A stretch of DNA of 64,000 bases from a bacterium (GTDB lineage: Bacteria > Hinthialibacterota > Hinthialibacteria > Hinthialibacterales > Hinthialibacteraceae). The first letter of the stretch is position 1. The number at the start of each line of letters is the position of its first letter. Shown here one piece after another: positions 1 through 64,000 of this stretch. The notes under the pieces were generated by a model that was not told the origin of the DNA, made no database searches, and was given only the letters and a program-made list of their open reading frames with translations. The DNA is taken from contig CAXXSM010000022.1 of the NCBI GenBank assembly GCA_963663405.2, positions 32,001 through 96,000 on the forward strand. Reading direction: 5' to 3'. The translations under genes and the position numbers were made by a program.

Positions 1-2
1 GA

Positions 3-1262
3 GAAGGTGTCCAACGATTTACACTCTCCCGGCGCAAGGAAGTGGATTCCGAAATTCCACAACATAGTATTGGATTAAAGGGTGAGCCTGGGTTGAGTTA
101 TATGCTCCCCGCTGGGATATATGATGTTCGCGAAGCGTGGTTGCAATCGATAAATCAACCCGGCGATATCGTTTTCAAACTGCACGATGAATATAACAAT
201 TATGGATTGGATGAATACTCCAGCGGTTTTAAAGCGCAATATTTTAAAAGCGTTGATCCAGGAGAAACCACCGTATTCCACCTCGGCGGGCCTTTGAAGG
301 AAACGATTGAAGCCAACGCCCCTCCTCTTTCAATGGAGGTGAATGTCGAATATAGATATTTTGAAAATAAAGATGGCTTGATTTTCGACATCCTAAAAAT
401 CAATGATCCAGCGGCGGAATATCCCTATTCAAATCCCCCATTTTTCATTGCCGATCAAAATAAACGGATAATCGCTTCCAATCAATTTCATGCGTGGATT
501 GGTGGAACCGCTGAGGGAGGCATCCATTACGGCGCCGTCCGGATGCCGTTTTTCGCTTATGGAACGTATACCGCGACTGTCGCGTCAGACTACGATATTG
601 TCCAAACCGAACCGGTTTCTTTTACCTTCTATCCCCTAGGCGCGCTCTCATGGAGTATCATTACACTGTTTTGTGGAGGAGCGATCGTGTTTTCCCGCAT
701 GAGCGCGGATCGTGTGACAAGATCGAGAGCCTGGGTGTTTGTTCCTGGATTGATCGGATTGATCACGTTTCTGTTTGTGGACCGGTTCTGGATGCCTGCG
801 GCGATATTTTTAGAGGTTGTGACAATGACGTTCCTTGTATGGGGATGGAGTGGAATCCGGTCTATCGGAAAGTTTTCGTTCATAGCTCTACTCGTCAGTG
901 TTTTGATTCTCGGCTTGAATTATACATGGGCGGGGATGATCGACGAATCAAATCTATTACACGCGATTCTCTACCTGTTGGGATTGGTCATTCCTCTCAT
1001 CGCCATCCGCATTTCGGTTCAAAAACGGATATCTACCGGTCGATTGATCGCCGGCGTCTTGATTGGGATCACAATTCCCCTTCTTGGCATAATCGCCCAG
1101 CCGGAGAGGCAATGGGCGCCGTGGTGGTTTCTCGCGTATTCACTTGGTTTCTTCTCTCTCTGCGCCATGCCTTTCGCCATTCTCCTACGTTGGAATCTCT
1201 GGGCGGGAAGAAACTCCGGACTTGTCACGGCGCCGTTTCATCACGATGAATCATTAGGTTAA
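3..1262 (+). CDS. 5'-truncated membrane protein: soluble beta-rich domain followed by ~7 TM helices; soluble part resembles the C-terminal domain of the candidate selenoproteins
   Basis: Frame is open from base 3. C-terminal half is hydrophobic. Motifs LPAGIY / GETTVFHLGGP / PPFFIAD align by eye with IPAGEW / GKTVEFPFGGP / PTFAIAT. Confidence 0.65.
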   Translation, partial: EGVQRFTLSRRKEVDSEIPQHSIGLKGEPGLSYMLPAGIYDVREAWLQSINQPGDIVFKLHDEYNNYGLDEYSSGFKAQYFKSVDPGETTVFHLGGPLKETIEANAPPLSMEVNVEYRYFENKDGLIFDILKINDPAAEYPYSNPPFFIADQNKRIIASNQFHAWIGGTAEGGIHYGAVRMPFFAYGTYTATVASDYDIVQTEPVSFTFYPLGALSWSIITLFCGGAIVFSRMSADRVTRSRAWVFVPGLIGLITFLFVDRFWMPAAIFLEVVTMTFLVWGWSGIRSIGKFSFIALLVSVLILGLNYTWAGMIDESNLLHAILYLLGLVIPLIAIRISVQKRISTGRLIAGVLIGITIPLLGIIAQPERQWAPWWFLAYSLGFFSLCAMPFAILLRWNLWAGRNSGLVTAPFHHDESLG

Positions 1263-1378
1263 TGTAAACGAACCACCCCGCTCAACCGTTGATTTTAAAA
1301 AGAGGATCAACGAAACTGAACGAGAAAAGGTGGGGCGTTCGGCGCCGCAAACAACAAATTAATCACATCAATAAAACA

Positions 1379-2749
1379 ATGAATAAATCACCTGATCCAC
1401 GAAGTCTGCTGCCTTCCGTCGATCGTGTCTTGAACAGCATGAGCGCGGCGCCGGATATGGAGCGTTTTTCCCATCAGCAAAAAGTTGACGCCACTCGGTT
1501 GGTTTTAAACCAGATGAGGGTGGATTGGAGCGGCGAGACAGGTCCATCCAGCGAAGAAATCGCTCAGAAAGCCGCGTCTCTCTTAAAAGCGCGGGACCGG
1601 TCCGGTATCCGGCGCGTCGTGAACGGCGCCGGAATCATTTTGCATACAGGCCTGGGCCGGGCCGTCGTTCCCCGCGAGGCGATGGACGCGATCGCGGAAC
1701 TGGATGGATACTGCAGCCTGCAGATCAATTTAGAAGATGGTTCACGCGGCCGGCGCGACGCTGTGATTGAGGAAATCTTACAAACGATAACAGGAGCTGA
1801 AGCGGCCACGGTGGTGAATAACAACGCGGCGGCGACGCTGCTTGTATTGGCGGCGTTATGCCAGGGGAAAGAACTGATCGTCTCGCGCGGGCAATTGATT
1901 GAGATCGGCGGCTCATTCCGCCTGCCTGATGTGATCGCGCAAAGCGGGACGGTGATGGTGGAGGTGGGAACGACCAATAAAACCCATCTGCGGGATTACG
2001 CCAACGCGATCACGGAAGAAACGCGCGTCCTGCTGCGCGTCAATCCGAGCAATTACCGCATCATCGGTTTCAGCCAATCCATCTCAACCGCTGAGCTGGT
2101 GACGTTGAAAGAAGGGCGGGATCTGATTGTCGTAGACGATCTTGGCTGTGGCGCGCTGGTTGATCTAAGCCTGTATGGACTGCCGAAAGAACCTACCGTG
2201 CAGGATAGTATCGCGGCGGGCGCGGACGTGGCGCTGTTCAGTGGGGATAAACTGATTAGCGGACCACAATCCGGGATTATTGTGGGTAAGAAAGAATACA
2301 TCGCCAAAATTCGGAAACATCCCTTAGCGAGGGCGATGCGGGTGGGTAAATTCACCATCGCGGCGCTGGAAGCGACTTTGAAATTGTTCCTCAATCCCGA
2401 TACATTGGTGGAAAACCATCCCACTTTACGCATGATCTCCATGAAACTTCCCACCTTGCGTCAGAAAGCGCAGTTTCTCGCGCAACGGCTTTCTTCCATT
2501 ATTCCATGCCAGGTCATCGAGGAACAAAGCGCCTGCGGGGGCGGCTCGCTGCCGGACTGCCCGCTCGATACCGCGGTTGTATCCATGCGTCATGAACGGC
2601 TGAATGCGGCTGAATTCGCGCAGCGCCTGCGCATGGGAGAGCCATCCATCATCACCCGCGTTCAGAATGAGGCTGTTCTGATTGATGTACGGACATTGCA
2701 GGATGGCGACGAAGAGCGAATTGAAGCCGCGATCAAAAAACTCAAATGA
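1379..2749 (+). CDS. selA: L-seryl-tRNA(Sec) selenium transferase (selenocysteine synthase)
   Basis: Motifs LPSVD, VVNGAGIILHTGLGRA, VNNNAAA, SRGQLIEIGGSFRLPDV, EVGTTNKTH, FSGDKL (PLP Lys), HPLARAMR. Start at ATG 1379 inferred. Confidence 0.96.
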   Translation: MNKSPDPRSLLPSVDRVLNSMSAAPDMERFSHQQKVDATRLVLNQMRVDWSGETGPSSEEIAQKAASLLKARDRSGIRRVVNGAGIILHTGLGRAVVPREAMDAIAELDGYCSLQINLEDGSRGRRDAVIEEILQTITGAEAATVVNNNAAATLLVLAALCQGKELIVSRGQLIEIGGSFRLPDVIAQSGTVMVEVGTTNKTHLRDYANAITEETRVLLRVNPSNYRIIGFSQSISTAELVTLKEGRDLIVVDDLGCGALVDLSLYGLPKEPTVQDSIAAGADVALFSGDKLISGPQSGIIVGKKEYIAKIRKHPLARAMRVGKFTIAALEATLKLFLNPDTLVENHPTLRMISMKLPTLRQKAQFLAQRLSSIIPCQVIEEQSACGGGSLPDCPLDTAVVSMRHERLNAAEFAQRLRMGEPSIITRVQNEAVLIDVRTLQDGDEERIEAAIKKLK

Positions 2750-2782
2750 AGCATTATTTTTTTTAAAGGGAAAGGGAGCGAA

Positions 2783-3994
2783 ATGAATTCAGATTGCTCT
2801 GGAAATCCACCTCAACCACAACCATCCGAATGCTGTCAAACGAAGTCCACCTGCGCGCAAAGCCCGATAGCGCGTTTTGAAAACATGATCCCCAACGCGC
2901 TGGCGTTCGCGCAGGACGCCAAAGCCAAGGGGCAGAAAATCGCGGGGATCTTCTGTGAATATGCGCCGCGTGAATTGTTCTTCGCCGCCGGGATGGTTCC
3001 TATTTGCATGTGCGGAGGACAACAATCCACCATTCCCGAAGCGGAGACGGAACTTCCCAGCAATCTCTGTCCAGTGATTAAATCCAGCTATGGCCACCAT
3101 CTCAAAAAATCCAATCCTTTCTTGGAAATGTCCGATCTCATCGTCGCGGAAACGACATGCGACGGGAAGAAGAAAATGTATGAGTTGATGAGCCACGGCC
3201 GCAACATCCACGTCATGGAATTACCCCAAAAACCAGATGAACAAACCGCCTTCAATCATTGGCTCAACGAACTCCATCTTTTGAAAGAGAAGATCGAAGA
3301 AGTAACAGGAAAGACAATCGATCGGGAAGCGTTATTAAGCGCGATTGAGAGAATGAATGAAGAACGCGATCTGCGGCGGGAAATCGCCTATCTAGCCTCT
3401 GAGAATCCACCCTTGGTCACTGGCAAAGAAGCGCTGCTCGCGAAAAGCAGCGTCTCGCTGATCCCCTGTGACATAGCGGGATACAAGAAAATTCTCGAAT
3501 GGGCGAAAAACCGGCCCAGCCCCTACAATGGACAGCTCCGGATTTTAATGACAGGCGTTCCCCATCCGCACGGAGCCGAGAAAGTGATGGAGATCGTGGA
3601 GGAGTGTGGCGGCGCGATCGTCGCGCAGGAAAACTGCACAGGACTCAAACCGATCATGGACAACGTAGTTACCGACAGCGATCTAATGGAAAATCTCGCC
3701 CGGAAGTATTTTGATCTGCCCTGCTCCTGTATGACCCCCAATCAAGGACGAACCGATTTGCTCAACCGGCTTATAAATGATTTTAAACCGGATGGTATGA
3801 TCGATCTTGTTTGGCAGGCCTGTCATACCTACAACATCGAAGCGGAATTGATCCGCCGGGAAGCGCGGACACGCTGGAATCTTCCCTATCTGAAATTAGA
3901 AACCGATTATTCCCCCTCCGACCGGGCGCAGTTAACAGTGCGTGTGGAGGCGTTTTTGGAATTATGCCGGTCGAATGGATCGAAGAAATCTTGA
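2783..3994 (+). CDS. 2-hydroxyacyl-CoA dehydratase family protein, double-cubane [8Fe-9S] reductase (DCCP)-like
   Basis: Cys pattern FCEYAP, MCGG, NLCP, ETTCDGKKKMYE, ENCTG, CSCM, QACHTY and C-terminal ETDYS..D..Q...RVEAFLE. Confidence 0.85.
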   Translation: MNSDCSGNPPQPQPSECCQTKSTCAQSPIARFENMIPNALAFAQDAKAKGQKIAGIFCEYAPRELFFAAGMVPICMCGGQQSTIPEAETELPSNLCPVIKSSYGHHLKKSNPFLEMSDLIVAETTCDGKKKMYELMSHGRNIHVMELPQKPDEQTAFNHWLNELHLLKEKIEEVTGKTIDREALLSAIERMNEERDLRREIAYLASENPPLVTGKEALLAKSSVSLIPCDIAGYKKILEWAKNRPSPYNGQLRILMTGVPHPHGAEKVMEIVEECGGAIVAQENCTGLKPIMDNVVTDSDLMENLARKYFDLPCSCMTPNQGRTDLLNRLINDFKPDGMIDLVWQACHTYNIEAELIRREARTRWNLPYLKLETDYSPSDRAQLTVRVEAFLELCRSNGSKKS

Positions 3995-4026
3995 GCTAAG
4001 TTCATCGTTTGATTTGACAGTTTTGT

Positions 4027-4069
4027 GGATTTACGCCAGGGCAGAAAAAAGCCTTGCCCTGGGCGCCCG
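4027..4069 (+). repeat. Dispersed hairpin repeat, copy 1 (CAGGGCA...TGCCCTG)
   Basis: GGATTTACGCCAGGGCAGAAAAAAGCCTTGCCCTGGGCGCCC, near-identical to the reverse complement of 57333-57375. Confidence 0.8.
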
Positions 4070-4188
4070 CGCCCATGGAAAAGGGAATGCTGGATATGGC
4101 GTAATTCGGAATAATACCAAAATGAACTAATACCTTGTTCTTGGCGCTCGTTTAGAACGAATGAGCAAAAGAGAGTTGGAGAGAATAT

Positions 4189-5841
4189 ATGCGGTTTCCT
4201 GAAAAACGTAAAACCATTATGGCGCGATCGATCGCGTTGGGGCATTGCGTCTGCAATCCGAAATTGAAATGCCCCTGCCCATCACTGATTAATGAAAACT
4301 TATGTCCCTGCGCGGGGGAACGGCGCGATCCCCCGAAAGGCCCGGTCCGTCTGACCGAATATGTGCGCAAGGTTGGCTGCGCGTCGAAAATCAATCACCG
4401 CGATCTGCATACCGTCTTGGCGCAGCTGCCCACATTTGACGATCCCCATGTAATCTTAGGTGTAGCGGCGGGCGATGACGCCGGTGTCTACGACATTGGC
4501 GGCGATTACAACATCGTTCAGACGGTTGACGTTTTCTCGCCGGTGATTGATGACGCGTATACGTTTGGGCAGATCTGCGCCGCCAATTCTGTCAGTGATA
4601 TTTACGCGATGGGAGGGCGGCCGGTCTGCGCGCTATCGATCATCGGCTTTCCCATTGAGGATCTGCCCCATGAGGTGATGGCCGAAATCCTGCGCGGCGG
4701 GATTGAGACGCTGCGGGAAGCGAATGTCAGCGTGATCGGCGGACACAGTATCAACGATGAAGAAATCAAAGGCGGCTTCGCAGTAACAGGATTGATCAAC
4801 GGCGGCGGAAGCGTAACGGTCAGCGGCGCGCGTCCAGGCGACCGGCTCGTTCTCACCAAACCTATTGGCACAGGCGTCATCGCTTTTGCCAACCAGATCG
4901 CCCGCGCGTCAGAAGACGCCCTTAAATTGATCGGTCAAATCATGGCCGGACTCAACAAAGACGCGGCGGAACTCATGATCGCGCATGGCGCGCATGCCTG
5001 CACCGACGTGACAGGCTTCAGCCTGTTAGGTCATCTTACCGAAATGACACGCCACAGCGGCGTGAGCGCCCGAATCGACACCGCCACCATACCATTCCTC
5101 GCCGAAGCGATCGGGGGCGCCCGGCAGGGAATCATTCCCGGCGCGATCGAACGCAACAAAGAAGCGTTCTCACAAGGCATTTCCACCGATGGCGAAGAGG
5201 ATGCGCTGCTCAATCTACTCTATGACGCTCAAACCTCCGGCGGTCTTTTAATCGCTTTGCCAGAAGAGGGAGTGGGGCCTTTTATCAAAGCGATGCGGTC
5301 ACGCGGTCATGAAGCGGTTTCGGAAATCGGAACCATCGTGGAACCAGAAGAATCACTCATTCATGTCACCCTTAACGAATCCACAAATCTCGTGGGTGTC
5401 TATCAAGAGATCCCCCCGAAAGAAAAACCGGAACCCATTCAACCCAGCGCCGAACCACTCGCCTGTTGTGAGAATCCTCCCAGCGCGGAGGTTAAAAAAT
5501 CCGTTACAGATAGCGCCTCAAAACCGTCCCTATCTATGGCGCTTGGATCTCCCTCCGCGGAGCAAACGGCATCCAGCGAAGCGTTTAAACAATTCATGAA
5601 AAGCGTCAATACGCCAGGGAGCCTCGATGCGCGGATGAAGCGGTTGTTGAACGTCGCCTTAGCCACAGCGCAGCGGTGCGAACAATGCCTGCAGATCCAT
5701 ATCGAACACGCGTTGTCTGAAGGGATCTCCCGCGGCGAGATCGATGAAGCCGCCTGGCTGGGTATTTCATTCGCTGGCGCCCCGGCGAAATTGTTCTACG
5801 AAGAAACATGGCGGGAATTGGATAGGAAAGATAAGTCATAA
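4189..5841 (+). CDS. selD: Selenide, water dikinase (Cys-type) with N-terminal Cys-rich extension and C-terminal AhpD/CMD-like domain
   Basis: RLTEYVRKVGCASK, DDAGV, QTVDVFSP, AANSVSDIYAMGG, LTKPIGTG, TDVTGFSLLGHL, DAQTSGGLLI. Tail LDARMKRLLNVALATAQRCEQCLQIH is CMD-like with CxxC. Confidence 0.93.
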   Translation: MRFPEKRKTIMARSIALGHCVCNPKLKCPCPSLINENLCPCAGERRDPPKGPVRLTEYVRKVGCASKINHRDLHTVLAQLPTFDDPHVILGVAAGDDAGVYDIGGDYNIVQTVDVFSPVIDDAYTFGQICAANSVSDIYAMGGRPVCALSIIGFPIEDLPHEVMAEILRGGIETLREANVSVIGGHSINDEEIKGGFAVTGLINGGGSVTVSGARPGDRLVLTKPIGTGVIAFANQIARASEDALKLIGQIMAGLNKDAAELMIAHGAHACTDVTGFSLLGHLTEMTRHSGVSARIDTATIPFLAEAIGGARQGIIPGAIERNKEAFSQGISTDGEEDALLNLLYDAQTSGGLLIALPEEGVGPFIKAMRSRGHEAVSEIGTIVEPEESLIHVTLNESTNLVGVYQEIPPKEKPEPIQPSAEPLACCENPPSAEVKKSVTDSASKPSLSMALGSPSAEQTASSEAFKQFMKSVNTPGSLDARMKRLLNVALATAQRCEQCLQIHIEHALSEGISRGEIDEAAWLGISFAGAPAKLFYEETWRELDRKDKS

Positions 5842-5971
5842 CTTGAAACTCAATCGCTCGATCCGTCGTATTAGTAAGAGTAAGGGCGGGCAAATCGATT
5901 TGAATGCCCCATTCCTGTTTGGGAATGATAAAACCAAGTGGTTACTCTTAAATCGAAATGGAGGAAAGCGG

Positions 5972-7849
5972 ATGTACAATCGAGTGAGTGTCTTGTATGT
6001 AATTACAGTTATGAGTTTTTGTCTTGCGGGTGGAGCCGTTCTCTTGATGGCGGCTTCGGATGTAGAAACAGTAACGATAGGGGCAACGGTTCCAGACATT
6101 GAAGCGGATAGTATTGAAGGGCTTCCAGTCTCTTTCCGTCCGCCGGAGGGAAAGATTCTGCTCGTTCAGTTTATGGATTCAAGCGCAGATCAAGCCGATG
6201 AATCCATCCGGGATCTAATCATTCTCTATGGACGTTTCCGTGAGAGCGGTTTACATCTTTTAAATGTGTTTATGGATACTAACGAGGATCAAGTCATCCG
6301 TTTTTCAACACGGTGGCAGGTCCCCTGGGCGCAGGTGTTGGACGCGGATATGGAAGGCGAAAGAGCCTCTCAAGTTTTCGGCGTTAAAGAATTCCCCTGC
6401 AATTTCCTGCTCGATTCAGATGGCAAGATTCTCGCATTAAATCTCACTGGAGAGAACGCGCACAACTTAATCGCCGAACAGCTGAACGTCTCACTCGATT
6501 CCCTGCCAATGCCCGAAGCGCCCACACCGATCTCCGAAGGAGGATCGAGCAACCGGGATGCGATAATCGCTACGGCGTCCCGCGTTCCAACAATTAATCT
6601 GCTGGGCACGAAACAAGAACGCGAAGAAGTGGAAGCCTGTAAAGAATACCTTCGGAAAATCAGCCTCGCTCTCACGGCTTACAAGCAGGATCATGATGGG
6701 GAGCCGCCGAATTGGCTTCACGAACTGTTTCCCAAATACCTCCAAGATGAGAAAATTCTTATATGCCCTTGCCCTTTGGCTAGATCCGTCCAGACACAAT
6801 TAAAACTCGATCCAGAGATGAGATGCAGTCATTTATACGAATTTGCTCCATCGGAATTGACCGGGGGAGAGTATTCATCCTATAGGGAATGGAAAAAATC
6901 TCAACTTAACCAGTTTGGAGACAAAACGCCTATTGTGCGTTGTCTGTACCATTCGAGACCTTTGAGTTTATCGTATGGAGGCGAAATCTATTTCAGTTCG
7001 CAGGTTTGGGAAAATGATTTTCCGCAGGGCTGCAGCATCCATGATCCTGACGCGAAAACTCGAAAAGCAATGATGGACATCGCGCTCGCGCTGGATCGAT
7101 ACAAGAAAGAGAATAACACGATACCAGATGAACTTAGGGATCTTTATCCGAAATACATCCGAAACGAGACATTTTACCTCTGTCCCAGCACTGAACAGCC
7201 ATTTTCCTATCAGTTTTCGAAAAAATCCGGTTTGCGGGAATGGAAAACAGAACAGCTAAAGATCTACGGCGGTTATGTGCCCATCGTCCGGGCTCGGGGG
7301 GTTCTTAGAAACGGGAATGTCATCAATCTGGCGTACAATGGCGAGATCTACGAAAGCCCCAGTGTTTGGGAGACTCTCTTCATTCGTGACAGAGCCGCGA
7401 TACTGAAATCAACGGCCGCCGATCGAAAAGCCATTTCCGCACAATCCCCAGAAATAAGCAAGGCGGAAATAGATATGCGTTCGTTATCGGTCGCGCTCGA
7501 ATCCTTTTTTATTGATAACAATACCTACCCTCTTCCACTAGAAGGGCAGTCCATCGACAAAGTAGGGATTAAAACCAGTTCCAGAACGATTCGTCTGACT
7601 ACACCCGTCCGGTACATCACTAAAATACCCAAAGATCCGTTTTCGAAAGAATCCGGTTACTACCATTATCACAGTGATGGGAAAAATTTTTACATTCTGG
7701 CCTCTGACGGCCCCGATCAGAAGCCGGATTTCGATGTGAAACAATACGATCCGGGCAAAGGTTCGAAGAAAAATGATCTCAAAACCTTTACCTACGATCC
7801 CTCAAACGGATTAAACAGCCGAGGTGACCTTTTCAAAGTAGGACCTTAA
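5972..7849 (+). CDS. Exported protein, paralog A1: Cys-less TlpA/redoxin fold, two pilin-head-like modules, GspG-like C-terminal domain
   Basis: GGAGG before ATG 5972. N-terminal hydrophobic segment. GKILLVQF..FGVKEFP.NFLLDSDGKI redoxin pattern without CxxC. C-terminal DNNTYP..RLTTPVRYITKIPKDPF..SDGPD..YDPSNG. Confidence 0.7.
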   Translation: MYNRVSVLYVITVMSFCLAGGAVLLMAASDVETVTIGATVPDIEADSIEGLPVSFRPPEGKILLVQFMDSSADQADESIRDLIILYGRFRESGLHLLNVFMDTNEDQVIRFSTRWQVPWAQVLDADMEGERASQVFGVKEFPCNFLLDSDGKILALNLTGENAHNLIAEQLNVSLDSLPMPEAPTPISEGGSSNRDAIIATASRVPTINLLGTKQEREEVEACKEYLRKISLALTAYKQDHDGEPPNWLHELFPKYLQDEKILICPCPLARSVQTQLKLDPEMRCSHLYEFAPSELTGGEYSSYREWKKSQLNQFGDKTPIVRCLYHSRPLSLSYGGEIYFSSQVWENDFPQGCSIHDPDAKTRKAMMDIALALDRYKKENNTIPDELRDLYPKYIRNETFYLCPSTEQPFSYQFSKKSGLREWKTEQLKIYGGYVPIVRARGVLRNGNVINLAYNGEIYESPSVWETLFIRDRAAILKSTAADRKAISAQSPEISKAEIDMRSLSVALESFFIDNNTYPLPLEGQSIDKVGIKTSSRTIRLTTPVRYITKIPKDPFSKESGYYHYHSDGKNFYILASDGPDQKPDFDVKQYDPGKGSKKNDLKTFTYDPSNGLNSRGDLFKVGP

Positions 7850-8156
7850 AAATAATAATTGAAATAGATCAAAGCCTTTTCCTTAATAAATTGTATCAAA
7901 ATACGAACAACGATAGTAACATTCAGGTAAACAGATAGAGATCACTAAACAGCGTGATTGTTTTACTCGTTAATTAATAATGAATAAGCGCCTTTCTGTT
8001 CGCATCGAAACCGCCTTTCTCAGGCCGGTTCGATTTGGAATGGCGTCTCATGAAAGTTGAAAAAAAAACAATAAAATAAGGGGAATTATTTCAATTCTCT
8101 TTCGTATATTCTTGAGAGACATTGTCTTGATTCCCAAAAACGGCGAATTCACATCG

Positions 8157-8250
8157 AAACCATCATAATTGAGATTACAACTGCAGATGAAAATGAGTTG
8201 CGAGAGTAATCACGAACGAGAAAGTCTCGGAAACTCATTTAAATATAAAA
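8157..8250. repeat. ~94-bp dispersed intergenic element with long inverted repeat, copy 1
   Basis: AAACCATCATAATTGAGAT..ATGAAAATGAGTT..AACTCATTT; other copies at 22056 and 24307. Confidence 0.85.
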
Positions 8251-8263
8251 TGGAGAAAAATGG

Positions 8264-10174
8264 ATGAGTAAACGAATTAGTGTTTTTTATACGGTCACAG
8301 TTCTAAGTCTCTTTCTCTCAGGCGCCGCGGTTTTATTGATCTCGGCGCAGGATATGGAAACAGTATCCATTGGCTCAACGGTTCCCGATATTGAGGCCTA
8401 TAGTATTGAAGGGCTTCCGGTCTCTTTCCACCCACCGGAGGGAAAGATTCTTCTCGTTCAATTTATGAAATCAAGCGATGAACAGGCGGATGAATGCATC
8501 CGGGACCTAATCGTCCTTTATGGGCGTTTCCGGGAAAGTGGTTTGCTTTTATTGTGCGTGTTTATGGATACGGATGAAGACCAGGTAGTCCGTTTTTCAA
8601 CCCGATGGCAAGTCCCCTGGCCGCAGGTGTTGGACTCAGATGTGGATGAAGAGAGACCATCACAAGTTTTTGGTGTCAAAGAATTCCCTGCCAATTTCCT
8701 GCTTGATTCCACTGGAAAGATTCTTGCGTTGAATTTGACTGGTGAGAGCGCCCATAATGCGATCGCCGAACAACTGAATGTTTCCCTCGACTCTCTGCCG
8801 GTTCCTGAAGCGCCTTCCCCCATTTCCGAAGGAGGGCCGGGAAGCCGGAATGTGGTTATGACAACAGCTCCATCCGTTCCAAGCGTTCCAAAAGTGAATC
8901 TGCTGGGCACAAAAAAGGAGCGTGAAGAAGCGGAAGCCTGCAAAGAAAACCTCCGGAAAATCAGCCTTGCGATTACGGCCTACAAACAAGATCACAACGG
9001 GGAGCCGCCAAACTGGCTGCATGAACTGTTTCCTCAATACCTTCAGGATGAAAACGTTCTCTTATGTCCAAGCGATCCCACGCATGAAACCCGCTTTGCG
9101 TATTTGATCGATAAAAAAATGAAGTGCGGCTATTTATACGAATTCGCACCCGCCCCCAATTCGACGGGATGGAATAATCAGCCCTGGCGGGATTGGAAGA
9201 AATCTCAACTCCATGAGTATGGTGACAAAACGCCACTCGTCGGCTGTTATCATCATTCCCGCAAATTGAATCTATCGTATGGCGGAGAGATCTATTTCAG
9301 TTCCGAGGTCTGGGAAAATGATTTTCCACAGGGTAGCACAATCAATGATCCCGACGCAAAAACCCGGAAGAAACTGATGGACATCGCAGTTGCGCTGGAT
9401 CGATATAAAAAAGAGAAGAAAACCGTTCCCGATGAGCTGAAGGACCTTTATCCAAAATACATCCGAAACGAGACTTTTTACCTCTGCCCGGCCACTAATG
9501 AGTCCTTCTCCTATCAATTTTCGAAACAATCAGGATTGCGGGATTGGAAAAAAGAACAGTTGAAGATCTACGGCGGTTACGTGCCTATCGTCCGCGCGCG
9601 CGGAGCGCTTAAAAACGGGAACGTCATTAACTTGGCGTATAATGGGGAGATCTACGAAAGCCCCAGTGTCTGGGAGACTTTATTCATTCGTGACAGCGCC
9701 GCGATACCAAAAACGACGGCGGCTGATCGAAAAACCACTTCTACACGATCCACACGAACCATGGAAATTGCCCGCACGGAAGCGGAAATGCGCATATTAT
9801 CAAACGCGCTGGAATGTTTCTTCATCGATAACAATACATACCCATTTCCACTGGAAGGGCAAACGATCGATAAGGCCGGTATAAAAATCGGTTCCGGTTC
9901 GAGAGCGAGATATCTTCGCTTAACCACACCCGTCGCTTACATCTCAACAATACCCAAAGATCCATTCTCGAAAGAGTCCAACGCCTACCGCTATCACAGC
10001 GATGGGAAGAATTATTACATCCTGGCCTCTGACGGCCCGGACCGGAAAATCGATTTCGATCTGAAGAAATTTGATCTCAGCAAAGGATCAAAAAACGACG
10101 ATCTCACACCCTTTACCTATCATCCCTCGAATGGATTGACCAGCCAGGGGGATCTTTTCCGGGTTGGACCGTGA
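8264..10174 (+). CDS. Exported protein, paralog A2 (same architecture as A1)
   Basis: Closely similar to 5972-7849 over the full length. Confidence 0.75.
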   Translation: MSKRISVFYTVTVLSLFLSGAAVLLISAQDMETVSIGSTVPDIEAYSIEGLPVSFHPPEGKILLVQFMKSSDEQADECIRDLIVLYGRFRESGLLLLCVFMDTDEDQVVRFSTRWQVPWPQVLDSDVDEERPSQVFGVKEFPANFLLDSTGKILALNLTGESAHNAIAEQLNVSLDSLPVPEAPSPISEGGPGSRNVVMTTAPSVPSVPKVNLLGTKKEREEAEACKENLRKISLAITAYKQDHNGEPPNWLHELFPQYLQDENVLLCPSDPTHETRFAYLIDKKMKCGYLYEFAPAPNSTGWNNQPWRDWKKSQLHEYGDKTPLVGCYHHSRKLNLSYGGEIYFSSEVWENDFPQGSTINDPDAKTRKKLMDIAVALDRYKKEKKTVPDELKDLYPKYIRNETFYLCPATNESFSYQFSKQSGLRDWKKEQLKIYGGYVPIVRARGALKNGNVINLAYNGEIYESPSVWETLFIRDSAAIPKTTAADRKTTSTRSTRTMEIARTEAEMRILSNALECFFIDNNTYPFPLEGQTIDKAGIKIGSGSRARYLRLTTPVAYISTIPKDPFSKESNAYRYHSDGKNYYILASDGPDRKIDFDLKKFDLSKGSKNDDLTPFTYHPSNGLTSQGDLFRVGP

Positions 10175-10229
10175 TAGAATGCGCTGTCAAGAACAATCAC
10201 ATCACAACGAGAGATGAGGTTTTCCAAAC

Positions 10230-12278
10230 GTGGTTTCTTACAGAACACTATTCATCCGGACGGCGGTCCTTCTTTTCCTAACCAATGGATTTTTTAGTTC
10301 AATGGAACTCTTTGGACAGGAAGGAAATTTGAAGGTGGGGGATATTTTCCCCGAATTTGATGTCGAGAGCATCGAAGGGCTTCCTATTTCCTTCCGTCCG
10401 CCGGATGGAAGTCTGTTACTGGTTATCATCTGGGATACCAATTCTCCACGGGCTGAAGACGCGGCCCGCGATACAATTGTTCTCTATAAACGGTTTCACG
10501 ATTCGGGATTCGATGTTGTTGGCATCTGTACCAATCTATCGGAAGGAGGTGTGGAGGAATTCTCCACACTCTGGACAATTCCCTGGCCCCAGGCGATGAA
10601 CGAGGATATCGAAGGGGCGGATACAACCGAACAACTCGGTATCCTCGAACTGCCCATCACGTATCTGCTCGATTCAGACGGGCGGATCCTCGCGATCTCA
10701 CCAAAGGGTGACCGGGCGCATGCGGCCATCGCCGGTTATCTTGGAGTATCACTCGACGATCTCCCCAAACCTGCGATGCCCGCAAAACGGACCAAACCAT
10801 CATTTGAACCGAGTGGAATGACACAAACACCTAGAGAAGGCGCGTATTCACTCTTGGGATCATTGGAAGAGCGTGAACGGGTAGAACCATGCCGGAGCAA
10901 TCTACGGCAAATTGGAATCGCGCTGACGAGTTATCAACTCGATCATGAAGGGGAATGGCCTAACTGGCTGTCGGACCTGTATCCAAAGTATCTGCAGGAT
11001 GAATCAATTCTGCTCTGCCCCAATCATCCCTCCGCCACTGTGTATCGGGGATTGATCGATCCCAAAATGAAATGCAGTTATGTCTACGAATTCGCGCCGA
11101 TTGAGTGGGATGGCGCCATTTACCGGGATATCCAAAAAGCGAAATTGGAAATCTATGGGGATAAAGTTCCCGTCGTGCGGTGCCTCAAATGCCTTGAAGA
11201 CGGGCGCGCGCTCAACTTGAGCTACGGCGGTGAGATCTATTTAAGCGGAGAGATTTGGGAAGACGATATGCCGACGGACAACGACCTCGAAGACGCCGCC
11301 TCCGAGATTCGTCAGCAGTTTCGCCAAATCGCCGCCGTCATCCATCGCTACAAGAAAGAACACGGGAAAATCCCGGATGAACTGGACACGCTTCATCCCG
11401 ATTACATCCCGGATGTAAAAACACTATCCAATCCCGTCACGGGTTGGATCTATTCCTATGAATTCAGCCCGAACATCCCCAATCCATATACGGAGGATGG
11501 TGAAACGCTTTTTGATTACCGGACGAAACAGATGGAAGAATTCGGCGGGTATGTGCCCATGATCCGCGCCGCGGGTATCCTCGACAAGCAGAATGTGATC
11601 AATCTGTCGTATCATGGAGAAGTCTGGCAAAGCACGATGAATTGGGAAGGAGATCTTCATTCCAGCACGGGACCAATGGTCTGGCTGCCAGGTGATCCAC
11701 CGGGAAAACAGATCGATCCCGATCATCAACTGGAAAACTGGCGCGGGAATGTGGCCAGAGGAACCATAACGATTCAAAAAGATGAGCAGATCCGCTCAAT
11801 CTGCGGCTCGTGGCAGATGGATAAGGAGATGATCCAGCAAACGGATATTCACGCCAAACCTGCGGCCTTGATCTTTGAACCGGTTATCGAAAAAGGAGAA
11901 ATCCGGCTTCGCGCCCGTGTAATGGATGGAAAGAACGGATTCCGGATTGTGTTTGGATACAAACCGACAGAAGAACACTACGCCTGGACCATCGGCGGAC
12001 AAGAGAACAAAGTCAACACATTGGATAAACGCTCTACCCTGCGGGAGATCAAATTTTACAATGTTCTGAATGATCCGGAGCCCTACAACGTCCAACAGAA
12101 AATTTGGTATACAATCCGTTTGCTAGTCGATGCGGATAAGCGCACAGTGGTAGGTTATCTGAACGGAGAGAAACGATTGTCTATTACACTGGAGGAAGAA
12201 ACGTTGAAAGGCCGGTTCGGCCTGACGGTCAATGAAACTATCGCCGAATTCGACCAGATTTCCATAACCGGAAAATAA
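10230..12278 (+). CDS. Exported protein, paralog A3: Cys-less redoxin, pilin-head-like modules, C-terminal beta-sandwich (concanavalin/DUF1080-like) domain
   Basis: Shares SIEGLP.SFRPP.G, NWL..L.PKYLQDE.IL.CP, YEFAP and LSYGGEIY with A1/A2; the last ~200 aa differ. Confidence 0.7.
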   Translation: MVSYRTLFIRTAVLLFLTNGFFSSMELFGQEGNLKVGDIFPEFDVESIEGLPISFRPPDGSLLLVIIWDTNSPRAEDAARDTIVLYKRFHDSGFDVVGICTNLSEGGVEEFSTLWTIPWPQAMNEDIEGADTTEQLGILELPITYLLDSDGRILAISPKGDRAHAAIAGYLGVSLDDLPKPAMPAKRTKPSFEPSGMTQTPREGAYSLLGSLEERERVEPCRSNLRQIGIALTSYQLDHEGEWPNWLSDLYPKYLQDESILLCPNHPSATVYRGLIDPKMKCSYVYEFAPIEWDGAIYRDIQKAKLEIYGDKVPVVRCLKCLEDGRALNLSYGGEIYLSGEIWEDDMPTDNDLEDAASEIRQQFRQIAAVIHRYKKEHGKIPDELDTLHPDYIPDVKTLSNPVTGWIYSYEFSPNIPNPYTEDGETLFDYRTKQMEEFGGYVPMIRAAGILDKQNVINLSYHGEVWQSTMNWEGDLHSSTGPMVWLPGDPPGKQIDPDHQLENWRGNVARGTITIQKDEQIRSICGSWQMDKEMIQQTDIHAKPAALIFEPVIEKGEIRLRARVMDGKNGFRIVFGYKPTEEHYAWTIGGQENKVNTLDKRSTLREIKFYNVLNDPEPYNVQQKIWYTIRLLVDADKRTVVGYLNGEKRLSITLEEETLKGRFGLTVNETIAEFDQISITGK

Positions 12279-12422
12279 CCGAATTTGTTAGACAAGGAAC
12301 ATAAAAACTGTTATAGACGACGAATAATGGCGCAGATTAAAAAGGAGTGTATAATAGGCTGGAGAAAAGATCGATTCTATCCTATTTACACCGTTAATAT
12401 TTTCGAAAGGAGGACAAAGCCT

Positions 12423-13949
12423 ATGAAGTGTGCCAAGTCTTCCCTCCTGGGATTGGTTTTCATCGCCGCCTCCGCGTTTCTCTTCGCGGATACCGCCTCC
12501 GCGGTTTCCTGCAAACTGGAGTTGAAACGGCTTGAAGATAAATCTTCAATGGTACGGAGCGCGCAGGATGAGGACTATATCCTGCGGAGGGTAAGCAGAC
12601 AGTACTTTTCATGGCGTCCGGACCGGGATACCATTCCCGAATTTACAAACGCTGTGAAAAAAGAACCGCCGAAGTATGAGTATGAAAATCCTTACAAAGG
12701 CGTGATGACGTTGGGTTCCGATAAATACTTATTTGTATTGGATTCGAGCGATATCAACACGAAAGGATTTCATAAACTCTACTTCGACCGCAATCTCAAC
12801 GGCGATTTGACGGATGATTCCGTCATTGAAGCCATGGCGCTGCCAACCGGCGTTAACTTCGGCCCCGGCTCGATGCGCCGGGAATTTCCCCGGCAGGACC
12901 TGATGGTGAACGTGGATGGCAAGAAGCATGATTATTCGGTCTTTTTCGAAGCCTATTCCGACACACGGGATGGAGGAAATCTTCGGTACGCCTACACGCA
13001 AGCCGGCGCCGGCGCCTATCGCAAGGGAGAAGTGGAATTGGAGGGCAAAACGCATTCCATTTTCCTGCTCGATTTCAACAGCAACGGCCGTTTTGACGAT
13101 GTGACGACTGTAAACGAAAATGTCCAATACAGCAATGGCCGGATTTATCCTTCGCAGGGCGACCGGATCTTGCTTGATTTTAGCGCGCAGAACACCGATC
13201 CCTCGTATTACAATCTGACGGGCCGTAAAGACCGTGTGCCTGTCGCCAAACTGGTTTTCGTGAATGGGAAGTATTACGAGATGACGGTCTCTCCCTCCGG
13301 AGATTCCATCGAACTCACCCCATCCACAACGCCAACCGGTTCGATTGAGAACTCGAACGATGTGTTTGACGTCGCCCTTTACAACAAAGAGGGCGTGCTC
13401 AAACTGAACGGCAAGAAAGGCGACAAAATTTCTGTGCCGGAAGGTGAATGGAAGCTGCTCGAATATACGATCGATCTAACCGACTCCTCCAACACATCTG
13501 GACGGCAAGGCTGGACTTTGATCGCCGCTTCCGGAACGAAGAATTGCCCAACCGTGAAAGTAGAGAAAGGGAAAACCGTTGAATTTCCCTTCGGCAGCCC
13601 CTTCAAACCTCTCGTTCAGACGCAGCCCATGGGCCGCTCGAACGGTCAGGTGGAACAAGTGCGGCTGAGTCTGGAATTTACAGACTGTTCCGGCGCGATC
13701 TGCACGAATCTCTACGTCAACGGAAACCGCCCTCCCGATCCCACCTTCGCGATCGCCACACCCAGCAATGAAATCGTGGAGCGCGGCAAGTTTGAATATG
13801 GCTGAGGCTTTACCTGTTCGTACACATGGCGTGTACCTTCTAAACTGCAAGATGAATACCGCGTCCATGTCCGCATGAATGCAGGACCTTTCAAAGTCGA
13901 TAAAAAAGCATACAGCGTGATCAAATCATCAACACTGAAAGGATTGTAA
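12423..13949 (+). CDS. Candidate secreted selenoprotein B1 (508 aa, Sec461 at TGA 13803-13805)
   Basis: RBS AGGAGG, signal peptide. After the TGA the frame reads GFTCSYTWRVPSKLQDEYRVHVRMNAGPFKVDKKAYSVIKSSTLKGL to TAA 13947-13949. SECIS-like hairpin present; gene lies between selD and selB. Confidence 0.88.
13820..13836 (+). promoter_or_regulatory. Putative SECIS hairpin of B1
   Basis: GTACAC-ATGGC-GTGTAC, starting 14 nt after the TGA. Confidence 0.75.
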
Positions 13950-13992
13950 GCGCCTCTTTCAGCAGGACTTACCTATGCGCGGAATAATCATA

Positions 13993-14021
13993 ACGGGGCG
14001 GGACTTGAAATCCCGCCCCGT
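13993..14021 (+). terminator. GC-rich hairpin (terminator/REP-like) after the extended B1 ORF
   Basis: ACGGGGCGGGA-CTTGAAA-TCCCGCCCCGT; U tract is weak. Confidence 0.6.
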
Positions 14022-14120
14022 GTTCTCTCACAGGTGAGGAAATATGGTATTAGGGAAAGACGAAATACCAACCGAATCCAAATCGAAAAGTCAATTCGAT
14101 AGAAAGGACGGTTAGAGATT

Positions 14121-15650
14121 ATGAACTCCTGCAAGCGTTCCCTCTTTGGATTCGTTCTCATCCTTGGCGCCCTGTTTCTCATCCTTGATCCCGCACACGG
14201 TGCGACCTTCAAACTGGAGTTGAAACGGTTTGAAGATAAATCTTCACTCATACTAAGTAATGAAGAGGAAAGAATTCTTCAAAAAGTAAAAACCCAGTAT
14301 TTACCGTGGGATCAAGAGCGTTCTATGACACCGGCTTTCATAAAAGCCGTAAAAAAAGAACCCACTGTATATGAATCGAATACACTGTACAGAGGTGTGA
14401 TCCAATTCGGATCGGATCAATATGGTTTTGTATTGGATTCAAGCAATATCAAAAGGGAAGGTTTCAACAAACTCTATTTCGACCGCAATCTCAATGGCGA
14501 TTTGACGGACGATCCCATTATCGAAGCCAAGGCTTTGCCAAAAGGCGTACATTTTGGTTCTGGTATAATACTGCGGGAATTTCCCCGTCAGGATCTTACG
14601 GTGAACGTAGGAGGGAAATCGTACGATTATTCATTCTTTTTGACTGTATCATCCGATGAACGAGGTCCAATCCGGGGATCGCTGCAACACGCCCGCGCCT
14701 ACATCACCCCCGGCGCCTATCGCATGGGGAAAGTCGTATTGAATGGCAAAACGCATTCCATTTGCCTGCTTGATTTCAACAGCAACGGCCGTTTTGATGA
14801 TGTTACGGTAATACATGATAGAGTCAATAAAAGAACTAGCCGGATTTATTACACGCCTGGGGACCGGCTTCTACTCGATTTCAACCCGAAGAACGCCGAT
14901 CCTTCCTATTACAATCTGACGGGACGCGAAGACCGGGTTCCCGTTGCCAAGTTACTGTTCGTGGACGGGAAATATTATGAGATGACGGTCTCTCCATCGG
15001 GAGATTCTATCGAACTTATCCCCTCCACGGCGCCCACCGGTTTTATTCAGAACTCAAACGAAGTGTATGACGCCGCTCTCTACGGCGATCAGGGGATTCT
15101 CAAATTGACAGGGAAAAAAGGCGATCGAATTCCCATCCCGGCAGGAGAATGGAAACTATTGGAATATACGATTGATCTGACCGATCCAGAGAAAAGATTC
15201 CGGATCCCACACGCTTTGACGCTGATCTCCGCTGCAGGGACAAAGAACTGTCCATCGGTAAAAGTAGAGAAAGGTAAAACCGTCGAATTCCCATTTGGCG
15301 GCCCCTATAAACCTCTCGTCCAGGTGAGTTCTGTCGGTTTTGGAACAGCCATCCCCCAAGCGCGGTTGAGTCTGGCATTCACGGACTGCGCCGGCGCGAT
15401 TTGTACGAATCTATATGTAAAAGGAAACCGGCCGCCCAATCCATCGTTTACAATCGCTACGCCTAGCAATGAAATCGTGGAGCGCGGCAAGTTTGAATAT
15501 GGCTGAGGCTTCACCTGCGCGTACATATGGAATGTACCATTAAAACTTCATGATGAATACCACTTCCATGTCCAAATGAAAGCGGGACCATTTGAAGTCG
15601 ATAAAAATTCATACAGCGTGATTAAATCCTCAATGCTGAAAAGGAAGTAG
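14121..15650 (+). CDS. Candidate secreted selenoprotein B2 (509 aa, Sec462 at TGA 15504-15506)
   Basis: After the TGA: GFTCAYIWNVPLKLHDEYHFHVQMKAGPFEVDKNSYSVIKSSMLKRK to TAG 15648-15650. Confidence 0.88.
15521..15537 (+). promoter_or_regulatory. Putative SECIS hairpin of B2
   Basis: GTACAT-ATGGA-ATGTAC; compensatory C-G to T-A pair relative to B1/B3. Confidence 0.75.
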
Positions 15651-15817
15651 GTTTCTATTTCATGAAGAGGAAACAATGCAAGTATTACTCAAATGGGACT
15701 CAATTTTAATTCCCATTACATCTCCACCCTCAGGCAGGAGAGTATATAATAGGAAAGGTCATACAACCAGCCGTTCCTATCGAAACATCAATCCAATCGA
15801 AAGGATGGTAAAAATTC

Positions 15818-17347
15818 ATGAAGTTCGGCAAACGAATCTTTTTAGGATTCTTTCTCCTTCTCGTCGCTGCGTTTCTCTTCACGGATACTGCGAACGCAGT
15901 GACCTGTAAATTGGAATTGAAACGGTTTGAAGACAAATCATCAATGTATGAGACCGCTGGAGATGAAGAACCAATCCTGCGGAGAGTGAGAGGGCAGTAC
16001 CTGCGATGGCGGCGAGATCAGGCCACGACGGCGGATTTCGTCGAAGCCGTTAAAAAAGAACCGAAGTATGAGTCAGATATCCTGTACCGGGGTGTGATTA
16101 CCTTAGGTTCGGATCAATACGGTTTCGCGTTAGATTCAAGCGATATCATAAAAAATGGATTTCACAAATTCTATTTCGACCGCAATCAAAATGGTGATCT
16201 GACAGACGACGCCGTCATCGAAGCCATGCCATTGCCAAAAGGCGTCAACTTCGGTCCCGGCTTTATGCAACGCGAATTCCCCCGGCAGGACATGACAGTT
16301 AACACCGATGGCAAGAAGTATGATTATTCATTCTTCTTACTTGTGTATTCCGACACGCAGGGACAATCCGATGGATCACTGCGATACGCCTCCGCGCAGC
16401 TCAGCACAGGCGTGTATCGAAAAGGGGAAGTGGAACTCGACGGCCAACAACATACCATTCACTTGCTCGATTTCAATTGCAACGGCCGTTTCGATGATTC
16501 AACCACAATACGCGACGATATCCGGAACGATAATGGACGGATCTATCAAACACACGGCGATCGAATCATGCTTGATTTCAATGTTGAAAACGCCGATCCC
16601 GCGTATTACAATCTGACGGGACGGAAAGACCGTCTCCCCGTTGAAAAACTGTTATTCGTCAATGGGAAATATTATGATCTGACGGTTTCTCCATCGGGCG
16701 AATCTCTTGAATTCACTCCATCCAAGGCGCCACTCGGTTCGATTCAAAACAAGAACGAAGTGTTTGAATTCGCCCTCTACAACGATCAGAGTGTGCTCAA
16801 ACTGTCTGGCAAGAAAGACGATCCAATTCCCATCCCAGAAGGGGAATGGAAACTGCTTGAATACACAATCAATCTCACCGATCCAGCAAAAAGTTCCCAG
16901 GGCCGGCGATCGTGGACATTGCTCTCCGCCGCAGGGACCACGAACTGCAAACCGGTGAAAGTGGAGAAAGGGAAAACAGTTGAATTCCCCTTTGGCGGTC
17001 CCTACAAACCTCTAGTGCGGGTAAATCCGATGGGTTCAAACAACCAAGTGGATCAAGCGCGAGTAAGTCTAGAATTTATTGACAATGTAAGCGCGATCTG
17101 CACCAATCTCTACGTCAACGGAGACCGGCCGCCTGATCCAACTTTCGTCATCGCCACGCCCAATAATGAAATCGTGGAGCGCGGCAAGTTTGAATATGGC
17201 TGAGGCTTTACCTGTTCGTACACATGGCGTGTACCGACAAAACTTGAAGATGAATACCGTGTTCACGTTCGCATGAAAGCAGGGCCTTTTGAAGTTGATA
17301 AAAAAGCCTATAGCGTTATCAAACCTTCGATGCTTAAATTCAACTAA
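15818..17347 (+). CDS. Candidate secreted selenoprotein B3 (509 aa, Sec462 at TGA 17201-17203)
   Basis: After the TGA: GFTCSYTWRVPTKLEDEYRVHVRMKAGPFEVDKKAYSVIKPSMLKFN to TAA 17345-17347. Confidence 0.88.
17218..17234 (+). promoter_or_regulatory. Putative SECIS hairpin of B3
   Basis: GTACAC-ATGGC-GTGTAC, 14 nt after the TGA. Confidence 0.75.
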
Positions 17348-17385
17348 GTTCTTATTTCATAAGGACCAAGCTATACGCGTGTAAC

Positions 17386-17422
17386 AAAACGGGGCGGGAT
17401 TGAAAATCCCACCCCGTTTTTT
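17386..17422 (+). terminator. Intrinsic terminator after B3
   Basis: AAAACGGGGCGGGATT-GAA-AATCCCACCCCGTTTTTT; homologous to the 13993 hairpin. Confidence 0.7.
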
Positions 17423-17478
17423 AATCCGAATGAAAAACCGGCGAATAGAATCCTTCCCACAGGAGAATTCTCAAAACG

Positions 17479-19432
17479 ATGAAAACAGGCAAACGAAAAC
17501 CATTCAAACCTGCCCGCAATCTCCCCCCACCCCTCAACGTCACCATTGGTGTGGCCGGTCATATTGATCATGGGAAGACCGAATTGGTGAAAATGTTAAC
17601 CGGCTGCGACACCGACCGGTTGAAGGAGGAAAAAGAACGGGGCATGTCCATCGAACTGGGATACGCGCCCCTGTCATGTCGGCGCCAACCGGGTGGGGAT
17701 CGTGGATGTGCCGGGTCATGAGCGTTTTATCCGCAACATGGTCGCCGGGGCCACCGGGATGGACATCACGTTGCTGGTCATCGCCGCTGATGACGGCGTG
17801 ATGCCGCAAACTCGCGAGCATCTCGATATCGCGCAACTCCTTGGCGTTCAGCGTGTGATCACAGCGATTACGAAAACCGATCTCGTCTCCCCGGATCGGA
17901 TTGAAGAAGTCCGGCGGCAAATTGAAACATTCTTAGAAGCGACCCGGTACGCAGGGGCTTCTATCACTCCCTGTTCATCCGTAACCGGTGAAGGATTGAC
18001 TGAACTGCGTCAACAGATGGACGCGGCGGTTCAAGCTGTCGAACGGAAAAAAACCAGTGGAATGTTCCGGCTGCCAATTGACCGGATCTTCACTTCCGAG
18101 GGGCATGGTGTTGTCGTTACGGGTATCGCGATTTCCGGCAGCGTGAAAGCCGGTGAGATGGTAGACCTGCTTCCATCTGGAAAAACCGGCCGTGTGCGCA
18201 GTTTGCAGGTTTATCTCGGCGATGCGGAAGAAGGCATCGCCGGACAATGTGTGGCGCTCAACTTGACGCAAATCGGAAAGGACGAATTCACACGCGGCGA
18301 CGTTCTCGCATCTCCAGGACGGTTCTCCGCTTATTATCGTTTTACCGCGCGGGTGCAATCTTCGCTCTTTTTAGAATCTCCGCTGCGGAATTCCGCCCGG
18401 ATCCGATTTCATACGGGAACATCGGAAACACGGGGAAAATTGCGGCTGATGAACGATGACTCCCTCGAACCGGGTCAAGAGACATTCGCTCAGATCGAGT
18501 TGGATGAACTCGTTCCTGCGTTTCTTCACGACCGGTTCATCATCCGGCTGGAATCGCCGCCCCGCACCGTCGCGGGTGGAACCATAATCGAATGCGGAGG
18601 TTTTCGCCGTAAACGTTTTCATGAGCCTGTTTTGCGTCAACTGCGGAATCGCTGGGACGCGTTATGTAATAATACCAAGTTAATTGAGATTCTGCTTGAA
18701 GAGACGCCGTTCCACTCTCAATCGATCGAAGAACTCGCGAAAGCGATAGGCGTCCCCAATTCTGAAGCGCAACAGTTGGTTCAAACGATTATCCAGAAAC
18801 AGAACGCGATCACGTTGAAAGAGAACCGTATTGTCTCATCTTCAGGATTGCGGAAAGCCGCTAATTATACGCTGGACACGTTGAAAAAACTGCACACCGC
18901 CCATCCCACCCGCTTTGCGTTTACAAAAGACGAAATCCGCGCCGGGATGCAAGAAGGTGAGGACCTGATTGACCCGGCTCTCGCGCGGCTTCTTAATGAA
19001 CACCGCGCGATTCTCTCCGGCTCTTCATACCGTGACGCCGAAGCGGTTGACGCGGATCCCCAAACGCTCGCGCTGGCGAAGCAAATCGAACGTCTTCTCT
19101 TCGAAGAGAAATTTAAAACTTCCTCCCCCGCGCAACTGGCGGAGAAACTGAGACGCCCTGTGGCCGCCATCGAATCCACATTCAAATATCTTGTTGAAAA
19201 AGGCGCCGCGATCCGGCTGGCAGAAACGGTCTATTTGCACAACAAGCATGTGGAATGGGCGAAAGAACAACTTATCAAAGCCATTCAACGGGATGGATTT
19301 TTTGAAACGCACCTTTTCAAAACCGTCATCGGAAGCAGCCGGAAATACGCGATCCCCCTATTGGATCATTTCGACGCCACGGGAGTCACCCGCCGCATTG
19401 GCGGCAAGCGTTATTTACAAGAGAAGAAATAA
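17479..19432 (+). CDS. selB: Selenocysteine-specific elongation factor, with one apparent frameshift (extra C in CCCC 17668-17671)
   Basis: [11 protein letters not shown] and [19 protein letters not shown] in one frame; [20 protein letters not shown] and winged-helix [13 protein letters not shown] in the next. Removing one C joins them. Confidence 0.92.
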
Positions 19433-19590
19433 TCCACCCTTCTCCCTTATCCCGCCTTGTGGCGCTGCTCTTATAGAAATTCCATTACCAGCCATCAGGT
19501 AAATAATAGATACATAACACTCTTGGAAGACAATAAAGGGATGCCCAACTGCAGGCATCCCTTTAATAAACATACTATTTCTCTCTGCCT

Positions 19591-21625
19591 TTAGAAGAGC
19601 GTCCAATCCGACACATCAGTCTCCACATCGATTGAGACGTTATCAATCGCCCACCACCAATCGTTTCCGGCTTCAAACATAATCCAAGAAATCATCATGG
19701 TTGACGCGCCTCCAGGATTGTCAATCGAAATGTTGATTGTTTCATTTGTGGCGTCTGGTTTGAATGTCGCATCGCTGGCGTTCGAGGTCCAGCGTAAGAG
19801 TTCCACTGGATCTCCGTCATCAAAGGAAACTTCCACACGCGCTTTTTGGTCATCTTCAGGACGCCAGCTGGAATCAAAGGCTAACCGAACGGAATTCGCG
19901 GCAACGCCATCCAACAAAATAGGAGGCGTGCTGAGAATCGTATTAAATGTGCCTTCATCGTGATCCGTATCATCCCATTCATCTGGATCGGCTACGGCCA
20001 CTGTGCCAGAAGCGTTGGTGAATTGCGTGCGTTCTTGATCTTCCGCCGCGGTAGCCCAGGCGTTGAAATCGGCGAAGGACCAACCTCTCCATTCCGGTAC
20101 ACCGCCCGCGGGAACGCCACTATCATCAACGGTCCAACCTCCAGGAGGTGTTTTGGTCCAGTCCGTTCCATCGCCGCCTACTGTTTCCACAACAAAAGCT
20201 CGTAACGGAAGACCTTCGAAATCTTCAAACACAGGAAGCGAGACCGGTTGGACTTGCGGTTCGCGGGAAGTGTCCACCACTCGAATGTTGTCAATCGCCC
20301 ACCACCAATCATTTCCGGCGTCAAGCATTTCAAAGCTGAGTACCAATTCCGACGCGCCCTCAGGATTTTGAAGATTGTACGTCAATGTATCATTGGTTGA
20401 ATTGTCATCTTTAAAGTTGGGATCATTGGCGTCAGAAACCCAAACGAAGATTTCAACAGGCGTTCCGCCATCATAAATGGCGTTCAACCGGGCTTTTTGA
20501 AAGTCTTCAGGCCGCCAGCTGGAATCAAAAGACACTTCAATGGAATTCGGAGCGGCTTCGGAGACGTCTAACGGAGGCGTCATTAAAAAGGCATTGTACG
20601 TGCCATTGTTCCCTGGGCTTCCGATATCGTCCCACTCATCCGGATCCACAATCGCAACGACTCCCGTTCCCTTTGTGAATTCAAAACGGCGCTGATCCCC
20701 TGCGACAGTGGCCCAAGCGTCTTTAATAGCAAAGGACCAACCTCTCCATTCGGTGACTCCCCCCTCAGGCGCGTCAAATTCTAAGGTCCAGTTTTCAGGC
20801 GGGAAGCCGTCCAAACCTGATCGGCATTTATTTCGGAAATACCTTCTGGGAGATTTTCATCTTGGAAGGGCCCTAGATCCAGACCTTCGAAATCTTCCGT
20901 AAACAAGACTTCATCGCCTGCAGTCACCTTAACATTATCGATCGCCCACCACCAATCATTGCCGGCGTCAAACATTTCAAAACTGAAAACCATTGTGGAA
21001 GCGCCGCTCGGATTCTCCAATTCAAAGATCAAAGTATCATTCGTTGAATTGTCATCTTTAAAAACGGATCGCCCTCCGTTGAAGTCCAAAAGAACACATC
21101 ACTCGGCGCGCCGCCATCGTAGGAAACCGTTACCGCGGCGGCCTGATTGTCTTCCGGTCTCCAACTAGAGTCGAATTGAAACACGACTGTGTTCGCTTCG
21201 ACTCCCGTTAAAGATATGGGAGGAGTTTGCATAAAGGAATTGAAAGTGCCTGGATCATGATCGAGATCGTCCCACTCATCGGGATCGACAATCGCGACTG
21301 TGCCTTGCCCTTTGGTAAATTCACTTCGGCGCTGATCGCCCGCGACAAATGACCAAGCGGCTTTATTCGCAAAAGACCACGCTCTCCAATCTCGTACGCC
21401 CCCCAGGGGAGTCACATCTTCTACGACCCAGCCTTCTGGAGGCACATTCGTCCAAACCTGATTGACATCGATTGCTCCCGGATCTTCATAGACCTCATCC
21501 ACAAATGGCCCAAGGTCCAATCCTTCAAAATCTTCATCCAGCAACACAACTTGTGAATGAAGAGGCGCCGTGAAAAACAAGGAGACGATCGCCAGCGTAA
21601 AAACTACGAGATGTTTTTTATCCAT
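19591..21625 (-). CDS. Secreted protein with three tandem acidic, Trp-rich beta-sandwich repeats; two apparent 1-nt frameshifts (~21060, ~20808)
   Basis: Signal peptide. Three copies of EDFEGL..GGV.(E/D)WR.WSFA..DPDEWDD..FDSSWRPED..AGNDWWWAIDN are spread over ORFs 21029-21646, 20781-21089 and 19591-20814. Confidence 0.75.
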
Positions 21626-22055
21626 TTCTCTTCCTTTGAAATACAAGATGTGCGATTAGGCAATTCCAATTACCCAAATTATTTTTTGATTATTGATTAT
21701 TAGTCAAGGGATAATTACCAACGTACCCTTAGATTAAACAAAAAATAATGCTACATAAAAAAACATCAAATATTACTATCGATTTTTATCCTTCGTAATA
21801 GCGCGTCCAAAACAATCCAATTCGGCTGTATTGTATGCCGATCTTGTTGAAAATTCAAATCCTCTTAGCTCATTTCCCGTTTTTTTATAAGGATTTAATA
21901 ATAATGGACTCCATTGTCGCATAGACTTTGCCGCCATTTCTCCTTCATAGAGAGTTTTATGAATATTTCTCACCGTGCAAGATGAAGTCCTTCCTTCACC
22001 CAAAGACACAGAAAGGGCTTTTACTTCCCTGATTCACACCTTACCTGGCACATAT

Positions 22056-22149
22056 AAACCATCATGATCGAGATCACAACTGCAAATGAAAATGAGTTGC
22101 GGGAGAAATCTTGAATGAGTAAATCTCGGAAACTCATTTTCACATAAAA
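22056..22149. repeat. ~94-bp dispersed intergenic element, copy 2
   Basis: Matches the copies at 8157 and 24307. Confidence 0.85.
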
Positions 22150-22233
22150 AAGTGGCGGTTATAAAATAACCGCCAAAGGGAAAGAATATGAAACAAGCCG
22201 ATCTTAACGATCGGACTTGGTCTCGCGTTTTGA

Positions 22234-23709
22234 TTAGCGAATAGAACGTGGAGTAGGCGCCCAATCCGCATGATTTCCGATCAGGTCGATTTCTTTGAAT
22301 AACTGATCGATCTCATCCTGGAAATCCGGTTGGAATGATTTCTGATTCCTTTCGCGAATCTCAGTTTGTTTGTCACGATCCAATCCAGCGCGCATCCCTC
22401 TTGGACCTCTCTCCATATCGCGTCGGAAGCCACGGCCCATTCCTGCGCGCATACCTTCGGGTCCTTCTCCTTGGCCTCTAAAACCGCGCCGCATACCTGG
22501 ACGCATTCCTTGCGGACCTCTCTCCACATCGCCCCGGAAACCACGGCCCATTCCTGCGCGCATACCTTCGGGACCTTCGCCTTGGCCTCGGAATCCACGC
22601 CGCATCGCCAAGCGCTTTCCTTGTGGACCTCTCTCCACATCGCCCCGGAAGCCACGGCCCATTCCTGCGCGCATACCTTCGGGACCTTCGCCTTGGCCTC
22701 TAAAACCGCGCCGCATACCTGGACGCATTCCTTGTGGACCGCTCTCCACATCGCCCCGGAAACCACGGCCCATTCCTGCGCGCATACCTTCGGGACCTTC
22801 GCCTTGGCCTCTAAAACCGCGCCGCATACCTGGACGCATTCCTTGTGGACCGCTCTCCACATCGCCCCGGAAACCACGGCCCATTCCTGCGCGCATACCT
22901 TCGGGACCTTCGCCTTGGCCTCTAAAACCGCGCCGCATACCTGGACGCATTCCTTGTGGACCGCTCTCCATATCGCCCTGGAAACCACGGCCCATTCCTG
23001 CGCGCATACCTTCAGGACCAGCGCCTTGGCCTCTAAAACCGTGTCTCATACCTGGACTCATTCCTCGCGGACCGCCGTCTTTGGCGCTCTGGAAACCGCG
23101 CCGTATTCCTGGTCTCTCTTTGTTCAACGCTGCCTTTAATCCAGCTTGGAAACCACGTTGATAAGCGGCGGCTAGAACATGTTTAATCTTGTTTTTCAGA
23201 CTTACGGACCATGTGTCCTTCTTCACTTCATTCTCTCTGTCTTCCGCGCTGAATTGGGGACCTTTATCCGCGCCGGGACGTTCCTGCATTCTCGCTCTGC
23301 GGCTAGGACCTCTCGGTTCATCCATCTCAGGATTCTCATCAGAGGCGCCGCGCCGCATCCGAAATCGTGGTCCATCCAAATCATCTTCCGCGGCGCCACG
23401 TCCGCCTCGTCTCATTCCAACAGGAGGATTGTCAGGATTCTCACCGTCTCCTCGCTGGAAGCTTCGTCCTCTTCCAACGCGGGGAGCGTCTGTCTCTTCA
23501 TCTTCCGCATTCCAGAAGCCACGCATAAAACCTCTATGGCCGGCGCCAGCGCCCCATCCGGCGCCAGGCCCCCGGCGGGGGGATTCCTGTTTTACTTGCG
23601 GCGCCGGATCCTCTTGACTCTTCAATTCCTGCGCCTGACCACTCAGCGTCAACGCGCCAATGACTGTTGCGCTTACAAACAGTGTCTTATATATAGGTAT
23701 GACCTTCAT
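22234..23709 (-). CDS. Signal-peptide protein with Gly/Arg/Met-rich tandem repeats
   Basis: N-terminal signal peptide (..SGQA-QE); six 37-aa units. Confidence 0.75.
   Translation of the reverse strand: MKVIPIYKTLFVSATVIGALTLSGQAQELKSQEDPAPQVKQESPRRGPGAGWGAGAGHRGFMRGFWNAEDEETDAPRVGRGRSFQRGDGENPDNPPVGMRRGGRGAAEDDLDGPRFRMRRGASDENPEMDEPRGPSRRARMQERPGADKGPQFSAEDRENEVKKDTWSVSLKNKIKHVLAAAYQRGFQAGLKAALNKERPGIRRGFQSAKDGGPRGMSPGMRHGFRGQGAGPEGMRAGMGRGFQGDMESGPQGMRPGMRRGFRGQGEGPEGMRAGMGRGFRGDVESGPQGMRPGMRRGFRGQGEGPEGMRAGMGRGFRGDVESGPQGMRPGMRRGFRGQGEGPEGMRAGMGRGFRGDVERGPQGKRLAMRRGFRGQGEGPEGMRAGMGRGFRGDVERGPQGMRPGMRRGFRGQGEGPEGMRAGMGRGFRRDMERGPRGMRAGLDRDKQTEIRERNQKSFQPDFQDEIDQLFKEIDLIGNHADWAPTPRSIR
22385..23073. 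repeat. Coding tandem repeat, 111-bp unit x ~6 (57+54 bp subunits)
   Basis: CCACGGCCCATTCCTGCGCGCATACCTTC recurs every 111 bp (e.g. 22430, 22541, 22652). Confidence 0.92.
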
Positions 23710-23844
23710 TGTTTTTTACCTCACAAATTTAATTTACCAACAATGGCCATCGTTGTATGTTTCTGTTGAGTAAAACGAATTGAGTTTGAATTTATTGAGG
23801 GGATTGAAAAAAATACGAAAAAGAGATATGGAGGGAAGCGTTCA

Positions 23845-24288
23845 CTAGATCATCGGCACAATCACACCGGGACCAGGCGATACTTTGATAAGGGATTCCG
23901 CATAGCCCTTATTGTTTTTCCGGTCGATGACTTCCAACGTATAGCGATGCAGACCGTATTCGGTATCACCATTGAACTCATGCTCAATCGCCAACGAATT
24001 ATTGATCTCCAGCGGGATGGTTTTTCCATCGACCCGCAGCACAACGGATTTAATCCCGTCTGGATCGTTGATATAAACATACATTTTATATGGATCGTTC
24101 CCACTCAGTTCCCGCCGTTGGCTGATCAGTTTCGTAATCGCATAGATAAACGGATTCATCTGCTTTCCGCGAATGGTTTGCGCGTCTAGAAATTCCACCG
24201 TGCAATAGGGTTTGGCGAACCACAATTGCAACGCGAAAATACACGCGGCAATGATGATCACAGTAAAAGCGATTTTCTTGATTTTCAT
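23845..24288 (-). CDS. Small exported/membrane-anchored hypothetical protein (Ig-like?)
   Basis: RBS AGGAG, N-terminal hydrophobic helix, beta-rich body. Confidence 0.6.
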   Translation of the reverse strand: MKIKKIAFTVIIIAACIFALQLWFAKPYCTVEFLDAQTIRGKQMNPFIYAITKLISQRRELSGNDPYKMYVYINDPDGIKSVVLRVDGKTIPLEINNSLAIEHEFNGDTEYGLHRYTLEVIDRKNNKGYAESLIKVSPGPGVIVPMI

Positions 24289-24306
24289 TGATTCACTCCT
24301 TCATAA

Positions 24307-24401
24307 AAACCATCATAATTGAGATCACAACATGCAAATGAAAATGAGTTGCGGGAGAAATCTCGAACGAGTCAGTCTCAAAAACTCATTTTCATATAAA
24401 A
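24307..24401. repeat. ~94-bp dispersed intergenic element, copy 3
   Basis: ATGAAAATGAGTT...AACTCATTTTCAT perfect 13-bp arms. Confidence 0.85.
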
Positions 24402-24677
24402 GAAACAACTCTCCGCGTTCTCAAGATAACATAAAATATAAAAGAACGCGATCTGTTTTTGTATAGAAATGTAAAACCTAAATCCTATCCAATTACACAA
24501 ACTTCAATCGAATACTAATTTATAAATAAACTAACACGGCGGCGTCTTATCCTGCCTATTCATATTATACTTAAAAAAATCATACGCTCTCTATAGAATC
24601 ACAATTATATAAAAAACATGAGACGTAGATCTAGAGAAAAAAACGAGATTCACAGCCATCCATACAATCATCATTGA

Positions 24678-24706
24678 TTGACGAAAGCGCAAAGCGGGCG
24701 TACTCT
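24678..24706 (+). promoter_or_regulatory. Putative sigma70 promoter for the symporter
   Basis: TTGACG-17 bp-TACTCT. Confidence 0.45.
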
Positions 24707-24747
24707 GTCAAAACGGAATTGCATGAATGAAGAAAAAGGATAGGGGA

Positions 24748-26475
24748 ATGACGCTAGCCGTTATCGATATAGCGATTTTGATCCTGTATATGGTGGGGAT
24801 TGTCTCACTGGGGATCTATTTACGGCGCCGGGCTTCGGGGAGTGTAGAGGATTATTTTCTCGCAGGACGCCGCGTGCATTGGCTTTGGATCTCCATGTCG
24901 GGCAGTGTGACTACATTCGATATCACCGGCACGCTGTGGATCGTGGCCATGTTTTATGAGATGGGTCTCAAGGGGATGTGGATTCATTGGACGTGGGGTT
25001 TTCTGATGCCCGCCGCGTTCTTCGCGTTCACGGGCAAGTGGGTGCGGCGCTCGAACGTTGTCACCGGCGCCCAGTGGCTCGAAACCCGTTTCGGAACTGG
25101 ACTTGACGCACGGATCGCCCGCCTGATGTACGCGGTCATGTCGATCATTTTTACAGTGGGCATGATCGGTTACGCGTTCCAAGGAATCGGAAAATTCGTC
25201 TCCGTCTATTTCCCGATTTCCGAACACGCAGGAGCGTTGTTGATCATAGGCGTCACCTCGATTTACGTGATCCTCGGCGGCATGTACAGCGTTATATTCA
25301 CGGACGTAGTACAAACATTGATCCTGACAGTCGCCGCGTTTTGGGTGACTTATATCGGCTTTCACGAAATTACATATGAAGGTCTCGCCGCCGCCGCGCC
25401 GAGAGGCTGGCTGGAGATATGGCCCTCCTGGGAACCGGCACATTTAGCGGGGAGCGAAAATTTTCAATTCTTCGGCGCGCTCTGTATCGCCTGGGTGTTA
25501 AAAGGCCTGTTTCTGAATGCGGGCGGACCAGGACAGTTGACAGATTTCCAGCGATTCCTCTCCACCCGCTCCGCGCGTGACGCCAGTAAGGTCGGCGCGG
25601 GATGGTGCTTCTTTCTCATTAGCCGTTGGGGAATGTGCATGGCGATCACCGTACTGGCGATGATTGGAATTGAGGGCGTGACTGATCATGAAAAAGTCCT
25701 TCCGCTTGTTTTGAATAACTACCTTCCTATGGGAATCAAAGGCCTTGTGCTCGCCGGTTTTCTCGCGGCGTTTATGTCAACGTTCGATTCCACGATCAAC
25801 ACCGGCGCGTCCTACGTCGTGCAGGACATTTACCGGGCGCATATCAAACCAAACGCGGGACCGAAGGAATTGACCTGGGCCGGATATATCGCTTCGCTTC
25901 TCATTGTTGGATCAGGGTTGCTCGTCGGTTTTCAAGCGCAATCCGTTCAAAGTATCTGGAATTGGCTGATGATGGTGTTCGGCGCGGGATTCTGCGTTCC
26001 CAACGCGCTGCGCTGGTATTGGCGCCGGTTCAACGCCTGGGGCACGGTGATCTCATTGGGCGCGGGGATGGCGCTCTGTTTCGGACTTACCGCTTTCTAT
26101 CCTGATGCCCGCACGGATATCGCGTTCTATGTGATCGTCGGCGGCAGTCTCATCGCCGGAATCGCCGCGGCTCTCCTCACAGCTCCTACAGACAAAACCG
26201 TGCTTCAAAACTTTTACAACCACGTCCGTCCCGGCGGTTTCTGGGGCCCCGAACGCGCCGCGGCGAAAGACGATCCTTCCGCCATTCCCGAAGAATCGTT
26301 CGCTTTCGACCTCCTGAACGCCTTCATTGGAATGATTGTAGTAACCTGTATCTATCTCACACCGATTTACGCCGTGATCCACCGCCTGGATGTTGTTAAA
26401 TGGCTGTCATTGGCCATCTCCGTGTGTCTTGTTATTCTATGGCGGACCTGGTATTGCCGGCTACCTAACGACTAA
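24748..26475 (+). CDS. Sodium:solute symporter (SSS) family
   Basis: DYFLAGR, GG..SV..TDV.Q, QRFLS, LAAFMSTFDS motifs; many TM helices. Confidence 0.9.
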   Translation: MTLAVIDIAILILYMVGIVSLGIYLRRRASGSVEDYFLAGRRVHWLWISMSGSVTTFDITGTLWIVAMFYEMGLKGMWIHWTWGFLMPAAFFAFTGKWVRRSNVVTGAQWLETRFGTGLDARIARLMYAVMSIIFTVGMIGYAFQGIGKFVSVYFPISEHAGALLIIGVTSIYVILGGMYSVIFTDVVQTLILTVAAFWVTYIGFHEITYEGLAAAAPRGWLEIWPSWEPAHLAGSENFQFFGALCIAWVLKGLFLNAGGPGQLTDFQRFLSTRSARDASKVGAGWCFFLISRWGMCMAITVLAMIGIEGVTDHEKVLPLVLNNYLPMGIKGLVLAGFLAAFMSTFDSTINTGASYVVQDIYRAHIKPNAGPKELTWAGYIASLLIVGSGLLVGFQAQSVQSIWNWLMMVFGAGFCVPNALRWYWRRFNAWGTVISLGAGMALCFGLTAFYPDARTDIAFYVIVGGSLIAGIAAALLTAPTDKTVLQNFYNHVRPGGFWGPERAAAKDDPSAIPEESFAFDLLNAFIGMIVVTCIYLTPIYAVIHRLDVVKWLSLAISVCLVILWRTWYCRLPND

Positions 26476-26478
26476 TTC

Positions 26479-27864
26479 TCACCCAGCGGGCCGCAGTCCG
26501 TATTTCTTCATCAATTCCTGCAGATGGCGGCGGCTGATGCCGGCCATCTGTGCGGATTGGGTTACGTTCTCCTCATTCGCCGCTAGGAGTTCTTTTAAAT
26601 ACGTCTGCTCAAACAATTCACGCGCTTCATGAAAAGTCAAGCGGACGGGATCGAAGACCGTTCCCGTCTCCCCGCCGCTCGTAGACGATAGGGTGGATGG
26701 CAGATCGTCTACTTGAATGATCCCATTCTCGCGCAGCACCATACAGCGCTGAATCACGTTCTCCAATTCCCGCACATTTCCCCGCCAATTGTATTCAATC
26801 ATGACTCGCATCGCTTCTGGATCGACGCCTTCAATGGACCGGTTCATCTTTTTATTTAATAACGAAATAAAATGCTCGGTTAACAACGGAATATCATCCC
26901 TCCGTTCCCGGAGAGGAGGCAGGTGAAGATCCATGATCGACAGCCGGTAAAAAAGATCTTCCCGAAACAATCCTTCCTCCACTTTTTCTTTTAAGTGCTG
27001 GTTGGTTGCGGCGATCACACGGGCGTCAATCGCTTTCGCCTGTACGCTGCCTACACGGCGAATCTCTTTTTGTTCCAACACCCGGAGAAGTTTGACCTGC
27101 AATTCGAGAGGCAGATCCCCAATCTCATCGAGAAAGAGCGTTCCCCCATCCGCCGCTTCAAATACACCGATTTTCTGTTTATGCGCGCCGGAGAACGCGC
27201 CTTTTTCATGGCCGAACAGTTCACTTTCGATTAACTCTTTCGGCAGCGCGGCGCAATTGATCGCCAAAAAATTCGCTTTCTTCCGGTTGGATTGTTTGTG
27301 AATGGCGCGCGCGACAAGTTCTTTCCCGGAACCGCTTTCACCCAAAATAAGAACCGTACTATCTGTGGGGGCGACTTTTTCAATCATCGTAAACAGTTCC
27401 TGCATGGGCTCGCTTTTCCCCACCATGTCTTCCAACCGGTCTCGTTCTTCCAACGCGCGTGTGAGATACCGGTTGCGGTCCAGCAGGCGCTTTCTTTCAA
27501 CGGCGTTGCCGATGATGTGGACGACTTCATCGTTGTTGAACGGTTTGGTGATGTATTCATACGCGCCCTGTTTCATCGCGGTGACGGCGGTCTCGACGGT
27601 TCCATACGCCGTCATCATCACCACTGAAGTATCGGGCGAATCCCGCCGGATGATTCCCAATAATTCGAGTCCGTCCATACCCGGCATGCGGATATCCAGC
27701 ATGGCGGCGTCATACATTTCTTTCGCCAAACACTTAAGCGCTTCTTCCCCCGACAGCGCCGTATCCACATGATATCCCTTGTCAGATAACAAGCGTTTCA
27801 GAATATGACACATCCCTTTTTCATCATCGACGATCAAGATATTGCCAAGACTTCCAGAACTCAT
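26479..27864 (-). CDS. Sigma54-dependent response regulator (NtrC/AtoC-like)
   Basis: Receiver domain (ILIVDD, LDIRMP), GESGSGKE, ELFGHEKGAFSGA, FLDEIGD, Fis-type HTH. Confidence 0.93.
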   Translation of the reverse strand: MSSGSLGNILIVDDEKGMCHILKRLLSDKGYHVDTALSGEEALKCLAKEMYDAAMLDIRMPGMDGLELLGIIRRDSPDTSVVMMTAYGTVETAVTAMKQGAYEYITKPFNNDEVVHIIGNAVERKRLLDRNRYLTRALEERDRLEDMVGKSEPMQELFTMIEKVAPTDSTVLILGESGSGKELVARAIHKQSNRKKANFLAINCAALPKELIESELFGHEKGAFSGAHKQKIGVFEAADGGTLFLDEIGDLPLELQVKLLRVLEQKEIRRVGSVQAKAIDARVIAATNQHLKEKVEEGLFREDLFYRLSIMDLHLPPLRERRDDIPLLTEHFISLLNKKMNRSIEGVDPEAMRVMIEYNWRGNVRELENVIQRCMVLRENGIIQVDDLPSTLSSTSGGETGTVFDPVRLTFHEARELFEQTYLKELLAANEENVTQSAQMAGISRRHLQELMKKYGLRPAG

Positions 27865-28170
27865 CGTTTCCTCATTACAGATGGATTAGACCGGTCCAGA
27901 ATCAAACTGAATCCGCCACGATTCTTATCCAGTCTAAAGTCGAACGGATGGAAAAACCAGTGCCGGTTGATTTCCATGAATCAAAGCGGTTCAGAGGAAC
28001 TCCATATCTCTCTTATGGCGACGGTCAACAGTCAAGCGCCTTTAACCAACCTTCTACACGATTCATTTCCACTATACAGTATTCATCATTGTATGTATGG
28101 CGCTCACACGGCGTGGGGATCCCTTACTAAAGCCGTAGCGCCCATGTTCTTTTTCGCTGGGAGAATGACT

Positions 28171-29358
28171 ATGATGCAAAACCGTATGCGCTTGTTTCTC
28201 GCTAGCTGCGCCGCCCTTGTCACGACGGGGATGATCCTCATTATCCGGGGCGATATCAGCAGTCAGGTTGAAACCGCCTTTCAACTCACTCACGAACAAT
28301 ATGGCTTCATTTCCTCCATGGCCTTTTATGGTGTCGCCGCTTCCGTGCTGTTCGTTTCTCCTTTATTGGATTTAATGGGGATGCGCAATCTTCTCTATAT
28401 CGCCTTTGTTCTTCACGTTGGCGGAATCATTGGATTTATCACAGCGCCATCGTATACGGTTTTATACCTTTCCATGCTTTTCGCGGGTTTTGGCAATGGA
28501 TTGGTCGAGGTGGTTATTAATCCGCTCTGCACGAGTGTCTACGCGGAAGAAAAGACACGCCGGTTGAATATTCTCCACGCCTGGTGGCCTGGTGGTTTGA
28601 TCATTGGAGGAATTCTTTCGGTGCTAATGGGGAAACTTGGATGGGAATGGCAAACGCAAATGGGGATTGTGCTTATCCCAACATTCGCGTACGGCGCGCT
28701 CATCTTTGGTCAGAAATTTCCCGTCACCGAACGGGTGGAAGCAGGCGTGTCGTACAACGAAATGATCAAAGAAATTCTGCGGCCGGGTTTCCTGCTTCTA
28801 TTGGGTTGCATGATGCTGACCGCCGCGACCGAAGTAGCGCCCAGTCAGTGGGTCGAATCCGTTTTACGAAACACGGCGAACATGTCGGGAACCATGATTT
28901 TTGTGTACGGAAGCGCGATCATGTTTGTCCTGCGTTTCTTCGCCGGTCCCATTGCGAAACGGATTTCCCCGGTCGGTATCTTATGGGTGTCGGTCTTCGT
29001 CAGCGCAATTGGGCTGTATTTGTTAAGCGGTGTTTCATCGATTGGATCGGCGTATCTCATGGCGACGATCTTCTACGCAGGCGTCTGTTTTCTCTGGCCG
29101 ACCATGCTCGCCGTGACCTCCGAACGCTTTCCAAAAGGGGGCGCGCTGCTGCTGGGTTTGATGGTCTTCGCCGGGAATTTCTCGATCGGAACCATCGTAT
29201 ATAAAATGGGGAGTGTGTATGATAACTGGGGCGCCGCCGCCGCGTTCCGGTTCGTCTCGCTCTTCCCCGCCATCCTCTTTTTTGTGTTCGGAGCCTGGTG
29301 GATTAGAGATTACCTCGGCGGCGGCTACCGCGCAGTCAAACTATCCAATGAAGACTAA
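28171..29358 (+). CDS. MFS transporter
   Basis: ~12 TM helices; GFGNGLVE..INPL, LHAWWPGG; start chosen from RBS GGGAGA. Confidence 0.85.
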   Translation: MMQNRMRLFLASCAALVTTGMILIIRGDISSQVETAFQLTHEQYGFISSMAFYGVAASVLFVSPLLDLMGMRNLLYIAFVLHVGGIIGFITAPSYTVLYLSMLFAGFGNGLVEVVINPLCTSVYAEEKTRRLNILHAWWPGGLIIGGILSVLMGKLGWEWQTQMGIVLIPTFAYGALIFGQKFPVTERVEAGVSYNEMIKEILRPGFLLLLGCMMLTAATEVAPSQWVESVLRNTANMSGTMIFVYGSAIMFVLRFFAGPIAKRISPVGILWVSVFVSAIGLYLLSGVSSIGSAYLMATIFYAGVCFLWPTMLAVTSERFPKGGALLLGLMVFAGNFSIGTIVYKMGSVYDNWGAAAAFRFVSLFPAILFFVFGAWWIRDYLGGGYRAVKLSNED

Positions 29359-29465
29359 CATTCCATTCATTCTATACTCATCCATGGAGAATACTGAACA
29401 CATTACTATCACAATTCAAGCATCGTCTTCCATCTTGCCACCTGTCCATTCATCATGGCAAGGAT

Positions 29466-32129
29466 TTACATTTCTTCGAATTCATCTTTATAGGAACCAC
29501 GAGAAGAGGATGCGAATTCCTTTTTCTCTTTCGGACTCCAAGCAGGAAGAGAGTGAACCGGCTCACTGACTTTCACACGAGTAACAGTCTTTTCTTCCAT
29601 TTTGGAAGACAATTCAACTGAACGATCCCCGTCAATCCGAAACTGCGAGAGCAATTCTTGCAGCGAGATCGCTTGGGAAGAGAGTTCTTCACTGGCTGAA
29701 GCGAGTTCCTCCGAGCTCGATGAATTTTCCTGCGTCACCTGATCAAGACGCATAATCGCTTGATTGATTTGACTGGCGCCGGTCGCCTGTTCGGTACAAG
29801 CAAGCGTGATGCCTTCCACAAGCGAGGCGGTTTTTTCGATCTGTAGGACTTGTTCTTGGTTCGATTCCGTCACATTACGTATAGTCTCGGAGACTTGCAT
29901 AATACTCTCCATGATCTTGCCTAGCCCCTTGCCCGATTGGTTCGCAAGGTCGACCCCATCATCGATCTGCCGTACGCTATTAATGATCATCTCGGAGATT
30001 TCACGGGCCGCTTGTTGACTGCGCTCGGCCAGTTTCCGCACCTCCACCGCCACCACGGCGAATCCCTTACCCATATCCCCGGCGCGAGCCGCCTCTATCG
30101 CCGCATTAAGAGCCAACAAGTTGGTTTGATCGGCGATATCGTCGATTACTTTGATAATTTCAGAGATTTTTTTGGAACTATCAGAAATCTCATTCATTGA
30201 ATCCACCATTTTATTCACTGCTTCCTCACCTTCTTTGGCCTGTGTCACAGCTTGTCCGCATATCTCATTGGCTTTTTTCGTCAGGACTAAGGTTTCTTTC
30301 ACTGTAGACGCCGTTCCATCGGCGATTTTGTTCGTCTCTTTAGCGTTTTTGGAGTTCTCTTCGATCGAGGAGGTTAGTTCCTCGATCGACGCCGTTGTTT
30401 CTTCTAGAGAAGCCGCTTGTTCAGTGGCGCAGGACGCTAAGGTCTGCGCCGTCGAAGAGAGTTCTTCCGCACTCGCCGCCACCTGTTCGGTCGCGCTCTG
30501 AATACCACCCATTACATTTCGGAGTTTTAACGCCATCGAATTTACGGAATCAGCCAGATCCCCTGTTTGGTCGACGGATTGAGTCAGATCCCCATCCGAA
30601 ACATTCGCTAACGTTACACCGACTTCCCGGATATTTGTAATCATGGTGTTGAGCGCATTCGCCAACATGCCCATTTCTTCTTTGGTGTCTATATTGATTT
30701 GAACGGACAGATTGCCATCCGCCACTTGCCGGGCCGCGTCAACTCCCAACGCCAATGGTTTTGTGATTGAGCGGGTAATAAATATACCAAGCAGAATTCC
30801 GATTACGACCGCCATGACAATAAATACGACGAAATACAAATTCGCAAATTGGATCGCGCTTTCCATTTTGTTTTTTTGATCCGCCCGGAGAGCATTACAT
30901 TCTTGCTCCAATGATCTAGCCGCATCCACCATCGCATCTTCTTCCACCTTTTTCTGCGCTTCAGCGGTCACCCAAGCGTTAAAGGCTGTTTCATACTGTT
31001 CCACTGAGTTCCGGACTTTGACCAATTGAGACTTATTCGCTTGATCTTGAAATCGGACATTCAGATCGTCACAAAGAGCAAAAATATCTTTTAACTTCGT
31101 TTGGAGTCTATCAATATACTGTTGATCCCCCCGCAGTATGTAGTTCTTTTCTTCCCGCCGAAGTTCCAGCGTAAATTTGATCAGCCGGTTCGCGTCATCG
31201 GCTTTGATCATTCGATCATCGATTTTTTTGCGTCCTTCTTCAATCGCTGTGGCCAGTTTAGTCTTTTGATCAGCGCGCATCGCCACGCATTCATCATTAA
31301 ACGCTCTGGCTTGGTCAACCATTTCTTTTTCCAGGTTTTGTAGGACGACGTCCGTTTGCTCCTCTTTTTTAGCTTTACACCAATCGTCAAAGGCCTTCTT
31401 GTACGCGGCGGCGGCCTGGATCGCCCGTTGCGCCTGTTCTTTATTGACGGTATCGTTAAAGCGATCGATCATCTCCGCAGCCAACGTATTGATCTCTTTA
31501 AATGCGCTTTCCAATTCAATGATATATTTTGTATCGTTTCGCAGCATAAAATTCTTCTCATTGATCCGGCAATCCTGCGCGAGTTTAATGAGCCGGTTGG
31601 CGGCATCCGCCTTCCAGAGACGATCCACCCGCGCGGTTTCTACATCGTTCTGGTTTTGAACCAGTTTGTCCTTTTGGTCTTTGCGCATTTGCTCGCATTC
31701 CTTGATTAATTCCTGCGCATTGGTGAGTAGATCTTGTTCCAACTTTTGCTGTTGTTCGTTCAACCGCATCCAGGAAGCGAAACTCTTTTCGTATTTCTCC
31801 GTCTCCTCCTTCACCTTATCAATCTGGTCAATATTAACCTGATTCTTAAATTTCGCCCGCGTCGTTTCGATCTGGGCGTACATATCCTTGACCAGCTTCG
31901 CTTGTTCTTTTTTCGAGTTTTCATCCTTTCGAAGCATGAAATTTTTCTCTTGCCGCCGGGCCTCCAAGTTGAATTTAATCAACCGGTTTCCATCGTCGGC
32001 CTTGTCCACTCGATCGGCCACATCCGCCAAGCCACTGTACCCCGCATACCCCACAACGATCGCAAAGAAGATCAAGAGACCAAAACCAATACTTATCTTT
32101 TTACTGACCGACAGGTTTTTCCAACTCAT
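29466..32129 (-). CDS. Methyl-accepting chemotaxis protein with triplicated helical sensor
   Basis: TM-sensor-TM-HAMP; [20 protein letters not shown] signature; C-terminal EFEEM. Confidence 0.93.
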
Positions 32130-32182
32130 TTTTTTTCTCCTTTTTTTATTGAATTGATTTATTTTCACGATCAAACTTGCCC

Positions 32183-32911
32183 TCAGAAGCGAAATGTCAA
32201 TCCCGTCATCAACATACTGTCTGAATCCCAGGTATGGTTCTTCAGCCGGTTGGTCTCGATCTGATATCCAAGAGTCCAAGTTATTTCTTCCGTAAATGGG
32301 ACATTGAAACCGATTCCAAACCGATGCCGGTTGAATGTATCCACTGTCGTGTCGAAGTTGACTTCATTTGATAGATAAATCTGGATGGGACGTCCATCAA
32401 TGTCGATGGGAAGAGGATGATTGAAAGCAATCAGTGGACGAATACGTTCAGAAATATCGTCTTTGTCGTGTATATCGCGAACATCAATGCGAAGTCGGAA
32501 TTTGAACGACCATTCCGAATCAAAGATTTTTTTCTTTGAATAGGCCAAGTCAAAATGGTAACGGTCTTCATTCGCCCCAGGTTCGTAATCCACGTGCTGC
32601 CAGACCGGCATGATTGTCCATCCATCTAACCAGGGGATACCGAATCGCAGGCCAATCCGCTGATGAAATTGAAACTGATGGGACGCGTCTTGGTCGAATC
32701 GATTGGCGTTTTCCAGATAGAGAGACGTGCTGTCCGGCAAACCAATGGGGGACAGATCAATCCAAAAGTTTTCCCACGTCCAGATCTCAAAATCATGATC
32801 GGAGCCGGAAACAACCGGCGTAAGATATAGCGGAACCATCACTATAATCCCTATCCACGATCCAAATCGTCCAATGCACACATTCCTAAATAACTTCTTT
32901 TTATTGCGCAT
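32183..32911 (-). CDS. Outer-membrane beta-barrel protein (DUF2490-like)
   Basis: Alternating beta pattern, SNEV.F, RHRFGIG, C-terminal Phe. Confidence 0.7.
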
Positions 32912-33260
32912 TACTATTTCCCTCCACAAAGTAAATTTTTCTAACATATATTTACAATTCTATAACAACTATATATCTATACATATATAAAATAAATTTA
33001 CACTTATTATAAATCTTTCACTTTTTCAAGAAATGATCATACTAAAATTTTGGGTAGTGGTGTAGATTAGTCGCAGCCTTTCCTCGTAATTATCTCTTCG
33101 TCATAGAACCATCCAAAATCAATCATATCAAGAGGTTGCGGGTAGTGTGCCTCTTATTTTCGTTCATTAACATGTCAACTATATATGTCGTATAGAAATC
33201 GTATATACGTCGGATATCAATAAAAATAAGAATATATTAATAATAAAACGTCATATATAG

Positions 33261-33289
33261 TTGACACTTTGCGCCTTCATGAGTATAAT
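33261..33289 (+). promoter_or_regulatory. Perfect-consensus sigma70 promoter inside the IS
   Basis: TTGACA-17 bp-TATAAT. Confidence 0.8.
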
Positions 33290-33324
33290 TCCTTATGCTT
33301 GAATCCGCCCATGGGAGTGAACCG

Positions 33325-33786
33325 ATGAACGAAACGAAATCGCAGTTCCTCGCAAAAGAAGGCCTCTTAAATCCAAAGCCGGAGCGAATCTCTTCCCCCC
33401 TGTTCCAAACTCTTGATTTCTTCGATCCCTTCGACCTGCCCCAGGTTCGATATGAGATGCTTCGCGCGGCTCGAAGTGACACGATGTCTGTGGCTGAAGC
33501 CTGCCGCCTCTTTGGGTTCTCCAGGGAGTATTTCTACCGGCTCGAACGGATGTTCATGCAGCGGGGCTACGTGGCTTTACTTGGCTCCTCCATGGGCCGC
33601 CGCCCCCTCCTCGCTCTCAACCAAGAGATTGTCAACTTCATCATTCACCGGAAACTCGAACAACCTCACTTGTCGGGAGAGAACTTGCGGCAAGAAATCT
33701 TACGCCTCTATAAAGTGGATTGTTCACGCCGGACCGTCGAACGGATTGTGGAAAAGACGGGTCTGAGTAAAAAAGGGCTCCGCTGA
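33325..33786 (+). CDS. IS orfA, HTH protein
   Basis: VAEACRLFGFSREYFYRL HTH; RBS GGGAG. Confidence 0.8.
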   Translation: MNETKSQFLAKEGLLNPKPERISSPLFQTLDFFDPFDLPQVRYEMLRAARSDTMSVAEACRLFGFSREYFYRLERMFMQRGYVALLGSSMGRRPLLALNQEIVNFIIHRKLEQPHLSGENLRQEILRLYKVDCSRRTVERIVEKTGLSKKGLR

Positions 33787-33788
33787 CA

Positions 33789-34949
33789 TTGGCCTTGGAA
33801 GTGAACGCGGGAGACTGTCCTCACCAGGTGTTCTTTGAAGACGAGGATCAGGCCCAGGGACTCTATGAGAAAGCGCGTAAGGCCGCCCTTAACCAACGGT
33901 ATCGGATAGACAAGCGTCTCCGGAAAACCCTGACCATCCATGGCGTAGCTGGTTTATTCCTTGATCCCGAACGAATTTTTTTGAGGGCCTCCCCATCCCG
34001 AACGTCTCCACGGAAAAACACCGCGTTGCATCATACGCGTCTTTCGGAAGAACGGTTTGCCACCATTGCCCGATCCCTTGCGGAAGGGGTGGGGATCTCG
34101 CCCACGGCGCGCATTCAAAACGTGAACAAGAAAACCGTTCTCATGGTGTTGGCGAAAGCCGGGGCGCATGCTGTCAAGGTCAACCGCGCTCTCCTCGTGA
34201 AGGCGAACGTCTCTGAATGTCAGCTGGATGAAATGTGGTCTTTCGTCGGGAAAAAGGAGAAAAACCTGGAGCCGTTCGAGAAACTTCAGCGCGTGTTCGG
34301 CGACGCCTGGATTTGGATTGCTTTCGATGCCGTCAACAAGGTCGTTCTCGCGCATGTCATTGGGAAACGAACGTTGCCTTCCGCCGTCGCCCTGGTTGAA
34401 GAGGTGAAACGAGTCACCGTATCCATGCCCGATCTGTTCTCCTCCGATCAACTGGATCATTATGCCAATGCGTTGCTTCAAGTCTATGGAACATGGGTCC
34501 AGCCTTACCGGAAACCGGGACCGGGAAGACCCCCGCATCCTCGACTCGTTCCTCCGAACGATCTGGTGTACGTTCACGTCGTGAAACGCTACAAACAATA
34601 CAAAGTGGTTGAAGTCACACGAAAGGTAATTTTTGGCGATCCGGCAAGAGTGGAAACGATTCTGGCGGCATCCAAAGTCAGCCGGACAATCAACACATCC
34701 TACGTGGAGAGAAATAACGGGATCATTCGTCACATGGATTCACGGTGCGTACGCAAATCGCTCCGATTCTCCAAATCCATGAAAAACCACCACCATCAAC
34801 TCGCGTTGACTCTTGCCTATTACCACTTATGTAAACCACACGGAACATTGACCAAGCGGCATGGAAAATCCACGACTCCCTTCATGGCCGCGAATCTGAC
34901 CGATCACGTCTGGAGCATGGGGGAACTCCTGAGATTCACCAATTTTTGA
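33789..34949 (+). CDS. IS1-family transposase orfB (-1 frame relative to orfA)
   Basis: QLDEMWSFVGKK, WIWIAFD, SDQLDHY, NTSYVERNN, TPFMAANLTDHVWS. Confidence 0.88.
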   Translation: MALEVNAGDCPHQVFFEDEDQAQGLYEKARKAALNQRYRIDKRLRKTLTIHGVAGLFLDPERIFLRASPSRTSPRKNTALHHTRLSEERFATIARSLAEGVGISPTARIQNVNKKTVLMVLAKAGAHAVKVNRALLVKANVSECQLDEMWSFVGKKEKNLEPFEKLQRVFGDAWIWIAFDAVNKVVLAHVIGKRTLPSAVALVEEVKRVTVSMPDLFSSDQLDHYANALLQVYGTWVQPYRKPGPGRPPHPRLVPPNDLVYVHVVKRYKQYKVVEVTRKVIFGDPARVETILAASKVSRTINTSYVERNNGIIRHMDSRCVRKSLRFSKSMKNHHHQLALTLAYYHLCKPHGTLTKRHGKSTTPFMAANLTDHVWSMGELLRFTNF

Positions 34950-34997
34950 CTTGCAATTAATATGGACCACTACCAAATTTTGGCAGTTATGGTTTAT

Positions 34998-35222
34998 TCA
35001 ATCTGCGGTCAAGGTGAGGTCTTCCTGTACACCGACATGGAATACCCGGTCTATTTTATTAAAAAATAACAACCGGTCCTCCAATTTTCCCACCCCCGAA
35101 ATACAGTCCGATTGAAAAGCCAAATTCATTGGAGGAAGCGGCTCGATCCAATCGTTCTCAAAAGCACGAACCTTGCTCATGGAAACCGCTATAAGATCCA
35201 TGAATTGCTTTTGTAATTCCAC
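34998..35222 (-). pseudogene. CheW C-terminal fragment
   Basis: IEPLPP..CISGVGKLEDRLL resembles the CheW C-terminal half; no N-terminal half seen. Confidence 0.6.
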
Positions 35223-35493
35223 GTCGGAAAATTAGTGAATCGCTTTAATTTTTCTAATCGGATGATCTTTCGTAACGGCAAAACAGATATCCCATTTTTC
35301 TCTCATAACAATAAAAAAAAGAATTGAATGAAAGGAGTATATAACAAAAGGAGTTTCACCTCTATCCTCCCGATCTATCTTTTTTTCCTCCATACTCATT
35401 TATCTTAATTTGGAACCGAAGTGGATCAAAGATAATCCCTTCGGCTGCAATGATGCGACAAGCTTATTCAAAGGAGACTAAGTCCCACACAGA

Positions 35494-38400
35494 TCAACCC
35501 ATTTCATGAAATTCACCTTCACTCAGTTTCTTTTTCTTGCCAGGCAATGCAGGAACCGGTTGATGTGTGACGGACTTTGCTTGGATGAATCCCCGCTTTG
35601 ATCCGCTTGGTGTGGATTGCTTACTCCTCCCACGGCCATTATCAAGCTTAAACTGACCCACTAATTCCTGCAAAGAAATCGCCTGCGAGGTGAGTTCTTC
35701 ACTGGCCGACGCGCATTCTTCACTGGTCGCCGAATTCTGCTGCGTGACCGAATCGAGTTGTACGAGTACCGACCGGATTTGATCCGCCCCATTGGCTTGT
35801 TCGACGCTTGATGCGGCGATGTCCTGCACGAGTTGGGATGTCTCCTGAATCGCCGGGACGACTTGTTGAATCAGTTGCCCCGCGTTTTCCGCCTGGCTCA
35901 CGCTGTTCTTCGCCAGTTCGCTGATCTCTTTGGCCGCCTTCTGACTGCGTTCCGCCAGTTTGCGCACTTCCACCGCGACAACGGCGAATCCTTTTCCCAT
36001 CTCACCCGCGCGCGCGGCTTCAATAGCCGCATTCAACGCCAACAAGTTGGTTTGATCGGAAATATCACCGATGATCCCGATCTGTTCTGCGATCTTCTTC
36101 ATCGCTTCAACGGTTTTCAGTACCGCGTTCCCTCCTTCTTCCGCTTCACTGGAGGCTTTCGTAGCGACGGTATTGGCTTTTGAAGCGTTGTCGGAATTTT
36201 GTTGGATGGAACTGGTCAGTTCTTCGATCGAGGCGGAAGTCTCTTCCAAACTCGCCGCCTGCTCCGTCGCCCCATTGGAAAGATTTTGAGAAGACGCGGA
36301 CAATTCCTCCGCGCCGGACGCGACTTGTTCCGACGCCTGGCTGACAGTTAACAAGGTTTGACTTAGGTTCTCCCTCATCTGATTCAACGCTCTTGAAAGA
36401 GAACCAATCTCATCCTTCCGGTTGGTTTCAACATTATGGGTGAAATCCCCCTCCGCGACGATCTCCGCGAACCGGACACCCTCCACCAAGGGAACGGAAA
36501 TACTGTTGGCGATGTAATATGCGATGATGAGAATCAGGACACCGAACGAAAAGGCGATGATCAACGCCCAACCCAAGAGTCCGATTTTCTTTCCATACGT
36601 ATCACGGATGGCAAGGTTGGAGAACGCTTCGGCCTGATCGATTTCCGCTAGGATCGCCCATTTTGTATCTCCCAAAGTAATCGGCGCATAAGCCGAAAGC
36701 ACGGGATTTCCATTGTAATCGATGATGATTTTTTCGCCCGTTTTCCCTGCGATCGCCGCGTTCGATCCTTCTGTGTCCACGTTCCCCAACGCCGGATTTT
36801 TAAATGAAGCGACCACGGTATGATTCACGGGATCGAGGAAAGAATCCGACCGCATCAGCCGATCGCTTCCGACAAGGTACGTCTCTCCCGTCACTCCCAT
36901 ACCGCTGCGTTCCTGCATAATGGAATTGATCGCTTCGAGAGACAGTTGCAGGGCCACAACGAGTTCCACGTTACCATTAATGACCACCGGTTGCGCGATG
37001 AAAGCGGCTGGTTCATTATTGCTTGGCGCGTATGGTTCAAAATCCGCCAACGCGAATTGTTTCGACTGAAGAACCTTCCTTGCAAGTTTCCCAAGTCCAG
37101 AGTCCTTATACTTGCCACTCACCATGTTCGTCTGATAATCGGCTTCTTGCGCGACGGTGTAGAAGACATACCCATCTGGATTCATCAAAAACAGGTCATA
37201 GTAACCATATGCTTTCGTATATTTTTTAAAGAAATACTCTCCACTTGAATCTTTCGGGCAGAAGGCTTCAGCGACATCGATCTCCGCCAAGAGCGCCCAT
37301 ACAAAGTTACCCACACGCACGGGAATCCATGCGGAGAGCACGGGATTGCCATTGTAGTCAATAATCACATCCGCCCCGGTTTTACCAGCAAGAGCGGATT
37401 GAGTCGCCACTGTATCAACTTTCCCTTTCGTGGGATTCTTGAACGAAGCCGTCACCGAATGATTTTCCGGATCGAGATACGAGTCGGAGCGCATCAATCC
37501 ATCCGGTCCCACCAGATACGTCTCACCCGTTTCACCAAGTCCCGCGCGTTCGCTCATGATCGTGATCAGACGATCGATGGGCATTTGAAAAATGGCTACA
37601 CCTACTTTTTCTTCACCATCAAATATTGGAGACGCGATAAAACTGGCCGGCGCTTCATAGGAGGGTTTATATGGCATATAGTCGACTAAAAAAACAGCGT
37701 CTTTGTCCGTGGCGGCATTGGCTTTGCGAAACGCTTCACCGAAATTGGTCTGCGCATAAGGACCATCGATCAGTGAAGTGCTGTAATCCAGTTCTTTGAA
37801 TACAGAATAGACAATATCCCCTGTTTCAGGATCAACAAGGAAGATGTCATAAAACCCAAATTTATCCAAGTAATTCCGGACGACTGGATGGATTTGAGAG
37901 TGCAACTCACTGTACCGGGATCCATCATCGGCGGAATCCAGAAGATGTTTGGATCCAAGTGGATTTCGATTGGCCCGGATGTAACGGTATTGAAGCGCAA
38001 TGGACTCTCGATCGAGCTGTTGGACAATGGATTGCGCTCCCGGTGAATTCCCTTCATTCTGCCGCGCATATTCGCTGCTGAATTCCCCCGTATAATAGGT
38101 TGCAAGCTGCTGTTTCATGCTTTCAATATCTGAATCCATGATTAGATTCTCATTATGGTAATTATTGAAAGCGTCTCGAAACTGCTGAACAGCGTCGACC
38201 ACCATTTTGTCTTCTGAAAAAGTAAGGATCTGATCGTGGATGGTTTGGAAATAGCGTTCCACTGCAGAACGCTTAATTTCCCGTACAGCGGTCAACTTCG
38301 CGAACGCTTCCTCCCGCAGGGTGTTTACAGTTTCCGTCAGAACTTCCATATCCCCCTGACGTTCCCCGAAAAATTTTTCTATCTGCGCTTTTTTTATATC

Positions 38401-38556
38401 TCTCACGCCTTTTAATTGATTAAACGCCTGCGCCTGAATTGTCGCGCTTGAATTACGAAACGAAATCCAAACGGCGATCGCCAAAGGAATAATGCCAACC
38501 ATGAGAAACAAGCTGATTAATTTCGGTTTCATTCGAACATCATTCAAACTTATCAT
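35494..38556 (-). CDS. Methyl-accepting chemotaxis protein with duplicated Cache-type sensor
   Basis: Two copies of [34 protein letters not shown]; MCP signature. Confidence 0.93.
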
Positions 38557-39300
38557 AATCCCATATCCCCCTTCATTGTGAAAAATACAGATTTTCTTAA
38601 ATTCTTTTGCGATATACAAAGAACTAATAAGATATGCCGCCTTTTAGAAAGCCTATCCACCCCCTATGGGATTCTACGTTCTATAACTAGTAATATGGAA
38701 ATGACACACTGATGGATTTCCCAAATCTCCTCTTTATCCTAACTCATAATACGTTTCTCCTTTCTTTTTAATCAATCAAACAAATTCCGATAATAAAGCA
38801 GTAAATGAATCGACAATTTATTACACAAAAAAAACCATTACAAAAATACACAATTCTACAACATAAAATTACAAAAAAAATATGAAATCACACTATACAA
38901 CCAACACAACAACATTCATGTAGTTGAAAACGAACTAAAAATTACACCTGATATTATATTAATTGAATAATAAGATCAACAAGAAAATAAAAAAAAAGTA
39001 AGAATGTCAATCGTGATGTAGAACTTGATGATACGGGAGAATGACTAATCCACGCCAAACTCGCCAATTTATTTACGTCTCATTGTGGAAGAACATGGGT
39101 ATAAAAAGCGGGAAATTGCCAATATTTTGGACCGCTCAATAAGAAATCTCTCACAAGAGAAAAAAGGCCCAATAACCAGCCATAGAACTAAAAATAGAAT
39201 GTTACTCAGATCAAGAAAACAATATAAATAATAATTGCTATTATATACCATTTGTAATATGCTTATTATATGTGACTTATTTTCAGGGAGAATATGGCTA

Positions 39301-39576
39301 ATGAGCAATACTTTAAATATTCAGTTGACCAACGAATTACGCCGGTTTGTCGATGAACACTCTAGCGAAGATGATGTCTATTCCACCCCAAGCGAATATA
39401 TCCGCGACCTTATTCGCCGGGATTATGAGAAACGAAAAAAGGAACAAGAACAGGAAATTGCATCTATATTGATGAGCTCCAGGCAAACACCAGTCACTCC
39501 ATTAGAAAACGATTTTTTCTCCAAGGAACGAGATCGCTTAAAAGAACGCACAATCGCTAAAAAGATTAGCGTGTGA
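39301..39576 (+). CDS. ParD-like RHH antitoxin (no intact toxin downstream)
   Basis: LNIQLT.ELRRFVD..YSTPSEYIRDLIRRD. Confidence 0.75.
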   Translation: MSNTLNIQLTNELRRFVDEHSSEDDVYSTPSEYIRDLIRRDYEKRKKEQEQEIASILMSSRQTPVTPLENDFFSKERDRLKERTIAKKISV

Positions 39577-39769
39577 TGGCCAAAATTAACTTGCCGCCCG
39601 GCGCCGGCATTCAAACTCACCTCGATCTGCATTATGTATAAATAAACTGTCTCCCGGTTTACCCTATACAAAACTTCATCTTTAATCTCTTTCGAATCTT
39701 TTTTCTCTATCAATTTTATTGAATTCATATTACGCCACGAAAACAATGACGTGATAGAAAGAAAACACC

Positions 39770-41548
39770 ATGAATCAACACAACCACTCACGCCGCAACT
39801 TCTTAAAAACTTTTGGGTTGAGCGCGATCATGCAGACTGCGCCGGGGAAATTATACGCGGGAGAAACGCCCGTTCGGAAACCGAATATCGTCCTCTGCAT
39901 GACCGACGATCAGGGATGGGGGGATATCCATTCGCATGGAAACAATCAAATCGATACACCGGTGATGGACCAGTTGGCCGAGTCAGGCGTCCGTTTCGAC
40001 CGGTTCTATGTCAGTCCCGTTTGCGCCCCCACGCGCGCCAGCCTGTTGACGGGCCGCTATCATCTCCGTTCTGGAGTACACGGCGTCACACGGGGTTGGG
40101 AAACGATGCGCAGCGATGAGATTACCGCCGCGGAGGTTTTCAAAGCCGCTGGTTACGCAACAGGTTGTTTTGGCAAATGGCACAACGGAGCCCACTACCC
40201 TTATCACCCCAACGGGCAGGGATTCGATGAGTTCTTTGGATTCTGCGCGGGCCATTGGAATAACTACTTCGACACCACACTTGAACGCAATGGAGAGCCC
40301 GTTCAGACCAAAGGCTATATCACTGATGTCCTGACCGGCGCGGCGATTGAGTTTATTCAAACGAACCAAAACCGCCCGTTCTTCTGCTACTTGCCCTACA
40401 ACGCGCCTCACTCCCCTTGGCAGGTTCCAGATCAATATTTTGATAAATACAAAGTCCGTGGCCTTGATGACACAACCGCCTGCGCGTATGGGATGTGCGA
40501 AAATGTTGATGACAACCTGGGACGCGTGTTAAAGACGTTAGACCGATTGAATCTAACGACAAACACCATCGTCGTTTTCCTTACCGACAACGGAGCCAAC
40601 AGTGACCGCTTCAATGATGGAATGAAAGGCCGGAAGGGCAGCGCCCATGAAGGCGGTGTCCGCGTTCCCCTGTTCATCTCTTGGCCGGGGCATATTAAAA
40701 CCGGCGCCGAGATCCCCCAAATCGCCGCGCATATCGATCTCCTGCCCACACTGGCGGATCTCGCTGGAATTCCCATACCAAAAACGAAACCTCTCGATGG
40801 AACCAGCCTTGTCCCTCTGCTCGAAGGAAACGCATCCAGCTGGCCGGATCGAAAACTCTTCACCTATTGGAACCGCCGGGGAGCTGTCCGGACGCAGCGA
40901 TACCGCGCCGTCAAAACAGGTCAGCGCTGGGAATTGTACGATATGCGAACCGATCCCGGCCAAAAAGAGAATATTGCGAAACAACATCCTGACATTGTCC
41001 TCGAATACAGCGAAGCGTATGAGAAATGGCTTGAAGACGCCTCAAAAGATGGTTTCGATCCCATCCCGATCCCGATTGGATATCCGGAAAGACCGGAAGT
41101 GATTATGCCCGGCCATGAAGCGTATTTTGTCCCGGAAAGCCGGGAAGGAATCAGTTACAACTTCGCCCCCGGCTGGGCCAATGATTGGATCACGAACTGG
41201 ACAAGCATTGAGGCGTACCCTTATTGGAATGTAGATGCCATCCGTGGAGGAAGGTATGAGATCGCGATACGGTACACCTGTCCCAAGCGGGATGTTGGAG
41301 CGAAGATCCGCGTTGAGATCGGCGGCGCGTCCATTGAAGGAACCGTACAAAAGGCCCACGATCCAGCCCCAATCCCCAGCCCCGACCGCGTGCCGCGAAA
41401 GGAAGTTTACGAAAAAGTCTGGGCCACACTCAACCTTGGAACCGTCACACTCCAAAAAGGAAAAACTCAACTCCGAGTTAAAGCATTATCCAAACCCGGT
41501 CAAATGGTGATAGATTTAAAAGCCGTTCATGTCCGGCGGATTGATTAA
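39770..41548 (+). CDS. Arylsulfatase (FGly-dependent), Tat-exported
   Basis: SRRNFLK Tat motif; PNIV..DDQG, CAPTRASLLTGR, GKWH. Confidence 0.93.
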   Translation: MNQHNHSRRNFLKTFGLSAIMQTAPGKLYAGETPVRKPNIVLCMTDDQGWGDIHSHGNNQIDTPVMDQLAESGVRFDRFYVSPVCAPTRASLLTGRYHLRSGVHGVTRGWETMRSDEITAAEVFKAAGYATGCFGKWHNGAHYPYHPNGQGFDEFFGFCAGHWNNYFDTTLERNGEPVQTKGYITDVLTGAAIEFIQTNQNRPFFCYLPYNAPHSPWQVPDQYFDKYKVRGLDDTTACAYGMCENVDDNLGRVLKTLDRLNLTTNTIVVFLTDNGANSDRFNDGMKGRKGSAHEGGVRVPLFISWPGHIKTGAEIPQIAAHIDLLPTLADLAGIPIPKTKPLDGTSLVPLLEGNASSWPDRKLFTYWNRRGAVRTQRYRAVKTGQRWELYDMRTDPGQKENIAKQHPDIVLEYSEAYEKWLEDASKDGFDPIPIPIGYPERPEVIMPGHEAYFVPESREGISYNFAPGWANDWITNWTSIEAYPYWNVDAIRGGRYEIAIRYTCPKRDVGAKIRVEIGGASIEGTVQKAHDPAPIPSPDRVPRKEVYEKVWATLNLGTVTLQKGKTQLRVKALSKPGQMVIDLKAVHVRRID

Positions 41549-41673
41549 CGGTTTATTCCTTTGGTACACGTAAATCCTTGCGCTTGTTAGGGTCTAACAG
41601 GATTAAATAGAAAACATATTTTGGGATGTGAGAGAGAATGAGATAGTTTTGTCAGAAAAGAAATCATTCAAAA

Positions 41674-41757
41674 TGCCGGAGGAGGGACTCGAACCCTCAC
41701 ATCCCGAAGGATACCAGATTTTGAGTCTGGCGCGTCTACCAGTTCCACCACTCCGGC
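41674..41757 (-). tRNA. tRNA-Leu(CAA)
   Basis: GCCGGAG acceptor stem, CCAGA-CTCAAAA-TCTGG anticodon arm, long variable arm, GGTTCGAGTCC T loop; CCA not encoded. Confidence 0.96.
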
Positions 41758-41857
41758 TGTTGATTTATTCTTGTTTTAGGGCGGTGTTAATTCAATGTTA
41801 TTGTAATAGAAGAGCCATTTCTGTCGAGGTCTCCGAATAACTCGATAGTAATATCCG

Positions 41858-43045
41858 TTAATACGAAGCTGGAGTGGGAACTTGACTGGTTCTTCCAAAG
41901 GGGGAGATTTCGCGCAAACGATTAATGATGGGAGGAAGTTCCTTGAGAATACAATCAATATCCTCATCCGTATTATACCGGCTGAGACTAAACCGGATCG
42001 ATCCATGCGCGGCGGTGTAGGGCACACCCATCGCCCGCAGCACATGCGACGGCTCCAGCGAACCGGAAGTGCAGGCCGAGCCGGAAGACGCGCAGATTCC
42101 TTTTTCGTTTAACAGCAGAAGAATCGCTTCCCCTTCGATGTATTCGAAACTGATATTCGACGTATTCGGCAGGCGGTTCTCCGCGATCCCGTTCCGGCGG
42201 GAATCGGGCGTCGATTCTAGAAGCCCCTTTTCCAACCGGTCGCGCATCGCTTTGACACGGATATTTTCTTCTTCAATATGCTGTTGCGCCAATTCACACG
42301 CTTTGCCGAAAGCGACAATATTCGGAACCGCTTCGGTTCCACCACGGCGGCCTCGTTCTTGATGCCCTCCAACCAACCAGGGCAGCAACCGCGAGCCACG
42401 GCGAATATAAAGCACACCGATTCCTTTAGGCGCATGCAGTTTATGGCCGGAGATCGCTAAAAAGTCGATTGGCAGCTGCATCAAATCGATCGGAATTTTG
42501 CCTACAGCCTGCACAGCGTCGCAATGAAAGGGAATACTATATTCTTTCGCGATCAGTCCGATTTCTTCCACGGGGAAAATCACTCCCGTCTCATTGTTGG
42601 CGTACATCACCGAGATGAGCGCCGTGCCGGTCCGGATGGATTGACGCAGTTCCTCTAAATCAAGTTGGCCTTCAGAATCGACGGAAAGTTCAGTGACGGA
42701 ATAGCCCTGTTTACCTAAAGAATGACAAAGGCTCCGGACGGCGGGGTGTTCGACGTGGGTCGTGATGATGTGCCTTTTGTCTTTATTCGCCAATAGGCTC
42801 CCGCGGATGGCTGTGTTGTCGCTTTCCGAGCCACAACTGGTAAACACAATTTCCGTCGGTTGCGCGCCTAGCAGCGACGCCACTTGTTCCCGCGCCTTCT
42901 CCACCGCGTCGCCCACCTGGCCACCAAAGGAATGCATGCTGGAGGGATTGCCGTAGTACTCCGTCAAGTAAGGCATCATCGCCTCAATCACTTCCGGCGC
43001 CACTCGAGTCGTGGCGTTATTGTCTACATAGACCACCCTACTCAT
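41858..43045 (-). CDS. nifS: Cysteine desulfurase
   Basis: YVDNNATT, NPSSMH, SGHKLHAPKG, SSGSACTSG. Confidence 0.93.
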   Translation of the reverse strand: MSRVVYVDNNATTRVAPEVIEAMMPYLTEYYGNPSSMHSFGGQVGDAVEKAREQVASLLGAQPTEIVFTSCGSESDNTAIRGSLLANKDKRHIITTHVEHPAVRSLCHSLGKQGYSVTELSVDSEGQLDLEELRQSIRTGTALISVMYANNETGVIFPVEEIGLIAKEYSIPFHCDAVQAVGKIPIDLMQLPIDFLAISGHKLHAPKGIGVLYIRRGSRLLPWLVGGHQERGRRGGTEAVPNIVAFGKACELAQQHIEEENIRVKAMRDRLEKGLLESTPDSRRNGIAENRLPNTSNISFEYIEGEAILLLLNEKGICASSGSACTSGSLEPSHVLRAMGVPYTAAHGSIRFSLSRYNTDEDIDCILKELPPIINRLREISPFGRTSQVPTPASY

Positions 43046-43892
43046 GATTCCACCTCTTCCACAACCAGTTCGGGAGTGACGAATTCGCGCAGTTTCACTT
43101 CAACAAAGGATTTGAGTGTAATGGGAGCGCTGGCGCAACCCGCGCACATGCCGCGCGTGGAAACGAGGACACGATCTCCTTCAATATCCACTAAATCCAG
43201 ATCGCCGCCGTCCTGCATCAACGCGGGCCGGATCTCCCGATCGATCGTTTCTTGGATCAATTTCATTTTTTGTATGTTCGTGAGTTTCTTGGGTTTGACC
43301 GGCGCGGGGGCGCGAGCGGGTTGTTTTCCTTGGACTTCTTCGATCAATTCTTCAATCGCCTGGTGGCAGCTGGTGCATCCACCCCCGGCTTTGCAGTAGT
43401 GCGTGACTTGTTCGATCTGCGTTAGATTATTCTCCCGGATTTCCCGCTTGATTTTATTGTCTGTCACACCAAAGCATTGACAGACGATCACTCCATCGTC
43501 ATCTTCATGATCGGTGACCTCTTCCCCGCGGTAATTCCCGACCGCTTTTTCCAACGCGTCGCGCCCCATCACCGAGCAGTGCATTTTCGCTTCCGGAAGA
43601 CCATCCAAGTATTCCGCGATGACGCTATTGGTCACCTCAAGGGATTCATCGACTGTTTTCCCAATAATTAATTCCGTCAGCGCTGAGGAGGAAGCGATTG
43701 CGCTCCCGCAGCCAAAGGTTTCAAATTTCGCGTCCGTGATACGATCCTCGGATTTATCGATTTTTAAATAGAGTTTCAAAGCGTCGCCGCATTGAATATT
43801 CCCCACTTCCCCTACGGCGTCGGCGTCAGGAATGGCGCCCACGTTCCGGGATTCAGAAAGTGATCTTTAACTTTTTTGCTATAGTCCCACAT
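43042..43892 (-). CDS. nifU: Fe-S scaffold NifU (IscU + BFD-like + NfuA-like domains), apparent 1-nt deletion near 43848
   Basis: MWDYSKKVKDHFLNP starts at 43892 and shifts frame before RNVG; CGD, FGCGSA, KMHC, CQCFGV, GGCTSC, GMCAGC. Confidence 0.9.
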
Positions 43893-44120
43893 GACCGGTT
43901 TATACCTTTCCTATAAAAATAACGAAGCGGAAAAAATCAGGCTCCATAAATAGATTATACTCTACAAGAATTGCAAACGTTTCATCTTGCAGAGCCATTC
44001 AACCGCCGCGTCTTGAATGAATACGCCTTCAACAACAACGTAGTCAATTATTATAGATAGTATACATGTTACCTTAACAAATGGATTGGAAAAACGATTG
44101 GATTGAAATTAGGACGCTGT

Positions 44121-44846
44121 TTAATAGATAAAAGGGATAAATTTCTTTGTTTTCTCTGAATAGTGTATAAATTCTTCGCCATAGCGTTCGGCCAAGTAGG
44201 AATCGAGAGCGGGGATATGGAAAAAAATAAACGTGCACGCCATCAATAACGGAAATAACAAAATCCAAAAATTATACGTAAACAAACACCAGCCCGTAAA
44301 CAAGACCGTATCGCCAAAATAATTGATATGCATCGAGTAGCCGAATAATCCTTGCGTATAACAATGTCCCTTATTCCCCGGCTCCGCTTTCCACCATTTC
44401 CGTTGGATCTCTGAAAAACTATTTAAATAGGAGCCGAGAACGTACAACACGAACGCGATGAAATCCAACCAACCGAGGTTAATGGAACCATCGCGAAATG
44501 CGCCGCCTCCTAAAAGGACCAGTCCAATTTCAAACAAACCGAGAACAACCAATAATCCCAAAACTTCTGACCAATCGACTTTTCGCGCCAATAAGTAAAA
44601 CAGAGTAATAACATGGCGGAACCAACAGATAAAGGCGCATGCGAGCAATAGCTGGGCCCGAGTGAAATCAGCGAGCCGCCAATCTTTTCCAAACACGCGC
44701 CCTAACGCTTCCCATCCATTCCCATAAATCAGCCAAGCGCAGATCAAAACAATGAACAAATGACCAATTGCAAATATACACTTTTGAGCGAAAGACCGGC
44801 CATGCGCTCGATTGACACCACCCGTTTTTAATTCTGAATTTTCCAT
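44121..44846 (-). CDS. DUF1295 / steroid 5-alpha-reductase-like membrane protein
   Basis: YTQGLFGYSMHINYFGD, YGEEF..Y..KKFIPFIY. Confidence 0.8.
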   Translation of the reverse strand: MENSELKTGGVNRAHGRSFAQKCIFAIGHLFIVLICAWLIYGNGWEALGRVFGKDWRLADFTRAQLLLACAFICWFRHVITLFYLLARKVDWSEVLGLLVVLGLFEIGLVLLGGGAFRDGSINLGWLDFIAFVLYVLGSYLNSFSEIQRKWWKAEPGNKGHCYTQGLFGYSMHINYFGDTVLFTGWCLFTYNFWILLFPLLMACTFIFFHIPALDSYLAERYGEEFIHYSEKTKKFIPFIY

Positions 44847-44960
44847 GTGACCTCAGGTTTTCTTGTTCAGGCAATGAGTACAATCAATCTGGATGATTTA
44901 TTATCCTATTCCCGTCATTTGGATGTCAAGGATAATGATTGTGGACATAGAAAACCATGA

Positions 44961-46839
44961 TTATAAAGTACGTATATTTGTTCTGAGGGATTGAATGAGC
45001 GATCCAAATTCGTCCACCAGCGTAATCACCGATTGGAAATAGCGCTTATATTTTCCCATCCGATTGACGTCCGGTTCATTCTTTTCTTGTTGGATGAATT
45101 GATACAAACTGGGGAACAACGCCTGTTCGAGCGCAATTTGAAGAGATTCATTCCGATGGATATTCCAGAACAAAGTGTCCATATCTTTCCATTCCGGGCA
45201 TTCGCGTAATGAAATTTCGTTCCGTTCTTCAAGGAGGTTAATGATCCTGAGACCGTTATCCGCGTCAACAGCGCATTGCTTTAACGCGCTGAGAAGAGTC
45301 TCCAACGCTGGGAAGATACGATCCATCTTGCTAGATTTCCTGGATTTAAAAATCTCAACATTATCGAGCATCTCTTCAACATAAGTAAATGTGGGGAGAA
45401 TTTCTTCCAACCGTTTGTGTTGAGTTCCCTTGATCCACGCGCCCCCTTCGGTCGCGTCGTATATCTGCGCTTTACACTTGCGGATATCATTTGAAAACTT
45501 ATTTAAAAAAACAGCCATCGTTTTTGATGTAGGAACCATTCCACCTTCAACGCCTTTCACCCACACGATTTCCTGTTGGATCGGTTCAGGGGTTTCGGGC
45601 CGGGGAGCGATCACTACGCTGGAAGCGCCTTCGAGTATGGTTTCGACATTTCGATTCAACGCGGTTCCCTCGGCGTGGGTTGTTCGCCGATCAGGAGAAT
45701 AGGCGAAATCGTGACCGATCAACACTATCGGATCGCATCCCATCCACACGGCGGCGGTGAATTGGGTATGCGCGACCGATAATCCCTGCTCGAATGTCCC
45801 GTATGGGCCGCCGATTGTTTCCACCCATCGATTGATGGCGGATTTGGATGAATTTACGAAAATCGTTGGTCCTTCCAAACGTTGGGAATGCGCGGAAATA
45901 CATCGGACTCAAAAAGGAGAGCCATTCGGCGCGTATCTCCGATCCCTATGAAATGCTTCTCATTCAAAGAAGTTGGATCAATAGACGAGACAAAGTGAGG
46001 AACGATTCCCGCCTCCAGCGCCAACCGAAGCGCCGTATCCACACAAAAAATCAATACACTCGATCCAATGTCTTTCAGTAAACTCAAATTTTTCGGCAAA
46101 GAAGGACCGGCGGCGATTAACACCACCGGATGGTTTCGGAATCGATTTTTGAAAGATCCAAGCCCTTGGCTAGTCAAAATTGCAGGAAGGTTTTGTATCG
46201 CATTGCGCTGGATCAATTTCCCGGAACGGAGCAACAAATCCGCTTCCGCACGGGCCTGCTGGAGGAACTGATCCATGCGGGAAGCAGTCTCAACGTAATA
46301 ATCTTGGTGGATCTGGGTAAGCGCAGTGCTGGTCACTTGTTGGAATCCACAGCCCATAATCTGTGGAAGAAAGGATTGAGCCGTCGCCAGAACTTCGGAG
46401 ATGTTATCTCCCAACACAATGCGCGCGTTGGGATGATTGAACAAAAAACGCCAATCCGGCGGCGCAAAAAATGAATAAAGACTTCTAAATCCCGCTCCAC
46501 AAGCAGCAGCGCGGCGACGCTGCCAGCCTCCAATTCAAGAAGGGCTTCCAATGAATACCCCAATCCAAGCCCTAGAAAGAAAAAAACCGAAGCGGAATCG
46601 ATCTGCAACCGCTCGATCTGCCGGCGCGCTTCTTGCTGGGGATCATCATTGTCGTGAAGTAAGAACGTTTTTCCATCTTTCGAAATACGCAGAATAGGGT
46701 CACCACGCGCCGATAGCATCCATTGATAATCCACCGAAGGAGCGCAGTTCCCTATACGCGCCGCCCAACTAGGGTACTGTTTACGGAAAGCGTCGAAATT
46801 ATTCTGAAAAACAGTCTCTTTATCCTGGTTATATTTCAT
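44961..46839 (-). CDS. Maf / DUF115 (MptE-like) family protein, two apparent frameshifts (~46455, ~45872)
   Basis: GLGLGY, AAGPSL.KN..LL, PHFV.SID, GLSVAH, MGCDPIVLIGHDFAY, DATEGGA across three consecutive frames. Confidence 0.8.
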
Positions 46840-47136
46840 TGTTTTTTACAGACATTATATATTAAACCTATATTGATACGATAGAAACGAAAATCAAAGG
46901 GAATGAAAGATGAATGTGTGGCAAAACGAAACGAAGCCACAAACAAATATACCTAGCCAATCAATTCGAATATTTAATGAGTATCGTTTTAGGTTTTAGT
47001 TTTATAGCATTTCATCAGTGAATGAAATGTGAAAAAAGAGGAGCATACCAATTGGAAATCAGTTCCGAATTCTATACAATAATAAAATTCCGGTTTGCAA
47101 AATGAAAACGGCTAAAGGCCGGTAAGGAAATTCGAT

Positions 47137-47622
47137 ATGTTGGAAAAAGCCATTGGGAAACAGAGCGAACTGGGTCTTATGTTTCTCCGCATCATTGTAG
47201 GAATCGTCTTCCTGATTCATGGAGGGCAGAAGTTATTCGGTCTCTTCGGCGGAGCGGGTATGAGTGAGACGATCAAATTTTTCACCTCGCTAGGGATCTA
47301 TGCGCCATCTATTATGGGATGGTTCATCGCGCTGGCGGAATTTTTCGGTGGTCTTGCGCTATTAGTCGGATTATTGACTCGAGAATTTTCAATCTTATTC
47401 ATAATTATTATGATCGGCGCAATTGTAACGGTTCATGGAAGCAACGGATTTTCCGCCACCAATCAAGGTTATGAATATAATTGTGTTTTAATTGGCGCGA
47501 GTCTCTGCCTGCTGTTCGGCGGCGCCGGCGCTGGATCGATGGACCGGTTCCTTTTCCCCAAAGATAAATGGACATTTGTAGACGTTTCCCAAATCAAATT
47601 AGACCCCCCCAGCGAAGATTGA
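47137..47622 (+). CDS. DoxX family membrane protein
   Basis: LRIIVG..F..HG.QKL, AEFFGGL.L..GL.TR, GYEY. Confidence 0.88.
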   Translation: MLEKAIGKQSELGLMFLRIIVGIVFLIHGGQKLFGLFGGAGMSETIKFFTSLGIYAPSIMGWFIALAEFFGGLALLVGLLTREFSILFIIIMIGAIVTVHGSNGFSATNQGYEYNCVLIGASLCLLFGGAGAGSMDRFLFPKDKWTFVDVSQIKLDPPSED

Positions 47623-47887
47623 TTCTAGATGACAGGGCAAATAGTTCAATAATCGAGATTATATCGATTTCTTTGGATTAACTGACCAACTATCTTTCCC
47701 AAATCCCATTGTAATAGTACGATACAAAAAACATTTCTTAAAACATAGAAATCAACTTTTTTGTTTTTTGTACGTTATAATATATAGTACTTACTCGGAT
47801 AAATCTAAAATAAGAATTCGTATTTCTTACTTATAACAACCCTCAAAAAACATTTTTGAGAATCTCGCAACCTTGATAGATACAACT

Positions 47888-48526
47888 ATGATACAAAAAT
47901 TCTCAACGGATATTTTCAGAGAACAAGCGTTCCGGCTTACTCAATTCACCATCGACAAGATTTCAGAAGCTATTTTTTGGGTGGAAAGGGACGCTCGCTA
48001 TTTTTATGTAAATGATATCGCCTGCCGATCTCTGGGTTACACCCGCGCGGAATTACTCACGATGACAGTGCATGATATCGATCCAAATATCACAAAAGAA
48101 ATGTGGCCGGGCTGTTGGGAAGAACTATCACAAAAACAGTCGTTCACTATTGAATCGATTCACCGCCGGAAAGATGGATCGATTTTCCCCGTTGAAGTCT
48201 CTTTAAATTACCTCCAATTCGAAGGGAAAGAATATAACTGCGTTATCGCCCGTGACATCACACAACGGCAGGAAACCGAACAACGGCAAGAACAGTTAAT
48301 TAAAGAACTGCAGGATGCGCTCGCGGAAATCAAAACGCTTAAAGGTATTATTCCCATTTGTTCAGCGTGTAAAAAAATCCGGGACGATCAAGGATATTGG
48401 AATCAATTGGAAACCTATATCCGCGACCATTCCGACGCGGAATTTACGCACGGACTCTGCCCTGACTGCGCGGCGGAATATTATTCTAAATTTCTGAACA
48501 GGGAATTGGACTGCAAATTAAAATAA
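47888..48526 (+). CDS. PAS-domain protein with C-terminal Cys-rich domain
   Basis: PAS (YVND.AC..LGY, RKDGSIFPVEV) plus IPICSACKKIRDD..THGLCPDC. Confidence 0.85.
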   Translation: MIQKFSTDIFREQAFRLTQFTIDKISEAIFWVERDARYFYVNDIACRSLGYTRAELLTMTVHDIDPNITKEMWPGCWEELSQKQSFTIESIHRRKDGSIFPVEVSLNYLQFEGKEYNCVIARDITQRQETEQRQEQLIKELQDALAEIKTLKGIIPICSACKKIRDDQGYWNQLETYIRDHSDAEFTHGLCPDCAAEYYSKFLNRELDCKLK

Positions 48527-48544
48527 CCACGCAATCCACCGGCT

Positions 48545-49303
48545 TCATCCTAAAAAGGGGAAAAAACCTAATAGTTTCAGCGCCAACGCCACGACGGTGA
48601 CCGCCAGCGCCCCTTTCAACCACGCTTCTCCCTTTGTGATGGCGATATGACAGCCGATCCAACCTCCCAGCGCGTTTCCCAGCGACAACACCAGCGCCAC
48701 CCACCAATCCACTTGGCCATTTATGATGAACACCAGAATCGCGAAAAACGTATAGATCGCGACCACCAGCACTTTGACTCCCGCCGTCACGACGAGATCA
48801 AATCCACAGAGAAGAGCCAGCGCCGCCGTCAGCAGAAATCCAACTCCCGCTTGAATAAAACCGCCATAGATACCGATGAAGAAAAAAACGATATGCGCGA
48901 TGATTTTTTTCTTCCCGCTGAGATCGCCTGGATGGGATTTCGGTTTGGGATTCCAGATCACCAGCCCCACCACAATCAACATCACCAGCGCCAGCACAAC
49001 CCGGAACGCGTACTCGGAAATTTCCACGGCGAGTTGCGCGCCAATGATGGCGCCAATGATTGTGGGCAGCGAGATCGACAGGGAAAACCGGGTACCTTCC
49101 ACTCCCTTCCGCGTAAAGCCCACCACGGCGGTCACGCATTGAAACCAGATCGCGATCCGGTTGGTTCCATTCGCAACCGGCGCCGGAAGCCCGGCGAGCA
49201 TCAAAATCGGAAGGGTCAACAAAGACCCTCCCCCCGCCAACGTGTTGACAACTCCCGCGAACAAGCCGGATGCAAAAATGATAAATAATGTCAGAATATC
49301 CAT
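48545..49303 (-). CDS. TauE/SafE (TSUP) family exporter
   Basis: AGGGSLLTLP, ANGTNR, YGGFIQAGVG. Confidence 0.88.
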   Translation of the reverse strand: MDILTLFIIFASGLFAGVVNTLAGGGSLLTLPILMLAGLPAPVANGTNRIAIWFQCVTAVVGFTRKGVEGTRFSLSISLPTIIGAIIGAQLAVEISEYAFRVVLALVMLIVVGLVIWNPKPKSHPGDLSGKKKIIAHIVFFFIGIYGGFIQAGVGFLLTAALALLCGFDLVVTAGVKVLVVAIYTFFAILVFIINGQVDWWVALVLSLGNALGGWIGCHIAITKGEAWLKGALAVTVVALALKLLGFFPFLG

Positions 49304-49453
49304 ACGCGTCCAAATTTCATTACTCAATTTAAAGAATTAATATAGTGCGGCGGTTATAGAAGAGCGTCAAGCGGCGTGGGTTGCGGAGGGAAATGAACCA
49401 GCTTGAAAGAAGTGCGAATTATTGCTACTTTGATTTGTAGAAGGAAAATTCCG

Positions 49454-49633
49454 ATGGCTGACAAAAAGATTCTCGAAACTGGAAACGGAATATTAAGTTC
49501 TCTTTATATTGATGAACTGCGCAACCTAGTAAACGAAGGAATCGAAAGCGGCGCGAGTATTGATGGAGAGTTGGTTTTCTCCCGCCTCCGAAAAAAATAC
49601 AGTGAAATGGTGGAAACGAATGATCAGGAATAA
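49454..49633 (+). CDS. ParD-like antitoxin fragment
   Basis: LR.LV.EGIESG..D.E.VFSRLR.KY resembles the ParD C-terminus. Confidence 0.5.
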   Translation: MADKKILETGNGILSSLYIDELRNLVNEGIESGASIDGELVFSRLRKKYSEMVETNDQE

Positions 49634-49657
49634 AGGGTATCCCATGAGAGTATTAAA

Positions 49658-49687
49658 TTGACATCATTGACGCATTGATTACAATGC
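49658..49687 (+). promoter_or_regulatory. Promoter with overlapping palindromic operator
   Basis: TTGACA-16 bp-TACAAT; GCATTG-ATTA-CAATGC covers the -10 box. Confidence 0.6.
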
Positions 49688-49701
49688 AATCATAGAAGGT
49701 T

Positions 49702-49938
49702 ATGATGGCCAGTATTACCATTCGAAATTTACCAGAGCAAACAAAAGAGACGCTCCGCATCCAGGCGGCGCAATCCGGTGTCTCTCTCGAATCCTATATC
49801 CGTCAACTTTTAAGAAACGCGGCCAGTGAAAAGGATCAAAAGCAGATCAATATCCTCGATCTGGCGGAAAAATATTTCGGCTCCAAAAATGGCATTGACC
49901 TTGAATTGCCTGAACGTAAATCTAAACGACACATTTAG
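49702..49938 (+). CDS. FitA-like RHH antitoxin (no PIN toxin follows)
   Basis: MASITIRNLP..KE.LRI.AA..G.SLE..IR..L. Confidence 0.8.
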   Translation: MMASITIRNLPEQTKETLRIQAAQSGVSLESYIRQLLRNAASEKDQKQINILDLAEKYFGSKNGIDLELPERKSKRHI

Positions 49939-50135
49939 AGTTCTCTCAAATCACCTCTTTTCTTCGCCTCGAACGCCTCCCGAACGAGAAAATCCAGTTT
50001 CCCAGAATTCGAATCGGCCTCAATCTGCCGATCCCACATTTCCCAATCTCGCTCAAGAAACCGTTTACGAAACTCGCAGTACTCTTGTTCCGTAAGTTCT
50101 TTCACTGCTTTTTCCAAATCCGTGACACGATTCAT
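49935..50135 (-). CDS. Small putative antitoxin
   Basis: WD.QIEAD...GKLD.L..EA motif of small proteins usually paired with RelE/ParE-type toxins. Confidence 0.6.
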   Translation of the reverse strand: MNRVTDLEKAVKELTEQEYCEFRKRFLERDWEMWDRQIEADSNSGKLDFLVREAFEAKKRGDLREL

Positions 50136-50176
50136 GGTTTTCTCCAAGGCTTGCGCTTTCAATTCCTCCTGCCTAA

Positions 50177-50620
50177 TTATCCCTTCTTCCAAGCAACAAA
50201 CAACCGCCAACCAAACAACAAACACACCACTGGCAGCGCCAAACTCACCCATACAATCGGCCAGCCCATTACGCTTGTATTTTGGCCGTAGCGCCATTGG
50301 AGGGCGATCATTTGGATGGAGGAATAAAGCAACGCGGTAAAGAAGAGGGCGCAGGCGGAGAGAGTAATCCAGCGCAGGATGGTTGAAACGATGGCCGATT
50401 TCTCCACCGGCCATCGAAAACGGATCATCTCTTCACGGGGCCAACAGGCGGAGAATCCCAAACACGCCAGCCAGACCAGCAAATACCGGGTCAATTCTTC
50501 GGTAAACGAGAGCGGCCAAGGGAAAATATCCCAACGAGCTAAGACTCCAGCGCAGACGAGGAGAACTTGGATGGCTAAGATGACACTTAACGCTTTTTCT
50601 TCCAACAAATATTTTTTCAT
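50177..50620 (-). CDS. TRAP transporter small permease (DctQ-like)
   Basis: FTEELTRYLLVWL, 4 TM helices. Confidence 0.8.
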   Translation of the reverse strand: MKKYLLEEKALSVILAIQVLLVCAGVLARWDIFPWPLSFTEELTRYLLVWLACLGFSACWPREEMIRFRWPVEKSAIVSTILRWITLSACALFFTALLYSSIQMIALQWRYGQNTSVMGWPIVWVSLALPVVCLLFGWRLFVAWKKG

Positions 50621-50635
50621 GTTTAAACTTAACGC

Positions 50636-50659
50636 CGGGCGGGACGCCCACGCTCCATT
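50636..50659. repeat. REP-like element
   Basis: Reverse complement AATGGAGCGTGGGCGTCCCGCCCG matches 57212-57235. Confidence 0.65.
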
Positions 50660-53639
50660 ATCGTTTCTCGACGCGGCCCATGAGACAGATGACTTGATCA
50701 TAGGGATTGATCAGTTTCGTGATTTGAACATCAGGGAACTTCGTTTTTAGCAATTGTTCGTATTCCGGTGGTACCACGATAACATTGCTTCCGGCGCTCA
50801 GTTTAGGCGTTTGTTTTTCCAAATCGGTTTGCCGATACCGGGAATTGAAAACTTTCGCATTCTTGATTCCCACTTTCTCCGCCTCAAGAAAATAGGTATA
50901 GAGATTGAACGTCGCCGTCGTGTAAGGGGGATGGACAAACAAGCGATCGTTTCCGATATCGTCCGGCGTGAGGTGGTTATAAATCAGATGCTGCGTCTGC
51001 CCCATGCTTCCAATCCAGGTATCCTTGGATGGATATTTCACGAAATAGCGATAGTAATTGAGTCCAGCGATTGTGGGCAGAAGCAGGATGAGAAATCCAA
51101 CCGTCCATATCCGCCCCCATCCCCCTTCCGGATACCGCGTCCGCCTCTCACACAGTGAAGCGAGGGGCAGCGCCGCCAGCAGACAGAGACCGGGACCCGC
51201 TAATCCCACCCGGAAACTATTCGGCGCTTCAAGCGCCTTACTCACAACGCCACCCGCGACTGCGGCGAAAAACATCAGCAGCAAAGTCCGCTCGCTGGGC
51301 CGGTAGAATCGAAACGCCGCCAACCACAACCCGATCAGGAACAAGCCCCCTGTAATCGGCTCTAAAATCGGATTCCAAGGGATATTATGCCGGGGATTGT
51401 TCTCACCGGGCCGATGAAACATTGTCGCGTATTTTATGATATTCTGCTTGAGCGGTTCGAGCGATTTGGCTTCATACAGTTCGTTCGACAAACCCACCGT
51501 CTGCGCCCGTGATGTGAAAATACCTGGATTATCGATGTAATACACCCACAATGGACCAAAGACCAAAAACAGGAGGAAAAATGCGATCGCCATCTGCTTC
51601 ACGCGCAACAATCGGTCTTTCTCAAAGAACGAAAGAACAAACAACACAAGCAACGTAGCGGTGGTGATCGCGATGGGTATATACGTAAAAAAACCCAACC
51701 CAAGAAACAATCCACAAATGGCGGCGGACCGGGGGCATTTCCATTTATACGAGCGGATATAAAAAGCCACTGCGAACAAGGCGAGACAGACGTACAACTG
51801 CTGCAGCCATCCCCATCGCGCGAAGGTCACCTGCCAGGAATTCATTGCGATCAGCAGCGCCGCCAACCGGCCCGCCCACGGTCCGAATGACCATTTGCCC
51901 AAGCAATACATTGCCAACACAATCCCAAAACTCGGCGCCAGCGAAAACCATTTCACCATATAAAACGAGGCGTTAAACTGTTTTAAAATCGTTGAGATAG
52001 CAATTAAATAGAGATTGGTCACATCAAATTCATTCGCCCGGACCAGCGGCTGCGTGTGAAACGGCGGGAGGGTATCCTTCTCGAATCCAATCAATCCCTT
52101 CCAACACGAGTAAGTCTCATCGATCCACAATCCATAGGGAAGTTCATCGATGCGGTACAACCGGAAAAAAGCCGCCACAATGAAGATCAACGTCAGCCAA
52201 AAAATATCGGCAGGCAGAAAAGATTCCCGTGACCGTTTCGTGAACGCGAAGAGACAGACCAACGGTCCAATCGCCCACGGAAGAATCGGCCGCCAATCGA
52301 GTGGATAGGCCTGCGTCCAATAAAACGCCATCCAAGACAGCAGAAAACCGATTAACAAACAGACAGGCCGGCTGATAACCGAATTGGTTTTCAACTCTTC
52401 TTCGTCTTCGTCACCGAAATCGTCCTCATACTCCGCTGTTTTCATCGCGGAGGGAAACCAGGATTCTTTGCGCATCCGAGCTAGATACGCGAAAAGAAGC
52501 CCAAACGCCAGCGCGATCAAACCAGCTCTGCATAGATCTACCGCGAACATCCATGACGCCAACACCGCGAATCCAATCGACCATGCGAGGATCGATTGAG
52601 AAAACCGGTCCAACCCATTAGATACCCCACGCCGGAACCGGCCCAGGTGATTCAGCAACGGTTCCCGGAAAATGCGATAGAGAACAAAAAGCGCGATCAA
52701 GACCAGCGCGCTGACCGTCCAGATCCCGCTATGGACTAGATGATCATATCGCGGTGTACTGGTTTCTTCCTTTTCGGTCGCCGGGAAGAAATTTTCGATC
52801 GAGACAATCATCCGCTGCCGTCTCGAATCAAAAACCGCCGATGTGGTCCGGTTCAAGCCAGTCACGATGGGATAGATTTGATTCGGCCACTTGATCGCCA
52901 CAATCCGGCGTTTATCCGAATCAGCGACTAGAATGTTCCCATCCGGCAGCAGACGGATATGACGGGGATGATTTAAACCAGAAATACTTTGAAGAATCAC
53001 ATTCTGGCGATTGATTTCAATCACCCGGTGATGATCGAAATCAGAGATGAGAAACGTATCGCGCGCGGTCCGGATCGTGGCGAATGGATTGCGTAAATCG
53101 ATCTGACTTTCCCACACCACCCGGCCATTTTGAGTCATCTCCCGGATACGGTTATTCATACCTTCCGTGAGCAGGAGATTCCCATTCTCGAGATAATCGA
53201 CGTCCTGCGTGCCTTTTGGAATAGGGATCTGGCCGATCTGTAGGCCCTTCTCGTCGAGAAGCCGGGCCTGGGTCTCTCCATACCATGTCGTCATGTAAAA
53301 CGGCTGATGCCCCCGGATCGTGCTTCCATTCACGATGTCGATGTCTTGCATGTATGTTGGGCCGAAATAAGCGGAGAGACTGCCACTCGCGGGATCGAAG
53401 ATCGTTATCCCCATTCCGTCCACACCCACGGCCACACGCCCATCCGGAAATAATTCAAGATCCCGTGGAACGCCGCGCAGTCCTTGAGAGCGGCTGATAA
53501 ACGTCCCGTCGGTATCAAACACCAAGAGTTCATTCCGCGTGGAAAATAGAGATTCCTTCTGCACAGGCAGCCGGCATCCCGCCACGGTCAACAAAATCAA
53601 ACCTGCGATAACGATTCGATCGATCCGGGAACGTATCAT
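50658..53639 (-). CDS. GT-C (ArnT/PMT-like) glycosyltransferase with N-terminal beta-propeller
   Basis: Lipoprotein-like signal, NHL-like repeats, RLYRIDELPYGLWIDE, multiple TM helices. Confidence 0.75.
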   Translation of the reverse strand: MIRSRIDRIVIAGLILLTVAGCRLPVQKESLFSTRNELLVFDTDGTFISRSQGLRGVPRDLELFPDGRVAVGVDGMGITIFDPASGSLSAYFGPTYMQDIDIVNGSTIRGHQPFYMTTWYGETQARLLDEKGLQIGQIPIPKGTQDVDYLENGNLLLTEGMNNRIREMTQNGRVVWESQIDLRNPFATIRTARDTFLISDFDHHRVIEINRQNVILQSISGLNHPRHIRLLPDGNILVADSDKRRIVAIKWPNQIYPIVTGLNRTTSAVFDSRRQRMIVSIENFFPATEKEETSTPRYDHLVHSGIWTVSALVLIALFVLYRIFREPLLNHLGRFRRGVSNGLDRFSQSILAWSIGFAVLASWMFAVDLCRAGLIALAFGLLFAYLARMRKESWFPSAMKTAEYEDDFGDEDEEELKTNSVISRPVCLLIGFLLSWMAFYWTQAYPLDWRPILPWAIGPLVCLFAFTKRSRESFLPADIFWLTLIFIVAAFFRLYRIDELPYGLWIDETYSCWKGLIGFEKDTLPPFHTQPLVRANEFDVTNLYLIAISTILKQFNASFYMVKWFSLAPSFGIVLAMYCLGKWSFGPWAGRLAALLIAMNSWQVTFARWGWLQQLYVCLALFAVAFYIRSYKWKCPRSAAICGLFLGLGFFTYIPIAITTATLLVLFVLSFFEKDRLLRVKQMAIAFFLLFLVFGPLWVYYIDNPGIFTSRAQTVGLSNELYEAKSLEPLKQNIIKYATMFHRPGENNPRHNIPWNPILEPITGGLFLIGLWLAAFRFYRPSERTLLLMFFAAVAGGVVSKALEAPNSFRVGLAGPGLCLLAALPLASLCERRTRYPEGGWGRIWTVGFLILLLPTIAGLNYYRYFVKYPSKDTWIGSMGQTQHLIYNHLTPDDIGNDRLFVHPPYTTATFNLYTYFLEAEKVGIKNAKVFNSRYRQTDLEKQTPKLSAGSNVIVVPPEYEQLLKTKFPDVQITKLINPYDQVICLMGRVEKR

Positions 53640-53939
53640 TCCATCCTCATTCCTAACGAGTGTTAAAAATCCTGCAACGTATGTTTATGAAGAATCTTTC
53701 GAGTTTATGACAAGAATTGATTCCACGCAACCCAATCCAAAGCGCCACAATTTTCATTCAGATGGAAGTTATACAGTAACTTTCTATCCTTCAAAAAATA
53801 GCGTTGATCGAATTCTCACAAATCTGGTATAATTCAGTTTTATCAAGCAGAACTGTATTTCCACCACACCGTCAAAAGACAAAAGAATAGAGGAGAATCT
53901 GCTGACACATTCTCATAATATATTTGGAGGTTCAACACT

Positions 53940-54404
53940 ATGCCTACGCTCGAAGAAGGGAAAGCCGCCCCCAGTTTTACACTACCCGCCAGCACAGGAG
54001 AGAAAATCTCACTCAATGATTACAAAGGGGAAAAGAACGTCGTGCTCTTTTTCTATCCACGGGACAACACGCCGGGCTGCACAACGGAAGCCTGCTCGTT
54101 TCGGGATAATCTAAGCGCGTTTGAGGAGAAAGACACAGTCGTATTGGGAATCAGCCGGGACAGCCTCGCCTCACACGATAAGTTTATCAACAAACACAGT
54201 CTGCCGTTTCCCTTACTGAGCGACGAAAAAGAAACGGTCTGCGAGAAATATGGGGTGATGAAGGATAAAAACATGTACGGCAAAAAGGTACGGGGAATCG
54301 AACGAAGCACCTTTATCATCGGCAAAGACGGAAAGATCAAAAAAATCTTCCGGAAAGTCAAAGTGGAAGGGCACATTGAAGAAGCGCTGAAGGCGCTGGA
54401 TTGA
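53940..54404 (+). CDS. bcp: Peroxiredoxin Bcp
   Basis: FYPRDNTPGCTTEAC, IERSTF. Confidence 0.93.
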   Translation: MPTLEEGKAAPSFTLPASTGEKISLNDYKGEKNVVLFFYPRDNTPGCTTEACSFRDNLSAFEEKDTVVLGISRDSLASHDKFINKHSLPFPLLSDEKETVCEKYGVMKDKNMYGKKVRGIERSTFIIGKDGKIKKIFRKVKVEGHIEEALKALD

Positions 54405-54408
54405 AACA

Positions 54409-54440
54409 AAACAGGGGCGCTCCAAAGAACGCCCCGTCTT
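54409..54440. terminator. Hairpin between convergent genes
   Basis: GGGGCG...CGCCCC with A-rich and T-containing flanks. Confidence 0.5.
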
Positions 54441-54461
54441 CATTGTTTATGAATACGTTAT

Positions 54462-55820
54462 TTACTTTGCCAGATCCAAAGTGGCTTTTTCAAGACTCTG
54501 GCACATTTCGGGAATATCCGCGCTTTCGACGCCGCAGAACGCGAGCCGGATCCCATTGATCGAGCCGATTTCGACCGGCACTGTGCCGACCTGGTAGGTC
54601 TTCAATAGGTGATCACTTATATCCGACGCTTTCAATCCCGCTTTAGGAGCGATGTTCAAAAAACAGAAGAATCCACCTTGGAAAGGATCGGGAATGAGAA
54701 GATCAGTTTTCAATTTCGCCAGTTCTTCTTTAATCAAGTGATAGCGTTCGCCCAATAGATCAACCGTTTTCTTCCGTTCCTTCAAGACCTGATCGATATT
54801 CTGAAGCGCTTTTAAGGCCGCTGACTGCGCGGGCATGGAGCAGTTGGAGACCGTGTTGCGGTTCACGCCTCGGAATTTATTCTCAATCTCCGCGACGAGA
54901 TCGTTTCGATCGACCGATTCGAACCATTCATCCGGACAGGCGATCGAGATCGCGCCGATGCGGGCGCCGTACCAGAGCAGTTCTTTGCTAATCCCGTCCA
55001 TTTTGATTGGCAGTAAATTGGGGCGGGGCTCTAATTTATAGAAGAGCGAATATGGTTCCGCGTCCTCATCATACACATACCCTTCATACGCGTCGTCAAA
55101 GAGGATCACGAGTTTTTGGTTTGTGCTCTCCACGAGTTCATCAACGGCTTTGATGAATTCCGGAACCGCCTGTTTCGGTGGACAGTACCCTGTCGGATTG
55201 TTTGGGAAGTTCAACATCACCACTGCGACATCCTGCGTCTCCCAGACTTTTTTTATGGAATCAGCCATTCCTTCGATGTTGAAATCCTGACCGAGGAATG
55301 TTGGAAATTCTTCAATCTTCACACCCACATTACGCAGAAAGACGTTATCATAATTTTCCCAGCGTTTATCAGGCACGATAATCGCGTCCCCTGGATTGAC
55401 GAACATCCGCGTGCAAATACCAATCGCGCCGGTAATCCCTGGCACAACCATTGGATCGAAAACCTGGCGGTCCAGCCGTTCTTTTTCTGCGCCCGCTTTG
55501 CTCAACAGCCATTCTTTCCACGCTTTTCGAAACGCCACGACCCCGATTTCCGGCGCGTAAGGAAACAGTTCTTCGGTGCTTAGATCTTCATCGTCGAAAT
55601 ATTTACGCACGGAGGGGATACAGGCGGTGATTTTTTTATCGGCGCCGCCGTCAAAGATCTGGTTTTCCCGGGCTTTGGCGGAGCCGATCGTGGCGTTGAT
55701 TTTCGCTTCATTTTTTGAACGGCCGACCCAATAAAAAATTCCAGTGGGATTGAAAATCATCTTCCCGTAATCCGAGAAGAAATCCATCGCGCCACATTGC
55801 TTCATCGCTGTGAATTCCAT
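54462..55820 (-). CDS. Class I/II PLP aminotransferase
   Basis: NATIG, NFPNNPTG, DDAY, KMDGISKE..G.RIG. Confidence 0.85.
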   Translation of the reverse strand: MEFTAMKQCGAMDFFSDYGKMIFNPTGIFYWVGRSKNEAKINATIGSAKARENQIFDGGADKKITACIPSVRKYFDDEDLSTEELFPYAPEIGVVAFRKAWKEWLLSKAGAEKERLDRQVFDPMVVPGITGAIGICTRMFVNPGDAIIVPDKRWENYDNVFLRNVGVKIEEFPTFLGQDFNIEGMADSIKKVWETQDVAVVMLNFPNNPTGYCPPKQAVPEFIKAVDELVESTNQKLVILFDDAYEGYVYDEDAEPYSLFYKLEPRPNLLPIKMDGISKELLWYGARIGAISIACPDEWFESVDRNDLVAEIENKFRGVNRNTVSNCSMPAQSAALKALQNIDQVLKERKKTVDLLGERYHLIKEELAKLKTDLLIPDPFQGGFFCFLNIAPKAGLKASDISDHLLKTYQVGTVPVEIGSINGIRLAFCGVESADIPEMCQSLEKATLDLAK

Positions 55821-56097
55821 TTCATTCCTCCAAAAATAATAAACTTATAACAATATTAAAATGTATTCTCCCGCCCGGATTGATCCGGTCAACCCATGCG
55901 CCCCTGAAAATACGCAGGAACGGATTAAAAACGAATTTTTTACCCCATCCCGCCTTTTCCCACCATGACATACATCCCAAATTCACGTAAAGGTTCTTTC
56001 CCACTCCATAAAACAAAGAGCGTGACAGATCGTGGGAAAGGAGATTTAATACCACTCATCAATCAATGAAGACCGATAAACGCAAGGCAGGACACTA

Positions 56098-57174
56098 GTG
56101 AACTACGAAAAACGCATCCAAGCCATCCAACACAAATTAGACAAGGAAGGAGCCGATTGGTTCTTCGTCAACAATCTACACAACATCCGCTATCTATCCG
56201 GTTACAGCGGCAGCTATGCGATGCTGCTTCTATCAAAGGACAAACGGTTTATCCTGACCGATGGACGCTACCAAGAACAAGTCAAGAATGAAGTCAATGA
56301 ATTCGAACCAGTAATCCAAGGGAACCGGAAAGAACTTGAAGTCATCTCTGAGACAGCCGGGGATTTAGATCAATGCGAAGTATGGTTCGAATGCAAGCAT
56401 ACCAGTTATTCCCGCTGTTATGATCTGCAGGAAAAAATCCCCGCGAAACGCTACATGGGAAAAGAGAACATAGTCGAGGGATTGCGCGTCAAAAAAGATC
56501 GAGACGAGATCAAAGAAATGAAAAAAGCGCTCCAGATCGCCGAACGCGCATTGGAACAGACACTGCCCACCATTCAAGAAGGTATGACGGAACGCGAATT
56601 AGCGCACGAACTCGAACATGAAATGTGGAAACTGGGCGCGGAAAAAGAAGCGTTCGAAACGCTGGTTCTCTTTGGTGCGCGTTCCTCCCTTCCTCATGGA
56701 AAACCGTCTGACAACCGTCTTCAATCCGGTGATGTGATCCTCATGGATTTCGGCTGTGTTTGGCATGGCTACTGTTCCGATATCACGCGAACCGTCTTTT
56801 TCGGTGAACCGGCGCCGGAACTGAAAGAGATGTACGAGTTGGTCCTCCGGGCGAACTTGAGCGCCGAAGAAAAGATCAAAGCGGGCGTCGACAGCATAAC
56901 CGCCGATAAATACGCCCGCGATGTGATGGAAGATGCGGGAAAAAAGGACCTTTTCATCCACGGTCTCGGTCACGGTCTCGGCCTCGAAGTGCACGAATCC
57001 CCCCGCTTCTCACCAATCGTCGAGCAGACCATCGAGGCGGGCGCCGTCGTTACCGTCGAACCAGGTCTCTATCAACCCGATCTGGGAGGCATCCGCATTG
57101 AAGACACTATCGTGGTTAAAAAGAATGGGTGTGAGGTATTGAACAAATCACCCAAAGAAATGATTGTTTTATAG
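56098..57174 (+). CDS. Xaa-Pro peptidase (M24)
   Basis: DFG..GYCSDITRT, HGLGHGLGLEVHE, EPGLY, GIRIED. Confidence 0.92.
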   Translation: MNYEKRIQAIQHKLDKEGADWFFVNNLHNIRYLSGYSGSYAMLLLSKDKRFILTDGRYQEQVKNEVNEFEPVIQGNRKELEVISETAGDLDQCEVWFECKHTSYSRCYDLQEKIPAKRYMGKENIVEGLRVKKDRDEIKEMKKALQIAERALEQTLPTIQEGMTERELAHELEHEMWKLGAEKEAFETLVLFGARSSLPHGKPSDNRLQSGDVILMDFGCVWHGYCSDITRTVFFGEPAPELKEMYELVLRANLSAEEKIKAGVDSITADKYARDVMEDAGKKDLFIHGLGHGLGLEVHESPRFSPIVEQTIEAGAVVTVEPGLYQPDLGGIRIEDTIVVKKNGCEVLNKSPKEMIVL

Positions 57175-57211
57175 GGGATTAGGTTGAAGGCTGAAGACTG
57201 AAGGGAAGGCC

Positions 57212-57270
57212 AATGGAGCGCGGGCGTCCCGCCCGTGAATTTAAATGGGACGCGGGCATCCCGTCCGTGA
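57212..57270. repeat. REP-like doublet
   Basis: CGCGGGCGTCCCGCCCGTGA followed by CGCGGGCATCCCGTCCGTGA. Confidence 0.65.
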
Positions 57271-57271
57271 C

Positions 57272-57332
57272 CTAAGAGTTCCGTACAAATTCAAACGTAA
57301 TCCGATGATTCTCCGAAACAGACAAAATCCGC
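57272..57332 (-). repeat. Diverged duplicate of the GntR gene 3' end
   Basis: 48/52 identity to 57427-57478. Confidence 0.85.
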
Positions 57333-57375
57333 TGGGCGCCCAGGGCAAGGTTTTTTTCTGCCCTGGCGTAATTCC
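57333..57375 (-). repeat. Dispersed hairpin repeat, copy 2
   Basis: Reverse complement matches 4027-4069. Confidence 0.8.
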
Positions 57376-57417
57376 AAACCACATTCGAATAGCGCAATAA
57401 TCCATATCCATCGTATT

Positions 57418-58155
57418 TCATCCATTCCGCACAAGTTCAAACGTAATCCGGTGATTCTCCGACACAGACAAAATCCGCAAAAACGCCACAACACGATTGT
57501 TCGATGTGTATAGAATCCTATCCAACAGTAGCGCGGGAGACTCTTCCTCCACTTTCAACAGCGCCGCTTCCCGTTCCTCCAGTGTTGTAATTTCGATCGA
57601 ATCGGCGCAGCGGGTGATGGGAATTTGGTTTTTCACCGCAATTAAGTCAAAGAGAGAACTGGCCCGGAGATCTTCAATTGGCAAACCGGGACACAAATCG
57701 TTTGAAACATACGCCGTTTCCAAGACGACAGGGCTCTCGTTAATCGACCGCAACCTTACGATTTTGAACACTTGGTTCTTTATCTCCACCGAAAAAAACT
57801 CGTTTAGATCCAATGGCGGGGAGGTGGACATTTTCTGGATCACCTCTGTCTCCCACTCCGAACCATAATCCAGAATCTTCTCCGTCATCAGCGTGGAGAG
57901 CCAGACGCCTTCCGCTTCAACGGGTTTCTGAACAAACGTTCCTTTTCCGGGGATTTTGCGGACGTATCCTTTTCGGACCATCTCCTGCATCGCCGTTCGT
58001 ACCACGGACTTGCTGACGCCCTGCTGTTTGCATAACAGGTCTTCCGTCGGCAGTTGTTCGCCTACTTTCAGTTCGTTTCGCTCAATCGCATCGTAAAGAA
58101 TATCAACAAGTTGCAGGTATAATTTGCGGGGATTTTGGCGATCGATAATCCTCAT
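57418..58155 (-). CDS. GntR/HutC (UTRA) transcriptional regulator
   Basis: LY.QL, LPTE..L, GKGTFV; UTRA C-terminus. Confidence 0.9.
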   Translation of the reverse strand: MRIIDRQNPRKLYLQLVDILYDAIERNELKVGEQLPTEDLLCKQQGVSKSVVRTAMQEMVRKGYVRKIPGKGTFVQKPVEAEGVWLSTLMTEKILDYGSEWETEVIQKMSTSPPLDLNEFFSVEIKNQVFKIVRLRSINESPVVLETAYVSNDLCPGLPIEDLRASSLFDLIAVKNQIPITRCADSIEITTLEEREAALLKVEEESPALLLDRILYTSNNRVVAFLRILSVSENHRITFELVRNG

Positions 58156-58354
58156 AATATTATAAATTCCTAATCGTTTTAGAATGTATCTTAAAGAGCG
58201 CGATTCAACGTGTCAATCAGTGAAATCCATCCATCACGTGGAATCCTTCAAAAATGTAAAAATAGGTTCCTGATCCTTAGAGAATCCGCGCCAATTCATC
58301 TATAATGAACCGGCGAAATGAATCATAGAAATCTATGAGAGGTAGGAACGAATC

Positions 58355-59254
<900 letters not shown>

Positions 59255-59280
59255 TACCTCTTTGGTTAATCTTCATTTGT

Positions 59281-59313
59281 GGTGGGCTACGCTTCGCTCT
59301 TAGCCCACCCTAC
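59281..59313 (-). repeat. GTAG-type REP hairpin
   Basis: Reverse complement GTAGGGTGGGCTA...TAGCCCACC. Confidence 0.6.
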
Positions 59314-59422
59314 GACTGCTACCACTACCTAATGGAAAACAACCAGCTTCGCTTTTCCCTGATGAATTAAAACAAATACTCGGGTAAAATCATTACAGAA
59401 ACAGAATTGAAGGAGAAGAACA

Positions 59423-59617
59423 ATGAATCAAATCGTCATTGAAATTCCCGAGTTCCAGGACGTTAAGTTTCAGGCAAAAGATATAGATGACGCAATTAGA
59501 AAATTGCGCGAATTAGATAAAGCCCAAGGCGATAAAATCCTTGAAATCATTAAACGATACGAAGGAATCGCTCCCTCTGACGCAACAATCGACGAAGAGG
59601 AGTGGTACCGGCAATGA
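59423..59617 (+). CDS. Putative antitoxin
   Basis: 64 aa ending EEEWYRQ; stop overlaps the PIN gene start (ATGA). Confidence 0.65.
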   Translation: MNQIVIEIPEFQDVKFQAKDIDDAIRKLRELDKAQGDKILEIIKRYEGIAPSDATIDEEEWYRQ

Positions 59618-60041
59618 AAATTTTTCTGGATTCTTCGATTCTGATTGAATACATAAAAGGAACCAGGAAAGATTTATTGAAAGCAATCATGGGTCAGCCT
59701 TTTCGCTTTTCTCCGCGCATCAATCATATTGTCTATAGCGAATTCATGTATCATTATCTCGCCTTGCTATCTAAAAAATCACCTTTGGCCTTGAAAGAAT
59801 CCAGAAGAATTACGGAAATTTTGGAAAAGCACGATCCGATAGGCTTTGTACAACAGATTCCTTTCTTGGTAATGGATAATGAAGAATTTATGACGAGCTA
59901 CGCTCTCATGAAAAAGTACAACATGCTGCCACGCCTTGATCCTAGCGAGTTGTAAACGGCACGGTATTTCTTTTCTTGCAACGTACGATAAAGACTTTGC
60001 CGACGTTTGCCCTCCAGAAAACATAACCATCATTGATACGG
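59614..60041 (+). pseudogene. VapC/PIN toxin, frameshifted (~59931) and interrupted by an IS; last codons at 62378-62403
   Basis: MKIFLDSSILI N-terminus; expected LP[ND]ALIL lacks the ND codons; LATYDKDF lies in another frame. Confidence 0.75.
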
Positions 60042-61757
60042 TCAGGCCTCCTGATCTGGGGGATATTGATCTGACACCAATTGGTAAACGAGACGTAGAT
60101 TCGTGCCAGGATAAATGGTTTCGGTTTCATTCAATTGAGCGGCCAAATGACGGGCGGCTTGATCGGAAAGGCGGTTGGTCAAGTGATGGAGCCGAACCGT
60201 GAGAATCTCTTTTTCTTCATCGGGAATCAGATCCGCCTCGGTGGTCATGATTTCCCGCGCCAACGAACGCGCATCGTCTCCCCGGCTCAGCACCTCCCGC
60301 AGGATTGCCACCATCGCCGTTTCCGCCCGATACGCAATCATTCGAATCGTATCCATGAATTGTTTCTTCGCTGGAGCCAATTGGTGAAATTTTGCCTCCT
60401 CTGGCAAGTCCACAAACGCGATATGCTTTTTCGTTTGCTTCCGGCTCCGCTTGAACTCATCGAGTTGTTTCTCCATCCCTCCGATCTCTTCAAGGAGGGC
60501 GCCTTTCTGGATTTCATAGCATTCGATCTCTTTCGGATCGGAGGATTCCTTTAGGACAAGGGCGCCGAATTCCGCTTGCTTTCGAGTCTTTTTCCCCGCC
60601 AGGCTTTTGATCTGACTTTCCAATTTCCGATAGGCCGGATTCACCACTTTCATCGTCTCATCCGGCAAGACCGTTTCATACCCGATAAGTCCATCTAAAT
60701 GAAAGTGTTCCATCATGTACCGAAAGAAGTTTTCCTGACACCAACGCGCGAACATATGCGCCGCCAGTTGACTCGCATCCGATGTATAATCCGTACTGAT
60801 CACAGCGGTTTGATGCCCTGTATCCCCCAACTTGCGAATCTCCCGCACCCAGATTTTTCCTCCCAGAAAGACGCCTCTCTCGGCCAAGCGCATCGGCGAT
60901 TCATGCCCACCAGGCAGACGCACATTCACTGTCTCGAATTCTGAAACTGGCCAATCTTCTCCCTGAAACTTGCGGTACGTTTGACACGCGATCCGCGAAT
61001 CCCACATCTGAGCGAAGAACTCAGGGCTATAGCCTTCCCGGTCGAACACCAGGATGAACCGGTGGAAATAAGGATTGGATTCGAGGGTTTCGGCTGTGGG
61101 TTGATGGGGAACATCTTTTAGCAACTGTGGAACAATGTCTTGTTTGAGCCGATCCAACAAGCCGGTGGTGAATGGAGTGCTCACCACAAAGAAGGGGCGG
61201 CCTTCGCCGTCGTTCACCCAATAGTCGGTGAGTCCACGCAAACATAATCGTTGACGCGCGACATAGCGGCGGGGCAGTTTCGTTTGCGAACCGTGATAGA
61301 CGCGGACATGACCATCGACATATAAAACGCCCGCCGCGTCCGGATCCGCCTCCATCCACTCCCGGGACAATTCGTCCCCCCATTCTTTGATCTGGTCTGG
61401 TTGGGCGAGAATTTTGATTTTTTCCCGCAGGGTCCGCACTTCGGGAATTCGATCTAAGCCCAGTAACTTGCCCCCTTCCCCCGCGGGATGATAGCGCAAC
61501 TGTTCCGGCGTTTTGATCCGCGTCAACGCCATGAAAGCCAACACAATAAAAATGTGGACGCAACTGTAAAATCCTTTGGGGAGAGAAAAGTTCTTCGAGA
61601 CATTCTTCAGCAGCCCGTTGGCGAGTAACGCGGGCATCGCCCATAACACGCCGCCTTGCGCCACATCCAATTCCGTCTCGAAACGAGTCGGGGCTTCCTC
61701 CAACTGCCCGGTCGCCGCGCAGACCCGCTCCACCATTCGCGTACAGCCCATCCCCAT
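60042..61757 (-). CDS. Transposase catalytic ORF
   Basis: LYVDGH, VFDREGY, RWCQENFF; stop codon lies in the terminal IR. Confidence 0.85.
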   Translation of the reverse strand: MGMGCTRMVERVCAATGQLEEAPTRFETELDVAQGGVLWAMPALLANGLLKNVSKNFSLPKGFYSCVHIFIVLAFMALTRIKTPEQLRYHPAGEGGKLLGLDRIPEVRTLREKIKILAQPDQIKEWGDELSREWMEADPDAAGVLYVDGHVRVYHGSQTKLPRRYVARQRLCLRGLTDYWVNDGEGRPFFVVSTPFTTGLLDRLKQDIVPQLLKDVPHQPTAETLESNPYFHRFILVFDREGYSPEFFAQMWDSRIACQTYRKFQGEDWPVSEFETVNVRLPGGHESPMRLAERGVFLGGKIWVREIRKLGDTGHQTAVISTDYTSDASQLAAHMFARWCQENFFRYMMEHFHLDGLIGYETVLPDETMKVVNPAYRKLESQIKSLAGKKTRKQAEFGALVLKESSDPKEIECYEIQKGALLEEIGGMEKQLDEFKRSRKQTKKHIAFVDLPEEAKFHQLAPAKKQFMDTIRMIAYRAETAMVAILREVLSRGDDARSLAREIMTTEADLIPDEEKEILTVRLHHLTNRLSDQAARHLAAQLNETETIYPGTNLRLVYQLVSDQYPPDQEA

Positions 61758-61774
61758 CGCCGCTTGGCTGTCTT

Positions 61775-62275
61775 CTACGCTTCGCTCGCTTTTCGGGCGG
61801 CCTCCGGCATCGTTTTTTTTAGCGGCTCCACCAGGCGGCCGGCTTGGATCGCCTTATTCAACGTATTCCGCTTAAGGCCCAACTGATCGGCGATCTCCGC
61901 TCGAGAGAGCCCCTCGTTCAAGAACTCTTGCGCTTGCTGGAGGACGTCTTTTGTCAAGACATGCGCGCCTCGCGTTCGAGGCGTTTCAAAAAACGCCGCC
62001 GCTCCGCCTTTCCGGTATTTCTTGACCCACCGCTTCACGCTGATCGCGCTCACGCCAAACGCTCGGACAATCTCCATTTGCGTGCATTGCCCGTTCACGA
62101 CAAACTGACTGGTAATCAAACGGAAACTCTTTTGATCGGTTTCCGGATGCGTGTAAATAGGAAAGGCGCCATGAAAATAATAGACCGAACCGTCCTGCTT
62201 CCGGTACGAGAGTACATCGATGATGTAGCCTTCCTCGACATCGGCAAAGTGGGGTAAGAATCCTTGTGGCATCAA
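61775..62275 (-). CDS. Transposase N-terminal HTH ORF, probably fused by -1 frameshift at A8 (61813-61820)
   Basis: IVRAFGVSAISVKRWVK HTH; the -1 frame is open from the A8 run into the catalytic ORF. Confidence 0.8.
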   Translation of the reverse strand: MMPQGFLPHFADVEEGYIIDVLSYRKQDGSVYYFHGAFPIYTHPETDQKSFRLITSQFVVNGQCTQMEIVRAFGVSAISVKRWVKKYRKGGAAAFFETPRTRGAHVLTKDVLQQAQEFLNEGLSRAEIADQLGLKRNTLNKAIQAGRLVEPLKKTMPEAARKASEA

Positions 62276-62639
62276 CCGGGCTCCTTTTTGGATCGATCGT
62301 TTTTATCCCCAAAAAGGTATCTTGCCAAAATCATCAACTCTACGGAATCCCCCGGCCCAGCTCAGGAGGTCTGACGGTAGAGGCCCTGTGCCAAATTCCA
62401 TGATTCTACCTACAAAACCTGAAAGCCCAGGATTAAAATCCTCGGGCTTTGTTTTTTTCTTCGGGACATTTGAATTGGTTTGAATCGGTGGCAAGGAAGA
62501 TTGATTCGGGGAGAGGCTTACTGTTCAACTTATACAGCATAGTTATTAATACTGAAAAGAAGATTGGGTTCATTATGCGCTATCGAAGGTGTTTGTGCGC
62601 GAAGTGTGGGAGATGTTATTCTACAGTGGAGAAGTGATC

Positions 62640-63569
62640 TCAGCGAGTTAGGGATAACCATATGATCGGACCATATTCATTCTTTAGTATTTTCATTATT
62701 TTTTTTCTATGATGTTGTTCTGTTTTAGATAACAGAACATCTAAATTCATTTTTTGTAATCGATCTATTTCATTTTGATCATTTTTTATTTTTATTGTGT
62801 CTATAATAGCATTTGTACAAAATGATTTATCTTTATTTTCATAAAACCAATAAAATTCAGAATAAAATTTAAGAAAATTTTTTACATCTTCTGGAAGTTT
62901 AACATATTCGGCAAGTCTATAATATTGTTTTGGATACCTAAGATGTGGAGGCGTATCGGCGGATGCAATAGCCTTATATGTCTCATCTAGTTTTTCAGGC
63001 TCTTCAAAAAATATATTACACCAAACCAGCGCCTTCCTTTGTAGATTATTTTCATCTTTTTTTAGTATCTCTTCTAAATAACCATTAAATGGTTTATATT
63101 TATATGGTTCTTTTTTATATTTGTCAGATTTAATTGCTTGCAGATTTGCTTGTAGCATATTATTCACTTTAAGATTTTGACAATATCTACGAATTGACCA
63201 AACCGTTTCATCAAGATTTTTTAAATCATATAAATTTGAGTAAGATGATATTGTTAGATAGCGATCACTACCACACAATTGTATGCGCTCAATAAAATCC
63301 TCAAGTTTTTCAGGTAAGTCAAATTCTAAATATTCAATATTTTTAACACGTTTTAATGATTTTTTTAAATTATGTCCTAAATCTTGTGTCTCTTCTTTAT
63401 TATAAAGTAGAATTGCTTTTAAATATTTTTCAATTGTCTGCAATGCTGACCAGCGAAATTGCCATATTAGTTCATGTCTATACAAAATCCTTGCTGTAAT
63501 GTAGTCTTTATCCGCATAATTGCGAAAACAATGAGTGGCAAATTGAAAAAGATCAATATCTGAAACCAT
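62640..63569 (-). CDS. HEPN-domain protein, AT-rich
   Basis: ADKDYITAR..QTIEKYLKA..GHNL; RBS GGAGG. Confidence 0.7.
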   Translation of the reverse strand: MVSDIDLFQFATHCFRNYADKDYITARILYRHELIWQFRWSALQTIEKYLKAILLYNKEETQDLGHNLKKSLKRVKNIEYLEFDLPEKLEDFIERIQLCGSDRYLTISSYSNLYDLKNLDETVWSIRRYCQNLKVNNMLQANLQAIKSDKYKKEPYKYKPFNGYLEEILKKDENNLQRKALVWCNIFFEEPEKLDETYKAIASADTPPHLRYPKQYYRLAEYVKLPEDVKNFLKFYSEFYWFYENKDKSFCTNAIIDTIKIKNDQNEIDRLQKMNLDVLLSKTEQHHRKKIMKILKNEYGPIIWLSLTR

Positions 63570-63583
63570 TATTAATCCTCCTT

Positions 63584-63808
63584 CTAAAATAAGACTGTGC
63601 CTGTTGGATTGCAAAACCTAATATTATTGCCCATGACAACAATCCAGTAATTCCCAAGACCATGCCCACCACTCCATAGAATTATCTTAGCTTCCTGCAA
63701 TTGTACCCAAAACAACAACCGCATAGCCAAACAGAATAGGTATACTAATATGGACAGAATTCCCATTCCAAGGCTGAGTATTGCCATAGTTTTTACATTA
63801 TCACTCAT
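63584..63808 (-). CDS. Small hydrophobic hypothetical protein
   Basis: ORF with hydrophobic segments; no recognised motif. Confidence 0.35.
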   Translation of the reverse strand: MSDNVKTMAILSLGMGILSILVYLFCLAMRLLFWVQLQEAKIILWSGGHGLGNYWIVVMGNNIRFCNPTGTVLF

Positions 63809-64000
63809 TTCATTTATCCATGTTTTTTAGCAGTTCATTAAATAACAATATATTATATAAACTCGAAAGTCAATGAGATTTATTGATTTAATCGAATTAT
63901 TTCTAATTAGATCAGAATGGATAAATTTTCAGAATACATAGGATCAAGACATTGTGCTTTCGACTCTTTTTCTCCCTTTTGACTGTATATACAGCTGAAG

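Follow-up and report, generated by a model that had tools for sequence, protein, structure and literature searches.

Genes with in-frame TGA codons adjoin the selenocysteine machinery

The window analysed here is a stretch of 64,000 nucleotides (contig CAXXSM010000022.1, positions 32,001 to 96,000), and all coordinates refer to it. Three paralogous genes, designated B1, B2 and B3, were located between selD and selB, as follows.

1289..2749, + strand: selA, selenocysteine synthase (TIGR00474, 530.6 bits; Pfam SelA, E 4e-137)
4189..5841, + strand: selD, selenophosphate synthetase with a fused C-terminal CMD/AhpD-like domain (TIGR00476, 342 bits; Pfam AIRS, AIRS_C and CMD)
12423..13949, + strand: B1, predicted selenoprotein gene, paralog 1 (translation with TGA read as U); Sec codon 13803-13805
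14121..15650, + strand: B2, predicted selenoprotein gene, paralog 2 (translation with TGA read as U, and own-genome search); Sec codon 15504-15506
15818..17347, + strand: B3, predicted selenoprotein gene, paralog 3 (translation with TGA read as U, and own-genome search); Sec codon 17201-17203
17479..19432, + strand: selB, Sec-specific elongation factor (TIGR00475, 250.2 bits; Pfam GTP_EFTU, Beta-barrel_SelB and SelB-wing_3)

The selA, selD and selB matches all exceeded their NCBIfam cut-offs (242.25 bits for TIGR00475), although in the assembly a frame change divides selB into frames 17479-17721 and 17693-19432. A tRNA-Sec was identified on the same contig (69.2 bits, cut-off 47), which ARAGORN called as tRNA-SeC with anticodon TCA; together with selA, selD and selB it flanks B1-B3. 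The selA frame itself terminates in TGA, and reading through this codon as U fuses selA with the next gene, hence TGA also serves as an ordinary stop here.

Each of the three genes carries a single TGA at one conserved site, with a cysteine four residues further on, and when TGA was translated as U the frames remained open for another 47 codons. The peptide surrounding U is FEYG-U-GFTCSYTWRVP in B1 and B3, and FEYG-U-GFTCAYIWNVP in B2. The B1 frame is open from 12285, with the likely ATG start at 12423 being inferred from signal-peptide alignment, and B1 shares 69% identity with B3 in an own-genome search in which one TGA was crossed.

A short hairpin follows each TGA

The first-pass annotation had described a six-base-pair stem with a five-nucleotide loop exactly 14 nt downstream of each TGA, and this arrangement was confirmed both by direct reading and by a pattern search, which returned three matches where none were expected from 100 dinucleotide shuffles.

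13803..13836, + strand: B1 UGA (13803-13805), 14-nt spacer, hairpin 13820-13836 (GUACAC AUGGC GUGUAC)
15504..15537, + strand: B2 UGA, 14-nt spacer, hairpin 15521-15537 (GUACAU AUGGA AUGUAC)
17201..17234, + strand: B3 UGA, 14-nt spacer, hairpin 17218-17234 (GUACAC AUGGC GUGUAC)

In all three genes the loop begins 20 nt from the A of the UGA (14 nt of spacer and 6 nt of stem). The closing pair is C-G in B1 and B3 and U-A in B2, and the translated frames upheld the earlier statement that both changes in this swap are non-synonymous, Thr(ACA) being replaced by Ile(ATA) and Arg(CGT) by Asn(AAT), the latter additionally altering loop base 5 from C to A.

The hairpins of the window are thermodynamically unremarkable in context. 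RNAfold z-scores for their 70-nt contexts (+1.53, -0.60 and -0.67) were no better than those of shuffles, and the bare hairpins are weak, at -5.8 kcal/mol for B1 and B3 and -3.7 kcal/mol for B2, whilst 60-nt segments taken from the UGA onwards reach -8.6 (B1), -8.1 (B2) and -11.0 kcal/mol (B3). Four weak matches emerged from an Rfam cmscan of window positions 1-22000 (E up to 10), none at the hairpins and none to a SECIS family. The three paralogs represent a single event through shared descent, and it is homologues, not the window alone, that carry most of the evidence.

The stem is conserved and covaries among TGA-bearing relatives

All six pairs were present in register in 218 of 241 unique relatives that carry the TGA, versus none of ten relatives without it, the best of which formed three of the six pairs; these ten, the only non-TGA comparators found, are divergent, and four of them are Cys-codon relatives. 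The latter carry TGC (L253 and L256, with the peptide FEYS-C-GGVC) or TGC and TGT (L092 and L114) at the aligned codon, and in none of the four was the hairpin retained, retention in Cys-codon homologues having been named beforehand as an outcome that would count against an RNA signal. Amongst 123 unique homologue contexts, drawn from the phylum of the window and from 79 genome_contigs loci, 121 had TGA at the aligned position.

Covariation across homologues, also proposed as a check at the outset, was present. RNAalifold applied to 117 sequences predicted exactly this six-base-pair stem. In a separate covariation test, 689 of 690 cells were paired and four pairs had double-sided changes. Slid registers were only 16-67% paired, and none of 500 shuffles reached the observed pairing or covariation score, although such shuffle controls overstate the case owing to the kinship of the sequences. 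Upon merging with the metagenome set, 213 unique sequences were available, of which 197 had all six pairs and 13 had a single mismatch, and at least two Watson-Crick types occurred at each of the six pairs. On a FastTree phylogeny of upstream protein regions (n = 104) that excluded the hairpin, the stem state changed at least 19 times, including at least five times at pair 5 and at least three times at pair 6. Compensatory changes were seen at every pair. Some recode the protein (Ser/Arg to Leu/Gln, Tyr/Val to Cys/Ala and Thr/Arg to Ile/Asn), others fall at synonymous sites, where Arg CGT, CGA or CGG tracks the partner base, and the Val codon becomes GTG where Tyr has become His. Selection on RNA pairing, previously proposed from the B2 swap, is thus borne out by the contrast between relatives with and without TGA and by these compensatory changes.

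Alternative explanations

The hairpin lies within the reading frame, over the codons x-Tyr-Ser/Thr-Trp-Arg-Val-Pro, and its palindrome could in principle be a by-product of the conserved peptide x-Y-S-W-R-V-P with no RNA function, the Ser/Arg, Leu/Gln and Ile/Asn couplings then reflecting i/i+2 contacts on one face of a beta-strand. Residues 466-471 (C-S-Y-T-W-R) do form a strand in the AlphaFold2 model, so that i/i+2 side chains could touch, and nine of the ten relatives without Sec keep the Trp and five of them the Val-Pro. Synonymous third positions, however, track pairing and not protein. Valine was encoded by GTA in 106 of 116 cases (91%, against a background of 6.6% in the same genes) and never by GTC or GTT; the codon before Tyr had G as its third base 116 times out of 117 (background 34%) across six amino acids (Ser, Ala, Arg, Gly, Gln and Thr); and Arg was CGA in 98 of 109 (background 16%), its third base tracking its partner (third base versus partner: A:T 9, T:A 168, C:G 2, T:G 3, C:C 2). 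Tyr was written TAT solely alongside Ile ATA (5/5). Where relatives without Sec keep W-x-V-P, their Val codon is GTC or GTG and the hairpin is absent. In a distant subfamily the peptide is instead A-S-V-R-M-P, and the corresponding site carries another hairpin (GGCUUC CGUGC GAA(U)GCC). The synonymous-site data therefore largely refute a protein-only origin, which we regard as very improbable.

Slightly less improbable, though still very unlikely, is that the hairpin acts without SelB, as a pause site, read-through stimulator or mRNA-stability element, or that the UGA is read in another manner, by a near-cognate tRNA or under a changed code. The split selB of this assembly and the small, weak hairpin would suit such an explanation, but a full Sec machinery adjoins B1-B3, TGA is an ordinary stop at the end of selA in the same operon, and the one TGA per gene occupies a conserved site at which rare relatives have Cys. 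The family also adjoins selD in 25, selB in 14 and selA in 11 of 248 loci from other genomes, and UxxC selenoprotein genes of the thioredoxin fold share the layout (see below). The notion that TGA is a true stop, in which case the 47 downstream codons would be the remains of a decayed tail or a small gene of their own and the hairpin terminator-like, has next to no probability. Gene callers do end at this codon, as do two database proteins found (with 63% of the queried region covered), but a true stop is contradicted by the frame and peptide past the TGA, which are conserved in more than 200 sequences at 30-69% overall identity. Direct reading revealed no U tract 3' of the hairpins, whereas real terminators at C42, also recovered in the scan for such hairpins, have a 12-bp stem and a U tract.

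The hairpins as probable SECIS elements

With a probability of roughly 0.9, the hairpins are bacterial SECIS elements. Their conservation and covariation, their absence from relatives lacking TGA, the adjacent Sec machinery and the occasional relative with Cys at the aligned site are observed, whereas binding by SelB and insertion of Sec are inferred. A ribosome translating B1, B2 or B3 would meet the in-frame UGA with the stem-loop starting 14 nt downstream; SelB, carrying GTP and Sec-tRNA(Sec), would bind this stem-loop through its C-terminal winged-helix domains and deliver selenocysteine at the UGA, pre-empting termination by release factor 2. The product of the neighbouring selB is the presumed reader of the hairpin.

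The position of the element within the reading frame means that RNA pairing and protein sequence constrain each other. The GG of the loop is supplied by the Trp codon, and W-x-V-P, which recurs in most of the non-Sec relatives, has probably been retained for the sake of the protein, such that part of the 3' arm and the loop appears to be fixed by the protein whilst the 5' arm and synonymous sites would be tuned to pair with it. The B1-B3 family thus offers a clean natural case in which the same bases serve an RNA signal and a protein sequence, with compensation visible at synonymous sites as well as in coupled replacements of amino acids.

The hairpin is of a known kind

In the SelB-dependent SECIS of E. 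coli fdhF, the helix is longer and in two parts, with a bulged U, and the loop is of the GGUC type. The B1-B3 hairpins resemble it in being stem-loops at a fixed short distance from the UGA with loop G residues that are the presumed SelB contacts, and differ in that the main family has a plain stem of 6-8 bp without a bulge; a bulged U occurs only in the distant ASVRMP subfamily. From this difference in shape the first-pass annotation had suggested a lineage-specific SECIS.

Such a proposal is not needed, as the geometry fits the general bSECIS model of Zhang and Gladyshev in the form in which it is excerpted from the summary in PMC13188914: an upper stem of 4-16 bp, a loop of 3-9 nt, 16-37 nt between UGA and loop, an energy of -7.5 kcal/mol or lower, and a G at loop position 1 or 2 (or both), as a rule with G or U next to it on the 3' side. 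As in this model, the B1-B3 element lies in-frame directly past the Sec UGA, and its 6-bp stem, 5-nt loop and 20-nt distance, the last having been judged plausible for SelB binding, fall within these ranges, as do the 8-bp stem and 3-nt UGG triloop of most relatives. Two departures from the excerpted model were noted. The loops of the window (AUGGC and AUGGA), read as 5 nt, share the G with a G or U after it but have their G residues at positions 3-4 rather than 1-2, whilst GUGGC, or a UGG triloop closed by G-C, occurs in 160 of the 213 relatives, which agree with the loop-G rule as given there. The bare hairpins are also weaker than -7.5 kcal/mol, whereas the 60-nt contexts reach -8.1 to -11.0 kcal/mol, the segment to which the threshold applies being unspecified in the excerpt.

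Lineage specificity is further countered by the same hairpin in genomes titled as Planctomycetota, Omnitrophota, Spirochaetia and Nealsonbacteria MAGs, and by two other selenoprotein genes of this genome.

C76:130967: AhpC/TSA-like UxxC selenoprotein gene (U-P-A-C)
C117: AhpC/TSA-like UxxC selenoprotein gene (U-L-Y-C)

These two genes encode thioredoxin-fold proteins unrelated to B1-B3, and their stem sequences are likewise unrelated, yet they share the layout exactly: TGA, a 14-nt spacer, a stem of 6 bp and a 5-nt loop in which positions 3-4 are GG (AGGGA or CAGGG). Scanning the genome for UGA-14 nt-6 bp-NNGGN yielded five genes whose frames stay open over a long distance on either side, namely B1-B3 and these two independently supported genes, and this pattern provides a simple SECIS descriptor for the genome. 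The B1-B3 hairpin accordingly seems to be the usual type of SECIS in these organisms; it is a real SECIS of a known kind, and the novelty lies mainly in the protein family.

A probable selenoprotein family that almost always uses Sec

The B1-B3 product is a secreted protein of approximately 510 residues with the motif FEYG-U-G-F-T-C. Searches of Pfam-A and NCBIfam 20.0 assigned no family at E up to 0.1, and at E up to 1 gave only two chance-level matches (11.7 and 12.4 bits). The AlphaFold2 model of B3 (pLDDT 85.7) is all-beta, with tandem Ig-like domains and the motif UG[FG]xC. The beta-rich domain DUF1573 is common in Planctomycetes; its profile (PF07610) gave no match to B1-B3, even with E values of up to 1 allowed. 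The excerpted selenoprotein table of PMC13188914 includes DUF1573 'UGC' proteins, with function listed as unknown; B1-B3 likewise have U followed by G, but in the motif U-G-[FG]-x-C.

In a metagenome scan for F[EQ][YF]G-x-GFTC, the variable position was TGA in at least 120 stretches and TGY in none. The family appears to be undescribed, and Cys seems almost never to be used in place of Sec. It is a widespread selenoprotein family whose members are truncated at the UGA by gene callers.

FdhA is thought to maintain the Sec trait elsewhere. We tentatively suggest, as a possibility that is rather less than even, that the B1-B3 family is the characteristic, almost obligately Sec-containing selenoprotein of the sel neighbourhood in Planctomycetota and allied phyla, often encoded beside a SelD-CMD fusion, SelB or SelA, and that it may capture or hand over selenium (or a metal) outside the cytoplasm instead of serving as a thioredoxin-fold redox enzyme of the classical type. 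In that case the Sec trait of these lineages would be maintained by this protein. With the family recurring next to selD, selB and selA, a part in the handling of selenium can be put to the test.

Three tandem genes with an in-frame TGA and a downstream hairpin

Three tandem paralogous genes were examined, the proteins of which share 65-69% identity and are alignable over their whole length; these are the only copies of the family in the source genome.

12423-13949, + strand: B1, in-frame TGA at 13803
14121-15650, + strand: B2, in-frame TGA at 15504
15818-17347, + strand: B3, in-frame TGA at 17201

Each gene contains a single in-frame TGA, and with this codon translated as U the frame stays open for 47 more codons, the surrounding peptide being EIVERGKFEYG-U-GFTC(S/A)Y(T/I)W(R/N)VP. 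In B1 and B3 the TGA is followed, after 14 nt, by GTACAC-ATGGC-GTGTAC, and in B2, at the same spacing, by GTACAT-ATGGA-ATGTAC. Direct reading and a pattern search agreed in every detail with the first-pass annotation, which had described a 6-bp stem and 5-nt loop exactly 14 nt past each TGA; the swap of the closing pair from C-G to U-A in B2 relative to B1 and B3, by way of Thr to Ile and Arg to Asn substitutions, was likewise present as described. The combined pattern of TGA, spacer and hairpin was found three times, against zero expected from 100 shuffles. The bare stems were predicted to fold at -5.8 and -3.7 kcal/mol, and the 70-nt contexts of the three hairpins were not better than shuffles (z-scores of +1.53, -0.60 and -0.67); stability by itself does not mark the hairpin out. 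An Rfam search returned no match at the hairpins.

Pfam and NCBIfam profile searches found no family matching B1, B2 or B3. The N-terminus of the family protein, MKFGKRIFLGFFLLLVAAFLFTDTANA, reads as a putative signal peptide. AlphaFold2, run on a nine-sequence alignment (pLDDT 85.7, pTM 0.82), predicted an all-beta chain of sandwich domains, in which U462-G-F would form a one-turn helix past a strand, with the next strand beginning at C466. Foldseek comparison with the PDB retrieved nothing more specific than generic Ig/FN3-like tandem domains, none with a TM-score above 0.16 on the query, and gave no functional lead.

Selenocysteine machinery around the tandem genes

Within their contig, B1-B3 are surrounded by genes of the selenocysteine machinery.

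Approximately 930 nt upstream of the window start: tRNA-Sec (Rfam RF01852, 69.2 bits, gathering score 47; ARAGORN tRNA-SeC, anticodon TCA)
1289-2749: selA, ending at a TGA stop
2783-3994: gene of the 2-hydroxyglutaryl-CoA dehydratase D-component (HGD-D) family, between selA and selD (E 1e-100)
4189-5841: selD, fused to a C-terminal CMD (AhpD-like) domain
5744-7849: AhpC/TSA paralog 1, matching AhpC/TSA, Thioredoxin_8 and T2SSG
8264-10174: AhpC/TSA paralog 2, matching AhpC/TSA, Thioredoxin_8 and T2SSG, with a weak DUF1559 match
10230-12278: AhpC/TSA paralog 3, matching AhpC/TSA only
17479-19432: selB, immediately past B3, split into 17479-17721 and 17693-19432

The TGA that ends selA serves as an ordinary stop in the same operon, which speaks against a changed genetic code. 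The three tandem AhpC/TSA-DUF1559-like genes between selD and B1 (5744-12278) were considered as selenoprotein genes and rejected, as they have no internal in-frame TGA. The selB gene lies in two overlapping frames, with the first 80 codons (the GTP-binding start) in one and the other 579 in another; the switch falls near 17665-17700, by a CCCC run, and may reflect either a genuine frameshift or an error in assembly or in the homopolymer.

Covariation of the stem

RNAalifold, applied to an ungapped alignment of 117 TGA contexts from which four members of a distant subfamily were left out, predicted precisely the six pairs originally proposed. Standard pairs occupied 689 of the 690 cells, both-sided changes occurred at four of the six pairs (22 cells), and neither the observed pairing nor the covariation score was reached by any of 500 shuffles. 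When the 3' arm was slid by 1-3 columns, pairing fell to 16-67%. Further stem variants came from 120 of the metagenome loci, which contributed 98 new unique contexts. All six pairs were formed in 197 of the 213 merged sequences, with one mismatch in 13 and a register shift or 1-nt deletion in three, and every pair position showed at least two Watson-Crick types across this set.

As the sequences are related, change events were also counted on a FastTree phylogeny of 104 protein regions lying upstream of, and not including, the hairpin. This tree requires at least 19 changes in stem state; pair 5 changed at least five times and pair 6 at least three. A seventh pair (columns 23-41) was considered; it forms in only 73 of 115 sequences, displays no covariation and was placed outside the conserved core.

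Selection on RNA pairing and on protein

The stem is encoded in the codons x-Tyr-(Ser/Thr)-Trp-Arg-Val-Pro, and hence the peptide alone could hold part of it in place. It is synonymous sites that decide between selection on RNA and selection on protein. The codon before Tyr ends in G, which pairs with a C of the Pro codon, in 116 of 117 contexts, regardless of whether it encodes Ser, Ala, Arg, Gly, Gln or Thr (background 34%). Val is encoded by GTA in 106 of 116 cases (GTG in 10; GTC and GTT never) and Arg by CGA in 98 of 109, relative to same-gene backgrounds of 6.6% and 16%, respectively. Between the Arg third base and its partner, the combinations were T:A in 168 cases, A:T in 9, T:G in 3, and C:G and C:C in 2 each. 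In all 11 instances with His in place of Tyr (U to C), the Val codon is GTG, and TAT for Tyr was seen only alongside Ile ATA (5/5). Compensations altering amino acids on both sides comprised Ser/Arg to Leu/Gln, Tyr/Val to Cys/Ala and, in the window, Thr/Arg to Ile/Asn, and it is in this sense that the proposal of pairing "overriding" the protein holds. That a SECIS within the frame places limits on the peptide encoded downstream is already established, and the available text of PMC10778597 describes point mutations that engineered in-frame SECIS elements made necessary.

Ten relatives lack a TGA at the aligned codon: four carry a Cys codon (L253 and L256, both FEYS-C-GGVC, along with L092 and L114) and six encode other residues. 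The hairpin is not equally kept in these homologues, in that a maximum of three of the six pairs were in register in any of the ten, compared with all six in 218 of 241 unique TGA contexts, a contrast limited by the small number and divergence of the comparators. Trp was kept in nine of the ten and Val-Pro in five; in the four Val-Pro relatives with a non-Cys residue at the aligned codon, Val is GTC or GTG. Given this retention of Trp, its codon, which supplies the GG of the loop, is probably maintained for the protein, with the SECIS assembled around it.

On these sequence comparisons, we interpret the hairpin as a bacterial SECIS in which compensatory changes preserve the pairing, in part at a cost to the protein sequence. 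The first-pass annotation described a real feature and was correct in its core interpretation.

A separate bias was observed in the spacer: at the Thr position of U-G-F-T-C (alignment columns 16-18; window positions 13812-13814, 15513-15515 and 17210-17212), 90 of 102 Thr codons are ACC, versus 40% in the same genes. This could reflect a 3-bp mini-helix, present in some folds, with the A of the UGA and the GG of the Gly codon, or alternatively a context for UGA decoding.

Relation to known SECIS forms

In the general bacterial SECIS (bSECIS) model, as quoted in the available text of the 2026 review PMC13188914, the stem has 4-16 bp and the loop 3-9 nt, and the loop lies 16-37 nt from the UGA. 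At least one of the first two loop bases should be G, with G or U as the usual next base, and the folding energy should not exceed -7.5 kcal/mol. The window hairpins agree with the model in size and in spacing, the UGA-to-loop distance being 20 nt. Most relatives have the expected early G (GUGGC, or an 8-bp stem capped by a UGG triloop); the window loops AUGGC and AUGGA lack it when taken as 5 nt.

A scan of the source genome for TGA-N14-hairpin, as suggested at the outset, yielded two further genes once an open-frame filter was applied.

C76:130862-131224, + strand: AhpC/TSA-like gene, U-P-A-C, one in-frame TGA, SECIS-like layout
C117:12748-13095, - strand: AhpC/TSA-like gene, U-L-Y-C, one in-frame TGA, SECIS-like layout

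Both have the B1-B3 layout of TGA, 14 nt and a 6-bp stem, with the loop AGGGA or CAGGG, and their single TGA falls inside the Pfam match; both probably encode additional selenoproteins. A strict descriptor (TGA-N14-6bp-NNGGN) gave 26 matches among 323,058 TGA triplets, not commoner than after control triplets, so that no overall enrichment was evident. The meaningful matches are only the five with long open frames on both sides, namely B1-B3 and the C76 and C117 genes; TAA at the same spacing gave three under the same filter. The layout common to these unrelated genes, together with the fit to the bSECIS model, indicates the organism's usual SECIS form and no new class, and the suggestion of a lineage-specific SECIS was accordingly set aside.

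A broader scan of the genome (TGA, 11-17 nt, 6-bp stem, 4-7 nt loop with G, open frames on both sides) returned 282 candidates and was too unspecific for use. The tandem paralogs at C42:1048 and C42:2337 (+ strand) were rejected as selenoproteins: their TGA precedes a 12-bp GC-rich stem of approximately -30 kcal/mol and a U tract, and the hairpins were read as intrinsic terminators past true stops, not as SECIS elements.

Distribution and possible novelty of the family

Relatives were present in nine genomes, including the source genome, of the 35 examined from its phylum, and every relative spanning the site had TGA. The contigs scan retained the best 80 of 162 relatives (79 loci); together with the phylum genomes these gave 123 unique contexts, of which 121 had TGA, one TGT and one TGC. 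In metagenomes, a search for DNA coding for F[EQ][YF]G-x-GFTC found at least 120 stretches with TGA at x and none with TGY. Among 401 genomes sampled from the phylum to which G036 belongs (a genome with Planctomycetaceae in its record title), 23 contained matches, and of 58 matches 49 had TGA, eight no stop and one TAA. These counts indicate a widespread family that nearly always uses selenocysteine. A protein homology search with residues 380-509 retrieved two proteins, both ending at U, too few to judge Cys forms.

Among 248 loci fetched by homology to the family, with flanks of approximately 3 kb or less, tblastn with the window proteins detected selD in 25, selB in 14, selA in 11 and the upstream AhpC/TSA-DUF1559-like gene in 18, although some loci overlap and the counts are not independent. 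The selD matches mostly span the CMD fusion too, with coverage up to residue ~540. Most novel are the linkage to sel genes and the scarcity of Cys forms, which would suggest a role tied to selenium handling.

What may be new is the selenoprotein family served, which we have not found described, the SECIS itself being of known kind. The available portions of the literature, including PMC13188914, PMC1794560, PMC4807772 and PMC10778597, mention neither a UxxxC or UGxxC family nor a Planctomycetes-specific SECIS. An earlier description elsewhere is conceivable, as our assessment draws on this literature, the available table of PMC13188914, Pfam and NCBIfam, and supplementary lists may hold the family, such as Table S9 of PMC4807772 and the deep-Sep and groundwater-MAG candidate lists cited in the available text of PMC13188914.

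In a distant subfamily, FEYG-U-GGTC-x-ASVRMP, both the peptide and the hairpin in this position differ, the latter being GGCUUC-CGUGC-GAA(U)GCC. The window ORF at 3-1262 encodes a domain related to this subfamily without Sec or Cys (…NQFHAWIGGTAEGGIHYGAVRMPFFAYGTYT…), followed by a hydrophobic, membrane-like C-terminal half. It was left out as a non-Sec comparator because the equivalent stretch can form a partial helix from the G..RMP codons and is uninformative.

Several odd copies, which could represent pseudogenes, errors of sequencing or second Sec sites, were also encountered among relatives (L104:5359-5418, G004:C72:25589-27127, G133:C222:1079-1435 and G082:C15:21957-22349, and a metagenome copy). 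In one, the Tyr codon that precedes the TGA by two codons is replaced by TAG (NFE*G*), and three matches have two TGA each. In the metagenome copy the spacer is 13 nt long and breaks the frame.
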